Of a stretch of 52,079 nt of DNA, positions 1 through 52,079 are shown piece by piece. The position numbers and the translations under genes are program-made. Numbering within the stretch: the first letter of the stretch is position 1; each line of letters begins with the position of its first letter. The DNA is from Gemmatales bacterium (GTDB taxonomy: Bacteria > Planctomycetota > Planctomycetia > Gemmatales > Gemmataceae). The notes under the pieces were generated by a model that had not been told where the DNA came from, did no database searches, and worked only from the letters and a program-made list of their open reading frames with translations. The stretch spans positions 1-52,079 of the forward strand of contig JBBRLG010000001.1 in NCBI GenBank assembly GCA_038231495.1, read 5' to 3'.

Positions 1-2
1 CG

Positions 3-755
3 CCCCGGCCGTCGCGCGACGGCTGGGTGCTGGCCGGCGGCAACGTCCTGCTCGCCGTCAGCAAGAACAAAGACTACCCCGGCGGTGCCGCGGTCGAAGT
101 CACGCGCGACGGCAAGATCGAGTTCGAGTTCAAGGGCACGCAGTCGGAAGTCAACACCGTCCAGGCACTCGATAACGGCAACGTCCTGCTCACGGAGGCC
201 GGCGACAAGCCGCGCCTGCTCGAAGTGGACCGCAAAGGCAAGATCGTCGTGGAAGTCGCGCTCCAGGCCCAGACGAAGGACCACCATTTGCAGACGCGCA
301 TGGCGCGGAAGCTGGCCAACGGCAACTACCTCGTGCCGCAACTGCTCGACCAGGTCGTGCGCGAGTACACGCCGGAGGGGAAGATCGTTTGGGAGGCGAA
401 AACCCCCAATTGGCCGTTCACCGCGATCCGCCTGGGCAACGGCAACACCCTGATCGGCTGCACGCTCGGCAACCTGGTGGTCGAAGTGGACGCGAAGGGC
501 AAAACGGTGTGGGAGCTGACAAACGACGACCTGCCGGGCAAGCCGCTTAACGACGCCTGTGGCGTGCAGCGGTTGCCCAACGGCAACACTGTCGTCACCA
601 GCCATCACGCCAAGGCGAAAGAGGTCAAGCTGACCGAGGTGACGCCGGAGAAGAAAATCGTCTGGACCCACACGGACGACAAGGGGTTCGGCATCCACCA
701 CTTCCAAATTCTCGACACCAACGGCAAGGCGCTGGACGGTAAGCCGCTGAAGTAA
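3..755 (+). CDS. beta-propeller repeat protein, 5'-partial (frame open to window edge)
   Basis: Listed ORF 27..755 starts at GTG, but the frame is open back to nt 3. Periodic ~45-aa blades each carry xNGN(V/T/Y)L (DNGNVLL, LANGNYLV, LGNGNTLI, LPNGNTVV) followed by GK(I/T)VWE strands. Confidence 0.55.
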   Translation, partial: PRPSRDGWVLAGGNVLLAVSKNKDYPGGAAVEVTRDGKIEFEFKGTQSEVNTVQALDNGNVLLTEAGDKPRLLEVDRKGKIVVEVALQAQTKDHHLQTRMARKLANGNYLVPQLLDQVVREYTPEGKIVWEAKTPNWPFTAIRLGNGNTLIGCTLGNLVVEVDAKGKTVWELTNDDLPGKPLNDACGVQRLPNGNTVVTSHHAKAKEVKLTEVTPEKKIVWTHTDDKGFGIHHFQILDTNGKALDGKPLK

Positions 756-1039
756 ATCGCGCCCTTTGCACATCCTATTCCGACCGCGACGCGCCAGCTC
801 CTATCGTGGGACGACCGCAGCCGGCCGGGTGAGTGCGAACGGTTCCGATTGCGCAGGTCCGAATGCGCGGCCCCTTTCCATTCCGCGGGAAACTCCCCTT
901 CCTCCTTGTGCGCAGTGCGCCGCCCAAGTACACTAGGAGCCTGGAACAAGATTGAACCATCCTTTCCCATGTCCGGTCCCACGAAGGTGCGCCGCCTTCT
1001 CACCCTGTGAGGATGGACTGGCGGCCGAGGAATACCCTA

Positions 1040-2500
<1,461 letters not shown>

Positions 2501-2763
2501 CTGGCCCTCAGCTGCGGTCGGAGCCTGCGGAGGCTTTGCCTTCGTCGCCGCGGCCGTTCTGCTGCGCCTTGTATTGTTCTTGCCACGAGCGGAGTGACAT
2601 CTTTTTGAAAAGGGAGCTGGTGCGTTGGTGGTCCATCGGGACGACTGCGGTGCCGCGCTTGCTGGGGGGCCTCATCTTCGTTCGCCTTTCCTTCGCTAAG
2701 GGGTCTTTGTTTGTTTGGCCTGACGCGAAGGGATAAGCAATTGGTGTGCCAAACGGTGTTTTT

Positions 2764-3858
2764 TCATTGCAGCGCGATGGTGTGCTTGCTCAACCGCTCG
2801 TAACCCTGCTCCGTGACCAGGTAATTGTGCTCGATGCGGATGCCGCCGACGTTCGGCACGTACAGGCCCGGCTCCAGCGTCACCACGTCGCCGGCGAGCA
2901 GGGTTTCGTCCGACCCACGCACCAAGTAAGGCGCTTCCGGGTGCGACAACCCCAGGCCGTGGCCGGCGTGGTGCCCAAAATACTTGGCCATGCCTTCGCG
3001 GTCAAAGGCGTCGTTGACCGCCTGGTACACCGTCAAGCACGCCTGCCCCGCCCGCAACTCATTTTCGCCTTGAGCCATCGCTTTCATGCACAAATCGTAC
3101 AGGCGTTGCTGGTCCGGCGTCGGCTCCTTGCCCACGACCAGGGTGTTGGTGAAATCGCTGCGGTAATGGCGGATGACGACGGAGAAGTCGAGGATGAACA
3201 TATCGCCCGGTTCGAGGACGCGCTCGGTCGGCAGCCCGCCGCGCCGCTCCGGCCCCGGCGACACGGCAAAATCGCCGTAGACGATGACGGCCTGTTTCGC
3301 CGCCCGGACGCAGGTGCCGTTGACGCCGACGTATACGTCCAGCTCGGTCATGCCGGGTCGGATGTTCGCTCGTGCCCAGGCGTGGCCGGCCTGGGTGACG
3401 CGCATACACTCGCGTAGGAGGGCAATTTCGTCGGGGTCTTTCTGGCGGCGCATCTCAGCCAAGGTCTCGATGAGGGTTCCGGCGTAAGGGTCGCCGGGCT
3501 GGTCGTGGATGCGTAACCCCGTCTGGGTCGGATTGACGCCCTGGAGCAGAGCAAGCCGGCGTGGTCCGCGGCCCGGCGACTGGCCGTCGTACCAGGGCAC
3601 GACGACGCGCTCCTCGACGTGGGCGTCGGCGGCCGATTTGGGCAGCCGGTCGTCGTGCAGCAGCTTGGCGTGACCGTCCTTGCGCAACAGCAGGTAGCCG
3701 CCGTAGTCCGCGCCCAGGCTGAACGGATCGACGGCAAAGTTGACGAGGTACATCAAGTGCAGGGGGTCGTGCAGCCGCAGATGGTCGTTGCCCGGCTTGG
3801 GATCGAGCCGCTCCCACAGGCGTTGCCGTCGCCGTCTGCACCCTGCCGCCGTGAGCAT
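2764..3858 (-). CDS. M24 family metallopeptidase (Xaa-Pro aminopeptidase/creatinase fold)
   Basis: C-terminal pita-bread motifs GDMFILDFSVV, HHAGHGLGLSHPEAPY, VVTLEPGLY, GGIRIEHNYLVT. ATG at 3858 is preceded by GGGAG. Confidence 0.85.
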   Translation of the reverse strand: MLTAAGCRRRRQRLWERLDPKPGNDHLRLHDPLHLMYLVNFAVDPFSLGADYGGYLLLRKDGHAKLLHDDRLPKSAADAHVEERVVVPWYDGQSPGRGPRRLALLQGVNPTQTGLRIHDQPGDPYAGTLIETLAEMRRQKDPDEIALLRECMRVTQAGHAWARANIRPGMTELDVYVGVNGTCVRAAKQAVIVYGDFAVSPGPERRGGLPTERVLEPGDMFILDFSVVIRHYRSDFTNTLVVGKEPTPDQQRLYDLCMKAMAQGENELRAGQACLTVYQAVNDAFDREGMAKYFGHHAGHGLGLSHPEAPYLVRGSDETLLAGDVVTLEPGLYVPNVGGIRIEHNYLVTEQGYERLSKHTIALQ

Positions 3859-4051
3859 GTTCCCATCTCCCTGAAGCCACTCTTCTCGTCTTGCCGCTTG
3901 CGGCTTTGCCTTGTCTTATGCCATTCCAGGGGGATTGGCCTTTTCGGGCGGCATCGGATAAATCCGCAGGCTGGCAAGAAAGGGAGCCAGGCATGCTCGT
4001 CGCAAGCCTGGCTATTGCAATGGTTTGCGTAATCGGACAAATTGAAAAAAG

Positions 4052-4138
4052 CGGAGAGGGAGGGATTCGAACCCTCGGTGACGTTGCCGCCACATCGGTT
4101 TTCGAGACCGACACCTTCGGCCACTCGGTCACCTCTCC
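4052..4138 (-). tRNA. tRNA-Ser (anticodon CGA), long variable arm, no encoded CCA
   Basis: The reverse complement reads GGAGAGG-TG-ACC..GGT-G-TCGGT-CTCGAAA-ACCGA-(18-nt variable arm)-GAGGG-TTCGAAT-CCCTC-CCTCTCC-G. This is a full cloverleaf by eye. Confidence 0.9.
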
Positions 4139-4421
4139 GGCACTAACCGCCGGCCGAATCAGCCGGCGCTTCGGCCGGCTTTCGCCAAACCATTTGCGCC
4201 AGCGACCGTGGGAGAGTGTTAGTTTACAGGTCGCGCTTCCGGGCCGCAATAGTTCTGTGTGCGGCCCAGCGACGCGGGCACGGCACTTGCGATCTGTTGC
4301 CCGACCGTGCGGAAAGGGGAACAAGCCCGTTCCTTCAAATCCTTCCCGCGACCCCCGCGCTGTTATAGCATATCTAGCGCCTACCAACCGGTGTCCCCCA
4401 CCCTGAAAGGAAGGTCCCACC

Positions 4422-5468
4422 GTGTCTGTATCGCGACTGTTTCGTCCCTTTGGCCTGGCGCTTGCCGCGCTGGTTTTGTTTGCCTTGAACGCCCCCGCGC
4501 GGGACGCCGGCCAGCCGTGGGTCGTTTACGAAGGCGGCGACGGCCCCGGCAAGGGCAAGCACGTCGTCCTCATCAGCGGCGACGAGGAGTATCGCTCCGA
4601 AGAGGCGCTGCCGCAACTCGCCAAGATTCTTGGCAAGCACCACGGCTTCAAGTGTACCGTCCTGTTCGCCATCGACCCCAGGGACGGCACCATCAACCCC
4701 GGCCACAACAAGAACATTCCCGGCCTCGACGCACTCAAGACCGCGGACCTCCTGGTCGTCTTCACCCGCTTTCGCGACCTGCCCGACGACCAGATGAAGT
4801 TCATCGCCGATTACGTCGAGGCGGGCAAGCCGGTCATCGGCCTGCGCACGGCGACGCACGGCTTTTCCCTGGGGTCCAAGACCTATGCGCGGTTCAACTG
4901 GAACTCCAAGGAAAAGGGCTGGGAAGGCGGCTTCGGCCGGCAAGTGCTGGGCGAGACGTGGGTCAATCACTGGGGTGCCCACGGTTCGCAGAGCACGCTC
5001 GGCGTCATTCCGGTAGGCGACAAGGGTGTCAAGGAAAGTCCGATCCTGCGCGGCATTCAGGACGGCGCTATTTGGGGACCGACCGACGTTTACGAAGTCC
5101 ACTTGCCGCTGCCGAGAGATTGTAAACCACTGGTGCTGGGCCAGGTTCTCTCGGGCATGAAGCCGACCGACAAGCCGCTCGAAGGCAAGAAGAACGACCC
5201 GCTGATGCCGGTCGCGTGGACGAAGCTGTACAAGCTTCCCGACGGCAAGGAGGGCCGCTCGTTTACGACCACGATGGGCGCGTCGCAGGATTTGCAGAGC
5301 GAAGGGCTGCGGCGGCTGCTCGTGAACGCCTGCTACTGGGCCGTCGGCATGGAGGACAAAATCCCGGCGAAGTCGAACGTGGACCTCGTCGGCGAGTACA
5401 AGCCGACGCCGTTCAAGGGCGGCGGCCACGCCAAGGGCGTCAAGCCGGAGGACCTTGCGGGCAAGTAG
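4422..5468 (+). CDS. secreted ThuA-like (class I glutamine amidotransferase-fold) protein
   Basis: GTG start preceded by AAGGAAGG. N-terminal signal peptide (LALAALVLFALNAPA). KHVVLISGDEEYRSEEALPQLAKIL...LLVVFTRF...GKPVIGLRTATHGF resembles ThuA-type domains. The family assignment is from memory only. Confidence 0.5.
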   Translation: MSVSRLFRPFGLALAALVLFALNAPARDAGQPWVVYEGGDGPGKGKHVVLISGDEEYRSEEALPQLAKILGKHHGFKCTVLFAIDPRDGTINPGHNKNIPGLDALKTADLLVVFTRFRDLPDDQMKFIADYVEAGKPVIGLRTATHGFSLGSKTYARFNWNSKEKGWEGGFGRQVLGETWVNHWGAHGSQSTLGVIPVGDKGVKESPILRGIQDGAIWGPTDVYEVHLPLPRDCKPLVLGQVLSGMKPTDKPLEGKKNDPLMPVAWTKLYKLPDGKEGRSFTTTMGASQDLQSEGLRRLLVNACYWAVGMEDKIPAKSNVDLVGEYKPTPFKGGGHAKGVKPEDLAGK

Positions 5469-5476
5469 CTTTTTCT

Positions 5477-5520
5477 GCCGCTTGCGGCTTTGCCTTTTCG
5501 CGTGCAAAGCCGCAAGCGGC
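5477..5520. repeat. family-A palindromic repeat hairpin (GCCGCTTGCGGCTTTGC / GCAAAGCCGCAAGCGGC)
   Basis: Perfect 17-bp inverted arms at 5477-5493 and 5504-5520, 9 nt after the stop of the upstream gene. Probable terminator or mRNA-stabilising hairpin. Confidence 0.8.
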
Positions 5521-5525
5521 GGTCA

Positions 5526-5554
5526 TTCCCACGCCCCAAATCTCGACGTATAAT
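5526..5554 (+). promoter_or_regulatory. candidate sigma70-type promoter of the 2-oxoacid dehydrogenase operon
   Basis: TTCCCA (5526-5531), 17-nt spacer, TATAAT (5549-5554), ~155 nt upstream of the E1alpha ATG. Sequence pattern only. Confidence 0.3.
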
Positions 5555-5709
5555 ACTCATGGCGGAGTCGAGTCGATGCCGATAGGGATGAAGGGCGATT
5601 CCATCTGGCCTTCCCGCGCCCCGATGGCAAACGTAGGATAAGCGACTTCTCCCCCGCGCGCTTCAGCGCCCGCTCCGAACGCCTTCGGTTATCCAGAGGA
5701 GAACGCGGC

Positions 5710-6801
5710 ATGCCGAGCGATTTCAGCCTCTCTCCGGGAGACGACGACCTCGCCCTCCTGTCCCCGGAGGTCTTCAGCGGCAAAGAAGCGCTCGCCGCCG
5801 AACGTTGCCTCCAACTGCACCGCATCATGGTCCGCAGCCGCGTCATGGAAGAGCGGACGATCAAGATGAGCAAGTCCGGTCAGGGCTTCTTCTGGATCGG
5901 CGGCCCCGGCGAGGAAGCCTTCAACGCCGCCCTCGGCCTCCTGGTCAAAAAAGGCCACGGTCCCGCCTTCGACTACCTCCACCTCCACTACCGCAACAGT
6001 GCCGCCCTCGTCGCCATGGGCATGCCGCTCGTCCACGGCATCCGGCAGATGGCCATGACCGTTACCGACACCCACTCGATGGGCCGTAATTTCACGAGCC
6101 ACTTCGCCCACCGCGACTGGAACGTCCTGCCCGTCACGTCCGTTATCGAAGTGCAATACGTCATGGCACCCGGTACGGCACTCGTGCAAAAGCGCCTCGG
6201 CAGCGACGGCATCACCATCGTGGCGGGCGGCGACGCGGGCACGGCGGAGGGCGACTTTGCCTCTTGCCTGGTGTGGAGTTCGCGGCCGGGCAACGAGTTG
6301 CCGGTGCTGATGATCGTGACGAACAACGGCTGGGGCATCTCGACTGACGCGCGCGGGCAGCACGGCGAAAAGCACGTCATGGACCGCGGCAAGGCGTTCG
6401 GCATCCCCGGCGAAGTGGTGGACGGCAACGACCCGATCGCGAGCTGGCACGGAATCAAACGTGCCATGACCTATTGCCGCAGCACGCACCGGCCCTACCT
6501 GCTGGAGGCAATGGTCTCGCGCCTTTACGGCCACTCTTCCTCCAGCGGCGCGTTGCGCGTCAAGAACGAAACGGACCCGATCGCGCAGTTCGAGCGCAAG
6601 TTGCTAGGGGCGTCGATCGTGGATAATTCCTATCTCGAACAGGTCCACGACGAAGCCGCCGCGGAGGTGGAAGCCGCGGTCGAGCAAGTCTTGACTGAGC
6701 CGATGCCGCAGGCGTCCGACGTGGAGAAACACACCTACGCGCCTAGCCCGGTCGATGCCGTGTATCCCGGCGACTACACGGGACTGCCGCAAAATACATG
6801 A
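5710..6801 (+). CDS. 2-oxoacid (pyruvate/branched-chain) dehydrogenase E1 component, alpha subunit
   Basis: TPP-binding region GGDAGTAEGDF...IVTNNGWGIS. E1-alpha-like length, followed directly by beta and E2 genes. RBS GAGGAG upstream. Confidence 0.9.
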   Translation: MPSDFSLSPGDDDLALLSPEVFSGKEALAAERCLQLHRIMVRSRVMEERTIKMSKSGQGFFWIGGPGEEAFNAALGLLVKKGHGPAFDYLHLHYRNSAALVAMGMPLVHGIRQMAMTVTDTHSMGRNFTSHFAHRDWNVLPVTSVIEVQYVMAPGTALVQKRLGSDGITIVAGGDAGTAEGDFASCLVWSSRPGNELPVLMIVTNNGWGISTDARGQHGEKHVMDRGKAFGIPGEVVDGNDPIASWHGIKRAMTYCRSTHRPYLLEAMVSRLYGHSSSSGALRVKNETDPIAQFERKLLGASIVDNSYLEQVHDEAAAEVEAAVEQVLTEPMPQASDVEKHTYAPSPVDAVYPGDYTGLPQNT

Positions 6802-6897
6802 AACCACGGAAGACACGGAAGACACGGAAAAAAGACCGAAAGCCAATACCCCTTTTTCCTGTCTTTTTTCCGTGTTTTCCGTGTCTTCCGTGGTTCC
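6802..6897. repeat. family-B hairpin built from tandem ACGGAAGAC-type 9-mers
   Basis: Left arm GAAACCACGGAAGACACGGAAGACACGGAAAAAAGAC (6800-6836). Right arm GTCTTTTTTCCGTGTTTTCCGTGTCTTCCGTGGTTCC (6861-6897). It fills the E1alpha/E1beta gap; a second copy lies at 16853-16974. Confidence 0.85.
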
Positions 6898-6915
6898 TTT
6901 TCCGAGTCCGACATC

Positions 6916-7974
6916 ATGGCGACACTCGTTCAGGCCGTTCGGCTGGCGTTGCACTACGGCGAGGAACACCTCGGCGTCACGGACATCTTCGGCGAGGACG
7001 TCGGCCCGCCGCTTGGCGGCGTTTTCACCGCGACGCAAGGTCTCAAGACCGCCTGGAACACCCCGCTCGACGAGCGCGGCATCATCGGCGCCGCCATGGG
7101 CATCGCCTACGCCGGCGGCTGTCCCGTCGCCGAGATTCAATTCTGCGACTACGGCTTCAACACCATCGACTTGCTGAAAGTCGCCGGCAATCAGCGCTGG
7201 GCCGGTGCGGGCAACTACGCCCTGCCAATGGTCGTCATGATGCCCAGCGGCTCCGGCATTCGCGGCAGCCTCTATCATTCGCACTCGTTCGAGAGTTGGG
7301 CCAGTCGCCTGGCCGGGTGGAAGGTCGTCATGCCGAGCAACGCCCTGGACGCCTACGGCCTCATGCTGTCGGCGATCCGCGACCCAAACCCGGTGATGGT
7401 CCTGTTGCCCAAGGCACTGCTGCGCGTGCGCGGCGACGAGAAGATTCCCGGCGAACCTGCTAGCGAGGATGAGTTGAAGGAACGCATCGACGCCCCGGTC
7501 GGCGACCGCAGCGCCTGGCAGCCGCGCTGGCCGGACGTGGAAGAGTATTTCGTCCCGATCGGCGTGGCGTCGCTGGCGCGCGAGGGGGACGACGCCACCG
7601 TAATCAGCTACGGTCGTACGCTGCCTTTGTGCGTCCAGGCGGCGGACGAACTGCGGGCGGAGACGGGGAAAACGTGCGACGTGCTCGACCTGCGCAGCAT
7701 CTTTCCTTACGACTGGAAGGCGATCGGCCGCAGCGTGCTGAAGACGGGCCGCGTGCTGGTCGTCAACGAGGACACGGAGGTGACGAACTACGGCGAGCAC
7801 CTGCTGCGGCGGGTGATCGACGAACACTTCTACGACCTGCTGGTGCGGCCGCGCCTGTTGGCCGGCAAGCACGTGCCGGGCATCGGCTTGAATCAGGTGT
7901 ACGAACAGAACACGGTCCCGCAGCAGCCGGGAATTCGGGCTGCACTCCGGTCTTTATTGACGGAAGAGTCGTGA
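6916..7974 (+). CDS. 2-oxoacid dehydrogenase E1 component, beta subunit
   Basis: Transketolase-like Pyr and C-terminal domains (DIFGEDVG..GGVF..T.GL, EIQFCDY, VVMMPSGSG, SHSFESW). Operon position between E1alpha and E2. Confidence 0.9.
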   Translation: MATLVQAVRLALHYGEEHLGVTDIFGEDVGPPLGGVFTATQGLKTAWNTPLDERGIIGAAMGIAYAGGCPVAEIQFCDYGFNTIDLLKVAGNQRWAGAGNYALPMVVMMPSGSGIRGSLYHSHSFESWASRLAGWKVVMPSNALDAYGLMLSAIRDPNPVMVLLPKALLRVRGDEKIPGEPASEDELKERIDAPVGDRSAWQPRWPDVEEYFVPIGVASLAREGDDATVISYGRTLPLCVQAADELRAETGKTCDVLDLRSIFPYDWKAIGRSVLKTGRVLVVNEDTEVTNYGEHLLRRVIDEHFYDLLVRPRLLAGKHVPGIGLNQVYEQNTVPQQPGIRAALRSLLTEES

Positions 7975-7985
7975 GCGCGGTGCTT

Positions 7986-8036
7986 GGGTTGCCGCTTGCG
8001 GCTTGGCGCGTCGCGCAAAGCCGCAAGCGGCAACCC
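7986..8036. repeat. family-A palindromic repeat hairpin
   Basis: GGGTTGCCGCTTGCGGCTT...AAGCCGCAAGCGGCAACCC inverted arms in the E1beta/E2 gap. Confidence 0.8.
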
Positions 8037-8056
8037 AAACGCCGACGGAGTTCGTT

Positions 8057-9307
8057 ATGCAATTCAACCTGCCCGAGGTCGGCGAAGGCGTCTACGAGGC
8101 CGAGATGATCGCCTGGCTCGTCAAGGTCGGCGACACGGTCAAGCGCGGCCAAAACCTCCTCGAAGTCATGACCGACAAGGCGACGATGGAAATTCCGTCG
8201 CCGTTCATCGGCACCGTCACTGAACTCAAGGTCGAACCCGGCCAGAAAATCAAGGTCGGCGACGTGCTACTCACTTACGACGGCACCGGCCAACCGTCAC
8301 CGCTCGCCGTAATGGCCGCCGTCGGGGCTGAGGAGGCGATCGCGGCCCAGGCCGCGGCGTCCACGCCGAAAACGAACCACATCAGCGTCGTCTCGACGAC
8401 CGGGCCGCGGGTGCCGGTCAAGGCGTCGCCATCGGTGCGGCAGCTGGCGCGCGGCCTGGGCATCGACCTGAACGCCATCCACGGCACCGGCCCGCAAGGG
8501 CGGGTTCTCGTCGAGGATCTGACTCGCCACGTCCAGCCCGCGCCGGCGGTCAAGCGCCTGGTGCCGGAAACGCGGCCCGACTACGGCAAGCCCGGCACTC
8601 GCATCAAGCTGCAAGGCCTACGCCGCAAGATCGCCGAGCACATGGTGCGGGCCAAGCAGACCATCCCTCACTACACCTACGTCGACGAGTGCGACGTGAC
8701 CGAGTTGGTCAAGCTCCGCGACGGCCTGCGCGAGACGTTCAACCAGGCCGGCGTCAAATTGACCTACCTGCCCTTTTTCGTGAAAGCCGTCGTCGCCGCG
8801 CTCAAGGAAGTGCCGTTGGTGAACGCGAGTCTGGTCGAGGCGGACGGCGAGATCGTGCTGCACGACCGTTACAACGTCGGCATCGCCGTCTCGACGCCGG
8901 CCGGACTGGTGGTGCCCGTGATCCCCGACGCCGACCGCAAGGATATTCCCGCCCTGGCGCGCGAGATCGAGCGCCTGAGCACCGACGCCCGCGCCGGCAA
9001 GTCGAAGCGCGACGACCTGCGCGGCGGCACCTTCACGGTCACGTCGGTCGGCAACCTCGGCGGCTTATTCTCGACGCCGGTCATCAACCACCCCGAAGTC
9101 GGCATCCTCGGCCTGGGCAAGATCGTGCGCCGCCCGGTCTTCGACGCGGCCGGCCAAATTCGCCCGGCAGATCTGATTTACCTGTCGTTGTCGTTCGACC
9201 ATCGCGTCGTCGATGGCGCCGTCGGGGCGGCGTTTACCAACGTCATCCTGCGGCACCTGCGCAACCCGGCGGTCATGCTAGTTGGAATGCTGAATGCTGA
9301 ATGCTGA
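8057..9307 (+). CDS. dihydrolipoamide acyltransferase (E2 component)
   Basis: Lipoyl domain (VMTDKATMEIPSP). Peripheral subunit-binding domain (PSVRQLARGLGIDLNAIHGTGPQGRV). Catalytic domain with DHRVVDG. ATG 8057 (MQFNLPEVGEG) is preferred over listed 8003, which reads through the repeat hairpin. The last 7-8 codons lie in a heptamer repeat. Confidence 0.9.
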   Translation: MQFNLPEVGEGVYEAEMIAWLVKVGDTVKRGQNLLEVMTDKATMEIPSPFIGTVTELKVEPGQKIKVGDVLLTYDGTGQPSPLAVMAAVGAEEAIAAQAAASTPKTNHISVVSTTGPRVPVKASPSVRQLARGLGIDLNAIHGTGPQGRVLVEDLTRHVQPAPAVKRLVPETRPDYGKPGTRIKLQGLRRKIAEHMVRAKQTIPHYTYVDECDVTELVKLRDGLRETFNQAGVKLTYLPFFVKAVVAALKEVPLVNASLVEADGEIVLHDRYNVGIAVSTPAGLVVPVIPDADRKDIPALAREIERLSTDARAGKSKRDDLRGGTFTVTSVGNLGGLFSTPVINHPEVGILGLGKIVRRPVFDAAGQIRPADLIYLSLSFDHRVVDGAVGAAFTNVILRHLRNPAVMLVGMLNAEC

Positions 9308-9364
9308 ATGCTGAATCAAGCAATGCGTTTGTCTTTAATTCATCATTCATCATTCATCATTTCT
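9284..9364. repeat. heptanucleotide tandem repeats (GAATGCT)x4 ... (ATTCATC)x3
   Basis: GGAATGCTGAATGCTGAATGCTGAATGCTGAATC at 9284-9317 spans the E2 stop codon. TAATTCATCATTCATCATTCATCATTTC lies at 9337-9364. The arms are complementary except one C:T mismatch in every heptamer. Confidence 0.85.
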
Positions 9365-9459
9365 GCTTAACGCGGTTGTGTCCTGCGCTTCCACCTGGCA
9401 TGATAAACGACGCATTCCGTCTCGACCAAGCGGATCACTCGCCGACAAAGGAGGATGTC

Positions 9460-10206
9460 ATGCGGAAGGGTTGCGTGGCGGCTTGGGTGGTGTTGCTGTG
9501 CGCCGGCTCTGCGCCGGCCCAGGAGAAGCCGCAGGAGGTCATTCAGCAGGCCATCAAGGCCCACGGCGGCGACGAGAAGCTGGCGCGCATCGCCTGCGAC
9601 AAGGTGAAGGTCAACGGCATCCTGCACATCGGCGACGACGACGTGCCCTTCACCGCCGAGACGTATGTGCAGCTGCCCGACCAGTTCAAGAACACGGTCA
9701 ACCTGACGGTCAACGGCCGCAAGATCGTGCTGGTGCAAACCCTCCTCGGCGACAAGACGGCGGTAACGCAGGACGGCCAACCGCTCAAGGTGACGGCGGC
9801 CGGCGACGCCGACATGCGCGAGACGATGCACCTGGAGCGCTGCCTACGCCTGGTGCCGCTGCTGACCGACAAGACGTACGAATTGACCGCGCTGGAAGAG
9901 TCGAAGGTGAACAACCAGCCGGCGTACGGCGTCAAGGTGGCGCTGAAGGGCCGCAAAGACCTGCGCCTGTATTTCGACAAGGAAACGCACCTGCTGGTCA
10001 AGACGGAGCACCCGCACGACGACGGCAAGGGCGGCGGCGAAGTGAAGCAGGAGGAGTATTACAGCAACTTCAAGGATCTCGGCGGCGGCTTCAAGCGGCC
10101 GACGCGCGTCACCGCCTACCGCGACGGCAAGAAGGTGATGGATGCGGAGTTAACCGAGGTTAAATATCCCGATAAAATTCCGGAGGCGGAGTTGGGCAAG
10201 CCGTGA
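9460..10206 (+). CDS. secreted hypothetical protein
   Basis: ATG 9460 is preceded by AAAGGAGGA. Signal peptide MRKGCVAAWVVLLCAGSAPAQE. The listed start 9301 lies in the repeat region. No family recognised. Confidence 0.6.
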   Translation: MRKGCVAAWVVLLCAGSAPAQEKPQEVIQQAIKAHGGDEKLARIACDKVKVNGILHIGDDDVPFTAETYVQLPDQFKNTVNLTVNGRKIVLVQTLLGDKTAVTQDGQPLKVTAAGDADMRETMHLERCLRLVPLLTDKTYELTALEESKVNNQPAYGVKVALKGRKDLRLYFDKETHLLVKTEHPHDDGKGGGEVKQEEYYSNFKDLGGGFKRPTRVTAYRDGKKVMDAELTEVKYPDKIPEAELGKP

Positions 10207-10229
10207 CGCGGGGGGAAGTTGAGCGGAAC

Positions 10230-11264
10230 ATGAAGCACCGTTTCACCGTGACGCGGTCGGAGACGGGCCGCACGCTGGCCGACTGGCTGCACGCGCGCCT
10301 GAAGCTGGTCATGCCGGAAGTGCTGCGGCTCGTGCGCCAGCGCCAGGTCCGCGTGGACGGTCAGCCCTGCACCGATCCAGGGCGGCGCGTCCGGCCCGGC
10401 CAGACCATTGACGCCCTGTCCGCCCCGGCCAATCGCCGCGAGTCGCCGACGCCGAACAAACCCGGTTCGCCGCCCAAGGCAGGACCAAAGGCACGCCCCG
10501 ATGGGGTGGCCAGGCCGGTGATCCGGTACGCGGACGCCGATGTCGTCGTCGTGGAGAAGCCGACCGGCCTGACGACGATGCGCCACCCGGAAGACGTCCG
10601 CGAGTTCGGGCAGCGCGCCCGTCGGTTTCTGCCGCCGACGTTGGCCGATCTACTGCCGCAACTGCTCGCCGCGAAAAACGGCGGGTCGCCGTCGGCGGTC
10701 CGGGCCGTCCACCGCATCGACAACGAGACGAGCGGCCTGGTGGTTTTCGCGCGCACCGTCGAGGCGGAGCGCGACCTAGGCCGCCAGTTCCGCGCCCATT
10801 CGACGGACCGTCTGTACCTGGCGCTGGTGCGCGGCCGGGCGCGGTCGGGCCGCATCGAATCGCACCTGGCCCGCGACCGCGGCGACGGCCGCCGGGGCAG
10901 CACGACCAAGCCGGCCGACGGCCAGCGCGCCATTACGCACATCCGGGTGGTGGAAGAGTTGGGCGACTTTACGCTCGTTGAATGTCGCCTGGAAACAGGC
11001 CGGACGCACCAGGTGCGCATCCACCTGGGCGAAGCAGGAACGCCGTTGTGCGGCGAACGCATATACGACCGCCCGTCGCACGGCGCGCCGGCGGCGGACG
11101 ACAGCGGCGCGAAGCGCATCCTGCTGCACGCCGCGCGGCTCGGCTTCACGCACCCGGCGACGAGCAAGCGCATGGAGTGGGTCTCGCCGTTGCCGAAAGA
11201 CATGGCAGTGGTCCTGGAACGGCTACGAAGCCAGGCACGGCAACAAACGCAGCGTAAACCCTAG
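10230..11264 (+). CDS. RluA-family pseudouridine synthase with N-terminal S4 domain
   Basis: S4-like N-terminus (RTLADWLHARL...VRVDGQPC). Catalytic motif HRIDNETSGLVVFART and HQVRIHL. GTG 10203 is an alternative start. Confidence 0.85.
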   Translation: MKHRFTVTRSETGRTLADWLHARLKLVMPEVLRLVRQRQVRVDGQPCTDPGRRVRPGQTIDALSAPANRRESPTPNKPGSPPKAGPKARPDGVARPVIRYADADVVVVEKPTGLTTMRHPEDVREFGQRARRFLPPTLADLLPQLLAAKNGGSPSAVRAVHRIDNETSGLVVFARTVEAERDLGRQFRAHSTDRLYLALVRGRARSGRIESHLARDRGDGRRGSTTKPADGQRAITHIRVVEELGDFTLVECRLETGRTHQVRIHLGEAGTPLCGERIYDRPSHGAPAADDSGAKRILLHAARLGFTHPATSKRMEWVSPLPKDMAVVLERLRSQARQQTQRKP

Positions 11265-11293
11265 TGGTCTATCCGTCGTGCTTTGCGCAGTGA

Positions 11294-11323
11294 GGTAGGA
11301 CGGCTCCGGAGAGCCGTCCTACC
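11294..11323. terminator. bidirectional stem-loop between convergent genes
   Basis: GGTAGGACGGCTC-CGGA-GAGCCGTCCTACC, a perfect 13-bp stem. It sits between the rluA-like stop (11264) and the stop of the minus-strand small ORF (11348). Confidence 0.6.
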
Positions 11324-11347
11324 GATCAAGGCGCAAGGGACGCGGCA

Positions 11348-11569
11348 TTAGGCCGCTTCTTCCTGCTTGCGGCTACCGCGCTTAGTCGGGCGGGTTCGAC
11401 TCAGCCGAATAAGCAAGCGGCCAAGCCCTTTGTCGGCGTTCGCAAGGAAGTGCTTCCAGTTCTCTTCTGCGAAGCGCGTGGCCTCACTTTGAGAATCGTG
11501 TTTCCCGGAGGCGATCTCACTGAACCAATTGTAGGCAACGAATTTGGCGGAAACGGTGATTGCGTCCAT
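11348..11569 (-). CDS. small hypothetical protein (73 aa)
   Basis: ORF only. Lower GC than neighbours; no recognised motif. Confidence 0.35.
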   Translation of the reverse strand: MDAITVSAKFVAYNWFSEIASGKHDSQSEATRFAEENWKHFLANADKGLGRLLIRLSRTRPTKRGSRKQEEAA

Positions 11570-11753
11570 TGATAAGTTCCTCCGTGGTATGTGTTTAGGT
11601 TAGGCAGGGCTTCCGTACCGGCTCCGGCCTGGTATCCGTCTTGGGGCAAACGGCGTGCCGGTTGGCCGCTCACCGAATTTGCGTGGAACACTCGTCCAAT
11701 TTCTTGATGAATTGTTTCGCCCGCGCGGCCATCTTCTGGACGGTGTGGGAATG

Positions 11754-11900
11754 GTAACCGTTCACCGGCATCAACTTCCCCCCCTTACGAAGGGGGGTAG
11801 GGGGGGTTAAGAACGGTTGAAGTACTCGGTCATGGTGCCCAATCCACCCCCCCTACCCTCCACTTCGTAAGGGGGGAAGTTGATGCCGGTGAACGGTTAC
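11754..11900. repeat. ~147-bp imperfect palindrome (MITE-like or structured element)
   Basis: Left arm GTAACCGTTCACCGGCATCAACTTCCCCCCCTTACGAAGGGGGGTAGGGGGGGT. The right arm is its reverse complement with one C/G indel and a few mismatches. Each arm also holds its own C7-TTACGAA-G6 hairpin. ~35-nt central loop. Confidence 0.75.
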
Positions 11901-11986
11901 GATAAAGTTTAACGCCACAGTTGCATTTTGGAGCGACCCTAAAACTAGGTAGCCAGCAGTGGGGGTGTAGCTGGCCGGCCTTCTAT

Positions 11987-14900
11987 TCATTTTCCCCCGC
12001 GCACCGGGAACGGCGGTCGTTTCAATTCGCGCGGCGGGTTCATTTCCAGCTCTTTTAGCGCGATCGCAATCGCCTTCTCAAGTTGCGGGTCTTTGCCGGC
12101 GATCACGTCGGCGGGCAACTGCTCGACCTCCACGTCCGGCGGCACGCCTTCGTTCTCGACCACCCAGCCGTCTTCCGTCCAGATCGCCAGGTTCGGCGCC
12201 GTCACGGCACCGCCGTCCATCAGCACCGGGAAGCCGAGGATGCCCACCAGGCCGCCCCACGTTCGTTTGCCAACGAGCGTGCCGAGCTTGTATTTGTGGA
12301 ACATCCACGGCAACAGGTCGCCGCCCGACCCCGCCGTCTCGTCGATCAGCATGACCTTCGGCCCGTCGATCGCGGCCCCCGGCGTCTTCAGGTCCGCGCC
12401 GTAGCGCGTCGCCCACATCGCCGTGAACGGCCGCCGCAGGTGGTCGATGTAATAGTCCGCCACCTGCCCGCCGCCGTTGAAACGCTCGTCCACGATGATC
12501 GCCTGCTTGTCCGCCTGCGGGAAGAAGTAGCGCTTGAAATAGGTGTGCCCCAGTGCCGACGTGTTGGGGACGTAGACGTACGCCACCCGCCCGCCGGTCG
12601 CCTTGTGGACCTTTCTCAAGTTGCCCTCGACCCAGTCGTGGTTGCGCAGCGCGGCCTCGTCGGCCAGCGGCTCGACCGTGACCGTGCGGCTGCCGGTGCC
12701 GTCGGCGCTCGGTCCGACCGTGATCTCGATGCTCTTGTTCGCCGTGTTTTCAAAGAGCGAATACAGTTCGGTCGGCGGCTTCAGGTCGAGGCCGCGCACC
12801 GCGAGCAGGTAGTCGCCCGCCTTCACGTCTACGCCCGGCGCGGTCAGCGGTGAGCGCAGCTCCGGCGTCCAGTTCAAGCCGCCGTAAACCTTCTTGAAGC
12901 GGTAGCGGCCGTCGGCAATTTCGTAATCCGCGCCGAGCAGTCCGCCCGGCACCGCCTTGCGTTCGTAGGGCCGTTCGCCGGGCGCGGTGTTGCTGTGGCC
13001 GACGCCCAACTCGCTCAACATGCCGCGCAATACGCGGTCGAGGTCGCCGCGCGTCGCCAGGTGCGGGAGGAACACGGCGTACTTCTTCTTGACCGCCTTC
13101 CAGTCGGCCCCGTGCATGTTGGGGTCGTAGAAATAGTCGCGGTTGATGCGCCACGCCTCGTCGAAGATTTCCGCCCATTCGGCCCGCGGCTCGACGCGCA
13201 CTTCAATGGCGTCGATGTTCAGCTTACCCTTGCCCGGCTCGGGCTTGCCGGCCGCGTCGATGATCGACCAGCTGTCCGGCGGTGCGAACACCAACGCTTT
13301 CTTGCCGTCGCCGCTCAGTCGGTAGTCGAGTACGGCGGGCAGCACGGTTTCGACTTTGCGCCTGGCAAGGTCGAACCGCTTCAACTCCGGCGGCCGCGGG
13401 GTGCCGTCACCGCCCGGACCTTCGAGGAAGAACACCTGGCCCGCCGCACCGGCCTGCAAGCGGGTGAGCGCGCCCCTCGGCACCGGCAGGGCCAGGATGC
13501 GCTGGTCGATGCCGTCGAAGTCGATCGCGAACGGCTCAGCCTTTTCGGGCTTCTTTTCTTTCGGCTCCTTGTCCTTCGTCTTGTCCTCGGCGGCGGCCTT
13601 CTCCTCGTCGCTCTCGCGCGACAGCGGCGACGGCACGCCCTTTTTCAGGACGACGAGGTACAGCGAACGCTGCACGCGCATGTCGGTGTTGGACTGGGCG
13701 AACCACTGGTTGACCGGCCCCGCGTCCGTCGAGGCCAGGAAATACAGGTATTTGCCGGTCGCGTCGAAAACCGGATCGACGGCGTCGCTGAAGCCGTCGG
13801 TGATCGCCTGCGACTTGCCGGCCGCGAGGTCGTGGGCGTAGACCGTGTGGTACGCCGCCTTGTTGCCGAGCGTGTAGGCGAGCCATTGCGAGTCCGGCGC
13901 CCACGCGGGCCGTAGCGTGCGCAGGCCGGTGGGGCCGTACAGCGCCTCCGTCGCGACCTTCTTCACCTTGCCGCTTTCGAGGTCGATCCAGTACAGCGCG
14001 TTGGAGTTGTCGATGAACGCCAGCTTCTTGCCGTCGGGCGCCCAAACGCAGGACTCGTAGAAGCCGGCCCCGTCGAGCGGGTAGGCTTTCGGCTTACCCT
14101 TGCCGTCGGCGGCACGGACATACAGCTGGTATTCGCCGCCCTCGTCGGAGAAGTAAGCGACCGCCTTGCCGTCGGGCGACCACGCGGGCGAGCGGTCGTG
14201 GACTCCGGGCGAGTTGGTGAGGTTGCGGGGGTCGCCCTTCTCCGCCGGCACCGTCACAATCTCGCCGCGGAACTCGAACACGGCCCGCGCCCCCGACGGC
14301 GACAGCGCGGCGTTGCGGATATACTTGGCCCCCTTGACGAAGCGCGGCCGTGCCTCGCCGAGGTCCGCCGCCACCCCGATTGTGAGCCGCTTGTCTTCCT
14401 CCTTTACGGGGTCGTAAAGGTGCAAATAACCGGCTTGTTCGTAAACCAGCTTGCCGCCGCCGGCACCGACGTCCGTGACCGGGAAGTCAGCGTACTTGGT
14501 CAGTTGCCGGACCTTCTGGTCCCTGGTGTCGTAGGCGAAAAGGTTGAATTCGCCGGCGCGGTCGGAGCGGAAGTAAATCGCGTCGCCGACCCAGTTGGGG
14601 TCCATGTCGTTACAACGGCCTTCGGGCTGCGGAATTTGCACGACGCTGTTGTCGCTCTTGCGCAACGCCCAGATGCGCGAGCTGGTGCCGCCGCGGTAGT
14701 GCTTCCACTGGGCGGAGCGGTCGGCGATGGGGGTGTAGGCAATGCGTTCGCCGTCGGCCGCGAACGACGCCTGCACGCCGTTGGGCATCGGCAACTGGGT
14801 CGGCATGCCGCCGGCGAGCGGCACGGTGAACAGTTGGGCGTACCGGTTGGTGAAGACGCTGCGCGGCGACGAGAAGACGACGGCCTTACCGTCGGGCGTG

Positions 14901-15262
14901 AAGCCGCGGACGAGATCGACGCCGGGGTGCCAGGTGAGCCGCTTGGGCGAGCCGCCCTCGACGGGGATGGTGTAAACGTCGGTGTTGCCTTCGTACTGAG
15001 CGCTGAAGGCGATCGTCTTGCCGTCGGGCGAAAAGACGGGGTGCGACTCGATGCCGGTGTCGCTGGTGAGCCGGCGGACGTTCTTGCCGTCGAGGTCGGC
15101 GACCCACATATCGTCGGCGTAGATGAACGCGACGTGGGCGGCGCTGACGGCCGGCTGGGTGAGCAGGCGCGTGTCGTGAATGTCCGGCTCGGCACAGGCC
15201 GCGGGGGCGAACAGCAACCCGACGCCTAGTGCTGGCAAGAGGTAGAGTGGTGGGGGACGCAT
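11987..15262 (-). CDS. tricorn-like protease (TolB-type beta-propellers + PDZ + S41 peptidase)
   Basis: Signal peptide from ATG 15262 (MRPPPLYLLPALGVGLLFAPAACA). Repeated SPDGK..(A/V)F propeller blades, a PDZ-like segment and a C-terminal S41 region (IVDERFNGGG, LIDETAGSGGD). ~1090 aa, typical of tricorn homologs. Confidence 0.85.
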   Translation of the reverse strand: MRPPPLYLLPALGVGLLFAPAACAEPDIHDTRLLTQPAVSAAHVAFIYADDMWVADLDGKNVRRLTSDTGIESHPVFSPDGKTIAFSAQYEGNTDVYTIPVEGGSPKRLTWHPGVDLVRGFTPDGKAVVFSSPRSVFTNRYAQLFTVPLAGGMPTQLPMPNGVQASFAADGERIAYTPIADRSAQWKHYRGGTSSRIWALRKSDNSVVQIPQPEGRCNDMDPNWVGDAIYFRSDRAGEFNLFAYDTRDQKVRQLTKYADFPVTDVGAGGGKLVYEQAGYLHLYDPVKEEDKRLTIGVAADLGEARPRFVKGAKYIRNAALSPSGARAVFEFRGEIVTVPAEKGDPRNLTNSPGVHDRSPAWSPDGKAVAYFSDEGGEYQLYVRAADGKGKPKAYPLDGAGFYESCVWAPDGKKLAFIDNSNALYWIDLESGKVKKVATEALYGPTGLRTLRPAWAPDSQWLAYTLGNKAAYHTVYAHDLAAGKSQAITDGFSDAVDPVFDATGKYLYFLASTDAGPVNQWFAQSNTDMRVQRSLYLVVLKKGVPSPLSRESDEEKAAAEDKTKDKEPKEKKPEKAEPFAIDFDGIDQRILALPVPRGALTRLQAGAAGQVFFLEGPGGDGTPRPPELKRFDLARRKVETVLPAVLDYRLSGDGKKALVFAPPDSWSIIDAAGKPEPGKGKLNIDAIEVRVEPRAEWAEIFDEAWRINRDYFYDPNMHGADWKAVKKKYAVFLPHLATRGDLDRVLRGMLSELGVGHSNTAPGERPYERKAVPGGLLGADYEIADGRYRFKKVYGGLNWTPELRSPLTAPGVDVKAGDYLLAVRGLDLKPPTELYSLFENTANKSIEITVGPSADGTGSRTVTVEPLADEAALRNHDWVEGNLRKVHKATGGRVAYVYVPNTSALGHTYFKRYFFPQADKQAIIVDERFNGGGQVADYYIDHLRRPFTAMWATRYGADLKTPGAAIDGPKVMLIDETAGSGGDLLPWMFHKYKLGTLVGKRTWGGLVGILGFPVLMDGGAVTAPNLAIWTEDGWVVENEGVPPDVEVEQLPADVIAGKDPQLEKAIAIALKELEMNPPRELKRPPFPVRGGK

Positions 15263-15390
15263 AGGTGTTGTCTCGCTGAGTAAGTGTGAACATCGCCCGC
15301 GGCGCGTCGTGGGGGTACGTTCGACCGCGGCGAGGGCGATTTTACCCCACGGGGGCGGCGGCAACCACGAGAATTTCCGGGAACGACGGG

Positions 15391-15418
15391 CACCGTGTCA
15401 CCGTGTCACTGTGTCACC
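15391..15418. repeat. tandem 8-mer (CACCGTGT)x3
   Basis: CACCGTGTCACCGTGTCACTGTGTCACC in the gap between the protease start and the TIM-barrel gene stop. Confidence 0.7.
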
Positions 15419-15439
15419 CAATCCGCGACTCACCCTCCA

Positions 15440-16471
15440 TCACTTACCCATCAGTTTCTCCAACACGTACATCTCCAACCCCTCATAGTTGCGCTCCGCG
15501 CGGTACGCCTCGACCTTGGCGGCGTCCATCGAGCGGGCGACTTCAACCAGGTGCAGGAACATCGCTCGGCTGTTGGCCAGGTGCTTGGTATGGTCGGCGA
15601 TCTTCGTCGTGCGCATCGCCTTCACGTCCAGGCCGATGCAGCCGTCGTAGCCGGCACGCTCCAAAACCCAGACCTGGTTGAACGCCCGGCGAATGTCCAC
15701 TGAGCCGAACGTCTTGTCCTGGTCGTATTTCAACCCGTTCTGGTCGTTCAAATGCACGCTCCACAATTTATTGTGCCAGAGCGTGTACGCCATGTCGTCG
15801 GACGGGTCGAGGCCGGCCAGGATCGAGTGGGCCGACTCGATCAGCACGCCGACGCGGGCCGGGTCGGAGGCGCGATAACACATCGCCAGGAAGTGGCCCG
15901 GCGTCGGCAAATACGCCTGGTCCATCGGCTCGTTCGGCTTCATCTCGCCCAGGATGCGGATGTGGGGGTCGTGAGCCAGGAGCGTGTTGACCGCTTCGAG
16001 GATGCGCTCGGCGGCCCCGATCGGGTCTTTCGCCTCGCGGATGTAGGTGCCCTCACGTGCCAGCCAGAGAACGATGTCCTTACAGCCGATGGCGTTGGCG
16101 ATGTCCACGGCCCGCTTGGAGCGTTCGAGGGCGTACTTGCGTTCGGCGGCGCTGTTGGAGGTATAGGCACCGTCGATGGTCTTGGGATGCTCCCACAGGC
16201 GCGGGGCGATGAATTCGCAGAAGAGACCCTCGCCGTCGAATATCTTTTTGACCTTGGCGACGCCCTTGAGCGTCTCGGCGGGCGGCAGGTCGGCCTCGAC
16301 CACGTCGTCGTCGTAGCACTGCACGCCGTCGAAGCCGAGTTTCTTGTACTCGCGGATTTTGGCCGCGAACGGCACTTCCTTGCGGACGGCGGGACCGAAC
16401 GGGTCGGCACCAGTGCTGATGTTCCAGGGGCCGAAGGTGAAACGGTATTTACGGTTGGTCGAGGCGGCCAT
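15440..16471 (-). CDS. xylose isomerase-like TIM-barrel protein (sugar phosphate isomerase/epimerase family)
   Basis: N-terminus YRFTFGPWNISTGADPFGPA resembles short class-I xylose isomerases. Later EMKPNEP and HLNDQNG metal-site-like motifs. Confidence 0.75.
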   Translation of the reverse strand: MAASTNRKYRFTFGPWNISTGADPFGPAVRKEVPFAAKIREYKKLGFDGVQCYDDDVVEADLPPAETLKGVAKVKKIFDGEGLFCEFIAPRLWEHPKTIDGAYTSNSAAERKYALERSKRAVDIANAIGCKDIVLWLAREGTYIREAKDPIGAAERILEAVNTLLAHDPHIRILGEMKPNEPMDQAYLPTPGHFLAMCYRASDPARVGVLIESAHSILAGLDPSDDMAYTLWHNKLWSVHLNDQNGLKYDQDKTFGSVDIRRAFNQVWVLERAGYDGCIGLDVKAMRTTKIADHTKHLANSRAMFLHLVEVARSMDAAKVEAYRAERNYEGLEMYVLEKLMGK

Positions 16472-16587
16472 TCAAGTTTACTCCCCTGGGGCGTCGATAA
16501 AAGATGAGTCTGTACCTGAAACGACCGCCGGCGAGGTTGGACCTCGTCGCCCGCACGGGTGGCCGTTTTCTCTAAACCAGGTGGTAT

Positions 16588-16791
16588 GTGGACCCCGTCC
16601 AGATTTTGTGTGCCAGTTGCGGCGGTCAGTGGCTGGCCGCCGTCAACTTCTCCGTTTACGAACAGCAAGCGGTCGAATCCTGCCCCTGCCCATTCTGCGC
16701 CGCTTACACCCTCTGCTGCCGCGAACCGGTCGAGCACCCTCTCGTCAAACTCCGCCGCAATCGGCACCGCGCCGTCGCGGCCGCGCGTTGA
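16588..16791 (+). CDS. possible small zinc-ribbon protein (67 aa, GTG start)
   Basis: CASCGG...CPCPFC cysteine pairs and high GC3, in the 527-bp divergent gap. Speculative. Confidence 0.3.
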   Translation: MDPVQILCASCGGQWLAAVNFSVYEQQAVESCPCPFCAAYTLCCREPVEHPLVKLRRNRHRAVAAAR

Positions 16792-16852
16792 GAGGATTCT
16801 AGCGAAACACTGCTGCAACGAGTATTTGCCGCTCGCGGCTTTGCAAAAGAGG

Positions 16853-16974
16853 TAAACCACGGAAGACACGGACAACACGGAAAAAGACAGAAGAAGAGTC
16901 GCGGCAAGGCTGGTATCATGCCTTGTGCCTCTTCGGTCTTTTTTCCGTGTGTTCCGTGTTTTCCGTGGTTTAAC
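16853..16974. repeat. family-B hairpin (second copy)
   Basis: TAAACCACGGAAGACACGGACAACACGGAAAAAGAC ... GTCTTTTTTCCGTGTGTTCCGTGTTTTCCGTGGTTTAAC. A single-arm family-A variant lies just upstream at 16826-16845. Confidence 0.85.
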
Positions 16975-16998
16975 TCTTTTGCGCAGGAGGTTCGTCGC

Positions 16999-18747
16999 AT
17001 GGCCAGTCCCGACGGGTTCACGACGCGGCCGGTTTACATGGGCACCCACGGCGTCGTCGCCTCGGGCCACTACCTCGCGGCCCGCGCCGGCCAGCGCATG
17101 TTCGACAAGGGCGGCAACGCCATCGACGCCGCCGTCGCGTCCGGCTTCGCCCTGAACCTCCTCGAACCGCAGAACAACGGCCTCGGCGGCGAGGTGCCGA
17201 TCCTCATTCATAGTGCCAAAGAGGGAAAGGTCTTTTCGATCAGCGGCCAGGGCTTCAACGCCAAGGCCGCGACCGTGGACTGGTTCGTCAAAAACAAAAT
17301 CGACCTCATCCCTGGTGACGGCTTCCTGTCCGCAACGGTGCCGGCGATGTTCGGCTCCTGGGCGTTCGCCTTGATGCGCTTCGGCACGCTGACGCTCAAG
17401 GACGTGCTTGAACCCGTCATCGGCTACGCCGAATCCGGTTTCGCGGTCTATCCAAGTTTGCGTCGCGCGCTCGCGGGGCTATCGAAACGCTTCCGCGACG
17501 AGTGGCCCAGCTCGGCGGCGGTCTACCTGCCCGACGACAAGGTGCCGGCCGTCGGCGACCTGCACAAAAACCCCGACTGGGCCGCGACGCTCAAGAAGGT
17601 GGTCGAGGTCGAAACCAAGGACGCCAAACGCGGCCGGGCCGAGGCGATTCAGTCCGCCATCGCCTACTGGTACAAGGGCGAGGTCGCCGAGAAGCTCGTC
17701 GCCTTCCTTGAAAAGACGGCGATTCGCGACGCCAGCGGCGACAAGCACAAGGGTCTGCTCACGAAAGACGACTTCGCCGCGTGGCAGCCGAAACTAGAAG
17801 AACCGGCCTCGGTCGATTACCACGGCCTGACCGTTTACAAGTGCGGCCCGTGGACGCAGGGGCCGGTTTTTCTGCAACAACTCCGACTGCTCGAAGGCTT
17901 CGACCTGCCGAAAATGGGCCACAATTCGGCGACGTACATCCACACCCTCATCGAGGCGGCCAAGCTGGCGTTTGCCGACCGCGAACAGTACTACGGCGAC
18001 CCGGACTTCGTCGAGGTGCCCTTGAAGCGGCTCTTGTCGAAGGACTACGCCGACGAACGGCGCAAGTTGATCGACCCGAAAAAGGCGTCGTTGGAAATGC
18101 GGCCGGGCGAGGGTCCGAAGAGTGTGCCGGAGGACGTGCAGGGCCGCGAGTTCACGTTCCGCGGCGACACGACGCACACCTGCGCCGCGGACGCCAAGGG
18201 CAACCTGATGGCGGCGACGTGCAGCGGCGGCTGGATCCCGTCGTCGCCGGTGGTGCCGGGCGTCGGCTTCCCGATGGGCACGCGCGGCCAGATGTTTTTT
18301 CTGGACCCGCACCGGGCCAACGTGGTCGCTCCGCACAAGCGGCCGCGGACGACGCTGACGCCGTCGCTCGTCATGAAGGACGGCAAGCCGTTCATGGTTT
18401 TCGGCACGCCCGGCGGCGACCAGCAAGATCAGTGGACGTTGCAGTTCTTCCTGAACTACGTCGCTTTCGGCATGAACCTGCAAGAGGCGATCGACGCGCC
18501 GATGTTCGACAGCAGCCACTTCCCCAGTTCGTTCTATCCGCGGGAGGCCAAGGCCGGCGGCATGACGGTGGAGAGCCGCATTCCGGAGGCGACGGTCAAG
18601 GAGTTGGAGGCGCGCGGCCACAAGGTGAAGGTGGCGGGCGCGTGGGTGGCCGGCAAGGTGATGGCGGTCCACACGGAACGGCGCACCGGCGTGTTGAGTG
18701 GGGCCGTTTCGCCGCGCGGTCAGATCGGTTATGTGATGGGCGATTGA
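16999..18747 (+). CDS. ggt: gamma-glutamyltransferase family protein
   Basis: HGVVASGHYLAA N-terminus. Autoprocessing/nucleophile region RGDTTHTCAAD. FGTPGGDQQDQ motif. ATG 16999 is chosen because listed start 16918 reads through the repeat hairpin. Confidence 0.9.
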   Translation: MASPDGFTTRPVYMGTHGVVASGHYLAARAGQRMFDKGGNAIDAAVASGFALNLLEPQNNGLGGEVPILIHSAKEGKVFSISGQGFNAKAATVDWFVKNKIDLIPGDGFLSATVPAMFGSWAFALMRFGTLTLKDVLEPVIGYAESGFAVYPSLRRALAGLSKRFRDEWPSSAAVYLPDDKVPAVGDLHKNPDWAATLKKVVEVETKDAKRGRAEAIQSAIAYWYKGEVAEKLVAFLEKTAIRDASGDKHKGLLTKDDFAAWQPKLEEPASVDYHGLTVYKCGPWTQGPVFLQQLRLLEGFDLPKMGHNSATYIHTLIEAAKLAFADREQYYGDPDFVEVPLKRLLSKDYADERRKLIDPKKASLEMRPGEGPKSVPEDVQGREFTFRGDTTHTCAADAKGNLMAATCSGGWIPSSPVVPGVGFPMGTRGQMFFLDPHRANVVAPHKRPRTTLTPSLVMKDGKPFMVFGTPGGDQQDQWTLQFFLNYVAFGMNLQEAIDAPMFDSSHFPSSFYPREAKAGGMTVESRIPEATVKELEARGHKVKVAGAWVAGKVMAVHTERRTGVLSGAVSPRGQIGYVMGD

Positions 18748-18758
18748 CCATTCTAGCC

Positions 18759-18807
18759 TTTGCCGCTTGCGGCTTTGCGAACTCCCGCTAAGCCGCAAGC
18801 GGCAAAT
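18759..18807. repeat. family-A palindromic repeat hairpin
   Basis: TTTGCCGCTTGCGGCTTT ... AAGCCGCAAGCGGCAAA, 12 nt after the ggt stop. Confidence 0.8.
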
Positions 18808-18828
18808 ACAATTTCTCAGGACGTTTTC

Positions 18829-18972
18829 ATGCACAGGGTCCTCTTCGACATAGACGGCACCCTGATCTCGAGTGGCGGAGCAGCTTCGGGAAGGGAGGGC
18901 GTCGGCAGCTGGCGGAGCATGTCGCGGCCCAGGAACGCGATCAAACCCGACCGTTTCGCAAACGGCTGGTAG
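18829..18972 (+). pseudogene. relic of a HAD-family hydrolase N-terminus
   Basis: MHRVLFDIDGTLISSGGA carries the HAD motif I (DxDGTL), but the ORF ends after 47 aa. Confidence 0.35.
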
Positions 18973-19048
18973 CGGTCACTACGTGATGGGCGATTGACCG
19001 CCGGCAAGGGACGCCGCGTGCTGCGGTTGACCCTCCGGCGAGCGGCCG

Positions 19049-20650
19049 CTAACATGGCAAAACGTCCGGACGGCCCCTTCGCCAAGCGGTAAGGCAGCGG
19101 ATTGCAAATCCGCCATCCCCGGTTCGATCCCGGGAGGGGCCTCTTTCTGTCAACCCGTCTCGAACGGTCTCAATCGCTCTCAAGTCTCTTTCGCCATCAG
19201 GGGTTAGGGCCGCGGCCTCCGCGCCGGACTCCGTATCAAGAAGCCTCATCCCCTCTCGTCCAATATCAGCCGTTTGTGCAACACTTGTGCAACGCTCAGT
19301 GCAACGCCAGGCAGCGCTGGTGTCGGTCCCGGTTGCCCGCAATGTCTCGAATTCTGCTTTCGGGCCTGGCAGGGGCGGCAGTTTTCCAACGCCGGCCGCT
19401 GTGTCGTGCAAGCCAACGTGCGAGTAACGGTCCATCGTTAGCGTGATGGTGGAGTGGCGCGCGAGTTCCTGGGCAACCTTCGGTGAGACACCAGACCGCG
19501 CCAGGTTGGAAATGAAGGTGTGCCGCAATGCATGGAAGTCGGCAAAGCGGCCGTCGGCGTTTTGGTACGAGAGAAAATCCGATGCTTCGCGGTGTTCTCG
19601 CTCCGTGGCGTTGCCTTTGGCCTCAGCAATCCACGCCTTGCGCGCCGCGGCGAGGTCTGCCTGCATCAACTCGGCAGCTTTGAAAGAACTTGCCCATTTC
19701 CCTGGCCAGAGCAAGCCGTCCCGCCCTGCCAACCATTCCCGCAGCCGGCGCACGAGGTCGGGGTGTAGCGGAAGCACGTCTTGCCGCTTGCGCTTGCTGT
19801 ATGCGGCCTCGACGATCACGGTAGGCGGAATCGCGTCCAAGTCGAAGGACTCCGGCGTAAGGCTCGCCAGTTCGGAAGCACGCAAGCCCGTGTAAAGGGA
19901 GGTCGTGTAGAGCATCGCGCGATCAGGACCACACAGATTCCGCCGGTTTGGTCCCGGTCGCGTCGCTTCAAGGAGCCGGGCCACTTCGTCGGCGGCCAAG
20001 TCGCGCCGGTCGTGCCGACGGTCGGTATCCACGTTTCCGCCGGACAAGTGCGCCAGGGGGCTATCCGCCGCGCGGCGGTCCTTTACCAGCCACCGGCAGA
20101 ACCCTTTAACGGCGGTCAAGTGATAGTTCGCCGTCTGGACAGAGCGGCCTTGCTTGTAGGTCCGGCCGCGCGTATCCGTCCAGCCCTCGGCAAGAAGGTC
20201 GGCAAGAAACTGCTGGACCGCGGACGCTGACAGGTCCGCGAGGAATACGAACCCGCAACCGTCGAACACGCGGCGGGCACGGCTTGTGGACAGCTTGGCG
20301 TGCTTGCCAGTGCGACCGCGCGCTTTCATGTCAGCTTCCCAATCGTCGAGATGCTGCGTCAGGGGCGTCTTGCGGTGTTGCTCGAACGGATCGACGATGC
20401 CGATCTTCGCATTCTCGTTCTTGTTGACCAGGGCCGCAAGCATTTGCTGTGCGACGGTCTTGTTCGCTGACAACGGCACACGATGAAGTTCGCCGCTGGC
20501 GTCGGTGTAACTACCGTACCACTTCTTCGCCTTGGCCTTCTTCTTGACCGCTCCCGCAGTGGCCGCAGTAACTCGCGTCCCGTCTGACGTGCGGGTCGAA
20601 CCGCTGGGGAGGGTGTAACGGATGATGGTAGGCTTGAAAAGGCTGGCCAT
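19049..20650 (-). CDS. tyrosine recombinase/phage integrase
   Basis: Catalytic residues in TGLRASEL, HALRHTFISNL, ARHSTITLTMDRYSHV. The long C-terminal tail of the listed ORF runs through tRNA-Cys, so the true stop is uncertain. Confidence 0.85.
   Translation of the reverse strand: MASLFKPTIIRYTLPSGSTRTSDGTRVTAATAGAVKKKAKAKKWYGSYTDASGELHRVPLSANKTVAQQMLAALVNKNENAKIGIVDPFEQHRKTPLTQHLDDWEADMKARGRTGKHAKLSTSRARRVFDGCGFVFLADLSASAVQQFLADLLAEGWTDTRGRTYKQGRSVQTANYHLTAVKGFCRWLVKDRRAADSPLAHLSGGNVDTDRRHDRRDLAADEVARLLEATRPGPNRRNLCGPDRAMLYTTSLYTGLRASELASLTPESFDLDAIPPTVIVEAAYSKRKRQDVLPLHPDLVRRLREWLAGRDGLLWPGKWASSFKAAELMQADLAAARKAWIAEAKGNATEREHREASDFLSYQNADGRFADFHALRHTFISNLARSGVSPKVAQELARHSTITLTMDRYSHVGLHDTAAGVGKLPPLPGPKAEFETLRATGTDTSAAWRCTERCTSVAQTADIGREGMRLLDTESGAEAAALTPDGERDLRAIETVRDGLTERGPSRDRTGDGGFAIRCLTAWRRGRPDVLPC
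19072..19142 (+). tRNA. tRNA-Cys (anticodon GCA)
   Basis: GGCCCCT-TC-GCC-AAGCGGTAA-GGC-A-GCGGA-TTGCAAA-TCCGC-CATC-CCCGG-TTCGATC-CCGGG-AGGGGCC-T. Confidence 0.92.
19093..19142 (+). repeat. attL: 50-bp 3' part of tRNA-Cys, repeated perfectly at 49308-49357
   Basis: Checked base by base. Identity stops on both sides (A vs C upstream, C vs T downstream). Confidence 0.9.
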
Positions 20651-20684
20651 TGTTGGTTTCTCGAAAGGCGCTTAAGTCAGTTGT

Positions 20685-20945
20685 TCACTTCTTCCGTTTG
20701 CTTGCGGGCTTTTTCGCCTTTGCTTGCGGGCGGGCGGGCGGCGCGTCCTCGACGCAATCGGCAAACGCTTCCACGCTCACGCCCAGCGCGGCGGCCAGCT
20801 TGAACGCGGAGCGCAAGCCGGGTTCCTTCTTCCCCTGCTCGTAGTCCCGAATCACTCCGAGACTCAAGCCACTCCCAAGCGACAAGGCGGCTTGCGTCAA
20901 GCCGGCCTTCTCGCGCAACTGCTGCAATTTCTCGGCAAACGTCAT
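20685..20945 (-). CDS. XRE-family HTH transcriptional regulator
   Basis: FAEKLQQLREKAGLTQAALSLGSGLSLGVIRDYEQGKKEP is a classic Cro/CI-type HTH, followed by a basic tail. Confidence 0.8.
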   Translation of the reverse strand: MTFAEKLQQLREKAGLTQAALSLGSGLSLGVIRDYEQGKKEPGLRSAFKLAAALGVSVEAFADCVEDAPPARPQAKAKKPASKRKK

Positions 20946-21121
20946 GTCTCAACCCCCGGTTTAATGTACTGCAAGTATTGTACCGCGAAAGCAGTAGGTT
21001 GCAAGCTAAGAATCCTGCCAAATTCTGCGAACTTTCTTCTACTGCTATTGCATTACTACTGCTTTAGCATTACAATACCCTTGTCAGTTGAACGGCACAA
21101 CCAACCCAAGGGAGAACGAAC
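20946..21121. promoter_or_regulatory. AT-rich divergent promoter/operator region (XRE <-> SWIM gene)
   Basis: Clearly lower GC than the flanks. The hexamer TACTGC occurs at 20967, 21040 and 21057, with its inverse GCAGTA at 20991. GCATTAC is duplicated. Confidence 0.4.
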
Positions 21122-21485
21122 CATGACCGCGACGAAAACGACGAAAGCCCGCAAGCAACGCAAGCTGCAACCCGTCCACGGCAAGTGCCGTTGGATCGGC
21201 GGCAACCCGACGCCGGCCCAATTGGACAACGGCGCGGCCATGCTCCTGATCGTGCCAGAAGACAAGGAACCGCAAGCGTACCACGTCGAAAGGTTGCGGG
21301 ACGCCGACGGCCGCACGGTCGGCTATCGGCTGGTCAAGGCCGGCCTGGACGCGACCAGCTACGACATTAACGCGGCGACGTGGACGTGCGATTGTCCCGA
21401 CGCGATTTACAACGACGCTCGCCCCGGTGGTTGCAAGCACGCCAACGCCGTGCGTGCGGCTCTGACGCGGGCGGGCTTGCTGTAA
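21122..21485 (+). CDS. SWIM zinc-finger protein
   Basis: ATG 21122 is preceded by AAGGGAGAA. CDCPDAIYNDARPGGCKHANAV fits the SWIM CxCx(n)CxH signature. Confidence 0.6.
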
Positions 21486-21557
21486 CAGAAACCACGGGAG
21501 GGCGAATCGCCCCGCTCTCCCCTTTGTTCTTCCCTCAACCCGAACGGAACCCGTCCC

Positions 21558-21785
21558 ATGACGACGAAACCGAAAATTTTTCCGTCCGCTTCCGAAACCG
21601 AATGGCAGGACGGTGCGCCGTCGTGCGTAGCCGTGGAAAGTGTCCTCATCGACGTTCGCACCTATCGGCGTCTCGCCTGCGCCGGGTGCGGCAAGCGCGG
21701 CATGAAAGTCGTTCCGCAGCATTGCGGCAGCCGGTATCGCCTCTTGTGCAGCTGCCGAATCTGTCGGCATCGGGAAACGATGTAA
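21558..21785 (+). CDS. small Cys-rich hypothetical protein
   Basis: CAGCGKRG...CSCRICRH suggests a zinc ribbon. ORF only. Confidence 0.4.
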   Translation: MTTKPKIFPSASETEWQDGAPSCVAVESVLIDVRTYRRLACAGCGKRGMKVVPQHCGSRYRLLCSCRICRHRETM

Positions 21786-21801
21786 CCCGCACGGCATTTC
21801 T

Positions 21802-21844
21802 GCGAAACCCCTTGCGGCCCTCGGAACCGCAAGGGGTTTTGCGT
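21802..21844. terminator. bidirectional stem-loop between convergent genes
   Basis: AAACCCCTTGCGG-(9 nt)-CCGCAAGGGGTTT followed by TGCGTTTTGG. Confidence 0.6.
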
Positions 21845-21855
21845 TTTGGGTCCGG

Positions 21856-22536
21856 TTAGTCCCACGGCGTCGGTCCTGGGAAATTGTTGAATACCCCTTC
21901 GGGCGCGTCCAGCACGTTGATGTGGTTACCGTCGGTGAAGCCCAGCATCTCGCCATATTCGCCGTAACCCTCATTGCCCAGCCAGGCCGCCATTGCCACG
22001 GCAAGAACAAGGTCGTCGTGCGGCCTCTCCCGCCAGGATTCAATATCCGCGCCCGCTGCGAGGGTAATCTTCGCATTGAAGTTGGGGAGTTCCTTCGCCA
22101 ACAACGCCGCGTGCTTTAGCTCCTTGGCAATTTTGATCCGGCCCGACTGGAACAGCACCTTCAACACGGCAACAAGGTCTTTCTTCGGAACGAGGTGGTT
22201 GCCGTCTTCGTCCTTGCTCGCAAGGTGACCCGCCGTGATGAGGATGCGGTAAAAAGGGCCGTTCCCCTCAATCCTCCGGCGCTGGAACATCTGGAAAACG
22301 GCCTTGCCCACGCCGGTATGGTCGATGGCCAGAGGCGCGCCGATGAGCGGTGGTGTTGCCATCAGTTTGAGGGTTTCCGTTACCACGTCGCCGTAGGGCG
22401 TGCTTAGCTCGAACCGTTGCAGGTGGACAACGGAATAAACCGCCTGGTCGCGGTGGCCGGTCTTTTCCAGAACGGCCAGGGCGCTCGGGTCCGTCGTCTG
22501 GCCGATGTCGATGCCGGCCAGGAAATGGGTGGTCAT
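21856..22536 (-). CDS. stand-alone terminase-large-subunit nuclease-domain paralog
   Basis: MTTHFLAGIDIGQTTDPSALAVL plus HDDLVLAVAMAAW. It aligns by eye along its length with the ORF at 22615-23295 (e.g. HLQRFELSTPYGDVV vs HLHRWKLGTPYTQIV; VPKKDLVAVL vs VPKKDLVAIM). Confidence 0.55.
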   Translation of the reverse strand: MTTHFLAGIDIGQTTDPSALAVLEKTGHRDQAVYSVVHLQRFELSTPYGDVVTETLKLMATPPLIGAPLAIDHTGVGKAVFQMFQRRRIEGNGPFYRILITAGHLASKDEDGNHLVPKKDLVAVLKVLFQSGRIKIAKELKHAALLAKELPNFNAKITLAAGADIESWRERPHDDLVLAVAMAAWLGNEGYGEYGEMLGFTDGNHINVLDAPEGVFNNFPGPTPWD

Positions 22537-22614
22537 GTCACGCCTCGAAGAACAACGCTTGCATGAAACGCCAGACCAGGAAACCATCTGCCTGATTGAT
22601 TTGTAACCGCACGT

Positions 22615-23295
22615 TTACAACCGCCCAGAATCCCATGCCGGACGGCATAGACTGCGGTATCCGCGGCCGAAAGTAAACGCCATTGGCGGCGGCCCCGGCG
22701 GGGGATGCCGCTCGCCATACCAGCACGCCAGCGCGACGGCGAGAACCAAATCGTCGTGGTCTCGTTCGCGCCAGCTTTCCAGCGTCTCGTTGCCAGTGGC
22801 CAAGTTCACCTTCACGCGGAAGTTGACCAGTTCCCGCCCAAGCGCGGCGGCGTCCGGCAGCGTCGGCGCGATCTGAAATCGACCGGCTTGCACCAGCGTT
22901 TGCATGATCGCAACAAGGTCTTTCTTCGGGACCGACCAACCGCCTCCGGGCTGGGGACTGACGGCGTGTCCGCCGTGGATGACCACGGGCTTGAGTTCCA
23001 TCGGCAAGTTTGCGGCGGCGATCATGTCCACCACGGGGCGGCCGCAACCCGTGGCGTCCACGGCGATGGGACAACCCGGCAACGGCGGGCGGGCGGCCAA
23101 TTGGCTCAAGTCCATCACGATCTGCGTGTAGGGTGTGCCAAGTTTCCAGCGGTGCAAATGGCGGACGGCGTAGTGCCTCACCATGCGGCCGGATTCTTCG
23201 GGGTGAGGCTTTTCCGTGCGCTCGACGATGCAAAGGGCGGTGTAGTCCTGCGCCTGTCCCAGGTCCAGGCCGGCGATGTAGTCGGTGGCGTCCAT
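22615..23295 (-). CDS. terminase large subunit, nuclease (RNase H-fold) half
   Basis: YIAGLDLGQAQDYTALCIV...ESWRERDHDDLVLAVALACW. It lies in the same frame as, and immediately after, the TGA that ends the ATPase half. Confidence 0.6.
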   Translation of the reverse strand: MDATDYIAGLDLGQAQDYTALCIVERTEKPHPEESGRMVRHYAVRHLHRWKLGTPYTQIVMDLSQLAARPPLPGCPIAVDATGCGRPVVDMIAAANLPMELKPVVIHGGHAVSPQPGGGWSVPKKDLVAIMQTLVQAGRFQIAPTLPDAAALGRELVNFRVKVNLATGNETLESWRERDHDDLVLAVALACWYGERHPPPGPPPMAFTFGRGYRSLCRPAWDSGRL

Positions 23296-23298
23296 CAA

Positions 23299-23940
23299 TC
23301 ACCCTCCCGTCGGGAACAGGGGTTTCAGGTCGTTCGCCATCGCCCGCCGAATTTCGTCCTCGGTAAACAGTGCGTCAATGGCGTCGCCGAACTCGCACAT
23401 ATACTCCATCGCGAACCAGCGCGGTCCCAAGACCTCTTCCTCTTCGCGCAGAAAGGCCGCACTGATCCGGGGGCAGTCGCGGGCGGTAACGCGGATGCGG
23501 TGCCACGCGCCCGCCCCCTGCCACGCCTCGAAGAACCAACCGACCTTGGCCCACGCCGACGAAAGGGCGATCAAGCGCCCGCGGCTCACGGCCAACATGG
23601 GGCGAATGGCGAAGTACAAAGGGTCGGGCACGCGGGCGGCCTCATCGATTACCAGCAACTTCACGGCGGAAAAACTGCGAACGGTGGTTTCCGTTCCGGG
23701 TAGACTCTCGATGCGCGAACCGTTCGCCAGTTCAAGGCGGGTCGCGTTCTCTCTGGCCTTGGCGTTGGCGACCGGCTTGCCGAGACGGTTCCAAAGGTCG
23801 ATCACCTTGCGGAACAATGCCAGGCCGGCGCAGGTCTGGCTCTTCCCCGATTGGCGGGAAGCAAGGAGTAGCGTGCGCTGCGGGACCGACCGGAGCAACT
23901 CCGCCTGCCACGGGTCGGGGCGCAGGTCAGCGTCCGCCAA
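23299..23940 (-). CDS. terminase large subunit, ATPase half
   Basis: PDPWQAELL, Walker A LASRQSGKS, Walker B LLVIDEAARV. TTG start overlaps the upstream TerS-like gene. Confidence 0.65.
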   Translation of the reverse strand: MADADLRPDPWQAELLRSVPQRTLLLASRQSGKSQTCAGLALFRKVIDLWNRLGKPVANAKARENATRLELANGSRIESLPGTETTVRSFSAVKLLVIDEAARVPDPLYFAIRPMLAVSRGRLIALSSAWAKVGWFFEAWQGAGAWHRIRVTARDCPRISAAFLREEEEVLGPRWFAMEYMCEFGDAIDALFTEDEIRRAMANDLKPLFPTGG

Positions 23941-24487
23941 AATTCTCGTCGCGTCGATCTAAAAGCGGTCCGTCGCCGTCGGGCGGCCCGTCAGGATGCG
24001 GTTCTCCACTTGTCGCGCCCACGCGGGCATAGAGGTTCGCAAGGGCGGCGGCGCGATCGGCGTCGGAAAGCTCACCATGCTCTTTGCTCCCGTCCGGGTT
24101 CGTGGGTGCGATCTTCGTCGGGGGGAACAGCCCTTGAAGTTTCGCCTCGCTGTCAAGCACCGACAGCGCCGCGCGAATGTCCCCCTGGCTAACGGCCTTT
24201 GCGAAGAGATTCCGGCGTTGGGCAAGGTGCCGTTGCGCCAACCGCTTCCGGGATGACCGGCACGATTCCGCAATCATCTTGTTCGCCAACGAGAGGTAGC
24301 GCCATAAGGTCTTGTCGCTGAGCGGCTTTTCGCCTTCGGCCAGCGTCCAAACGGTGTCCGCCGTGGCCTCTTGCTCCCTCACAAATTCCCGCACGTTCCA
24401 GAACTCGGCACCGTCGAGCCGAATCTGCAACAGGTCTTCTACTCTTCGCGCGATTTGCGCTTTAGTCGCTCTCTGTTTTCCCTGCAT
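23927..24487 (-). CDS. putative terminase small subunit
   Basis: Position directly upstream of TerL. HTH-like N-terminus. RRNLFAKAVSQGDIRAALSVLDSEAKLQGLF resembles TerS oligomerisation regions. From memory only. Confidence 0.4.
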   Translation of the reverse strand: MQGKQRATKAQIARRVEDLLQIRLDGAEFWNVREFVREQEATADTVWTLAEGEKPLSDKTLWRYLSLANKMIAESCRSSRKRLAQRHLAQRRNLFAKAVSQGDIRAALSVLDSEAKLQGLFPPTKIAPTNPDGSKEHGELSDADRAAALANLYARVGATSGEPHPDGPPDGDGPLLDRRDENFGGR

Positions 24488-25096
24488 AGCGGCTCACCAG
24501 CGCTTCCATCCAACCCGAATGCCAGGCATGAAGTCCCGCGTCGTTGATTAGCGCGAACTGTTCGCGTGCGCTGCCGTTGGAACAGCAATTTGCCGAACCC
24601 TCGATCACGAAGCGCGTCCCGTCCGCGAACGCCAACGTCATCACCTTGCAATGCGACGGGCAGCAAACGGCCGCTGTCCTCGACGGCGGAACTCCTCAAC
24701 GGTTTCGCTCCACAAGCCGCCGTTGTGACTCCGAAAGAAGATCGAAGCGATTAGCGCCAGGTCGCCGATGCCGTTGGAATCCAACCACTGCAACATCGTC
24801 TTGAAGTTGCGCCGGTTGTACCCCAGCGTGCAAATTATCGCCTTGTCGCACCGTCCCCGCTTTTCGAGCAAGGCGTTCAAAACGTCGGTCATGTCCAGCC
24901 GGGCCGTCATAATCGCGTGAAGGCTTTCACCGGGTTCGGGCAGGTGGGCGAGCGTTTCCTTCGCTTCGCGGATTCCTGCCGCTCGCCGTACCTGCAAGCG
25001 CACAAGCGCCGGCGTCGGCAAGCCTTCGCCGTTGTCGTTGTCCTCGGCGTCGGGCCTGGTGCCGAAGCGTGGCTTGCGGACATTGAACCGCGCCAT
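24462..25096 (-). pseudogene. PLD/Nuc-like (HKD-type) protein, frameshifted
   Basis: Frame 1 (25096->24641) ends ...SHNGGLWSETVEEFRRRG. A second frame continues with SHCKVMTLAFADGTRFVIEGSANCCSN (HxK...GSxN), down to 24462. The shift lies around 24660-24700. Confidence 0.5.
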
Positions 25097-25101
25097 GGGG
25101 C

Positions 25102-25245
25102 ATTACCGCCTTTTGCCCGTCGTGTAGGCGGTCCAGGCGTTTGACTTTGTGCCCTTTCCCGCCTTGCGGCTCTTGCCATTGGGTTTTGCTTTGGAGCGAA
25201 CATTCGCCCCGAAACTAAAGGACGTATCCACCTTGGGCTTTGCCA
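25102..25245 (-). CDS. small basic protein (47 aa; below the ORF-track cut-off)
   Basis: ATG 25245 is preceded by AGGAAGGAAGG. MAKPKVDTSFSFGANVRSKAKPNGKSRKAGKGTKSNAWTAYTTGKRR. Its stop is 3 nt from the next ATG. Confidence 0.35.
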
Positions 25246-25406
25246 TGATGCACCTTCCTTCCTCTCAAAATAAACCGTGGGTAAACGAAAAAAGCTCGCA
25301 ATCTCATTGTATCTGAAACTTCTGAAATCATTGATAAGTTAATCACAGCCGAATGCCGATTTAGCGTCCACGCCTTTCGTGTTGGCAGCCCTCGTGTTTG
25401 GTGGGT

Positions 25407-25495
25407 CAGTGACGGTAGGTGACGGTAATCCGAGAAGTTTCTTTCACACGCCCGCGCGGAGAATATCCCCGGAAGACCGTCACCTACCGTCACTG
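25407..25495. other. candidate replication origin / iteron pair
   Basis: Perfect 20-bp inverted repeat CAGTGACGGTAGGTGACGGT (25407-25426) / ACCGTCACCTACCGTCACTG (25476-25495). Each arm holds two direct GTGACGGTA 9-mers. Next to an AT-rich tract (about 25260-25400), immediately 3' of the primase gene. Confidence 0.45.
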
Positions 25496-27987
25496 GCCAT
25501 ACTTGCTTGCAACCCTATGCCGTGGTAGAACCAGTTGCCGCCCGTGCCACGTTCGCTCTTGAAGCCTTTACCGTTCATGTAGTTACGAAATGCGGCAGCC
25601 GTCATTAGCTTGTCGCCAGACCAGCGTTGGTACGCTTCGTACAACAACGATGTTCTGACCTTCACGGCATCGTTGACGAAGCAGCAATCGTCAATAAAAG
25701 CATGAATCACGTCCTGTTCGGCGCGGTAAGCAGCGGTGGCCCCACTGACCTCCTCGGGTTCGGCTAGTCCGTCACGCTGCCAGTCGAGGCAGCCTTGTAT
25801 TGCCCATGCCAGGATGCCGGACGACTCGGCTTTCAGCTTGGCCAAAAGCGTCTTGTCCTTTTCGTGGTCCGGGATGGTGACAGTGAAGGGGATGAGTTTG
25901 ATGCGTCGCCAGACGGCGTAATCCGCGCCGCGCACCTGCGGCTTGTGGTTCGCGGCCAGGAAGATTTTTCCGGTCATCTCGAACTCGAAAAAGTCCTGTC
26001 GCATCTTCCGGGCCGTCACCGAATCGCCGCCCGTCAACTGCTTCATCAGGGCCTCGGCCAGTCGCTTTCCTTCATCCGTCTCGATGGTGCAAACGAATCG
26101 TTTACCGAACAAATCGGCGCGTTCAGTGGGATGGGCCTCGGTGTTCTTCGCCATCAGAAGTTCCGGCACGGCTTGATACCCGTACCCGCCAAGGATGTGC
26201 TTTGGCACGCCGAGATAGGTCGATTTGCCATTCGCGCCGCCGCCGTGGAGGAAAAACAGGCATTGCTCGCGCACGTCCCCCGTGAGGCTGTAGCCGGCTG
26301 TCCGTTGAAGGTAGGTGATTAGCGCTTGGTTGCCGTCCATGATGCGCTGCAAGAAGCGCAGCCAAAGCACGCATTGGGCGTTGGGATCGTATTCGACGGG
26401 GGCCAGTTTGGTGATGAGGTCTCTCCGCCGGTGTTCGCGGAGTTCCCCGGTTCTCAAGTCGATGGTGCCGTTACGGACATTGAGCATGAACGGGTCGCGG
26501 TCCATGTCCGCGGGCAGGATCGGTATGCCTGGCTCAGACGTGGCCAGCTGGAGACAAGCGCTGATTCGCCGCGCATCCTCCCACGACAGTAAATGCTTCA
26601 ACTTCCGCGTGAGTTGTGGTAGCTCCTTCTTGCGTTCATCCTCATCGGCGAGCTTCCCCAATTCGACGATCTGGTGCGCCACCTCACCGTACAGCGAGGT
26701 TTGCGTTTCCTTTACCAGCCGAATAGCGGCGGCGGTGTCGTCCTCGGCCCATCGCGTGCCGTCGTAGATGTACGACTTCTTGAAAGGGTGACAGTATCGC
26801 CAATCCGCGCCGTGCCGGGCGACGACGCGCCGCGAGTTGCCCAGGTCAGTTAGGTGAAACTCGCGTGGAGTAACGCAAGCGTCGGTCTGCGGTTTGGTGC
26901 CGTTCTTGGATGGCGGAGCGCCGTTCGCACCGAAGGGGCTTTTGTGTCGGCCGCCGCGTGGCTCGTAACCGCCGCTTTGACCGTCGAGCGCCTTGGAAAG
27001 CGTTCGTTCGCGGTAGTCAGGCCGGTTCCATTTTGAGCGATACAGACCGCTCTGCGCGAACAGGTCGCAAACGCGCTGACGGTCGTAGTTGCACCACCAC
27101 CCCAGGTGATTCACAAGGGCGAGGTCGGCTTCGGAGCCGGACTTGTAACCCGACGCATCTCCGTGCCATAGGGTGCGAATGCGGCCTCCGTTTTTCGAGC
27201 GAAACATTCGCTCTAGCAGGTCGGCGTCGGCCAGGTCGTGGGGCGTGCTACCGCTCCGGGAGTTGCCGTTGCTCTCCGCCTTGCGCTCTTCGCCGAATTG
27301 GTCGTTGTGGATGCGGCGCAAGGCGTCCTGGCGTGCTTCAATGGTAAGCGGCGTGCCAGGGATGTGCTGGCCGGTGACAGTGACGTAACGGCCCGTCTCG
27401 TAGTTCTCGTAGTGGCCTTTCTTCCGACCATGCCGCGGCAGCGTGCCAAGAAGGAAAAGGGGAACACCAGTTCCCGAAGGCGAAACTTCGCTGTAAGTGT
27501 TCAGGGCGTCGATGATCGCCATTGCCCACGGCTCGATGGTCCCGGTTATCGCATCGCGGCAGTGGTCGAGGTCCACGCCGATCAGGTGGAGTGGGGCGTC
27601 CACGCCCTTACTGTCCTCCGGCCCCATCTTCAATGACAGGGCAAAACCGATACCGTCGTACCTGCCTTGCCCGGTGACGGGGTCGTAGCAGTCCCGATGG
27701 TAGGCTTGAAGGGCAACGTCAAAGGGCGACCACGTTTTTCGGTTCGTGCTACTGCCCGCGCTGCCCGTGCGTGCGTTGACCGGCGGCTTATCGTAATCAA
27801 TCTCGCCGGTGTCCTTGTCAACTTCTTCCACGTACCCCCAAACAAGCCATTGGTCCTGTGCTTTTAGGAATTCGGGGATGGCGTCGGCAATTACCCGCAT
27901 CCCCTTGGGTCTGGTAGGAATATCTGCGGCAGCGGACTGGCCGTTTACTGGATCGTCGCAATTGTCGGCCTCGGCGTTTAGGGTCAT
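25480..27987 (-). CDS. P4-family primase-helicase (N-terminal primase-polymerase, D5_N-like, SF3 helicase)
   Basis: Walker A FFLHGGGANGKST. Central and C-terminal regions are typical of phage/plasmid primase P4-family proteins. ATG 27987 overlaps the upstream stop (ATGA). Confidence 0.9.
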   Translation of the reverse strand: MTLNAEADNCDDPVNGQSAAADIPTRPKGMRVIADAIPEFLKAQDQWLVWGYVEEVDKDTGEIDYDKPPVNARTGSAGSSTNRKTWSPFDVALQAYHRDCYDPVTGQGRYDGIGFALSLKMGPEDSKGVDAPLHLIGVDLDHCRDAITGTIEPWAMAIIDALNTYSEVSPSGTGVPLFLLGTLPRHGRKKGHYENYETGRYVTVTGQHIPGTPLTIEARQDALRRIHNDQFGEERKAESNGNSRSGSTPHDLADADLLERMFRSKNGGRIRTLWHGDASGYKSGSEADLALVNHLGWWCNYDRQRVCDLFAQSGLYRSKWNRPDYRERTLSKALDGQSGGYEPRGGRHKSPFGANGAPPSKNGTKPQTDACVTPREFHLTDLGNSRRVVARHGADWRYCHPFKKSYIYDGTRWAEDDTAAAIRLVKETQTSLYGEVAHQIVELGKLADEDERKKELPQLTRKLKHLLSWEDARRISACLQLATSEPGIPILPADMDRDPFMLNVRNGTIDLRTGELREHRRRDLITKLAPVEYDPNAQCVLWLRFLQRIMDGNQALITYLQRTAGYSLTGDVREQCLFFLHGGGANGKSTYLGVPKHILGGYGYQAVPELLMAKNTEAHPTERADLFGKRFVCTIETDEGKRLAEALMKQLTGGDSVTARKMRQDFFEFEMTGKIFLAANHKPQVRGADYAVWRRIKLIPFTVTIPDHEKDKTLLAKLKAESSGILAWAIQGCLDWQRDGLAEPEEVSGATAAYRAEQDVIHAFIDDCCFVNDAVKVRTSLLYEAYQRWSGDKLMTAAAFRNYMNGKGFKSERGTGGNWFYHGIGLQASMASDGR

Positions 27988-28271
27988 TTTACGGCCCTTC
28001 TTTCCGCCGCTTTGATCGCATCCCAGGTCCGCGCGTCGGGCATTCCTGCTTTGATCCACGCTTTGACTTCCTCGGCGTCCCAACGCAACTGAGAACCAAG
28101 TCTGTGTGCTTTCAACAACTTGCCGGACGCGCGAAGTCGGTGAAGCGTTGCGGGCGACGTTCGCAACTGAAAACACAAATCATTAGTGTCAAACGTCAGT
28201 GGCGCGCCCTGCGAGTCGTTCGGGGGTTGCTCGGAGGGGATAACGGTTGCCAGCTTCACGACGTTATTCAT
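27984..28271 (-). CDS. AlpA/excisionase-type HTH DNA-binding protein
   Basis: LRTSPATLHRLRASGKLLKAHRLGSQLRWDAEEVKAWI is an MerR/AlpA-like winged HTH. Translationally coupled to the primase gene. Confidence 0.6.
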   Translation of the reverse strand: MNNVVKLATVIPSEQPPNDSQGAPLTFDTNDLCFQLRTSPATLHRLRASGKLLKAHRLGSQLRWDAEEVKAWIKAGMPDARTWDAIKAAERRAVK

Positions 28272-28497
28272 GGCCGTCCCCCTTCCGGCAGGAGCGGCGG
28301 GCGTCGATGGCGTTCAGTTCGTGCCGGACCATTGCCACGGCCTTTCGGTCGTAAAGGCGAAGAGTTCCGGCGCGGGCGGAGGGGTTAATGTGTGGTCGTG
28401 TGGCCAGTACATGCAGAACGCGATGCAGGGGGACGCGCAGTTCGCCGGCGATAACGCCAGGAGTAATCAGGCGCGGGGCGGTCTTTGCGATACTCAC
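28264..28497 (-). CDS. small putative DNA-binding protein
   Basis: First gene after the operator region. ITPGVIAGELRVPLHRVLHVL looks HTH-like. Overlaps the next gene by 8 nt. Confidence 0.4.
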   Translation of the reverse strand: MSIAKTAPRLITPGVIAGELRVPLHRVLHVLATRPHINPSARAGTLRLYDRKAVAMVRHELNAIDARRSCRKGDGHE

Positions 28498-28541
28498 GGT
28501 CGCTCCTTTCAGGTCGGGACGTGGTGCCCTTTCTGAAAGAC

Positions 28542-28628
28542 AGCGCTCACAGGGGCTTTTGCGGAAGTGCTTTGGTGGAAAGGGAATAAAACTTGTGAGC
28601 GCTCACAAAGAGGCCGCGAGCGCTCACA
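28542..28628. promoter_or_regulatory. three-site operator (AGCGCTCACA x3, one full 16-bp palindrome)
   Basis: Cores at 28542-28551, 28598-28607 and 28619-28628. The middle site is TTGTGAGCGCTCACAA (28593-28608). Sites 2 and 3 are 21 bp apart. Confidence 0.55.
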
Positions 28629-28639
28629 AACTAGGACGA

Positions 28640-30007
28640 CTACAGGCGCTTTCGGGAGCGAACCACCCGCGGCCGCCGGTCCTTCGGATCATCTTCTAAG
28701 GGGCTAGGCTCGTGGTCGGCTTCCTGTGCGGAGAGTAGTTGCTGCTGCTCGGCGTCAGACAAATCATCCCACTTCGGCTTAGGTTGAGATTGCTCCTCGG
28801 CGGCAACTAACTGTTTTAATACTTCGTCGCGAGTCCCTTCCCCCTTCACGGCCTCAAGATCGTTGGTAAAGCTCACGGGAGCGGGGGAGGGCTGAGACGG
28901 CCGATTGCCGATCCGTCCGGCAAGGCGGAGCCTTTGCTTTTGAGCCTTGGGATAGAGAGGGGTTTTCGTCCACGTCTCGAAACTGCATCCAATTCGTGTC
29001 GCTTGCTTTCGCGTGGACAACAGAAAGAACTCCCCCTTCATCCGCCTTGCCAACTCCATCGCTTTCTTATTCGCTTCCTCCACCGTCATGCGACCCGACT
29101 TTTTATTTTCGCCGGAGGCACGGCCCATGCTTATCCGGTCGAAAAGCCGCGCGAAGTGGTCAACACGGTCGTATGCCGGGTAGAGACGGTTGACTAGCAC
29201 AACGCATGGTCCACCTTTTTCCTTTGCGGCCTCTTCTGCTGAAAGTCGGCCGAGGCGAACCGCGTGTTCCCACAACAGTAGATCGGTGCAGCCCTCTGCC
29301 AGTTGCTTGGCGGCTTCCTCCGCCTCGCGCTCCCGACCATCGCCAAGGCTTCGTCCGGCAGCCCAGCAATCCGCAACCAGTTCGAGCAATTGGTTTTTCA
29401 TTTCCGCGCGAAACTCGGTCGTTTGCGGCGAGCGCTCGCGCGGTGACTTGAGGTCCCGTGCCAGTTCTTGTTCGCGGATTTGCAAAACGAGCGCGCAAAG
29501 CTGGCGGAAAGGATTCGGTTTAGCGGGTTGCTCCACCGGACGACGGGTTGGAGTCTCCGTTTCTTCAACCAACTTCGCCCACCACTGACACATCTGGGGC
29601 GTTGATTCGATCAGGCAATCCTCGAGGGCTGCCGACTCGTTAGCGTTTGGCCACATGGTCCCGCCACTTCGCCCGCGCCTATCGAACGTAAAAACGGGGG
29701 CATCGGGACCGGGTTGCCGGACCTTTATCATTCCCTGGCCGATTAGCTGACGGATGGCCGCTGCTGCCACGTCTTTCGGTTGCCCTCGATCCCGGAGGGC
29801 TTGAATTATTTGAGAGTACCGAACGACTTTCAAACCCGGTGCGGGATCAGGTCCGGGGTTATCCGAAGCGTTAGCCATGTCCGCGAGCGCCGGCGGAATG
29901 AGGCGCATCGCCGCCTGCGTAAGTGCTTCTGGCGGGTTAAAGAATTCATGCTGGGTGTCGGTGAGTGAATGCAATTCGCCCGGACCGGACAGGGTATCGT
30001 CGCTCAT
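28640..30007 (-). CDS. hypothetical protein (455 aa), no recognisable domain
   Basis: Long ORF with a coherent frame and acidic/basic low-complexity tails. Lies between the dead hsdM and the replication-module operator. Confidence 0.6.
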   Translation of the reverse strand: MSDDTLSGPGELHSLTDTQHEFFNPPEALTQAAMRLIPPALADMANASDNPGPDPAPGLKVVRYSQIIQALRDRGQPKDVAAAAIRQLIGQGMIKVRQPGPDAPVFTFDRRGRSGGTMWPNANESAALEDCLIESTPQMCQWWAKLVEETETPTRRPVEQPAKPNPFRQLCALVLQIREQELARDLKSPRERSPQTTEFRAEMKNQLLELVADCWAAGRSLGDGREREAEEAAKQLAEGCTDLLLWEHAVRLGRLSAEEAAKEKGGPCVVLVNRLYPAYDRVDHFARLFDRISMGRASGENKKSGRMTVEEANKKAMELARRMKGEFFLLSTRKQATRIGCSFETWTKTPLYPKAQKQRLRLAGRIGNRPSQPSPAPVSFTNDLEAVKGEGTRDEVLKQLVAAEEQSQPKPKWDDLSDAEQQQLLSAQEADHEPSPLEDDPKDRRPRVVRSRKRL

Positions 30008-30146
30008 GAAGTGTCGCTCCTTCTCAGAAGTGCCGCAACCGCCCTCCCGCTTCTGAGTTCGGGAAGACGGCGCGGCAAGGATGCACCTTCATTGTTCGGG
30101 CGGTGAAGAAGGGAATCAAGGGCCGTCACTCGCAATACCGAACCGC

Positions 30147-31761
30147 TCATTTGATTTTACGGAGTGTTGCCAGTGCCTCGGCCACTTCGCGGCCCTTCGC
30201 TTCGATCAGGTCGAGCAGTTCTTCCGGCGTCCGCTTATCGACCACCGTTCTTGCGTTCGGGTTCACCGCCTTCAAATCGTAGTTCTTGGCCTCGCTGACC
30301 GAACGCTCGACGGTCCAGCTGCGGTCACTGTCGCCGCGTTCGGGTAGCAGGCGGAAGAAGTCTTCAAAACGGTCGAGCATGAACGGGGTTTTCTTGCCAA
30401 CCTTGATGTCGGACAGGTCGTAATACCAGATGCGTTCCGTCAGCCGGCCCTTGGTGAAAAACAGCAAGTTCGTTTTCACCCCCGCGCCGGCCGCGGTGAA
30501 CACGCCGCCGGGCATACTCACGATGCACCACAGTTCGCATTCGTCGAGCAAGTTACGCTTCGTCTGCACGAAAGCCAATTCGTTCGTGCGGAACAACACG
30601 CCCTCATCCAGCACGATTCCGCACCGGCCCCCCGGTTTCAAACTTTCGATGACGTGTTGCAGGAACAAAACCTGCGTCGCGCTGGTCTTGTAGGGGAAGC
30701 GCGTTTGCGCCTCCTTGCCTTCTTTGCCGCCGAACGACGGGTTCGTCAACACCACGTCGAATTGGCCGGGAGCGTCTTGAAACAGGCCGCCATAGGTCTC
30801 GCCGCCCGTCAGCGTGTTGCCGTGCCAGAGGTTCGGCTAGTCGATGCCGTGAAGCACCAGGTTGGCAAGGGCGATGGGGTAGACAAGGTTCTCTTTCTCG
30901 CGGCCGAAAAAAGTTTGCCGCTTCAAGATGTCGATTTGCTCCCCGGTCGCCGTCGCCCCGACCTGGGCGCGCATGAACTCGTTCGCCTGTGCCAAAAAAC
31001 CGCCGGTCCCGCAACACGAATCGTACACCGTTTCGCCGACCTTCGGCGCGATGACGCGGACCATCGCGCGGATGATCTCGCGCGGCGTGAAGAACTGGCC
31101 GCCGTCGTTGCCCTTCTCGCCCATTTTCAGGAGCAAGCCTTCGTACACCTGGGAGAGCGTGAAAACGTGCGTCGGGTCGGTGCGCTCGTTGCTGATTTCG
31201 TGAACCTTGTCCAGCACGTCGAGAAGGTTGCGCTCGGTGTCGATGCGCGTCCGCTCCACGCCCGACATGATTTCGCTAATGACCTTCTGCCGCGGCGTCG
31301 CGTTGGGTTTGTCGCGTAGCGTTTTCAAATGCGGCAACAGGTCGGTATTCACGAACCCGAAGAAGGCACCCAGCGCCCCGTTTTGCAACTCCTGGCGTTT
31401 CGGCCCTTGAGGGTCGGCCCAATCCTGCCAGCGGTACGGCACTTCAAGCGAGGGCGTGAAACCCGCGCCGACGGCTTCGGCTTCTTCGGCCTCGCGGGCC
31501 TCGCGCTCGTCGAGGATGCGCAGGAACAGAATCCACCGAGGGCGTGAAACCCGCGCCGACGGCTTCGGCTTCTTCGGCCTCGCGGGCCTCGCGCTCGTCG
31601 AGGATGCGCAGGAACAGAATCCACGTCAATTCGGGGACGTACTGCAACGCGCCGGCGCAGTTCGAGCGCCGCATGATGTCGCAAATGGATTTGATGGCGG
31701 AGTTGACGGAGGCTTGCGAGGTCAGAGCCTTGCCGTTGCCGTTGCTGCGTTTCTTGCCCAT
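30147..31761 (-). pseudogene. hsdM: type I R-M methyltransferase subunit, disrupted (88-bp tandem duplication + in-frame TAG)
   Basis: HsdM_N-like start (ICDIMRRSN...LTWILFLRILDE). Motif I FFTPREIIRAMV...YDSCCGTGGFL. Motif IV VVLTNPSFGG. It is split over ORFs 31444-31761, 30837-31442 and 30147-30755. Confidence 0.85.
31449..31624. repeat. perfect 88-bp tandem duplication inside hsdM
   Basis: Copies at 31449-31536 and 31537-31624. Two listed plus-strand ORFs start with the same 27 aa because of it. 88 is not a multiple of 3. Confidence 0.95.
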
Positions 31762-31765
31762 CGCG

Positions 31766-32575
31766 TTAGTGAGCCTCGCGCTGGACTTGTTCGATGTATT
31801 CCGTCACGTTTTCGGGCCGAACCGCCTGGACATGGTACTCTTCCAGGACGCCGAAAACTCGCTGGCGAAGACGGTCGTTCCGGTCGGTCGGTGCAAACGT
31901 CGTCACAACCACCAGTTTTTGATCCCGACCATCCGCCGTCAGGTGCTTGGCCAAGAGGTCGCCTTCCACCGCAAGAACCATCGCCGCGTTTTCCGCCGAA
32001 CTTTCCTTGGCAGGGAAGTAGTACGGCTTGACGTAATTTATCAACCCGTTTTCGTAAACGTAGGGAACGTTGATGCGCTTCTCCAAAACGGGAACCTCAA
32101 CCGAGACGTTAAGGCGCGCACGCTTGTCCCGCTTAAGGTTTCGGAAGAGTGCTTCCAATTCGGGGACAAGGGGGGGCCTTCGTCGCGCGCGGGGTCTTGC
32201 CGGCTCGATAACCAGCTTTTGAAAAAGGGCTTCCAGTTCTTGTTGCGGTTCGTCCACCACAAGGGAGCGGGGTTCGCTCAAACGCACGTTATCGGCGCGC
32301 GCGCCAACGAACCGCTCCAGGTCTTCCTTTGACCGCGGCCGGTCGTCGGTTTTTTCTAGGCGATAGACTAACCCGCGCTTCGCCGCGTCGAGGGCGCGCG
32401 GGTGAAACGCCTCTTTGCCGAAAACCTTCTTTACCCGGTCGTTCCCGTCGATCAGCTTGACCTGAACAAAATCAGACGCGGGGCAGAAAAGCAGTACGCC
32501 GACGTTTACCGCTTCCAGACGGGACGGGTCGGGGCAGAACTGAACCAAACTGTAGTAACCGGGTTGCGGGTGCAT
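31766..32575 (-). CDS. DUF3037-like protein with an uncharacterised C-terminal half
   Basis: N-terminus YYSLVQFCPDPSRLEAVNVGVLLF matches my recollection of the DUF3037 signature. 269 aa, intact. Confidence 0.65.
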   Translation of the reverse strand: MHPQPGYYSLVQFCPDPSRLEAVNVGVLLFCPASDFVQVKLIDGNDRVKKVFGKEAFHPRALDAAKRGLVYRLEKTDDRPRSKEDLERFVGARADNVRLSEPRSLVVDEPQQELEALFQKLVIEPARPRARRRPPLVPELEALFRNLKRDKRARLNVSVEVPVLEKRINVPYVYENGLINYVKPYYFPAKESSAENAAMVLAVEGDLLAKHLTADGRDQKLVVVTTFAPTDRNDRLRQRVFGVLEEYHVQAVRPENVTEYIEQVQREAH

Positions 32576-32617
32576 GGTTGTGCGTCCAGAGGGGTTGGAG
32601 CGTACCCCTATTGAAAC

Positions 32618-33436
32618 CTACGGGCATAGGGCGAGCAACTGTTTTATTACCTCATCGGCCACAAAGACGGCACGGCGACAGATTAACCGTTCCCACACGG
32701 GCAGAACGGCCGATGGAACCTCCCATTCACGCGGAACCCGAGCGAGGATTTCGTTGACGGTTTGGGGGTCGATCTGTCGGAGCCGGCGACTTGACTCTTC
32801 AAGAATTCCAGGTCGCAGCCAGTACAGGAAGGCAGGAAACAGGCCGTACAACCGGCCGTCCCTCTCGTGGTCAATGTCCGCCATCCTTTGGCTCAGGTCG
32901 CTGCCGCACGTGAAACAATGCGTGTGGTCCATCGCGACGAGTTGGCACCGCTCGGCGGGGAGGTTTTCACTGCTCAGGTATACATTATTGTAGTTCACCT
33001 TCCGCATTGCTAGGTCAGGAGGATGGCGGTCGCAGTTCAGCGCCCAGTTGTCGAACACGACAAGACGCGAAATGTCGTCGGGATTCTCCAGTGTTTCAAG
33101 CTCGACGGGATCGCCGCTCCACGTTCGGCCAGGACAGTCGCGGGCAACGAACGCCGGGCCGGGTTGGGCCTGGCCGCCTCGCCGAAAAGGAATTTCGGGA
33201 GCCTCGCCAAGAACCACCGTGGCATTATCGAACGTCGGCAAGCCAAACCATCGGGCCAAAGCCGTTGCCACCAGTTCGCACGCCAACGGATGCGGCCCTT
33301 GGCGATTGCCCAGCGCCTTGATGTACGCTTCCCCGGCAGCGGTTTCGATTCGGGCCGTCCCCATGCTAGTGTCGTACCCTTCGATGAAGCGTTTAACGCG
33401 CGTGGGTTGCCAGGGCGGCGCGACGGGTTGACTCAA
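32618..33436 (-). CDS. HipA-like serine/threonine kinase (kinase core only), TTG start
   Basis: Catalytic-loop-like VFDNWALNCDRH and downstream VAMDHTHCF. ~270 aa, without the HipA N-terminal domains. Confidence 0.65.
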   Translation of the reverse strand: MSQPVAPPWQPTRVKRFIEGYDTSMGTARIETAAGEAYIKALGNRQGPHPLACELVATALARWFGLPTFDNATVVLGEAPEIPFRRGGQAQPGPAFVARDCPGRTWSGDPVELETLENPDDISRLVVFDNWALNCDRHPPDLAMRKVNYNNVYLSSENLPAERCQLVAMDHTHCFTCGSDLSQRMADIDHERDGRLYGLFPAFLYWLRPGILEESSRRLRQIDPQTVNEILARVPREWEVPSAVLPVWERLICRRAVFVADEVIKQLLALCP

Positions 33437-33465
33437 ACCAACTCTCCTTGAGTCGAGAAGAAAGA

Positions 33466-34098
33466 TCAGGGTATGAGGATGTCAAGCGTTTGCCGCCGGA
33501 GGTCGTCGATGTAGCTCGCCAATCCTTCCCGGACTCCGGCCTCGGTCGCGGACAGGCCGGAGCCAAAGACGGCACGCAAGGCCGTGTCACAGTGACGGCC
33601 GGGCACGACTTTCGTGAGGACGGGAGCAAATCCCAGCCCGTCGATGATTCGGAGGATGGTTTGCTCGAAACAAATAACCCGGCCTTGCAGCCGACCCCGG
33701 ACCCGCTCGCAGACTTCGCCGGCGGCACTACAGAGAGCGACCAAACTGCGCTTGTCACTCGTGACCAGCCGGCAATCGGCGTAGGCTCCGGTTGCCGAGA
33801 ACAGCACGGCCTCACCGGTGTCGATGCCCAGGATGTCGTTGAAGGCGAGTTGTTCGTCCGGCGGCGGCGCTACGTCGATCACGCCAACCGCGTCGAAGAA
33901 ATGCCGGAGCCGTTCGTATTCGGGTTCACCCGGTCTTACCCTTCCCTTCCCAGGTTTTTTAGGGCTGATAAGCTTGTGAACGGCGGAGTTCAGGACCAAG
34001 ATTTCGGCGGAGGTAACACCAAGGGCAGCAACCGCCTCGCCCAAGAGGTCGCAGCAAGCCAGTTTCAGGATAACGTCATTGTCCGTAAGGCAGATCAT
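33466..34098 (-). CDS. PIN-like domain protein
   Basis: MICLTDNDVILKL, DTGEAVLF and LVTSDKRSL are acidic positions spaced as in PIN nucleases. ATG 34098 overlaps the upstream stop (ATGA). Confidence 0.5.
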   Translation of the reverse strand: MICLTDNDVILKLACCDLLGEAVAALGVTSAEILVLNSAVHKLISPKKPGKGRVRPGEPEYERLRHFFDAVGVIDVAPPPDEQLAFNDILGIDTGEAVLFSATGAYADCRLVTSDKRSLVALCSAAGEVCERVRGRLQGRVICFEQTILRIIDGLGFAPVLTKVVPGRHCDTALRAVFGSGLSATEAGVREGLASYIDDLRRQTLDILIP

Positions 34099-35087
34099 CC
34101 GGCGTGCCCGTGGCGCGTCACCCGCATAAGGAACTCGCTGCTGTCTTCGGGGAGCCGGGACCAATCCAGTTGGTCGGCCAGGGCCGCCCGGATGGTCTGG
34201 ATCGCATCGGCGCTCGGGTCCAACCGCTTCAGGGCCGCATTCGCTACGGCATAAAAGCCCGCCCCCATCGCATGGGCATAGTTGAGAACGACGTGCCCGG
34301 GGTCGATCTTTTGCAGGCGTCCGATTCGCCTCGCCTCATCGGCAAGGGCTTGCGCGTTCGGCCACCGACCGGCGGCGCGAAACTGGCGCGTCGCGGAGCC
34401 GGTGAGTAACTCAATCGCAAAGGAATTGGCCTCCATTTCCTCCGCGTCCAGACTCTCCTCGTCTACGCGGTCGTCTAGTAATGCTCCGTCATCCACTATG
34501 TGACCGCGAGCTATGTGGCCGATTTCGTGGGCCAGGATGAACAACTGCCACGCCGGCGCCTTTTTGCGGTTGCACAAAATGACCACGGGGCGGCCGTTGA
34601 CTCGGGCGGCAAACCCATCGGGTCGGCGGCAACTCTTCGGAAAGTGATCCAGGTGCAAAACCGGGATGCCGGCCGACCAGCAAAAGTTGAGGAGTTCCGG
34701 AAGGCCAACCCAACGAGCACCATCAAGGATCGTCTGGCGAATCTCGGCGGGGTCCGCGGAGATAGGCAGGGAGGGGGATTCCATCGCCTCGGCTGCCAGT
34801 TGGGCGGCCCGCGTTGCCAGCATCCGACACAGGACCAACTCATCCTCGCTAACGTCCGCGCGTTTCTTGTATCTGCACGAACCGAATTCGCGGAGCCGCA
34901 CCGGAGCCGCCTCGTCTTGTAGACTCGCAAGGTCGAGACCCAGGTGGCGCGAAAGAATTAGCAGAGCGTGGGCGTAACCGGCAGGGTTCGACGCGATTTC
35001 GTCGTCCCACCAGCTGGGCAGGGCCGTATCCCGGATGTACTTTCGGCTCAGGCCGGCTCGGCTGAGCCGAGCGTACAGCGGCGACAT
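34095..35087 (-). CDS. ImmA/IrrE-family zinc metallopeptidase
   Basis: HEXXH in WQLFILAHEIGHIARGH, plus the downstream EEMEANSFAIELL typical of this family. ATG 35087 is preferred to the listed TTG 35198. Confidence 0.8.
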   Translation of the reverse strand: MSPLYARLSRAGLSRKYIRDTALPSWWDDEIASNPAGYAHALLILSRHLGLDLASLQDEAAPVRLREFGSCRYKKRADVSEDELVLCRMLATRAAQLAAEAMESPSLPISADPAEIRQTILDGARWVGLPELLNFCWSAGIPVLHLDHFPKSCRRPDGFAARVNGRPVVILCNRKKAPAWQLFILAHEIGHIARGHIVDDGALLDDRVDEESLDAEEMEANSFAIELLTGSATRQFRAAGRWPNAQALADEARRIGRLQKIDPGHVVLNYAHAMGAGFYAVANAALKRLDPSADAIQTIRAALADQLDWSRLPEDSSEFLMRVTRHGHAG

Positions 35088-35211
35088 GGGGTTGACCGTA
35101 GACAAAGCGTTTTTCCTCCCCGGCGTATTGACGGCAAGCCTCCTCGCAATGGGTTGATGGTCGTGATGAGTCGAAGGGTCCGATCCGTGACTTGACAAGC
35201 TTCGTCTCTCA

Positions 35212-35334
35212 TTATACTGCCTGGACGGTCAACGTCGATACGGGGTTCCCCACGCGAGAATAGCCGGGAGCGGTGTCGATCCGGGCCGTTCCCAGGCGCG
35301 TGGATGACCAGGGTGTCGGGACGGGTTGACTCAT
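35212..35334 (-). pseudogene. relic 5' fragment of a HipA-like kinase gene
   Basis: MSQPVPTPWSSTRLGTARIDTAPGY... versus the intact MSQPVAPPWQPTRV...GTARIETAAGE. The DNA is ~85% identical over ~95 aligned nt with a ~35-nt gap. Its ATG overlaps the hsdS stop (ATGA). Confidence 0.6.
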
Positions 35335-36575
35335 GCCAACTCTCCTTGAAACGCGCGACGGAGAAGGGCGGCGGGTAGAGCAGCGATTGCCGAGAGTTGC
35401 GATTCAACCGCGGCCCGCGCTTGAGCCACGGTTGCCAGCTGCTTCGTTAACCCCTCAGCGATTCGCCGTTGCCTCTCGATCGGCGGCAGTTCAATCTCGA
35501 CCGCCGCAACTTCTTCCGTTCGGATGCGGGGAAGTTGACCCGGCGTTTGATCGACCGGCGCTCGGTTCAAAAACGTGGGACTGCGCATAAACCACGAAAC
35601 GAAAGTTGCGTCCGCAACGTCAGGCTTGAGACAATAAACGTATTGATCGACGGAGCAGATACCGTCGAATTCGGCTACCCAAACTTTGTTCAAATAGGGG
35701 CGCAAATATCCGTAAACGATGTCTCCCTTGCGGAATTGAGGCTTCCGCCCGGTAAGTCGAGCCAGATCCGTTTCGACTGCACCGATACGGACCCCTGTTT
35801 GCGATTGAACATGCTCAAGGCCGACAAACGTGGCACTGCCCGATGGGCTGTCATACGGGTGAATTACTTCTTTGCGAAGCGCGAGAATATCCCCCAGAAT
35901 TTTCTTCGGCCACGCCCGACGGCCATGACTGTCGAACACTTCTCGCAGATACGCGGCGGGGAGTGACTGTGCCGCCTTCAAGCGGACTTCGGCGGCGGTC
36001 CGTGCCCGTTCCACTGTGGCCAATTGATTCGTCAGCTTGGCGGCAAGGCGTTCCTGTTCTTTTGGTGACAGCAAGGGAATCCTGAATTCTTCGATCAGCG
36101 ATTTTGTCAGCGCCTGTCGCGTCGCCCCGGCCTGCGTGTCTGAAATGAATTTCTGAAAGCCTGGCGTCGAGATCAGCAGAGACAGGTAATGTGGAGAAAG
36201 GTCGGGCTTGCAGCGAATGATGCTGACGTGCTGATTAACATTTGCCGGGCAAAGTTCGGCTGGCACGACACACACGCGACCGATGGAAGCCCCCGTGATG
36301 TTTAACAGCACATCACCCGGTTCGACGCGGCTGGTTTTCATCTCGGCATCTTGCTCGACCGAAACGAACGCTAGTCCTTCCCGGCTAAACCGATTAAAGT
36401 GGACGTTTTGGCTCCTGATAAGGGGAATTCCGCTCCGCTGGTATGTCGCGTGGCCTCCGAGTGGCGTCAAACCGCTTCCGATTTTTGTCGTCAAATCTCC
36501 AAGCCGACCCCATCGCCAACCGGAGCGCAGTGGTCGCTCGGTTTCCCCGTTTCCGTACTGCATTACCTCACTCAT
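35331..36575 (-). CDS. hsdS: type I R-M specificity subunit
   Basis: Two target-recognition halves, each followed by the conserved coiled-coil repeat (PLLSPKEQERLAAKLTNQLATVERAR / LPPIERQRRIAEGLTKQLATVAQAR). Confidence 0.9.
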   Translation of the reverse strand: MSEVMQYGNGETERPLRSGWRWGRLGDLTTKIGSGLTPLGGHATYQRSGIPLIRSQNVHFNRFSREGLAFVSVEQDAEMKTSRVEPGDVLLNITGASIGRVCVVPAELCPANVNQHVSIIRCKPDLSPHYLSLLISTPGFQKFISDTQAGATRQALTKSLIEEFRIPLLSPKEQERLAAKLTNQLATVERARTAAEVRLKAAQSLPAAYLREVFDSHGRRAWPKKILGDILALRKEVIHPYDSPSGSATFVGLEHVQSQTGVRIGAVETDLARLTGRKPQFRKGDIVYGYLRPYLNKVWVAEFDGICSVDQYVYCLKPDVADATFVSWFMRSPTFLNRAPVDQTPGQLPRIRTEEVAAVEIELPPIERQRRIAEGLTKQLATVAQARAAVESQLSAIAALPAALLRRAFQGELA

Positions 36576-38929
36576 GCCGCGAACATCCTTTCCTTCGTCT
36601 CGCGTAGCAAATCAGCCGGCTTGCCCGCGATCTTGAGCGCGTCGAGGCCGCCCGCCGTCCGTACTTCGGGTGTTTGGAATACTTGCGGGTTCTCTAGCCC
36701 CTCGGTGCCGCCGCGCTCGAACTGCGATGCAATCGCTCGCAAGGTAGCCGCGGTGGTCGGCGGCAGCTTGCCCAGCCAGGCGGCGTGTTTGTAGGTGAAG
36801 GCCGCGGTTCGTGCCTCGCGGGTCCGCGCCGCCGCGCCGTAGGCCAGTTCCACCAGCACGTCGTACAGGTCGTATTCATCCATTTCTTGAAGCTGGCGCA
36901 CCAAAAGCGCCGACCGGCCCGCGTCCGGCAATCGGCCCAACAACAGTTGGCGATCCGCCGGAACCACCCAACGGGCGCGAAACTTGTCCAGCGTGTCGGC
37001 TTCTTCCAGCACCTTCGCGGCCAGCTTCTGCCGGTAAACCTCGACGGTCACGGGCAGTGCCTTGCCGTCCACCATCGTCAGAATGAGCCGGCCCGCGTCG
37101 CTCACCTGCACGTCGAAGCCTTCCACCTGAACGATCAACGGCGGCGGGTCGGTAGTGCCGCCCCCGGTCGGTGGCGTTTTCGGAGCGCGCTCTACCGTCG
37201 CCTTGGTACGGAACTCCTGACCGAACAACCGCGTGGCGTTGGTGTAGTCGTACAGCCGGAACATCAGTTTGCCGCTTGCGGGGTCGAGGCGCGTTCCACG
37301 ACCGACCATCTGATAGAAGCTGATCGGCGATTCGACATACTTGAAAAACACGATGTTCCGCACGCACGGCACGTCCACGCCGGTCGTCAGTAGATCGACC
37401 GTCGTGGCGATGAAGTGGTGCCGGGCACCGCCGCGCAGGTCCGCCAGGTAGTCGCCTCCGCCGCTGGCGGCCGTGCATTTGAACGCGAACATATCGAGCG
37501 GCTTGCGGTTGTTGGTCTTGCACCAGTCGGCGTAAAGGTTGTTCAGCGTGATGGCCACTTCTTCGGCGTGCCGGTCGCGGGCGCAAAAGATGATCGTCTT
37601 TTGCTCCGGTCCTCCGGTGTCGAGAAGGTGTTGGAACAAATCCAGGCACATCGCCAGCACTCGGTCTGGCAACAGGATGCGGTTCTCGAAGGAAGTCTTT
37701 TCGTAGAGATGGTTCAACTGATCGGCCGTAATGGGCTGGCCGGTGGTGGCGTTGATGAACTTGCGCGCGAGAATGGCATCCTTCGTGATGCCGGTGTCGT
37801 CGATGTTGACGGTGCCTTTTTGAATGGCGCAGGCGGCAAGGTAGCCGTCCTCGATGCCCTGGCTCATGTCGTATTCGTAAACCGGCGGGCCGAAGTACCG
37901 CAGGTTGTCGGCGTTGATTTTCGCGTCGGCCTTCGCCTGGTCGGTGTTTTCGGCGCAAATGATCTGCCGCGGCGTCGCGGTCAGGCCGACTTGAACCGCG
38001 TCGGGGTTCATGGTCAGAACCTGCGACCACTTGCCCCAGGCGGAGCGGTGGCATTCGTCAATGACGATGTGGCTGAAGTAGTTCGGCGGGTAGTGCGTGG
38101 CAAGGAAATTGGCGTCGGCGTCGTCGGTGTCCACGTCGAGCGTTTGGTAGGTCGCGATGACCACGCGGGCGTTCTTTTCGGGGTTGCCCGCCCCGGCAGC
38201 GGCGGCGTCGTTACCGAACACGGCCCGAAACGCGCCCAACCCCTGGTTGCGTAGTTCGTCCCGGTCGCAGACGAACAGCGCCCGGCGCAACTGGCCGGCG
38301 TCGGCGATCCGCTTCAAGAGGTTCACCGCGATGAATGTCTTGCCCGAACCCGTGGCCAGCGAGAGCAAAGCGCGTTTCTCGCCCTTGGCCACCTTTTCCA
38401 GCACGGCCCGAATCGCGGCGTCCTGGTAATACCGCCGCGTCGCCTCTCCGCCGACGTAGCGGGTCAATAGCGGTTGGGCCGGCGGGTCGTTCAGGCTGAA
38501 CCCCATGCCGGCTTCGTAGCGGGCGCGCAGCTCGTCCGGGGTCGGGAACTCCGCCAACGGCTTCGCCTTGCTCGTCTGGCCGGTAAGCCGGTCGTACTCG
38601 ACGAAAAGATGCCCATTTGAGGAAAAGACGAACGGCACGTTCAGCCGCTTGGACGCGGCGTAAGCCTTCGCTTGCTCCAAGCCGTGCGCGGGCGCCAAGT
38701 CCTCAGCCTTCGCCTCGATCAGCCCCACGGCGACGGGTTGCGATCCGGCGGTGACGCGCACGCGCAGGGTGTAATCGACGCGCCCCCTGGCGCGACGGCG
38801 TGGTTTACCGTCGATAACCTCGATGGTCCCCGCGGTCTCTTCGCGTTTGATGTGTGCTTCGGTCCACTGCCGGCCGTAAAGGGCCGGATCGACGAGTTTC
38901 GCGCGGGTGTCGGCTTCGTTGAATCCCAT
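36572..38929 (-). CDS. hsdR: type I restriction endonuclease subunit R
   Basis: N-terminal MGFNEADTRAKLVDPAL nuclease-domain signature. SF2 motifs LATGSGKT, VIDECHRS, LTATP, QMVGRGTR. The stop overlaps the hsdS start (ATGA). Confidence 0.9.
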   Translation of the reverse strand: MGFNEADTRAKLVDPALYGRQWTEAHIKREETAGTIEVIDGKPRRRARGRVDYTLRVRVTAGSQPVAVGLIEAKAEDLAPAHGLEQAKAYAASKRLNVPFVFSSNGHLFVEYDRLTGQTSKAKPLAEFPTPDELRARYEAGMGFSLNDPPAQPLLTRYVGGEATRRYYQDAAIRAVLEKVAKGEKRALLSLATGSGKTFIAVNLLKRIADAGQLRRALFVCDRDELRNQGLGAFRAVFGNDAAAAGAGNPEKNARVVIATYQTLDVDTDDADANFLATHYPPNYFSHIVIDECHRSAWGKWSQVLTMNPDAVQVGLTATPRQIICAENTDQAKADAKINADNLRYFGPPVYEYDMSQGIEDGYLAACAIQKGTVNIDDTGITKDAILARKFINATTGQPITADQLNHLYEKTSFENRILLPDRVLAMCLDLFQHLLDTGGPEQKTIIFCARDRHAEEVAITLNNLYADWCKTNNRKPLDMFAFKCTAASGGGDYLADLRGGARHHFIATTVDLLTTGVDVPCVRNIVFFKYVESPISFYQMVGRGTRLDPASGKLMFRLYDYTNATRLFGQEFRTKATVERAPKTPPTGGGTTDPPPLIVQVEGFDVQVSDAGRLILTMVDGKALPVTVEVYRQKLAAKVLEEADTLDKFRARWVVPADRQLLLGRLPDAGRSALLVRQLQEMDEYDLYDVLVELAYGAAARTREARTAAFTYKHAAWLGKLPPTTAATLRAIASQFERGGTEGLENPQVFQTPEVRTAGGLDALKIAGKPADLLRETKERMFAA

Positions 38930-39106
38930 GCGGCCAACCTTGCTTCGGAGCATCGGCGGTGAACTGCCCAGCAATCCCGATTGCGGTCGCTGCTCCGAGA
39001 AGCGCGATTATCAAGGGGCGTCGGCCGATTGTCCAGCATCGGAGTTCAAAATTCCGGCAACGGTAAGGCTTTGAAGGTGTGAACAACAGTGCCTGGCAAA
39101 GCTGAA

Positions 39107-39148
39107 GCGCCGGCGGGCGGCATCATTTACTGATCCGCCCGCCGGCGC
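39107..39148. terminator. GC-rich stem-loop
   Basis: GCGCCGGCGGGCGG-(14 nt)-CCGCCCGCCGGCGC followed by TTTGTT. Confidence 0.45.
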
Positions 39149-39250
39149 TTTGTTCGGACGCGATTCTCACCGGACAGGTCAAACAAGGGCAGGTTCTAGT
39201 TCTTTCCTTCGCACGCGAACCGACTTCGTATCCCGTGCGAGTCGCTGGAG

Positions 39251-39400
39251 GATGGCGCTCTTGATGTGCGCGGGCAAGTCCGGCCACGCCTCGACGACGC
39301 GGGCAAGGTCTGGGCACAACGCGGGGGAGTCGTTTTCGGGAAGGGGTGCAACGCGGGGTGCAATGGCAGGAACGGAGTCGGCGTTAATGCGTTAATTTGT
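39251..39400. repeat. 150-bp right-end module, copy A (homologous to 49141-49290)
   Basis: Gapless hand alignment gives 114/150 matches. It contains GTGCAAC-N5-GTGCAAT and, on the minus strand, a ...PDLARVVEAWPDLPAHIKSAIL... reading frame without an ATG. Confidence 0.7.
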
Positions 39401-39539
39401 ACCAAATTTGCGGATTTTTCCTGTGACTCCGACGCATTATAGTCGATGTGAATAACGGAACAGTCTGTCCGGTATGCTTGAGTACCTCCGTTTCCGCAAG
39501 CGTGGAACGACTGGAGCAGACGCCAAAGGCAGTGTCTTG

Positions 39540-41015
39540 ATGCAACGATTAGGCCGACTTTCGCTTCGATCGTGCCTCGTACTGCTATTGGGGGTACAGA
39601 CGGGTTGTACAGCCCTACCTGACTTACTCCCCACGCAGTTGTTGGAGGCAATGCCACCTCGCCAGCCTGCCCCAACTAGCAGGACTGGCTCCGGGGCACA
39701 AACCATTGCTTCGCAGCGCGTGGAGCGGGCCTCAGCCGTCGAAGTCCCCCCTAATGCAGCCGGACCCTTTTTCGTCGGCCAGACCGAGTTGTCCGCAGAG
39801 GCGTTAGTCCAACAGGTTCTTGCCCGGAACCCCTCCTTGGCCGAGATCTCCGCTGCGGCGCGCGCGGCCCAGGCCCGGTATCCCCAAGTCACTTCTCTTG
39901 AAGACCCCATGCTCGGCGTCCAGGTTGCACCGGGGGCTTTCGGCTCTAATACCGTCGATGGGGGCTACCGCGTTGAAATATCCCAGAAGTTGCCCTGGCC
40001 GGGCAAGCTTGACGCCCGCGGGCAAGGCGCGATGGCGGAAGCCCGCGCCGCCGGCAGCGATGTCGAGGATATGCGGCTCCAACTCACGGAAAACGCCCGG
40101 GCCGCCTTTTTCGATTACTACGAAATCGAGCGCGCACTGGAGGTAAACCGCGAAGGTCTTGAGCTACTGGACAAGTTCCACGATGAGGCCGAAAGCCGTT
40201 ACGAAAAACGGGCTGGAGAACAACAAGAGATTCTTCAAGCGGACGTGGAAATCGGCACTCAACGGGAGCGCCGGCTCACGTTGGACCGACGGCGAGAGGT
40301 CGCCATCGCACGGATCAACACGCTTCTGCATGAGTCCCCCGACGCCCCGTTGCCCCCGCCGGCAAAGGATGTATCCCGCGATTCAGCTGTGCCGGACGTG
40401 GTGGTCCTGCGGCAGGCGGCCCTGGAACACCGGCCCGACTTGCATGCGTTGGCCAGCCGGATCGCGGCCGACCGGGCGGCGGTTGCCCTGGCGAAGAAGG
40501 AGTTTTGCCCGGACGTGGAGCTGATGGCCGCTTACGACTCCATGTGGCAAGAACGACCGCTGCGATCACAGGTCGGAATCCGGGTGAACCTGCCCGCACA
40601 GGTTTCACGGCGCTACGCGGCCATTGCGGAGGCACAAAGCCGCGTGGCACAGCGAGAGGCGGCACTGGCGCGGCAAACGGACCAGGTGAACTTTCAAGTG
40701 CAAGAGGCGGTGGCGCAAGTCCACGAGAGCGAAAAGATCGTGGCCCTCTTCGAGTCGAAAACCCTCCGCGCTTCCCGCGAGAATGTGGAAGCCGCTCGCC
40801 GGTCGTTTGGCGCGGGAAAGATTCCATTTCTGAGCCTCATCGAAGCACAACGGAATCTCGTCATGGTCCAAGATCGGTATTACGAAGCGATCGCCTCCCT
40901 CGGTCGTCGGCGGGCGACTCTGGAGCGCGTGATTGGTGGGCCATTCGACGCACCAACGCACGCGGGAGAACCCGGTTGTCACGTTCCCCTGTCCGCTGGA
41001 GTTAATCACCCCTGA
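39540..41015 (+). CDS. TolC-family outer-membrane efflux protein (lipoprotein)
   Basis: Lipobox LLLGVQTGC after ATG 39540. Two OEP-type repeats (e.g. LSAEALVQQVLARNPSLAE; RNLVMVQDRYYEAIASL). Confidence 0.85.
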   Translation: MQRLGRLSLRSCLVLLLGVQTGCTALPDLLPTQLLEAMPPRQPAPTSRTGSGAQTIASQRVERASAVEVPPNAAGPFFVGQTELSAEALVQQVLARNPSLAEISAAARAAQARYPQVTSLEDPMLGVQVAPGAFGSNTVDGGYRVEISQKLPWPGKLDARGQGAMAEARAAGSDVEDMRLQLTENARAAFFDYYEIERALEVNREGLELLDKFHDEAESRYEKRAGEQQEILQADVEIGTQRERRLTLDRRREVAIARINTLLHESPDAPLPPPAKDVSRDSAVPDVVVLRQAALEHRPDLHALASRIAADRAAVALAKKEFCPDVELMAAYDSMWQERPLRSQVGIRVNLPAQVSRRYAAIAEAQSRVAQREAALARQTDQVNFQVQEAVAQVHESEKIVALFESKTLRASRENVEAARRSFGAGKIPFLSLIEAQRNLVMVQDRYYEAIASLGRRRATLERVIGGPFDAPTHAGEPGCHVPLSAGVNHP

Positions 41016-44000
41016 ACCGCTGACAGCGCCGCACCGGTTTCTTTCGCCTCTTTATCCTTGCGGGCTTTCTCTTCTTGCAGCTTCAGCCAACGGGCGCGGC
41101 GGACCCAGTAAAACCGGACCGGCAGGAAGATGTCCACGACCTCGTCCGCGATTAGCAGCCCGCCCAGCACCGGGACCGCCATCGGTGCGATGATCTCGGC
41201 ACCTACCCCGGTGGCCCAGAGCATCGGCGCGAGGGCGATGATCGCCACCCCCTCGGTCAGCAGCTTCGGCCGCAGGCGGTGGACCGCCCCCTCGATCACC
41301 GCCTGCCGCAACTCTTCCAGCGACTCGATCTTTTCCAGGCCGCCGCGCTTGTCGATGGCCTCGCGCAGGTAGACGAGCATGATGATGCCCGTCTCCGTCG
41401 CCATGCCGAAACAGGCGATGTAGCCAACCCACACCGCCACGCTGAACTCCAGCGGCGGCGCCGACCAGCCGTGGATCAGCTTCGGAAAGACGAACTGAAA
41501 GAACACGCCGCCGGCCAGCGCCTCAGGAACCGCCAAGATCATCAGGCCCGCATCCGCCAGGTCCTTGTACGTCAGGTAGAGGATCACGAAAATCAGCACG
41601 ATTGCCGCCGGGAAGACGAACCGCAACGTTTGCGCCGCCCGAACCTGGTGCTCGAATTCGCCGCTCCATTCGATGTGAACGCCTTGCGGGATGCGGACCT
41701 TGTCCGCGACGGTGCGCTGCGCTTCGTCCACGAAACCGACCATGTCCCGGCCGCGCACGTTCAGGGTGACGTAGTTGAGCAGCTGGCCGTTCTCGCTCTT
41801 CATCATGGCCGGCCCCTCCACCAGGTACACGTCGGCCACGTCCGCCAGCGGCACCTGGAGCGGCTTCCCCCCGGGGCCGGCGTGCGGCGGCGCGGCCTGG
41901 TGTTGCGCGTTGCCGGTAACTCCGGGTGTCGTCATTGCAGCGTCAACCTTCGGCGGCGGGGTCATCGCCCCCGCTCCGCCGTCCCCCACCGTTTTCGCCA
42001 TGCCTCCGGTCACGAGGAGCCGCCGCACGGCCTCCTCGTCTTCGCGCTGGGAGCGGGCGTACCGGAGGCGAACGGGGAAGCGCTCCCGGCCCTCCACCGT
42101 CTGCGTGATCGTCTGACCGCCAAGGGCCATTTCGACCGTGTTCTTGATCTCCTCAACCGTCACGCCGTAACGGGCCGCCTTCGCCAGGTCCACTTCGATT
42201 TGGAGGTAACCCTTGCCCATGACCGGGGCGGCAACTACGTCGCGCGCGCCGTCGATCGGCTTGAGCGCAACCTCGATGTCTTTGCACACGCGATCAATGG
42301 TCTCCAGGTCGGGGCCGAACACCTTGACGCCGATGTCGGTGCGCACGCCGGTGGAAAGCATTTCGATGCGGTTGATGATCGGCTGGGTGAAGATGTTGCT
42401 CCACCCGGGCACCTGAAGGACGCGGCCGAACTCGTCGTCTACCAAGTCCCCCTTCGGCCCACTTTGGCGACGCCAGAAAAATACCCGCGCGGCAAACGGT
42501 TTCTGTAATTCGTCCTTTGACGGGGCGAAGGGTGCGAAGGCATCGTCTCCGCGGTCGCGCTTGCCAAGTTGCGCCTGGACGGCGGCCGCCGCAAACCGTT
42601 TGGTGTCCGCGCCGCGGGCCGCGCCGTCGAGCAGACCGACATTCCCTGCGGCCTTGGCGACTTCCTCCAAGGCCAGCCAGGTGTAGGCTTCGACGCCCCA
42701 ATCAAACAACTCCCAATCCACCTTCGCGACCCGCTCCCGCCAGACGGCGGAGCGCTTGCCTTCGATCGCTTTGAGGATTTCGCCGGCAAAGGTTTTAGGC
42801 GGGCTACCGAGGAGTTCGCCCACCAGTGTGACGGCAGCAGGCAGCGCCTTTTCCTTGAGAGCCAGCGCTTCCGCCTGGTCGTCGATGGCGCCGACCGTTT
42901 TCAGTCGGCGGGCGATCTCCTGACTGAGGCGCGTTGCGTCTTCCAGGGCCGGATGTTTGGCAAGGGCTGTGCCGTAATCCGGTTGCAACCGGGCCGCCAG
43001 GCTATCGATCTCCTCGTCCTCCTTCACGCCGTCCGGCCAGTGCAGCGCGCCCGCCTTGCGAATGCGGCCGACAACCTCTCCCACGGCATAGCGCGTCAGG
43101 AGCGGACTTAAATCGCGCTCAATGTCACGGAAGCGTTGGAGCGCCAGTTCCCGCATGACCTCGTCGAACCGTTCTACCGCCTTTTGGGCGGCGTCGGTAA
43201 CCAGGCTGTCGCGGTCGTCCTCGGGGGCCGGCGCGATGCGAGTCACGAAGCCGCGCTCCTCCAGCAACGCCAAGGTCGCGCGCGTTTGCCGGCCGGCGTC
43301 GTCGAAGCGGAGGACACGCCGCGGCCACAGTTCGTAGGGCCGGAAGTTGACAAACGTCTCCACCATATCGAGCGGCGCGGGGTCGGTCGGCGTGTCCGCA
43401 CGGCCTGACTTGCCGACGACCGACTCGACCTCCGGGAAGCCGCGCAACAGGCCATCCCGGTGTTTGAGGTCGTCTGCCGTCTGGGTAATGCCCGCGCGCG
43501 GAATGGTGACCGGCATGTCGAGCGTGCTGCCCTCGTCCAGCGGCGGCATGAACGTGACGCCGATCCGCGGAAAGTGGTACGAGACCAGGCCGAGGAGCAT
43601 CAGGCTCGCCAGGCTGACGACCTGCCACGTTAGCCCTTGCGTGAAGTAGACCGTGAGCGCCGTCACCACCACCAGGACGATGAGGAACGTCACCCAGTGG
43701 GCAGGCTCGGAGGCTCCGTAGCCGAATAGGGCTTGGAGGGGGAACGGGCCGGCGGCCAGCACCAGGAGGGCAGCGAACGACCACATCACTAGATTTCGGC
43801 GTGGCAACGCCCAGGTCAACACCGGCTTGTAAATGTTGACGAGGCTGCGGACGAACCAATTCTCATCTTCGCGGCGCAACCGGCCGCGGATGAAGGTCGG
43901 GATGAGCGCCGGCACCACCGTTACCGAAATGAGCGCGACGCCGAGCAAGGCGAAACTCTTGGTGAAGGCCAGGGGGTGGAACAGCTTGCCCTCCCGGCCG

Positions 44001-45415
44001 CTGAGGGCGAAGACCGGGATGAACGAGATCAGCATAATCATGACCGAGAAAAAGATGGGCCGGCCCACCGTGCGGCACGCCTTGATGACCGTGGCGCGCG
44101 TGTCGCCGGTCACCTTCTTGTCGCCGAACTCCTCCTTGAGTTGGTGGGTCGCGTTATCGACCATGACGATGGCCTGGTCCACCAAAATGCCAATGGAAAT
44201 GGTGATGCCCGCCATCGACATGATGTTCGCCTGGATGTCGAGGACGTGGGTGACGCGCAGCAGCCACATCACGAGGAACGAGAAGAGCACGGCGAGCGGC
44301 AGCGTGACGCAAATTACGAGCGCACTGCGGACGTGCAACAGGATCAGGAACACGGCCAACGCGGCGATGATGATTTCTTCGCCCATCGCGTGGGTGAGCG
44401 TGTGGATGGCGCCCTCGATCAGCCGGGTGCGGTCGTAAGCCGGCACGATGCGGACGCCTGGCGGCAGGGCCGGCTGCAACTCCTGAATCTTGTCCTTGAC
44501 CCGTTGCGTCACCGCGAGGGGGTTCTCGCCGTAGCGCATCAACACCACGCCGCCGACGACCTCGTTGCCGTCCTTCTCGTACACGCTCCGCCGGAACTGC
44601 TGGCCGAGCTGGACGCTGGCGACGTTCTTGACCAACAGCGGCGTGCCCGCCTTGCCGCGGCGGACGACGGTGTTTTCGATGTCCTCCTTGTTCTTGATCC
44701 AGCCGACGAAGCGGACGAGGTACTCGGCGTTGTTCTTCTGGATCACGCCGCCGCCCGCCGCGTAGTTGCTGCGCGACACGGCGTCGTAAACTTCGCCGAG
44801 CGTGACGCCGTAGGCCCGGAGCGATTCCGGGTTCACGTCGATCTGGTACTCCATCGGAGCGCCGCCGACCGTGGCCACCTCCGACACGCCCCGCGCGGCG
44901 TTCAGCTGCGGGACGATTGTGTACTTGTTCAGCGCCCACAGCCGGCCCGCGTCCACCGGCCGCGCCGGGTCCGGCTCGACGGTGTACCAGAACACTTGCC
45001 CCAGTGCCGTGGCGTCGGCGGCCAGCCGGGGAACCACGCCGGCCGGCAGCAGCGTGCTGCCGCGCACCTCGTCGAGCTTTTCGAGGACGCGCTGCCGGGC
45101 GAAATAGTAATCGACGTTGTCCTCGAAGATGATCGTAATCATCGAGAAGTTGAACTCGGAAGACGAGCGGACCGTGCGGACGCCCGCCAACCCCTGGAGC
45201 TTGAGCGACAGCGGATAGGTGACCTGGTCCTCGATCTCGCGCGGGCTGCGGCCCATCCAGTCGGTGAAGACGATTACCTGGTTCTCGCTCAGGTCCGGCA
45301 CGGCGTCCACCGGCGTGTTGAGCACCGCGTAAACGCCCCACACCGCCAACCCCGCGGCCACGAGCAGGACGATGAAGCGGTTGCGGATGGAATACTCGAT
45401 GATGTTTTCGATCAC
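41006..45415 (-). CDS. cusA: CusA/CzcA-family heavy-metal efflux RND pump, unusually long (1469 aa)
   Basis: N-terminus MIENIIEYSIRNRFIVLL...NTPVDAVPDLSENQVIV and QPIINRIEMLSTGVRTDIGVKVFG align by eye with E. coli CusA. ~400 extra residues sit in three insertions. Confidence 0.9.
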   Translation of the reverse strand: MIENIIEYSIRNRFIVLLVAAGLAVWGVYAVLNTPVDAVPDLSENQVIVFTDWMGRSPREIEDQVTYPLSLKLQGLAGVRTVRSSSEFNFSMITIIFEDNVDYYFARQRVLEKLDEVRGSTLLPAGVVPRLAADATALGQVFWYTVEPDPARPVDAGRLWALNKYTIVPQLNAARGVSEVATVGGAPMEYQIDVNPESLRAYGVTLGEVYDAVSRSNYAAGGGVIQKNNAEYLVRFVGWIKNKEDIENTVVRRGKAGTPLLVKNVASVQLGQQFRRSVYEKDGNEVVGGVVLMRYGENPLAVTQRVKDKIQELQPALPPGVRIVPAYDRTRLIEGAIHTLTHAMGEEIIIAALAVFLILLHVRSALVICVTLPLAVLFSFLVMWLLRVTHVLDIQANIMSMAGITISIGILVDQAIVMVDNATHQLKEEFGDKKVTGDTRATVIKACRTVGRPIFFSVMIMLISFIPVFALSGREGKLFHPLAFTKSFALLGVALISVTVVPALIPTFIRGRLRREDENWFVRSLVNIYKPVLTWALPRRNLVMWSFAALLVLAAGPFPLQALFGYGASEPAHWVTFLIVLVVVTALTVYFTQGLTWQVVSLASLMLLGLVSYHFPRIGVTFMPPLDEGSTLDMPVTIPRAGITQTADDLKHRDGLLRGFPEVESVVGKSGRADTPTDPAPLDMVETFVNFRPYELWPRRVLRFDDAGRQTRATLALLEERGFVTRIAPAPEDDRDSLVTDAAQKAVERFDEVMRELALQRFRDIERDLSPLLTRYAVGEVVGRIRKAGALHWPDGVKEDEEIDSLAARLQPDYGTALAKHPALEDATRLSQEIARRLKTVGAIDDQAEALALKEKALPAAVTLVGELLGSPPKTFAGEILKAIEGKRSAVWRERVAKVDWELFDWGVEAYTWLALEEVAKAAGNVGLLDGAARGADTKRFAAAAVQAQLGKRDRGDDAFAPFAPSKDELQKPFAARVFFWRRQSGPKGDLVDDEFGRVLQVPGWSNIFTQPIINRIEMLSTGVRTDIGVKVFGPDLETIDRVCKDIEVALKPIDGARDVVAAPVMGKGYLQIEVDLAKAARYGVTVEEIKNTVEMALGGQTITQTVEGRERFPVRLRYARSQREDEEAVRRLLVTGGMAKTVGDGGAGAMTPPPKVDAAMTTPGVTGNAQHQAAPPHAGPGGKPLQVPLADVADVYLVEGPAMMKSENGQLLNYVTLNVRGRDMVGFVDEAQRTVADKVRIPQGVHIEWSGEFEHQVRAAQTLRFVFPAAIVLIFVILYLTYKDLADAGLMILAVPEALAGGVFFQFVFPKLIHGWSAPPLEFSVAVWVGYIACFGMATETGIIMLVYLREAIDKRGGLEKIESLEELRQAVIEGAVHRLRPKLLTEGVAIIALAPMLWATGVGAEIIAPMAVPVLGGLLIADEVVDIFLPVRFYWVRRARWLKLQEEKARKDKEAKETGAALSAVQG

Positions 45416-45445
45416 GGGTCACCTTTCCTTGCGGCGGTCAAGCCC

Positions 45446-45760
45446 TTACCGCTTTTCCAGCTTGGTGATGACCATGCCGGCGTCAGTCTTTTTCAACCGG
45501 CCTTGGACCTTATCGCCGGTTTGAATGCCGGAAAGCAGCTTCTGGTCCTCGACCTTGAATGCCATCGTCATGCCTTGCATGAGTCCGGGGATCGCCTCGT
45601 GGTCGAGGGTCACGGTCTGTTTGGTCGCGTCCACCGCTGTGACCTTGCCGCGGATTTCATAATCCTTGGCGCTGCCGGAATCCGTCGCACTCGGTTTGCA
45701 ACCGGTGAGCGGCAGCAGCACGACCAACGACAAGAAGAATAAGCATGGGAGAGTCCTCAT
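45446..45760 (-). CDS. cusF: CusF-like periplasmic Cu(I)/Ag(I)-binding lipoprotein
   Basis: Lipobox LPLTGC. VTLDHEAIPGLMQGMTMAFKV is the CusF-type Met-rich metal site. Confidence 0.7.
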   Translation of the reverse strand: MRTLPCLFFLSLVVLLPLTGCKPSATDSGSAKDYEIRGKVTAVDATKQTVTLDHEAIPGLMQGMTMAFKVEDQKLLSGIQTGDKVQGRLKKTDAGMVITKLEKR

Positions 45761-45832
45761 CGCATCCTCCTTTTGGGTAAGACCAAACCGGCAAGGCCAA
45801 CGCCTGCGGGGCCTTGCCGACTTTGCACGGCA

Positions 45833-47701
45833 TCAATGGTGCTTCTCGTCCTCGGTTTTTGCGCCCGCGTTCCGCAGGCGTTTCACCTGATCGACGGTTT
45901 TAGTGGGGGCGGCTCTCGCGTCCTCCAGGCAGTTTTCGCAACAGAGGAATACCGTCTCGCCGTCCAGCACCACCTTCACCGGCGGCCCCATGCCGCCGAG
46001 TCGGCTGTTTGCCAGGATCGGACAGAAACGCTGAGATTTCGCAAGCTCACGATCCGCAGGGCCTAGCTTGGCCAGTTCCTTTCCGGCCTTGCTTTCCTGG
46101 TTGGTTCCATCCTCCGGGGTCGAAGGGCGGACCGTGCTGGCTCCCGCTTTCTCCTTCCCGCCGCTGCCGCCGTAATAGACCGAACCGGCGGCAGGATTCA
46201 GCCGCGTTTCCGCGTCGATCAAGAAGGCCCCTTGGGTCGCAACCCGGTCGCCAAATTCCAAGCCGCGCAATACCGGGTAGAAGGCGGTGGGATTGCCCGG
46301 TTCCGCCATGCGCGGGCCGAGTTTCACGATCACGCCCTCGTAAAAGCTCGGGGCGGTTTCCCGGTAGACGACCGTCATCGCGCCCGTGTCGATCACGGCA
46401 CTCTCCGGGACTGTCAACACCTGGCCGCGTTCGAGGATCGCCCGCCCGAGCGCCGCGTCGAGGAGCGGTGCGAAGCCGATTGGCCCGACCGGGCCGGCCG
46501 GCGCGCCAAGCCCGTGCGCGAGCGTGTCTAAAACGCTTTTCCAGCTTTCCGTTTCCGCCCACTCCCTGGCAAAAAGTTCGATCTGGTTGGGCGGCACGTC
46601 GATGGCGACCGTGGCCCACGCGCCGGGCCGCAGCTTGTGGCCGGGGTTGGAAATGTTGAAGCGGACGGTCAGCGTGCGGCTGCTCTCGTCCAGGTGGGGG
46701 TAGATGAATTCCAGCGTCCCCGTGTAAACCTGGTCGGGTTGTTCGAGCGTCGTCGCGCGGGCCGTCAGCCCAACCCGCATGAATGATTGGTCGGCGAGGT
46801 AGACCTGCGGCTGAATCCAGACGCTGCTCAAGTCGGCGATGTCGTAAAGCGGAGTTCCCTCCTCCACGAAACTGCCCTCGCGCTGGTACTTCTTGATGAC
46901 GTGCCCCGTCATCGGCGAATAGATCGTCATCTCCGTGCCGAGCTTTTCCGTCCGCAGGAACTCGGTGATTTGTTCCTCTTGCACGTCCCACAGCCGGAGA
47001 CGATTGCGCGCCTGGTTCTCCGTCTCCTTGTCGTTGTTCTGCCGCGCCCGCCGAAGGTCTTGCAGTGTGACCATCAATTCCGGGCTGTAGCGCACGTCCA
47101 GCACGGCGAGCTTTTCGCCCTTCTCGACCGCCTGCCCGGTGTAGTTCACGAAGAGCTTGACGATCTGCCCTTTTTGCCGGGCGGCGATGTGCGTTTCCTT
47201 GGTCTCGTTGAACTCCACGGAGCCGAAGGTTGCGATGGAGCGCATGAGGTTACGGTGCGAGACCTCCGAGGTCTGGACCCCGGCCAGCACGACGCGGTAG
47301 GGGCTGAGTTGTACGCGGCTGACCGTCCCCGGCGCGAGCGGCTCCCCGCCGCCGGCCTCCTTCTTCCGCTTGGCGAGATCCATGTGACAAATTGGACATT
47401 TTTCACCGGGCTTGTCCCGCACGATGTAGGGGTGCATCGGGCAGAAGAACTCGGTGTCGGCATCAGGGTTCGCCTGGCGGCCGTACAACGGGCGGGTCCA
47501 CTTCTCGTAGTAGTTGCTGAGGGTGTCCCAGTAGCCGACCACCACGCCGATGACGACGAAAAAGGCTACGAAGCGGAGCCGGGCCTGGATCACCTGGAAG
47601 ACCTGCCAGACGTTGTGGCCGAAGCCGTGTTTCGTCACCGGAACTCCGCCCGCCGGCGCTTGGACTCCGTTGCCGGCGGGCGGGGTGTTGCTGGGACTCA
47701 T
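45833..47701 (-). CDS. cusB: CusB-like RND periplasmic adaptor with N-terminal heavy-metal-binding domain and C-terminal Cys-rich domain
   Basis: FFCPMHPYIVRDKPGEKCPICHMDL, a membrane-fusion-protein core, and the C-terminal FCPILANSRLGGMGPPVKVVLDGETVFLCCENC. Confidence 0.85.
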   Translation of the reverse strand: MSPSNTPPAGNGVQAPAGGVPVTKHGFGHNVWQVFQVIQARLRFVAFFVVIGVVVGYWDTLSNYYEKWTRPLYGRQANPDADTEFFCPMHPYIVRDKPGEKCPICHMDLAKRKKEAGGGEPLAPGTVSRVQLSPYRVVLAGVQTSEVSHRNLMRSIATFGSVEFNETKETHIAARQKGQIVKLFVNYTGQAVEKGEKLAVLDVRYSPELMVTLQDLRRARQNNDKETENQARNRLRLWDVQEEQITEFLRTEKLGTEMTIYSPMTGHVIKKYQREGSFVEEGTPLYDIADLSSVWIQPQVYLADQSFMRVGLTARATTLEQPDQVYTGTLEFIYPHLDESSRTLTVRFNISNPGHKLRPGAWATVAIDVPPNQIELFAREWAETESWKSVLDTLAHGLGAPAGPVGPIGFAPLLDAALGRAILERGQVLTVPESAVIDTGAMTVVYRETAPSFYEGVIVKLGPRMAEPGNPTAFYPVLRGLEFGDRVATQGAFLIDAETRLNPAAGSVYYGGSGGKEKAGASTVRPSTPEDGTNQESKAGKELAKLGPADRELAKSQRFCPILANSRLGGMGPPVKVVLDGETVFLCCENCLEDARAAPTKTVDQVKRLRNAGAKTEDEKHH

Positions 47702-47747
47702 GGTGCATCTCCTTATAAGGTGGTTATCCAGGGACCACGCTGTGCAA

Positions 47748-48143
47748 TCAGTTGTCGCGAGGCGTCCCGGCTTTTGCTTTGAGCTGCTGCACTTTAGCCA
47801 GCGTTTTGTCCGGTTTGGCCAGCGCGTCGGTCTTGCAACTCTTGCAACACAAGAACACCGGCTGATCGTTGACCAGGACTTTCACCGGCGTCCCCATCAA
47901 ACCCAACCGGTTTTCCGGCTCGACCGCGCAGAACTGCTGTTCCTCGGCTAGCGCCCGATCTTCGGGGGACAGGCGGTCAAGGGCGGTGACGATCTTCGCT
48001 TGTTCTGCGGGTGACGGCTTCGGCTGGTCGGTCGATTGGTTCGCGGCTTGCGGGTCGCCGTGCTTGGCGTCGGAACCGCCCGAACAGCCCGCGAGAAAAA
48101 AGCACAAGCCAAGCAGCACCGATGACAACGAAAAACTCTTCAT
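47748..48143 (-). CDS. lipoprotein with a TRASH-like Cys-rich metal-binding domain
   Basis: ATG 48143, lipobox FLAGC. FCAVEPENRLGLMGTPVKVLVNDQPVFLCCKSC is paralogous to the CusB tail. Confidence 0.6.
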   Translation of the reverse strand: MKSFSLSSVLLGLCFFLAGCSGGSDAKHGDPQAANQSTDQPKPSPAEQAKIVTALDRLSPEDRALAEEQQFCAVEPENRLGLMGTPVKVLVNDQPVFLCCKSCKTDALAKPDKTLAKVQQLKAKAGTPRDN

Positions 48144-48409
48144 GAGTAGGGTCTCCTTTGCCCGTAGGAACGGGCCAAACGGGTAAGCGGTTGTCAAACA
48201 AGGTCGGGAGCAACCGCGGCTCCCTTGTCGAATAGGGTGTTTCCGCCTGTCCGCCTCGACGGAACGGGGTTACGCGGAAACGTACCGGATCAACGGCCGG
48301 AATTACGCGATCCCCGCGCGACAATTCCAGCGCGTTGCAAAAAAGGTTGGCGAGTGGATTACGACAGCGTCACGCCCTGGGCGCGAAACGCCGTTTGAGA
48401 AAGGAAGCG

Positions 48410-48859
48410 TTAGCAGAGCATATTGTGATGCGCGCGCAATTTGGCTTGGGCCGATAACAGCGGACAGGTGACTTTCCCTAAAGGAGGGGGCCGAAAACTA
48501 AACAGCGGACCGTCGCCGTGACTGCCCGGCGAAGCGTCCAGCCCTTCGGGTTGAAGGTGGCTTGCTTGGTCCTGGCAAACGACAGCGGACTCTTTTGGCG
48601 TGGAGGCGGCCCACTGATAACAGCCGTTGTTTTCGCAAGGGCACGGCCCCCGCTCGCCGGGAAGCTGCTTTACCGGATTGCGTTCGGGTCGCGGCGCATT
48701 TTGCCGGCAGCAGCTGGGAAGCACCCGTTGTTGCGTGCCCGAATTCGCTTCCCCCAAGCCGACAATGAAGTCCACCAGGCGCGCCGACGCACAGCAGCAA
48801 AACGTCGGGTTTGCCAACAGGATCAACGACAGGTAAATTGCCAACCCAGTGCGAACCAT
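48410..48859 (-). CDS. Cys-rich membrane-anchored hypothetical protein
   Basis: From ATG 48859: TM segment GLAIYLSLILLANPTFCCCA, then SCC, CPCENNGC. First gene of the minus-strand metal cluster. Confidence 0.4.
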   Translation of the reverse strand: MVRTGLAIYLSLILLANPTFCCCASARLVDFIVGLGEANSGTQQRVLPSCCRQNAPRPERNPVKQLPGERGPCPCENNGCYQWAASTPKESAVVCQDQASHLQPEGLDASPGSHGDGPLFSFRPPPLGKVTCPLLSAQAKLRAHHNMLC

Positions 48860-49140
48860 TTCCTTCAACCCACCTGGCGAACCGAATGGCGAAGTGTGTA
48901 CTCGCAATGTCATTATTCGCGTGCCGTGGATAAAATCAATCGCATTTGCCGGTCCGTCCGCCTTCGGGACCACCTGGCGGAAAAGTCTGCAACTCTAACG
49001 CGATACGAAGCCGTACCACAAAAAGTAAGCCGCGGCAGAAGCAAACAGGGCCGGTTGACCTTCGACGGGGGCGATCTGCCAGGTCCGCGCTGCCGTACTC
49101 TGGATCCTCAATGTTAGCGCGGCGTCGCCAGCAGCGCCAG

Positions 49141-49290
49141 GATAGCACCCTTGATGTATGCGGGTAGGTCGGGCCACGCCTCGACGACGCGGCCGAGGTC
49201 CGGGTCCAGCATGTGCGGGTCGTTTTTTGGAAGTTGTGCAACGCGGCGTGCAACGTCAGGATTAGGGTTGGCGGAAACGCCTTGATTTGT
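49141..49290. repeat. 150-bp right-end module, copy B
   Basis: See copy A. It contains GTGCAAC x2 (49236, 49248) and a 32-aa minus-strand ORF at 49114-49212 (MLDPDLGRVVEAWPDLPAYIKGAILALLATPR). Confidence 0.7.
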
Positions 49291-49307
49291 GGTGTTTTCG
49301 TCGTCGC

Positions 49308-49357
49308 GGCAGCGGATTGCAAATCCGCCATCCCCGGTTCGATCCCGGGAGGGGCCT
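49308..49357 (+). repeat. attR: displaced 3' 50 bp of tRNA-Cys
   Basis: Identical to 19093-19142. It lacks the tRNA 5' half. Confidence 0.9.
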
Positions 49358-50838
49358 TTTTCTCTTGTCCCCCTTGCTTTCCGGCGAAAACGCTAGAAAG
49401 TAAGTGTTTTTCTTGCGACCGGCTCCCAGGACCATCTTCGCTCGCCCGTCCACCAGAGTCTACCCGCGCCCCCTGAAATCGCTCCTGAGACGACAAGTAA
49501 AACGCCAAGTTTTTTGGACCAGCATTCGCGCAACATGCGGGGTCCGTGCCCGTCGCCCGAAGAATTTCGGGCGAATTATCTTCCGGCAGACCGGGCAAGG
49601 CGTCGAGGGCAGAGCGAACGTCCGCCAGCTGCACCCGTGCGTAGTGCTTCAAGGTCGTCTCGACCCGCGAATGCCGCGCCAGGGCTTGCAGGGTCTTCAA
49701 CGACACTCCCGCGTTTTCCATCGCGCGGATGAACTGCCCGCGAAGGCTGTGAAAATCGAAGTAGTGGCCGTCGGCGTCCTGGTAGGCGAATCTCGCGCTG
49801 ACGACGATGTACGGGGTCAGGCACGGCTGCAATCCATGTTTGCTTGGCTGCCGCAAGATCGGCCCGCACCATCTCGGCTGCCTTGTTCCACCAGCCACCG
49901 GGCCACAACCGCTGACCGGCCGGCTTGCCACGCAACCAGTCCCGCACCACGTCAGCAAGGTCAGCGCGCACGGGCAGCACGTCTTCCTTCTTGTGCTTGC
50001 TGTAGCTCGCCCGCACCGTAACCGTGGCCTCTGGCACGTCGAGGTTGAAAGACTCCGGTTGCAAGCTGGCAAGCTCCTGCGCACGCAACCCGGTCCAACC
50101 GGCCACGGAATAAAGCATCAACCGATCCGGCCCGGCAATCCGGTGAATGGTACTGCCGCACCGCGCCGCGGCCAAAAACTCTTGGAAGTCATCATCAGGC
50201 AAGCATCGGCGCTGACGATGATCTTCTACGTCCACGTTCAGCGGTTTGAGGGATTGGAGGGTGTTGCGGTCGGCGCGGCCGTCCTCCACCAGCCACCGGA
50301 AGAAAGACTTCGTGTCCCGCAAGTAGTAGTTGCTGGTGGTGATCGACAGCCGGCCGGCGCGGCGCTCCTGCGCCAACCACGTTTCGACCCGCGACGCCTG
50401 CACGTCGGCCTGGGTCAAAAACCGGCACCCGTCCACCAGAGCGTTGACACGGTTGAAGCTGATGCGAACGTGCTTGGCGCTGTTGTTCCGGTCGGTTAGC
50501 GCCTGTTGCCAGTCCTTCAGGTGATCGGCCAGAGCTTTGCTAGCCGCTACGCGCTGCGCTTCCAACAAGCCGATGCTCACCAGCTTGTCCCGCGTCTTGT
50601 GGGGCAAGCTGGTTAGCCACCTATTAAGCGTGGGGTCAACCTACCCGCCGGTGCCGGAGTGATACTCCACTAGCTTGACGACGTTACGCCCCATCTCTTC
50701 CGATGCCGCCTTGCTGGTGAAGGCAGGCAACCGGCGCACCGTCCGGTTGTGGTCGCGGAATTCGACGTACCACTTGGCAGCTTCCCGCGTCCGACCGTTG
50801 CCATCCTTGTAGGTCGTCTTGAAAAGTCGATAACCCAT
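49358..50838 (-). pseudogene. tyrosine integrase, disrupted (in-frame TAG at 50641-50643; frameshift near 49791)
   Basis: N-terminal arm-binding-like ORF at 50641-50838. The core is at 49576-50607. The catalytic end (FDFHSLRGQF...ARHSRVETTLKHYARV, LRATGTD) is in another frame of ORF 48936-50084. The lower boundary is uncertain. Confidence 0.75.
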
Positions 50839-50845
50839 CGGATAC

Positions 50846-51073
50846 CTACCCTTTCGTTTGCCGCCGCTTGCTGGCCTTGAGGTCGAGGTTGAGCAAGTCA
50901 GCCAGGGCGTCGAGGTTATCCATCGACAGGCCGCCCTTGCCGGCCATGAACCGCGACATGGTTGCTTCCCCCATGCCCAGCTGTTTGCAGATCCGATACC
51001 GGCTCATGCCGCTGGCATCGACCGCTTGGCGTATCTGGTCGCTCAGTTTCACGCGCTGTTTCCCCATACCCAA
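50846..51073 (-). CDS. HTH DNA-binding protein (Cro/XRE-like)
   Basis: MSRYRICKQLGMGEATMSRFMAGK is a helix-turn-helix. Confidence 0.65.
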   Translation of the reverse strand: MGMGKQRVKLSDQIRQAVDASGMSRYRICKQLGMGEATMSRFMAGKGGLSMDNLDALADLLNLDLKASKRRQTKG

Positions 51074-51092
51074 ACCCTACCAGATACTTTCA

Positions 51093-51437
51093 TTACAAGC
51101 AAGTAGCATCGCCCGATGGAATCCCAGCTTGCCGCATTTCTTCAAGAACGTGCGACAGTGCCAGGGCTTCCGCACGCTCGCGGGGCAGACCGCCATCGAA
51201 TTCCATGATTGCCGCGCGCTCGTCCCAAAGGTAGTGCCAATCGGGGGGCAGGTCGGCAGGCATAACGTCCGGTGCAGGCGCTAAGGTAAGGACGTTAAGC
51301 ACGTCATTCTTGCAAGCGATCAGCTGTCGGGCAATCGGCTCTGCGCTCCGCGGGCCACGGATGTGAAGCCGGTCCCCTGCTCTTGTGACGGTTAAGCCCG
51401 CCGCACGGGCCTCTTCCAACAGTCTCAAGCTGTCCAT
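51093..51437 (-). CDS. hypothetical protein
   Basis: ORF with coherent codon usage. LEEARAAGLTVTRAGDRLHIRGP resembles docking-type motifs seen in mobile-element proteins (from memory). Confidence 0.45.
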   Translation of the reverse strand: MDSLRLLEEARAAGLTVTRAGDRLHIRGPRSAEPIARQLIACKNDVLNVLTLAPAPDVMPADLPPDWHYLWDERAAIMEFDGGLPRERAEALALSHVLEEMRQAGIPSGDATCL

Positions 51438-51895
51438 TCGACTTCCTCTTCTCCGTTTTGGGTAAAGCTAGAATCGGAGGGAATAGCATCGTCCCTATCG
51501 TCCCGACCGTCCCGTGATTTCGTAAACACAGAGGCGCGTTGGGGACCGTCCCGGCCCACGCAGCGTTCCTTACCGTCCCCAGTTCGTCCCGATGACTCGT
51601 CCGCGCTTTCACGAGCCGGGGACGGTGGGGACGGTGGGGACGGTGGGGACGGTTTTTTTCGGGTCCAATCTAATCGGATGACGCGCCGCCGATTTCCACC
51701 TGGTTCGCGGTCGAAAATTACTGCAACTCCGGCGCGCCGGAGGTTAGGGGCCAGTCGCCGCACGTCGCCAGACAGCTTGCGGGGAGTTTTCGGCCAATCC
51801 TTCCTTTTCTTGAGTTTGTCGTCGGCATGTTGTACTTCGAGTTCGTCGAGAAGGTCGGTCGCGGTCCCGGTCCACGGTTCAAGCCTGTCATTCAT
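51425..51895 (-). CDS. hypothetical protein, probably the C-terminal remnant of a larger gene
   Basis: The frame stays open 22 codons upstream of the ATG, up to a stop at 51962-51964. (PSP)n low-complexity stretch. Confidence 0.4.
   Translation of the reverse strand: MNDRLEPWTGTATDLLDELEVQHADDKLKKRKDWPKTPRKLSGDVRRLAPNLRRAGVAVIFDREPGGNRRRVIRLDWTRKKPSPPSPPSPPSPARESADESSGRTGDGKERCVGRDGPQRASVFTKSRDGRDDRDDAIPSDSSFTQNGEEEVEWTA
51617..51652. repeat. 9-bp tandem repeat (GGGGACGGT)x4
   Basis: Encodes PSPPSPPSPPSP on the minus strand. Confidence 0.85.
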
Positions 51896-51941
51896 TAAGC
51901 GAAGGATGGGGCCTGCCAGGACCGCGGGTGTGAGTGTCTCT

Positions 51942-52079
51942 TCAGTTGGTGGAACAAGTGTTTAGGTTGGCCTTGGGTTCGTTGATCTGGCGGTGCCAAA
52001 AGGCCTGCCATTGGCCTGGCTCGCTTTTGAAGAGGGCACGCAGGTGGCACATGGCATCGGTGCCGTAGGGCCGCCAGCG
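51942..52079 (-). CDS. 3' end of a transposase-like gene (5' part outside the window)
   Basis: RWRPYGTDAMCHLRALFKSEPGQWQAFWHRQ resembles the C-terminal tail of some IS transposases. From memory, weak. Confidence 0.3.
   Translation of the reverse strand, partial: RWRPYGTDAMCHLRALFKSEPGQWQAFWHRQINEPKANLNTCSTN

What the first reader, a model, noticed from the sequence alone, without database searches (positions are those of the whole stretch)
31766..35087. Intact four-gene cassette (ImmA/IrrE protease, PIN-like, HipA-like kinase, DUF3037) nested between hsdS and a dead hsdM
All four genes are on the minus strand and co-directional with hsdR-hsdS upstream and hsdM downstream.
- Gaps are short: 243 bp after hsdS, an ATGA overlap between the protease and PIN genes (34095-34098), then 29 bp, 42 bp and 4 bp.
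- Motifs read directly: HEIGH zinc site; PIN-like acidic positions (TDNDV, DTGEA, TSDKRS); HipA-type catalytic loop NCDRH in a kinase-core-only protein; DUF3037-like N-terminus followed by ~150 aa with no motif I recognise.
- The cassette looks like two binary modules: a protease-gated nuclease, and a kinase with an unknown partner.

I know of no demonstrated function for this four-gene combination. Cargo inside a type I R-M operon on an integrative island is a classic context for anti-phage or abortive-infection genes. All four cargo ORFs are intact while the flanking hsdM carries two lesions, which suggests selection on the cargo independent of restriction.
Basis: partly seen in the sequence, partly recalled or inferred. 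Interest (0 to 1): 0.8.

Follow-up and report, generated by a model that had tools for sequence, protein, structure and literature searches.

The report
Two stacked defence modules, not one cassette
The four intact genes inside a broken restriction-modification operon are two unrelated two-gene toxin-type modules: a kinase pair of an already validated anti-phage kind, and a protease plus PIN-like pair that is widespread, untested and sits in known phage-defence hotspots.

Summary
In detail: gene coordinates, strand, the five gaps, the quoted motifs, the two hsdM lesions and the island context all check out.

The four genes are not one system. The protease and PIN-like genes are adjacent in 51 of 54 genomes from six phyla, and none of those loci has the kinase or DUF3037 gene within 10 kb. 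The kinase sits directly upstream of DUF3037 in 61 of 80 metagenome loci, and none of those has the protease or PIN-like gene.

- **Kinase + DUF3037.** This is a divergent member of PADLOC candidate PDC-M66. The same architecture has been validated as anti-phage (DS-6/HipAD, and the pair beside Retron-Sda1). It recurs between hsdS and hsdM elsewhere.
- **Later insertion.** A decayed copy of the kinase 5' end directly after hsdS shows that the protease/PIN-like pair was inserted into an older hsdS-kinase-DUF3037-hsdM operon.
- **Protease + PIN-like.** This is an obligate pair with about 1,870 protein clusters at 50% identity. No Pfam, NCBIfam or PADLOC model covers the second gene. It lies next to DISARM and type IIG genes in cyanobacteria. 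In E. coli it sits in the P2 gpA-gpQ defence hotspot. I found no experimental test of it.

Verdict: half already known, half a good untested defence candidate. Interest is moderate.

The parts
36572..38974 (-). hsdR, intact type I restriction subunit (800 aa)
   Evidence: ResIII, Helicase_C and EcoEI_R_C domains; PADLOC REase_I E 7e-87. A promoter-like site lies at 39035-39007 just upstream.
35331..36575 (-). hsdS, intact specificity subunit (414 aa, two target-recognition domains)
   Evidence: Methylase_S in two stretches; PADLOC Specificity_I E 1e-56.
35262..35349 (-). Relic of the kinase ribosome-binding site and 5' coding end. It starts with an ATGA overlap on the hsdS stop codon, is about 85% identical to the live kinase start, and carries a 33-nt deletion.
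   Evidence: Direct repeat D2; alignment A7. The same hsdS-ATGA-kinase junction is seen intact in locus L137.
35211..35238 (-). Promoter-like site (TCGACG-16-TATAAT) between the relic and the ImmA start. It may be the inserted module's own promoter.
   Evidence: This is a consensus match only, and the total count in the region is not above chance.
34095..35105 (-). ImmA/IrrE/CapP-type Zn-metallopeptidase (336 aa from TTG 35105; 330 aa from ATG 35087). It has an N-terminal five-helix domain and a helical C-terminal domain.
   Evidence: PF06114 above cutoff. HExxH (H187, E188, H191) plus E217 are conserved across phyla. AF2 pLDDT 92; best PDB match is CapP 7t5t, prob 1.0, E 0.017.
33466..34098 (-). 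ORF3, a 210-aa PIN-like putative nuclease of a large family with no Pfam model. It overlaps ImmA by 4 nt (ATGA).
   Evidence: No Pfam, NCBIfam or PADLOC hit. AF2 pLDDT 92.8. Top Foldseek hits are PIN proteins PAE0151 and VapC, but E >= 0.17. D6, D8 and D115 are invariant and E96 and E145 near-invariant in 144 representatives. There are 1,871 clusters at E <= 1e-3.
33398..33451 (-). Live copy of the repeated junction (ribosome-binding site plus kinase start). It marks the downstream edge of the inserted ImmA-ORF3 segment (about 33452-35261).
32618..33436 (-). HipA_2-family Ser/Thr kinase, kinase core only (272 aa, TTG start with an AAGGAG ribosome-binding site)
   Evidence: PF20613 at 29 bits against a cutoff of 27. 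PDC-M66A E 0.0097 here and matched by 23 of 29 relatives. K40, N134, D136, R137, N151 and D170 are invariant in 29 relatives.
31766..32575 (-). DUF3037 protein (269 aa): an N-terminal DUF3037 domain plus a conserved C-terminal half of about 140 aa with unknown fold. It is the presumed neutraliser of the kinase.
   Evidence: PF11236 E 6e-15. PDC-M66B E 1.4e-8 here and matched by 47 of 47 relatives. The C-terminal half has no Pfam or PDB match.
30147..31761 (-). hsdM pseudogene. An 88-bp tandem duplication (31444-31619) shifts the frame, and an in-frame TAG lies at 30837-30839.
   Evidence: Removing one repeat copy restores a 508-codon frame that is interrupted only by the TAG.
19072..49357 (.). 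An integrative island of about 30.3 kb. It runs from an intact tRNA-Cys (19072-19143) to an exact 50-nt copy of the tRNA 3' end (49308-49357). It carries an integrase (19049-20650), a D5_N primase (25480-28176) and an HTH_17 gene (27984-28271).

Best explanation
The 3.3-kb segment is two autonomous two-gene modules of toxin-antitoxin / abortive-infection type. They are stacked in the hsdS-hsdM gap of a type I R-M operon that is now dead, on a tRNA-Cys integrative island.

**Module 1, the older resident.** A HipA_2 kinase is followed by a DUF3037 protein. This is a divergent member of the PDC-M66 / DS-6 (HipAD) kind.
- Inferred from experiments on that architecture in other bacteria: the DUF3037 protein holds the kinase inactive.
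- Infection relieves the block, and the kinase phosphorylates a host target, so the infected cell stops growing.
- The target and the trigger are unknown.

**Module 2, inserted later with its own promoter-like site.** A CapP/IrrE/ImmA-type zinc protease has an extra N-terminal helical domain, and its gene overlaps that of a PIN-like putative nuclease. All steps below are inferred.
- The protease-regulator keeps the nuclease silent or bound.
- A phage or DNA-damage cue activates the protease, as happens for CapP, IrrE and ImmA.
- Cleavage of itself, or of an inhibitory part of the pair, then frees the nuclease to degrade nucleic acid.

**Shown here**
- The anatomy of the locus.
- The independence and conservation of each pair.
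- Intact catalytic residues in all three enzymes.
- The insertion history.
- The defence-type genomic contexts.
For: **The two pairs are independent**
- An ImmA homologue lies directly upstream and co-directional in 49 of 54 loci by a strict criterion, and 51 of 54 counting two partial matches. The loci span six phyla. Kinase or DUF3037 is present in 0 of 54.
- Three further ImmA homologues and three close ORF3 relatives show the same pair in unrelated neighbourhoods.
- The kinase lies directly upstream of DUF3037 in 61 of 80 metagenome loci. ImmA or ORF3 is present in 0 of 80.

**Module 1 is a known kind**
- PDC-M66B matches 47 of 47 and PDC-M66A 23 of 29 family members.
- Literature: the pair beside Retron-Sda1 defends on its own. 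Deleting the kinase abolishes defence, and deleting DUF3037 is toxic (PMC12548924).
- A DS-6 kinase catalytic mutant loses defence (PMC13092281).
- The kinase catalytic residues are invariant.

**Insertion history**
- A kinase 5' relic follows hsdS with an ATGA overlap.
- L137 shows hsdS-ATGA-kinase-DUF3037-hsdM with no ImmA-ORF3, and its HsdM is 75% identical to this one.
- A co-directional hsdM lies within 1.5 kb downstream of DUF3037 in 8 of 58 loci that have room.

**Module 2**
- HExxH plus E is conserved, and the fold matches CapP.
- ORF3 has a PIN-like topology with invariant D6, D8 and D115.
- dN/dS is 0.09-0.18 for both genes.
- Neighbours include DISARM DrmA/DrmD, type IIG R-M, PLD-helicase and BrxH.
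- In E. coli (25 of 5,426 complete genomes) and in Enterobacter soli the pair lies between P2 gpA and gpQ. That interval is the P2 defence hotspot (PMC9122126), where 'Peptidase_M78 + hypothetical' is catalogued as cargo.
Against: - There are no experimental data for these genes or for these exact families.
- The kinase matches PDC-M66A only marginally (E 0.0097).
- The C-terminal half of the DUF3037 protein is not the DUF1829 domain of DS-6B, so the sensing or neutralising details may differ.
- The PIN-like assignment of ORF3 is not statistically significant. The best Foldseek E is 0.17, and only 4 of 144 relatives give faint PIN-clan Pfam hits.
- No HTH could be detected by sequence in the ImmA N-terminus, and no separate antitoxin or repressor gene is conserved. 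How the nuclease is held in check is therefore open.
- In PD-lambda-2 the Xre-peptidase itself was the toxic part (PMC9519451), so the roles could be reversed.
- ImmA-ORF3 lies near type I R-M genes in only 4 of 54 loci.
- Three ORF3 homologues on long-read MAG contigs are truncated or frameshifted. This could be sequencing error or counter-selection of a toxin.
Confidence: 0.7

Rival explanations
1. The four genes form one integrated system. The protease and kinase would act in one pathway, for example the protease processing the DUF3037 antitoxin or the kinase regulating the nuclease.
For: - Spacing is tight and all four genes are co-directional in this window.
- All four are intact while hsdM is broken.
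Against: - The two pairs co-occur in 0 of 54 ORF3 loci and 0 of 80 DUF3037 loci.
- Close ORF3 relatives (73-77% identical) sit among unrelated housekeeping genes.
- The kinase relic shows that the ImmA-ORF3 pair arrived by insertion into a pre-existing hsdS-kinase junction.
- A promoter-like site precedes ImmA.
Confidence: 0.04
2. ImmA-ORF3 is not an anti-phage system. It would be a plain addiction (TA) or regulatory module of mobile elements, in the way ImmA/ImmR controls induction of ICEBs1, here helping to keep or to induce the tRNA-Cys island.
For: - ImmA-family proteases are classic regulators of mobile elements.
- The pair is found on an island here, on small cyanobacterial plasmids and in P2-like prophages.
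- Matelska et al. 2017 classed DUF955 + PIN-like pairs as TA-like (PMC5499597).
Against: - No ImmR-like repressor gene is conserved next to the pair.
- In P2-like prophages the pair sits in the accessory gpA-gpQ hotspot, where old and tin lie, not at the immunity region.
- Many copies lie in chromosomal, non-mobile contexts.
- Neighbours are enriched in defence genes.
- A TA function and an abortive-infection function are not mutually exclusive.
Confidence: 0.2
3. The cargo is hitch-hiking or decaying DNA in a dying defence locus, with no current function in this genome.
For: - hsdM has two inactivating lesions.
- A kinase relic shows that the locus has been rearranged.
Against: - All four ORFs are full length.
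- All family-invariant catalytic residues are present.
- Ribosome-binding sites and translational coupling are kept.
- ImmA and ORF3 are under purifying selection relative to their nearest relatives.
Confidence: 0.08
4. ORF3 is not a nuclease. The PIN-like resemblance would be only a shared alpha/beta topology, and the protein has another role, such as a phosphatase or a ligand-binding partner of the protease.
For: - No profile HMM of any PIN family matches.
- No Foldseek match has E <= 1e-3 in PDB or BFVD.
- A profile search of the PDB finds nothing.
Against: - The highest-probability structural match is a PIN protein (2fe1, prob 0.93), and VapC proteins reach a target-normalised TM-score of 0.5-0.6.
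- Conserved acidic residues lie at the strand ends and helix start where PIN active sites lie: D6/D8 after strand 1, E96, D115 after the strand at 110-113, and E145 after the strand at 141-143.
- A few relatives give faint PIN, PIN_3 and DUF1308 hits.
- DUF955 + PIN-like pairing is a described pattern.
Confidence: 0.15

Closest known systems
PDC-M66 (PADLOC candidate) / DS-6 'HipAD' / the HipA-like + DUF3037 pair beside Retron-Sda1
   Same: - A HipA-family kinase gene is followed directly by a DUF3037 gene.
- PDC-M66 A and B are the top PADLOC families for both proteins.
- The kinase catalytic residues are conserved.
- Published behaviour: the kinase is needed for defence and loss of DUF3037 is toxic.
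   Different: - This is a divergent, mostly planctomycete branch. The nearest DUF3037 relative is 50% identical, and this kinase matches PDC-M66A at E 0.0097.
- The C-terminal half of the DUF3037 protein is neither the DUF1829 domain of DS-6B nor the region aligned by the PDC-M66B profile.
- Here, and in several relatives, the pair is nested between hsdS and hsdM.
Canonical HipBA toxin-antitoxin
   Same: A HipA-type kinase core with the catalytic Asp loop (NCDRH), presumably acting as a growth-arresting toxin.
   Different: - There is no HipB (Xre) antitoxin upstream.
- The neutraliser is encoded downstream and is unrelated (DUF3037).
- The kinase is core-only, with a Pfam hit to HipA_2 only.
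- There is no sequence match to solved HipA structures.
Predicted DUF955 (COG2856/ImmA) protease + HTH + PIN-like 'three-component TA' (DUF4411, COG2405, PIN_14, PIN_20, PIN_26; Matelska et al. 2017, PMC5499597)
   Same: An M78/DUF955 protease with HExxH is encoded immediately upstream of, and co-transcribed with, a PIN-like gene.
   Different: - ORF3 matches no Pfam PIN family, including DUF4411.
- No HTH is detectable by sequence, fused or separate.
- I could not test whether the family equals one of that paper's unnamed clusters such as PIN_14.
PD-lambda-2 (Vassallo et al. 2022, PMC9519451)
   Same: - It is a validated abortive-infection system built around an Xre-M78 peptidase fusion.
- PD-Lambda-2_B is the best PADLOC hit of this ImmA (E 6.6e-9).
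   Different: - The match covers only the protease core.
- PD-lambda-2 has a HigB-like first gene and a P4-antitoxin-like third gene, and no PIN-like gene.
CapH-CapP (CBASS regulators), ImmR-ImmA and DdrO-IrrE protease/repressor pairs
   Same: - The best structural match of ImmA is CapP (7t5t, prob 1.0).
- It has the same zinc site.
- These proteases are switched on by DNA damage or ssDNA (established knowledge of the family).
   Different: - No separate HTH repressor substrate gene is present.
- The conserved partner is a PIN-like protein.
- There is no CBASS nearby.
PrrC in EcoprrI, and 'guilt-by-embedding' defence genes nested in multi-gene systems (Payne et al. 2024, bioRxiv 10.1101/2024.01.29.577857)
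   Same: Defence-type cargo is nested between the subunit genes of a type I R-M operon. For the kinase-DUF3037 pair this nesting recurs in at least two R-M lineages.
   Different: - The cargo proteins are unrelated to PrrC.
- There is no evidence of functional coupling to the R-M enzyme.
- Here the R-M host is inactivated.

Membership tests
PDC-M66 / DS-6 (HipAD)-type kinase-DUF3037 system | HipA-family kinase with intact catalytic residues | tested here: met
   PF20613 HipA_2 at 29 bits against a cutoff of 27. K40, N134, D136, R137, N151 and D170 are invariant in 29 relatives and present here.
PDC-M66 / DS-6 (HipAD)-type kinase-DUF3037 system | DUF3037 protein encoded immediately downstream of the kinase | tested here: met
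   The gap is 42 nt here. The kinase is adjacent in 61 of 80 related loci. PF11236 E 6e-15.
PDC-M66 / DS-6 (HipAD)-type kinase-DUF3037 system | Both proteins match the PADLOC PDC-M66 A and B profiles | tested here: inconclusive
   B: E 1.4e-8, but only over the DUF3037 domain (profile positions 6-128 of 281). A: E 0.0097 and 13 bits for this protein. Among relatives, 23 of 29 match A and 47 of 47 match B. PADLOC's own system rules were not run.
PDC-M66 / DS-6 (HipAD)-type kinase-DUF3037 system | DUF1829 C-terminal domain on the DUF3037 protein, as in DS-6B | tested here: not met
   No DUF1829 Pfam hit in 47 family members. hhalign against one DUF1829 protein gives probability 4%. This feature belongs to DS-6B, not necessarily to the whole kind.
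PDC-M66 / DS-6 (HipAD)-type kinase-DUF3037 system | Kinase toxicity neutralised by the DUF3037 protein, and kinase-dependent phage defence | not testable with these tools
   Known only from homologous architectures in the literature.
Canonical HipBA | HipB (Xre-HTH) antitoxin encoded upstream of hipA | tested here: not met
   The upstream gene is ORF3 (PIN-like). The ancestral upstream gene was hsdS.
DUF955/COG2856 protease + PIN-like TA-like modules (Matelska 2017) | M78/DUF955 protease with a HExxH zinc site | tested here: met
   PF06114 above cutoff. H187, E188, H191 and E217 are conserved across phyla. The fold matches CapP.
DUF955/COG2856 protease + PIN-like TA-like modules (Matelska 2017) | PIN-like nuclease gene directly downstream in the same operon | tested here: inconclusive
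   Adjacency is met in 51 of 54 loci. The PIN-like fold is supported only by non-significant Foldseek matches and the geometry of the acidic residues.
DUF955/COG2856 protease + PIN-like TA-like modules (Matelska 2017) | Xre-type HTH domain, fused or as a separate gene | tested here: inconclusive
   No HTH Pfam hit in 34 cross-phylum members. hhalign against the 434 repressor fails. A PDB search with a profile of the N-terminus finds nothing. The AF2 model does show five short helices in residues 1-57. No separate HTH gene is conserved.
Pfam DUF4411 (PF14367) | Match to the DUF4411 profile | tested here: not met
   No hit at E <= 10 for ORF3. No DUF4411 hit among 144 family representatives.
PD-lambda-2 | Three genes: a HigB-like toxin, an Xre-M78 fusion and a P4-antitoxin-like protein | tested here: not met
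   Only the protease core matches PD-Lambda-2_B. The flanking genes are hsdS and ORF3. System composition is from PMC9519451.
Functional type I R-M system | Intact hsdR, hsdM and hsdS | tested here: not met
   hsdR and hsdS are intact. hsdM carries an 88-bp duplication frameshift and a TAG stop.

The most novel reading that the evidence does not exclude
The ImmA-ORF3 pair is a widespread, unnamed two-gene anti-phage system. A CapP/IrrE-type metalloprotease carrying its own small N-terminal helical domain would directly control a new PIN-like nuclease family, with no separate antitoxin or repressor.

The family has about 1,870 protein clusters at 50% identity and is found from Planctomycetota and Cyanobacteria to E. 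coli P2-like prophages. It moves as a compact promoter-plus-two-gene unit that can insert even into other embedded defence modules. The copy in this window shows one such insertion caught in the act.
Probability: 0.4. Interest if true: 0.65.

Novelty: new variant of a known kind. Interest (0 to 1): 0.45.

Why it matters
- **It corrects the picture.** This is not a new four-gene system. It is a layered defence locus in which one embedded module was inserted into another, inside an R-M operon that has since died. That is a clear example of modular turnover in defence islands.
- **It extends a validated system.** The kinase-DUF3037 anti-phage kind reaches a divergent planctomycete branch, and it is recurrently nested between hsdS and hsdM.
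- **It flags a testable candidate.** The protease + PIN-like pair forms a large family that current Pfam, NCBIfam and PADLOC models miss. Native E. coli copies sit in the P2 defence hotspot, so the defence hypothesis can be tested directly in a standard host.

Tried and rejected
**ORF3**
- Pfam, NCBIfam and PADLOC searches, including E <= 10 and the corrected start, gave nothing.
- A profile search of PDB sequences gave nothing.
- Foldseek against BFVD gave nothing useful.
- A protein search of the phage collection found no match.

**An HTH in the ImmA N-terminus**
- hhalign against the 434 repressor failed.
- Pfam on 34 members found no HTH.
- A PDB search with a profile of the N-terminus found none.

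**C-terminal half of the DUF3037 protein**
- Pfam on the half alone and on 47 relatives gave nothing.
- A PDB profile search gave only noise.
- hhalign against one DUF1829 protein gave probability 4%.

**Kinase.** A search against PDB sequences gave no hit.

**Literature**
- A search for the E. coli and Enterobacter protein accessions gave no papers.
- The 2026 P2/P4 hotspot paper does not mention M78 or ImmA.
- Brenes & Laub 2025, the HipAD paper on E. coli prophage defence systems, is not held. I cannot exclude that it, or another paper outside the library, already tested the P2-hotspot M78 pair.

**Rejected ideas**
- The 243-bp gap after hsdS is not plain spacer. It holds the kinase relic.
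- The second hsdM lesion is not a frameshift. It is an in-frame TAG.

Full report
**1. Checking the observation**

The ORF scan places four intact minus-strand genes between hsdS (35331-36575) and hsdM:
- DUF3037: 31766-32575
- kinase: 32618-33436
- ORF3: 33466-34098
- ImmA: 34095-35087

The five gaps are exactly as reported: 243, -4 (ATGA), 29, 42 and 4 nt. The quoted motifs can be read in the sequence.

Pfam confirms three of the four domain calls above curated cutoffs:
- Peptidase_M78: 27.7 bits against 22
- HipA_2: 29 bits against 27
- DUF3037: E 6e-15

ORF3 matches nothing in Pfam, NCBIfam or PADLOC, even at E <= 10.

hsdM is indeed dead. An 88-bp tandem duplication (31444-31531 / 31532-31619, 98% identical) shifts the frame. 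Once one copy is removed, a 508-codon frame remains, interrupted only by an in-frame TAG at 30837-30839.

hsdR and hsdS are intact.

The island context is real. An intact tRNA-Cys (19072-19143) has its 3' 50 nt repeated exactly at 49308-49357. Between the two lie a tyrosine integrase, a D5_N/primase-type protein and an HTH_17 protein.

There are two small corrections. ImmA probably starts at TTG 35105, which follows a GGAGG site and matches the 336-aa gene call. The 243-bp gap is not empty (see section 3).

**2. One cassette or two modules**

I scanned one genome per species with an alignment of ORF3 relatives. It returned 54 loci from Planctomycetota, Cyanobacteria, Myxococcota, Actinobacteria, Acidobacteria and Proteobacteria.
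- An ImmA homologue covering the full 330 residues lies directly upstream and co-directional in 49 loci by a strict rule, and in 51 counting two partial ORF3 matches.
- Of the other three loci, one has no upstream DNA, one holds only an ORF3 fragment, and one has ImmA inverted.
- None of the 54 loci has a kinase or DUF3037 homologue within 10 kb.
- Type I R-M genes are nearby in only four loci.
- Three further ImmA homologues all have an overlapping ORF3 homologue downstream.
- Three close ORF3 relatives (73-77% identical) show the same pair among unrelated housekeeping genes.

The converse scan used the DUF3037 alignment against metagenome contigs and kept 80 loci.
- The kinase is directly upstream in 61 loci. 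Most of the rest are too short to show it.
- ImmA and ORF3 are absent from all 80.

The four-gene combination is therefore peculiar to this window. Each pair is a tightly conserved unit.

**3. How the locus was built**

A 54-nt direct repeat, 85% identical, links the kinase start and its ribosome-binding site (33398-33451) to the DNA just after hsdS (35296-35349).

Aligned further, the copy after hsdS continues for about 105 nt of kinase coding sequence with a 33-nt deletion. It begins with an ATG that overlaps the hsdS stop codon (ATGA).

This relic implies an older operon of hsdR-hsdS-kinase-DUF3037-hsdM. That arrangement exists elsewhere:
- In L137, hsdS ends in ATGA, which starts a kinase whose N-terminus (MTAPAGLPWQPRYIRRFI) resembles this one.
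- DUF3037 follows, and then an hsdM 75% identical to the window's.

Across the 80 loci, a co-directional hsdM lies within 1.5 kb downstream of DUF3037 in 8 of the 58 with room. L123 shows the same nesting in a second, distant R-M lineage.

The ImmA-ORF3 segment (about 33452-35261, 1.8 kb) was thus inserted at the hsdS/kinase junction. It carries almost nothing but its two genes and a promoter-like site (TCGACG-16-TATAAT, 35238-35211). That site is a consensus match only.

**4. The kinase-DUF3037 pair**

In PADLOC the only families matched are PDC-M66A for the kinase and PDC-M66B for the DUF3037 protein.
- For this window the A match is weak (E 0.0097) and the B match is E 1.4e-8.
- Across relatives, A matches 23 of 29 and B matches 47 of 47.
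- The kinase keeps the family-invariant K40, N134, D136, R137, N151 and D170.

Published work on the same architecture shows three things:
- The HipA-like + DUF3037 pair beside Retron-Sda1 defends E. coli on its own. Deleting the kinase abolishes defence, and deleting DUF3037 is toxic (PMC12548924).
- DS-6, renamed HipAD, needs the kinase catalytic residue (PMC13092281).
- AlphaFold3 modelling in that paper predicted that DS-6B contacts the kinase and DNA.

I therefore file this pair as a divergent member of that kind. By inference, the DUF3037 protein neutralises a toxic kinase until infection.

The differences are real:
- The nearest DUF3037 relative is only 50% identical.
- The conserved C-terminal half of about 140 residues is not DUF1829 and matches nothing I could search.

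**5. The ImmA-ORF3 pair**

ImmA:
- It is conserved end to end across phyla, with H187-E188-x-x-H191 and E217.
- Its AF2 model (pLDDT 92) best matches CapP, the CBASS-associated protease (7t5t, probability 1.0, E 0.017).
- Residues 1-57 form five short helices. No sequence method identifies them as an HTH.

ORF3:
- It folds with pLDDT 92.8 into an alpha/beta domain.
- Its highest-probability PDB match is the PIN protein PAE0151, and VapC toxins reach a target-normalised TM-score of 0.5-0.6. No match is statistically significant.
- D6, D8 and D115 are invariant, and E96 and E145 near-invariant, in 144 representatives. They lie at the strand ends where PIN active sites lie.
- Four of the 144 give faint PIN-clan Pfam hits.

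The family:
- It is large: 1,871 clusters at 50% identity with E <= 1e-3, of which 495 have E <= 1e-30.
- It is annotated 'hypothetical protein' wherever I looked.
- Both genes show dN/dS of about 0.09-0.18 against their nearest relatives, with dS near saturation.

**6. Context of the ImmA-ORF3 pair**

I scanned 148 immediate neighbours from 45 genome loci against PADLOC. Strong matches were:
- DISARM DrmA and DrmD (four proteins each, E = 0)
- type IIG R-M (four)
- PLD-helicase (four)
- BrxH (three)
- DpdE-like helicases
- mad2-type methyltransferases

In Enterobacter soli pENTAS02 and in E. coli MS 57-2 the pair lies between the P2 replication endonuclease gpA and the portal gpQ. Related DNA occurs in 25 of 5,426 complete E. 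coli genomes. The E. coli second gene is a clear ORF3 homologue (hhalign probability 99.8%).

Rousset et al. define that interval as the P2 defence hotspot, where old and tin lie (PMC9122126).
- Their locus table lists 'Peptidase_M78 + hypothetical', including WP_000181463.
- The pair is absent from their table of tested systems.
- PADLOC v2 has no model for the second gene.

**7. Comparison with known systems, and mechanism**

Matelska et al. 2017 predicted TA-like modules of a DUF955 protease, an HTH and a PIN-like domain (DUF4411, COG2405, PIN_14, PIN_20, PIN_26) (PMC5499597). This pair fits that pattern, but it is not DUF4411 and it lacks a detectable HTH.

PD-lambda-2 is a validated abortive-infection system with an Xre-M78 fusion. 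Its partners are different, and there the peptidase itself was toxic.

My preferred model for ImmA-ORF3 has three steps:
- The protease-regulator restrains the nuclease.
- A damage or infection cue activates the protease.
- The nuclease is released.

This is inference by analogy with CapP, IrrE and ImmA. I give the specific steps about 0.3, a defence or abortive role for the pair about 0.55, and the two-independent-modules anatomy about 0.9.

**8. Verdict**

- One half is a new, divergent member of an already validated system.
- The other half is a variant of a predicted kind and has not been tested, as far as the held literature shows. I could not read Brenes & Laub 2025.

Interest is moderate. 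The value lies in the clear insertion history, the recurrent R-M nesting of the kinase pair, and a directly testable E. coli homologue of the protease/PIN-like pair.

Noticed in passing
window 19072-19143 and 49308-49357: An intact tRNA-Cys(GCA) and an exact 50-nt copy of its 3' end bound an island of about 30.3 kb. The integrase ORF (19049-20650, minus strand) overlaps the tRNA on the opposite strand. The island also carries the outer-membrane efflux (OEP) gene at 39474-41015 and further large ORFs that I did not scan against any family library.
   Followed up: partly
window 31444-31619: A perfect-register 88-bp tandem duplication (98% identical) lies inside hsdM. It is the frameshifting lesion, and loss of one copy would restore the frame.
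   Followed up: yes
window 39105-39150: A perfect 16-bp inverted repeat (AAGCGCCGGCGGGCGG / CCGCCCGCCGGCGCTT, 14-nt loop) lies between the hsdR promoter-like site and the divergent OEP gene. It may be a terminator or an operator.
   Followed up: no
L044, L049, L050, L051, L054 (about 10.4-12.0 kb in each locus): In one acidobacterium, three actinobacteria and one alphaproteobacterium, a conserved gene pair follows the ImmA-ORF3 pair convergently. It is 55-70% identical across phyla. One gene encodes an unknown protein of about 190 aa. The other encodes a protein of about 280 aa with an NPPW motif that resembles N4-bis(aminopropyl)spermidine synthase / DUF43 methyltransferases (5xnc, E 2e-9). 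This may be a horizontally moving four-gene block.
   Followed up: partly
L077 (231-2438); also L098 and L100: DUF3037 genes are flanked by hsdS or hsdR-like and hsdM-like genes with no detectable kinase between them. In L077 there is no room for one. A DUF3037 protein may therefore sometimes be embedded in R-M operons without its kinase.
   Followed up: no
L057 8011-8709, L058 7995-8240, L059 7996-8538: ORF3 homologues downstream of ImmA on three long MAG contigs are frameshifted or truncated. This could be indel error in the assemblies or inactivation of a toxic gene.
   Followed up: partly
L059 2221-6231 and 13169-14014: One ImmA-ORF3 locus lies next to an MmeI-type methyltransferase, a DUF1828/DUF1829 protein and a TIR-domain protein, so it looks like a dense defence island.
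   Followed up: no
L055 5134-5971: Upstream of one DUF3037 gene the kinase position holds two short ORFs (108 and 120 aa) with no Pfam hit. This may be a decayed kinase. An Eco57I-type methyltransferase lies nearby.
   Followed up: no
window 28640-30007: A 455-aa ORF with no Pfam match lies between the island's replication/excision genes and hsdM. Its function is unknown.
   Followed up: no
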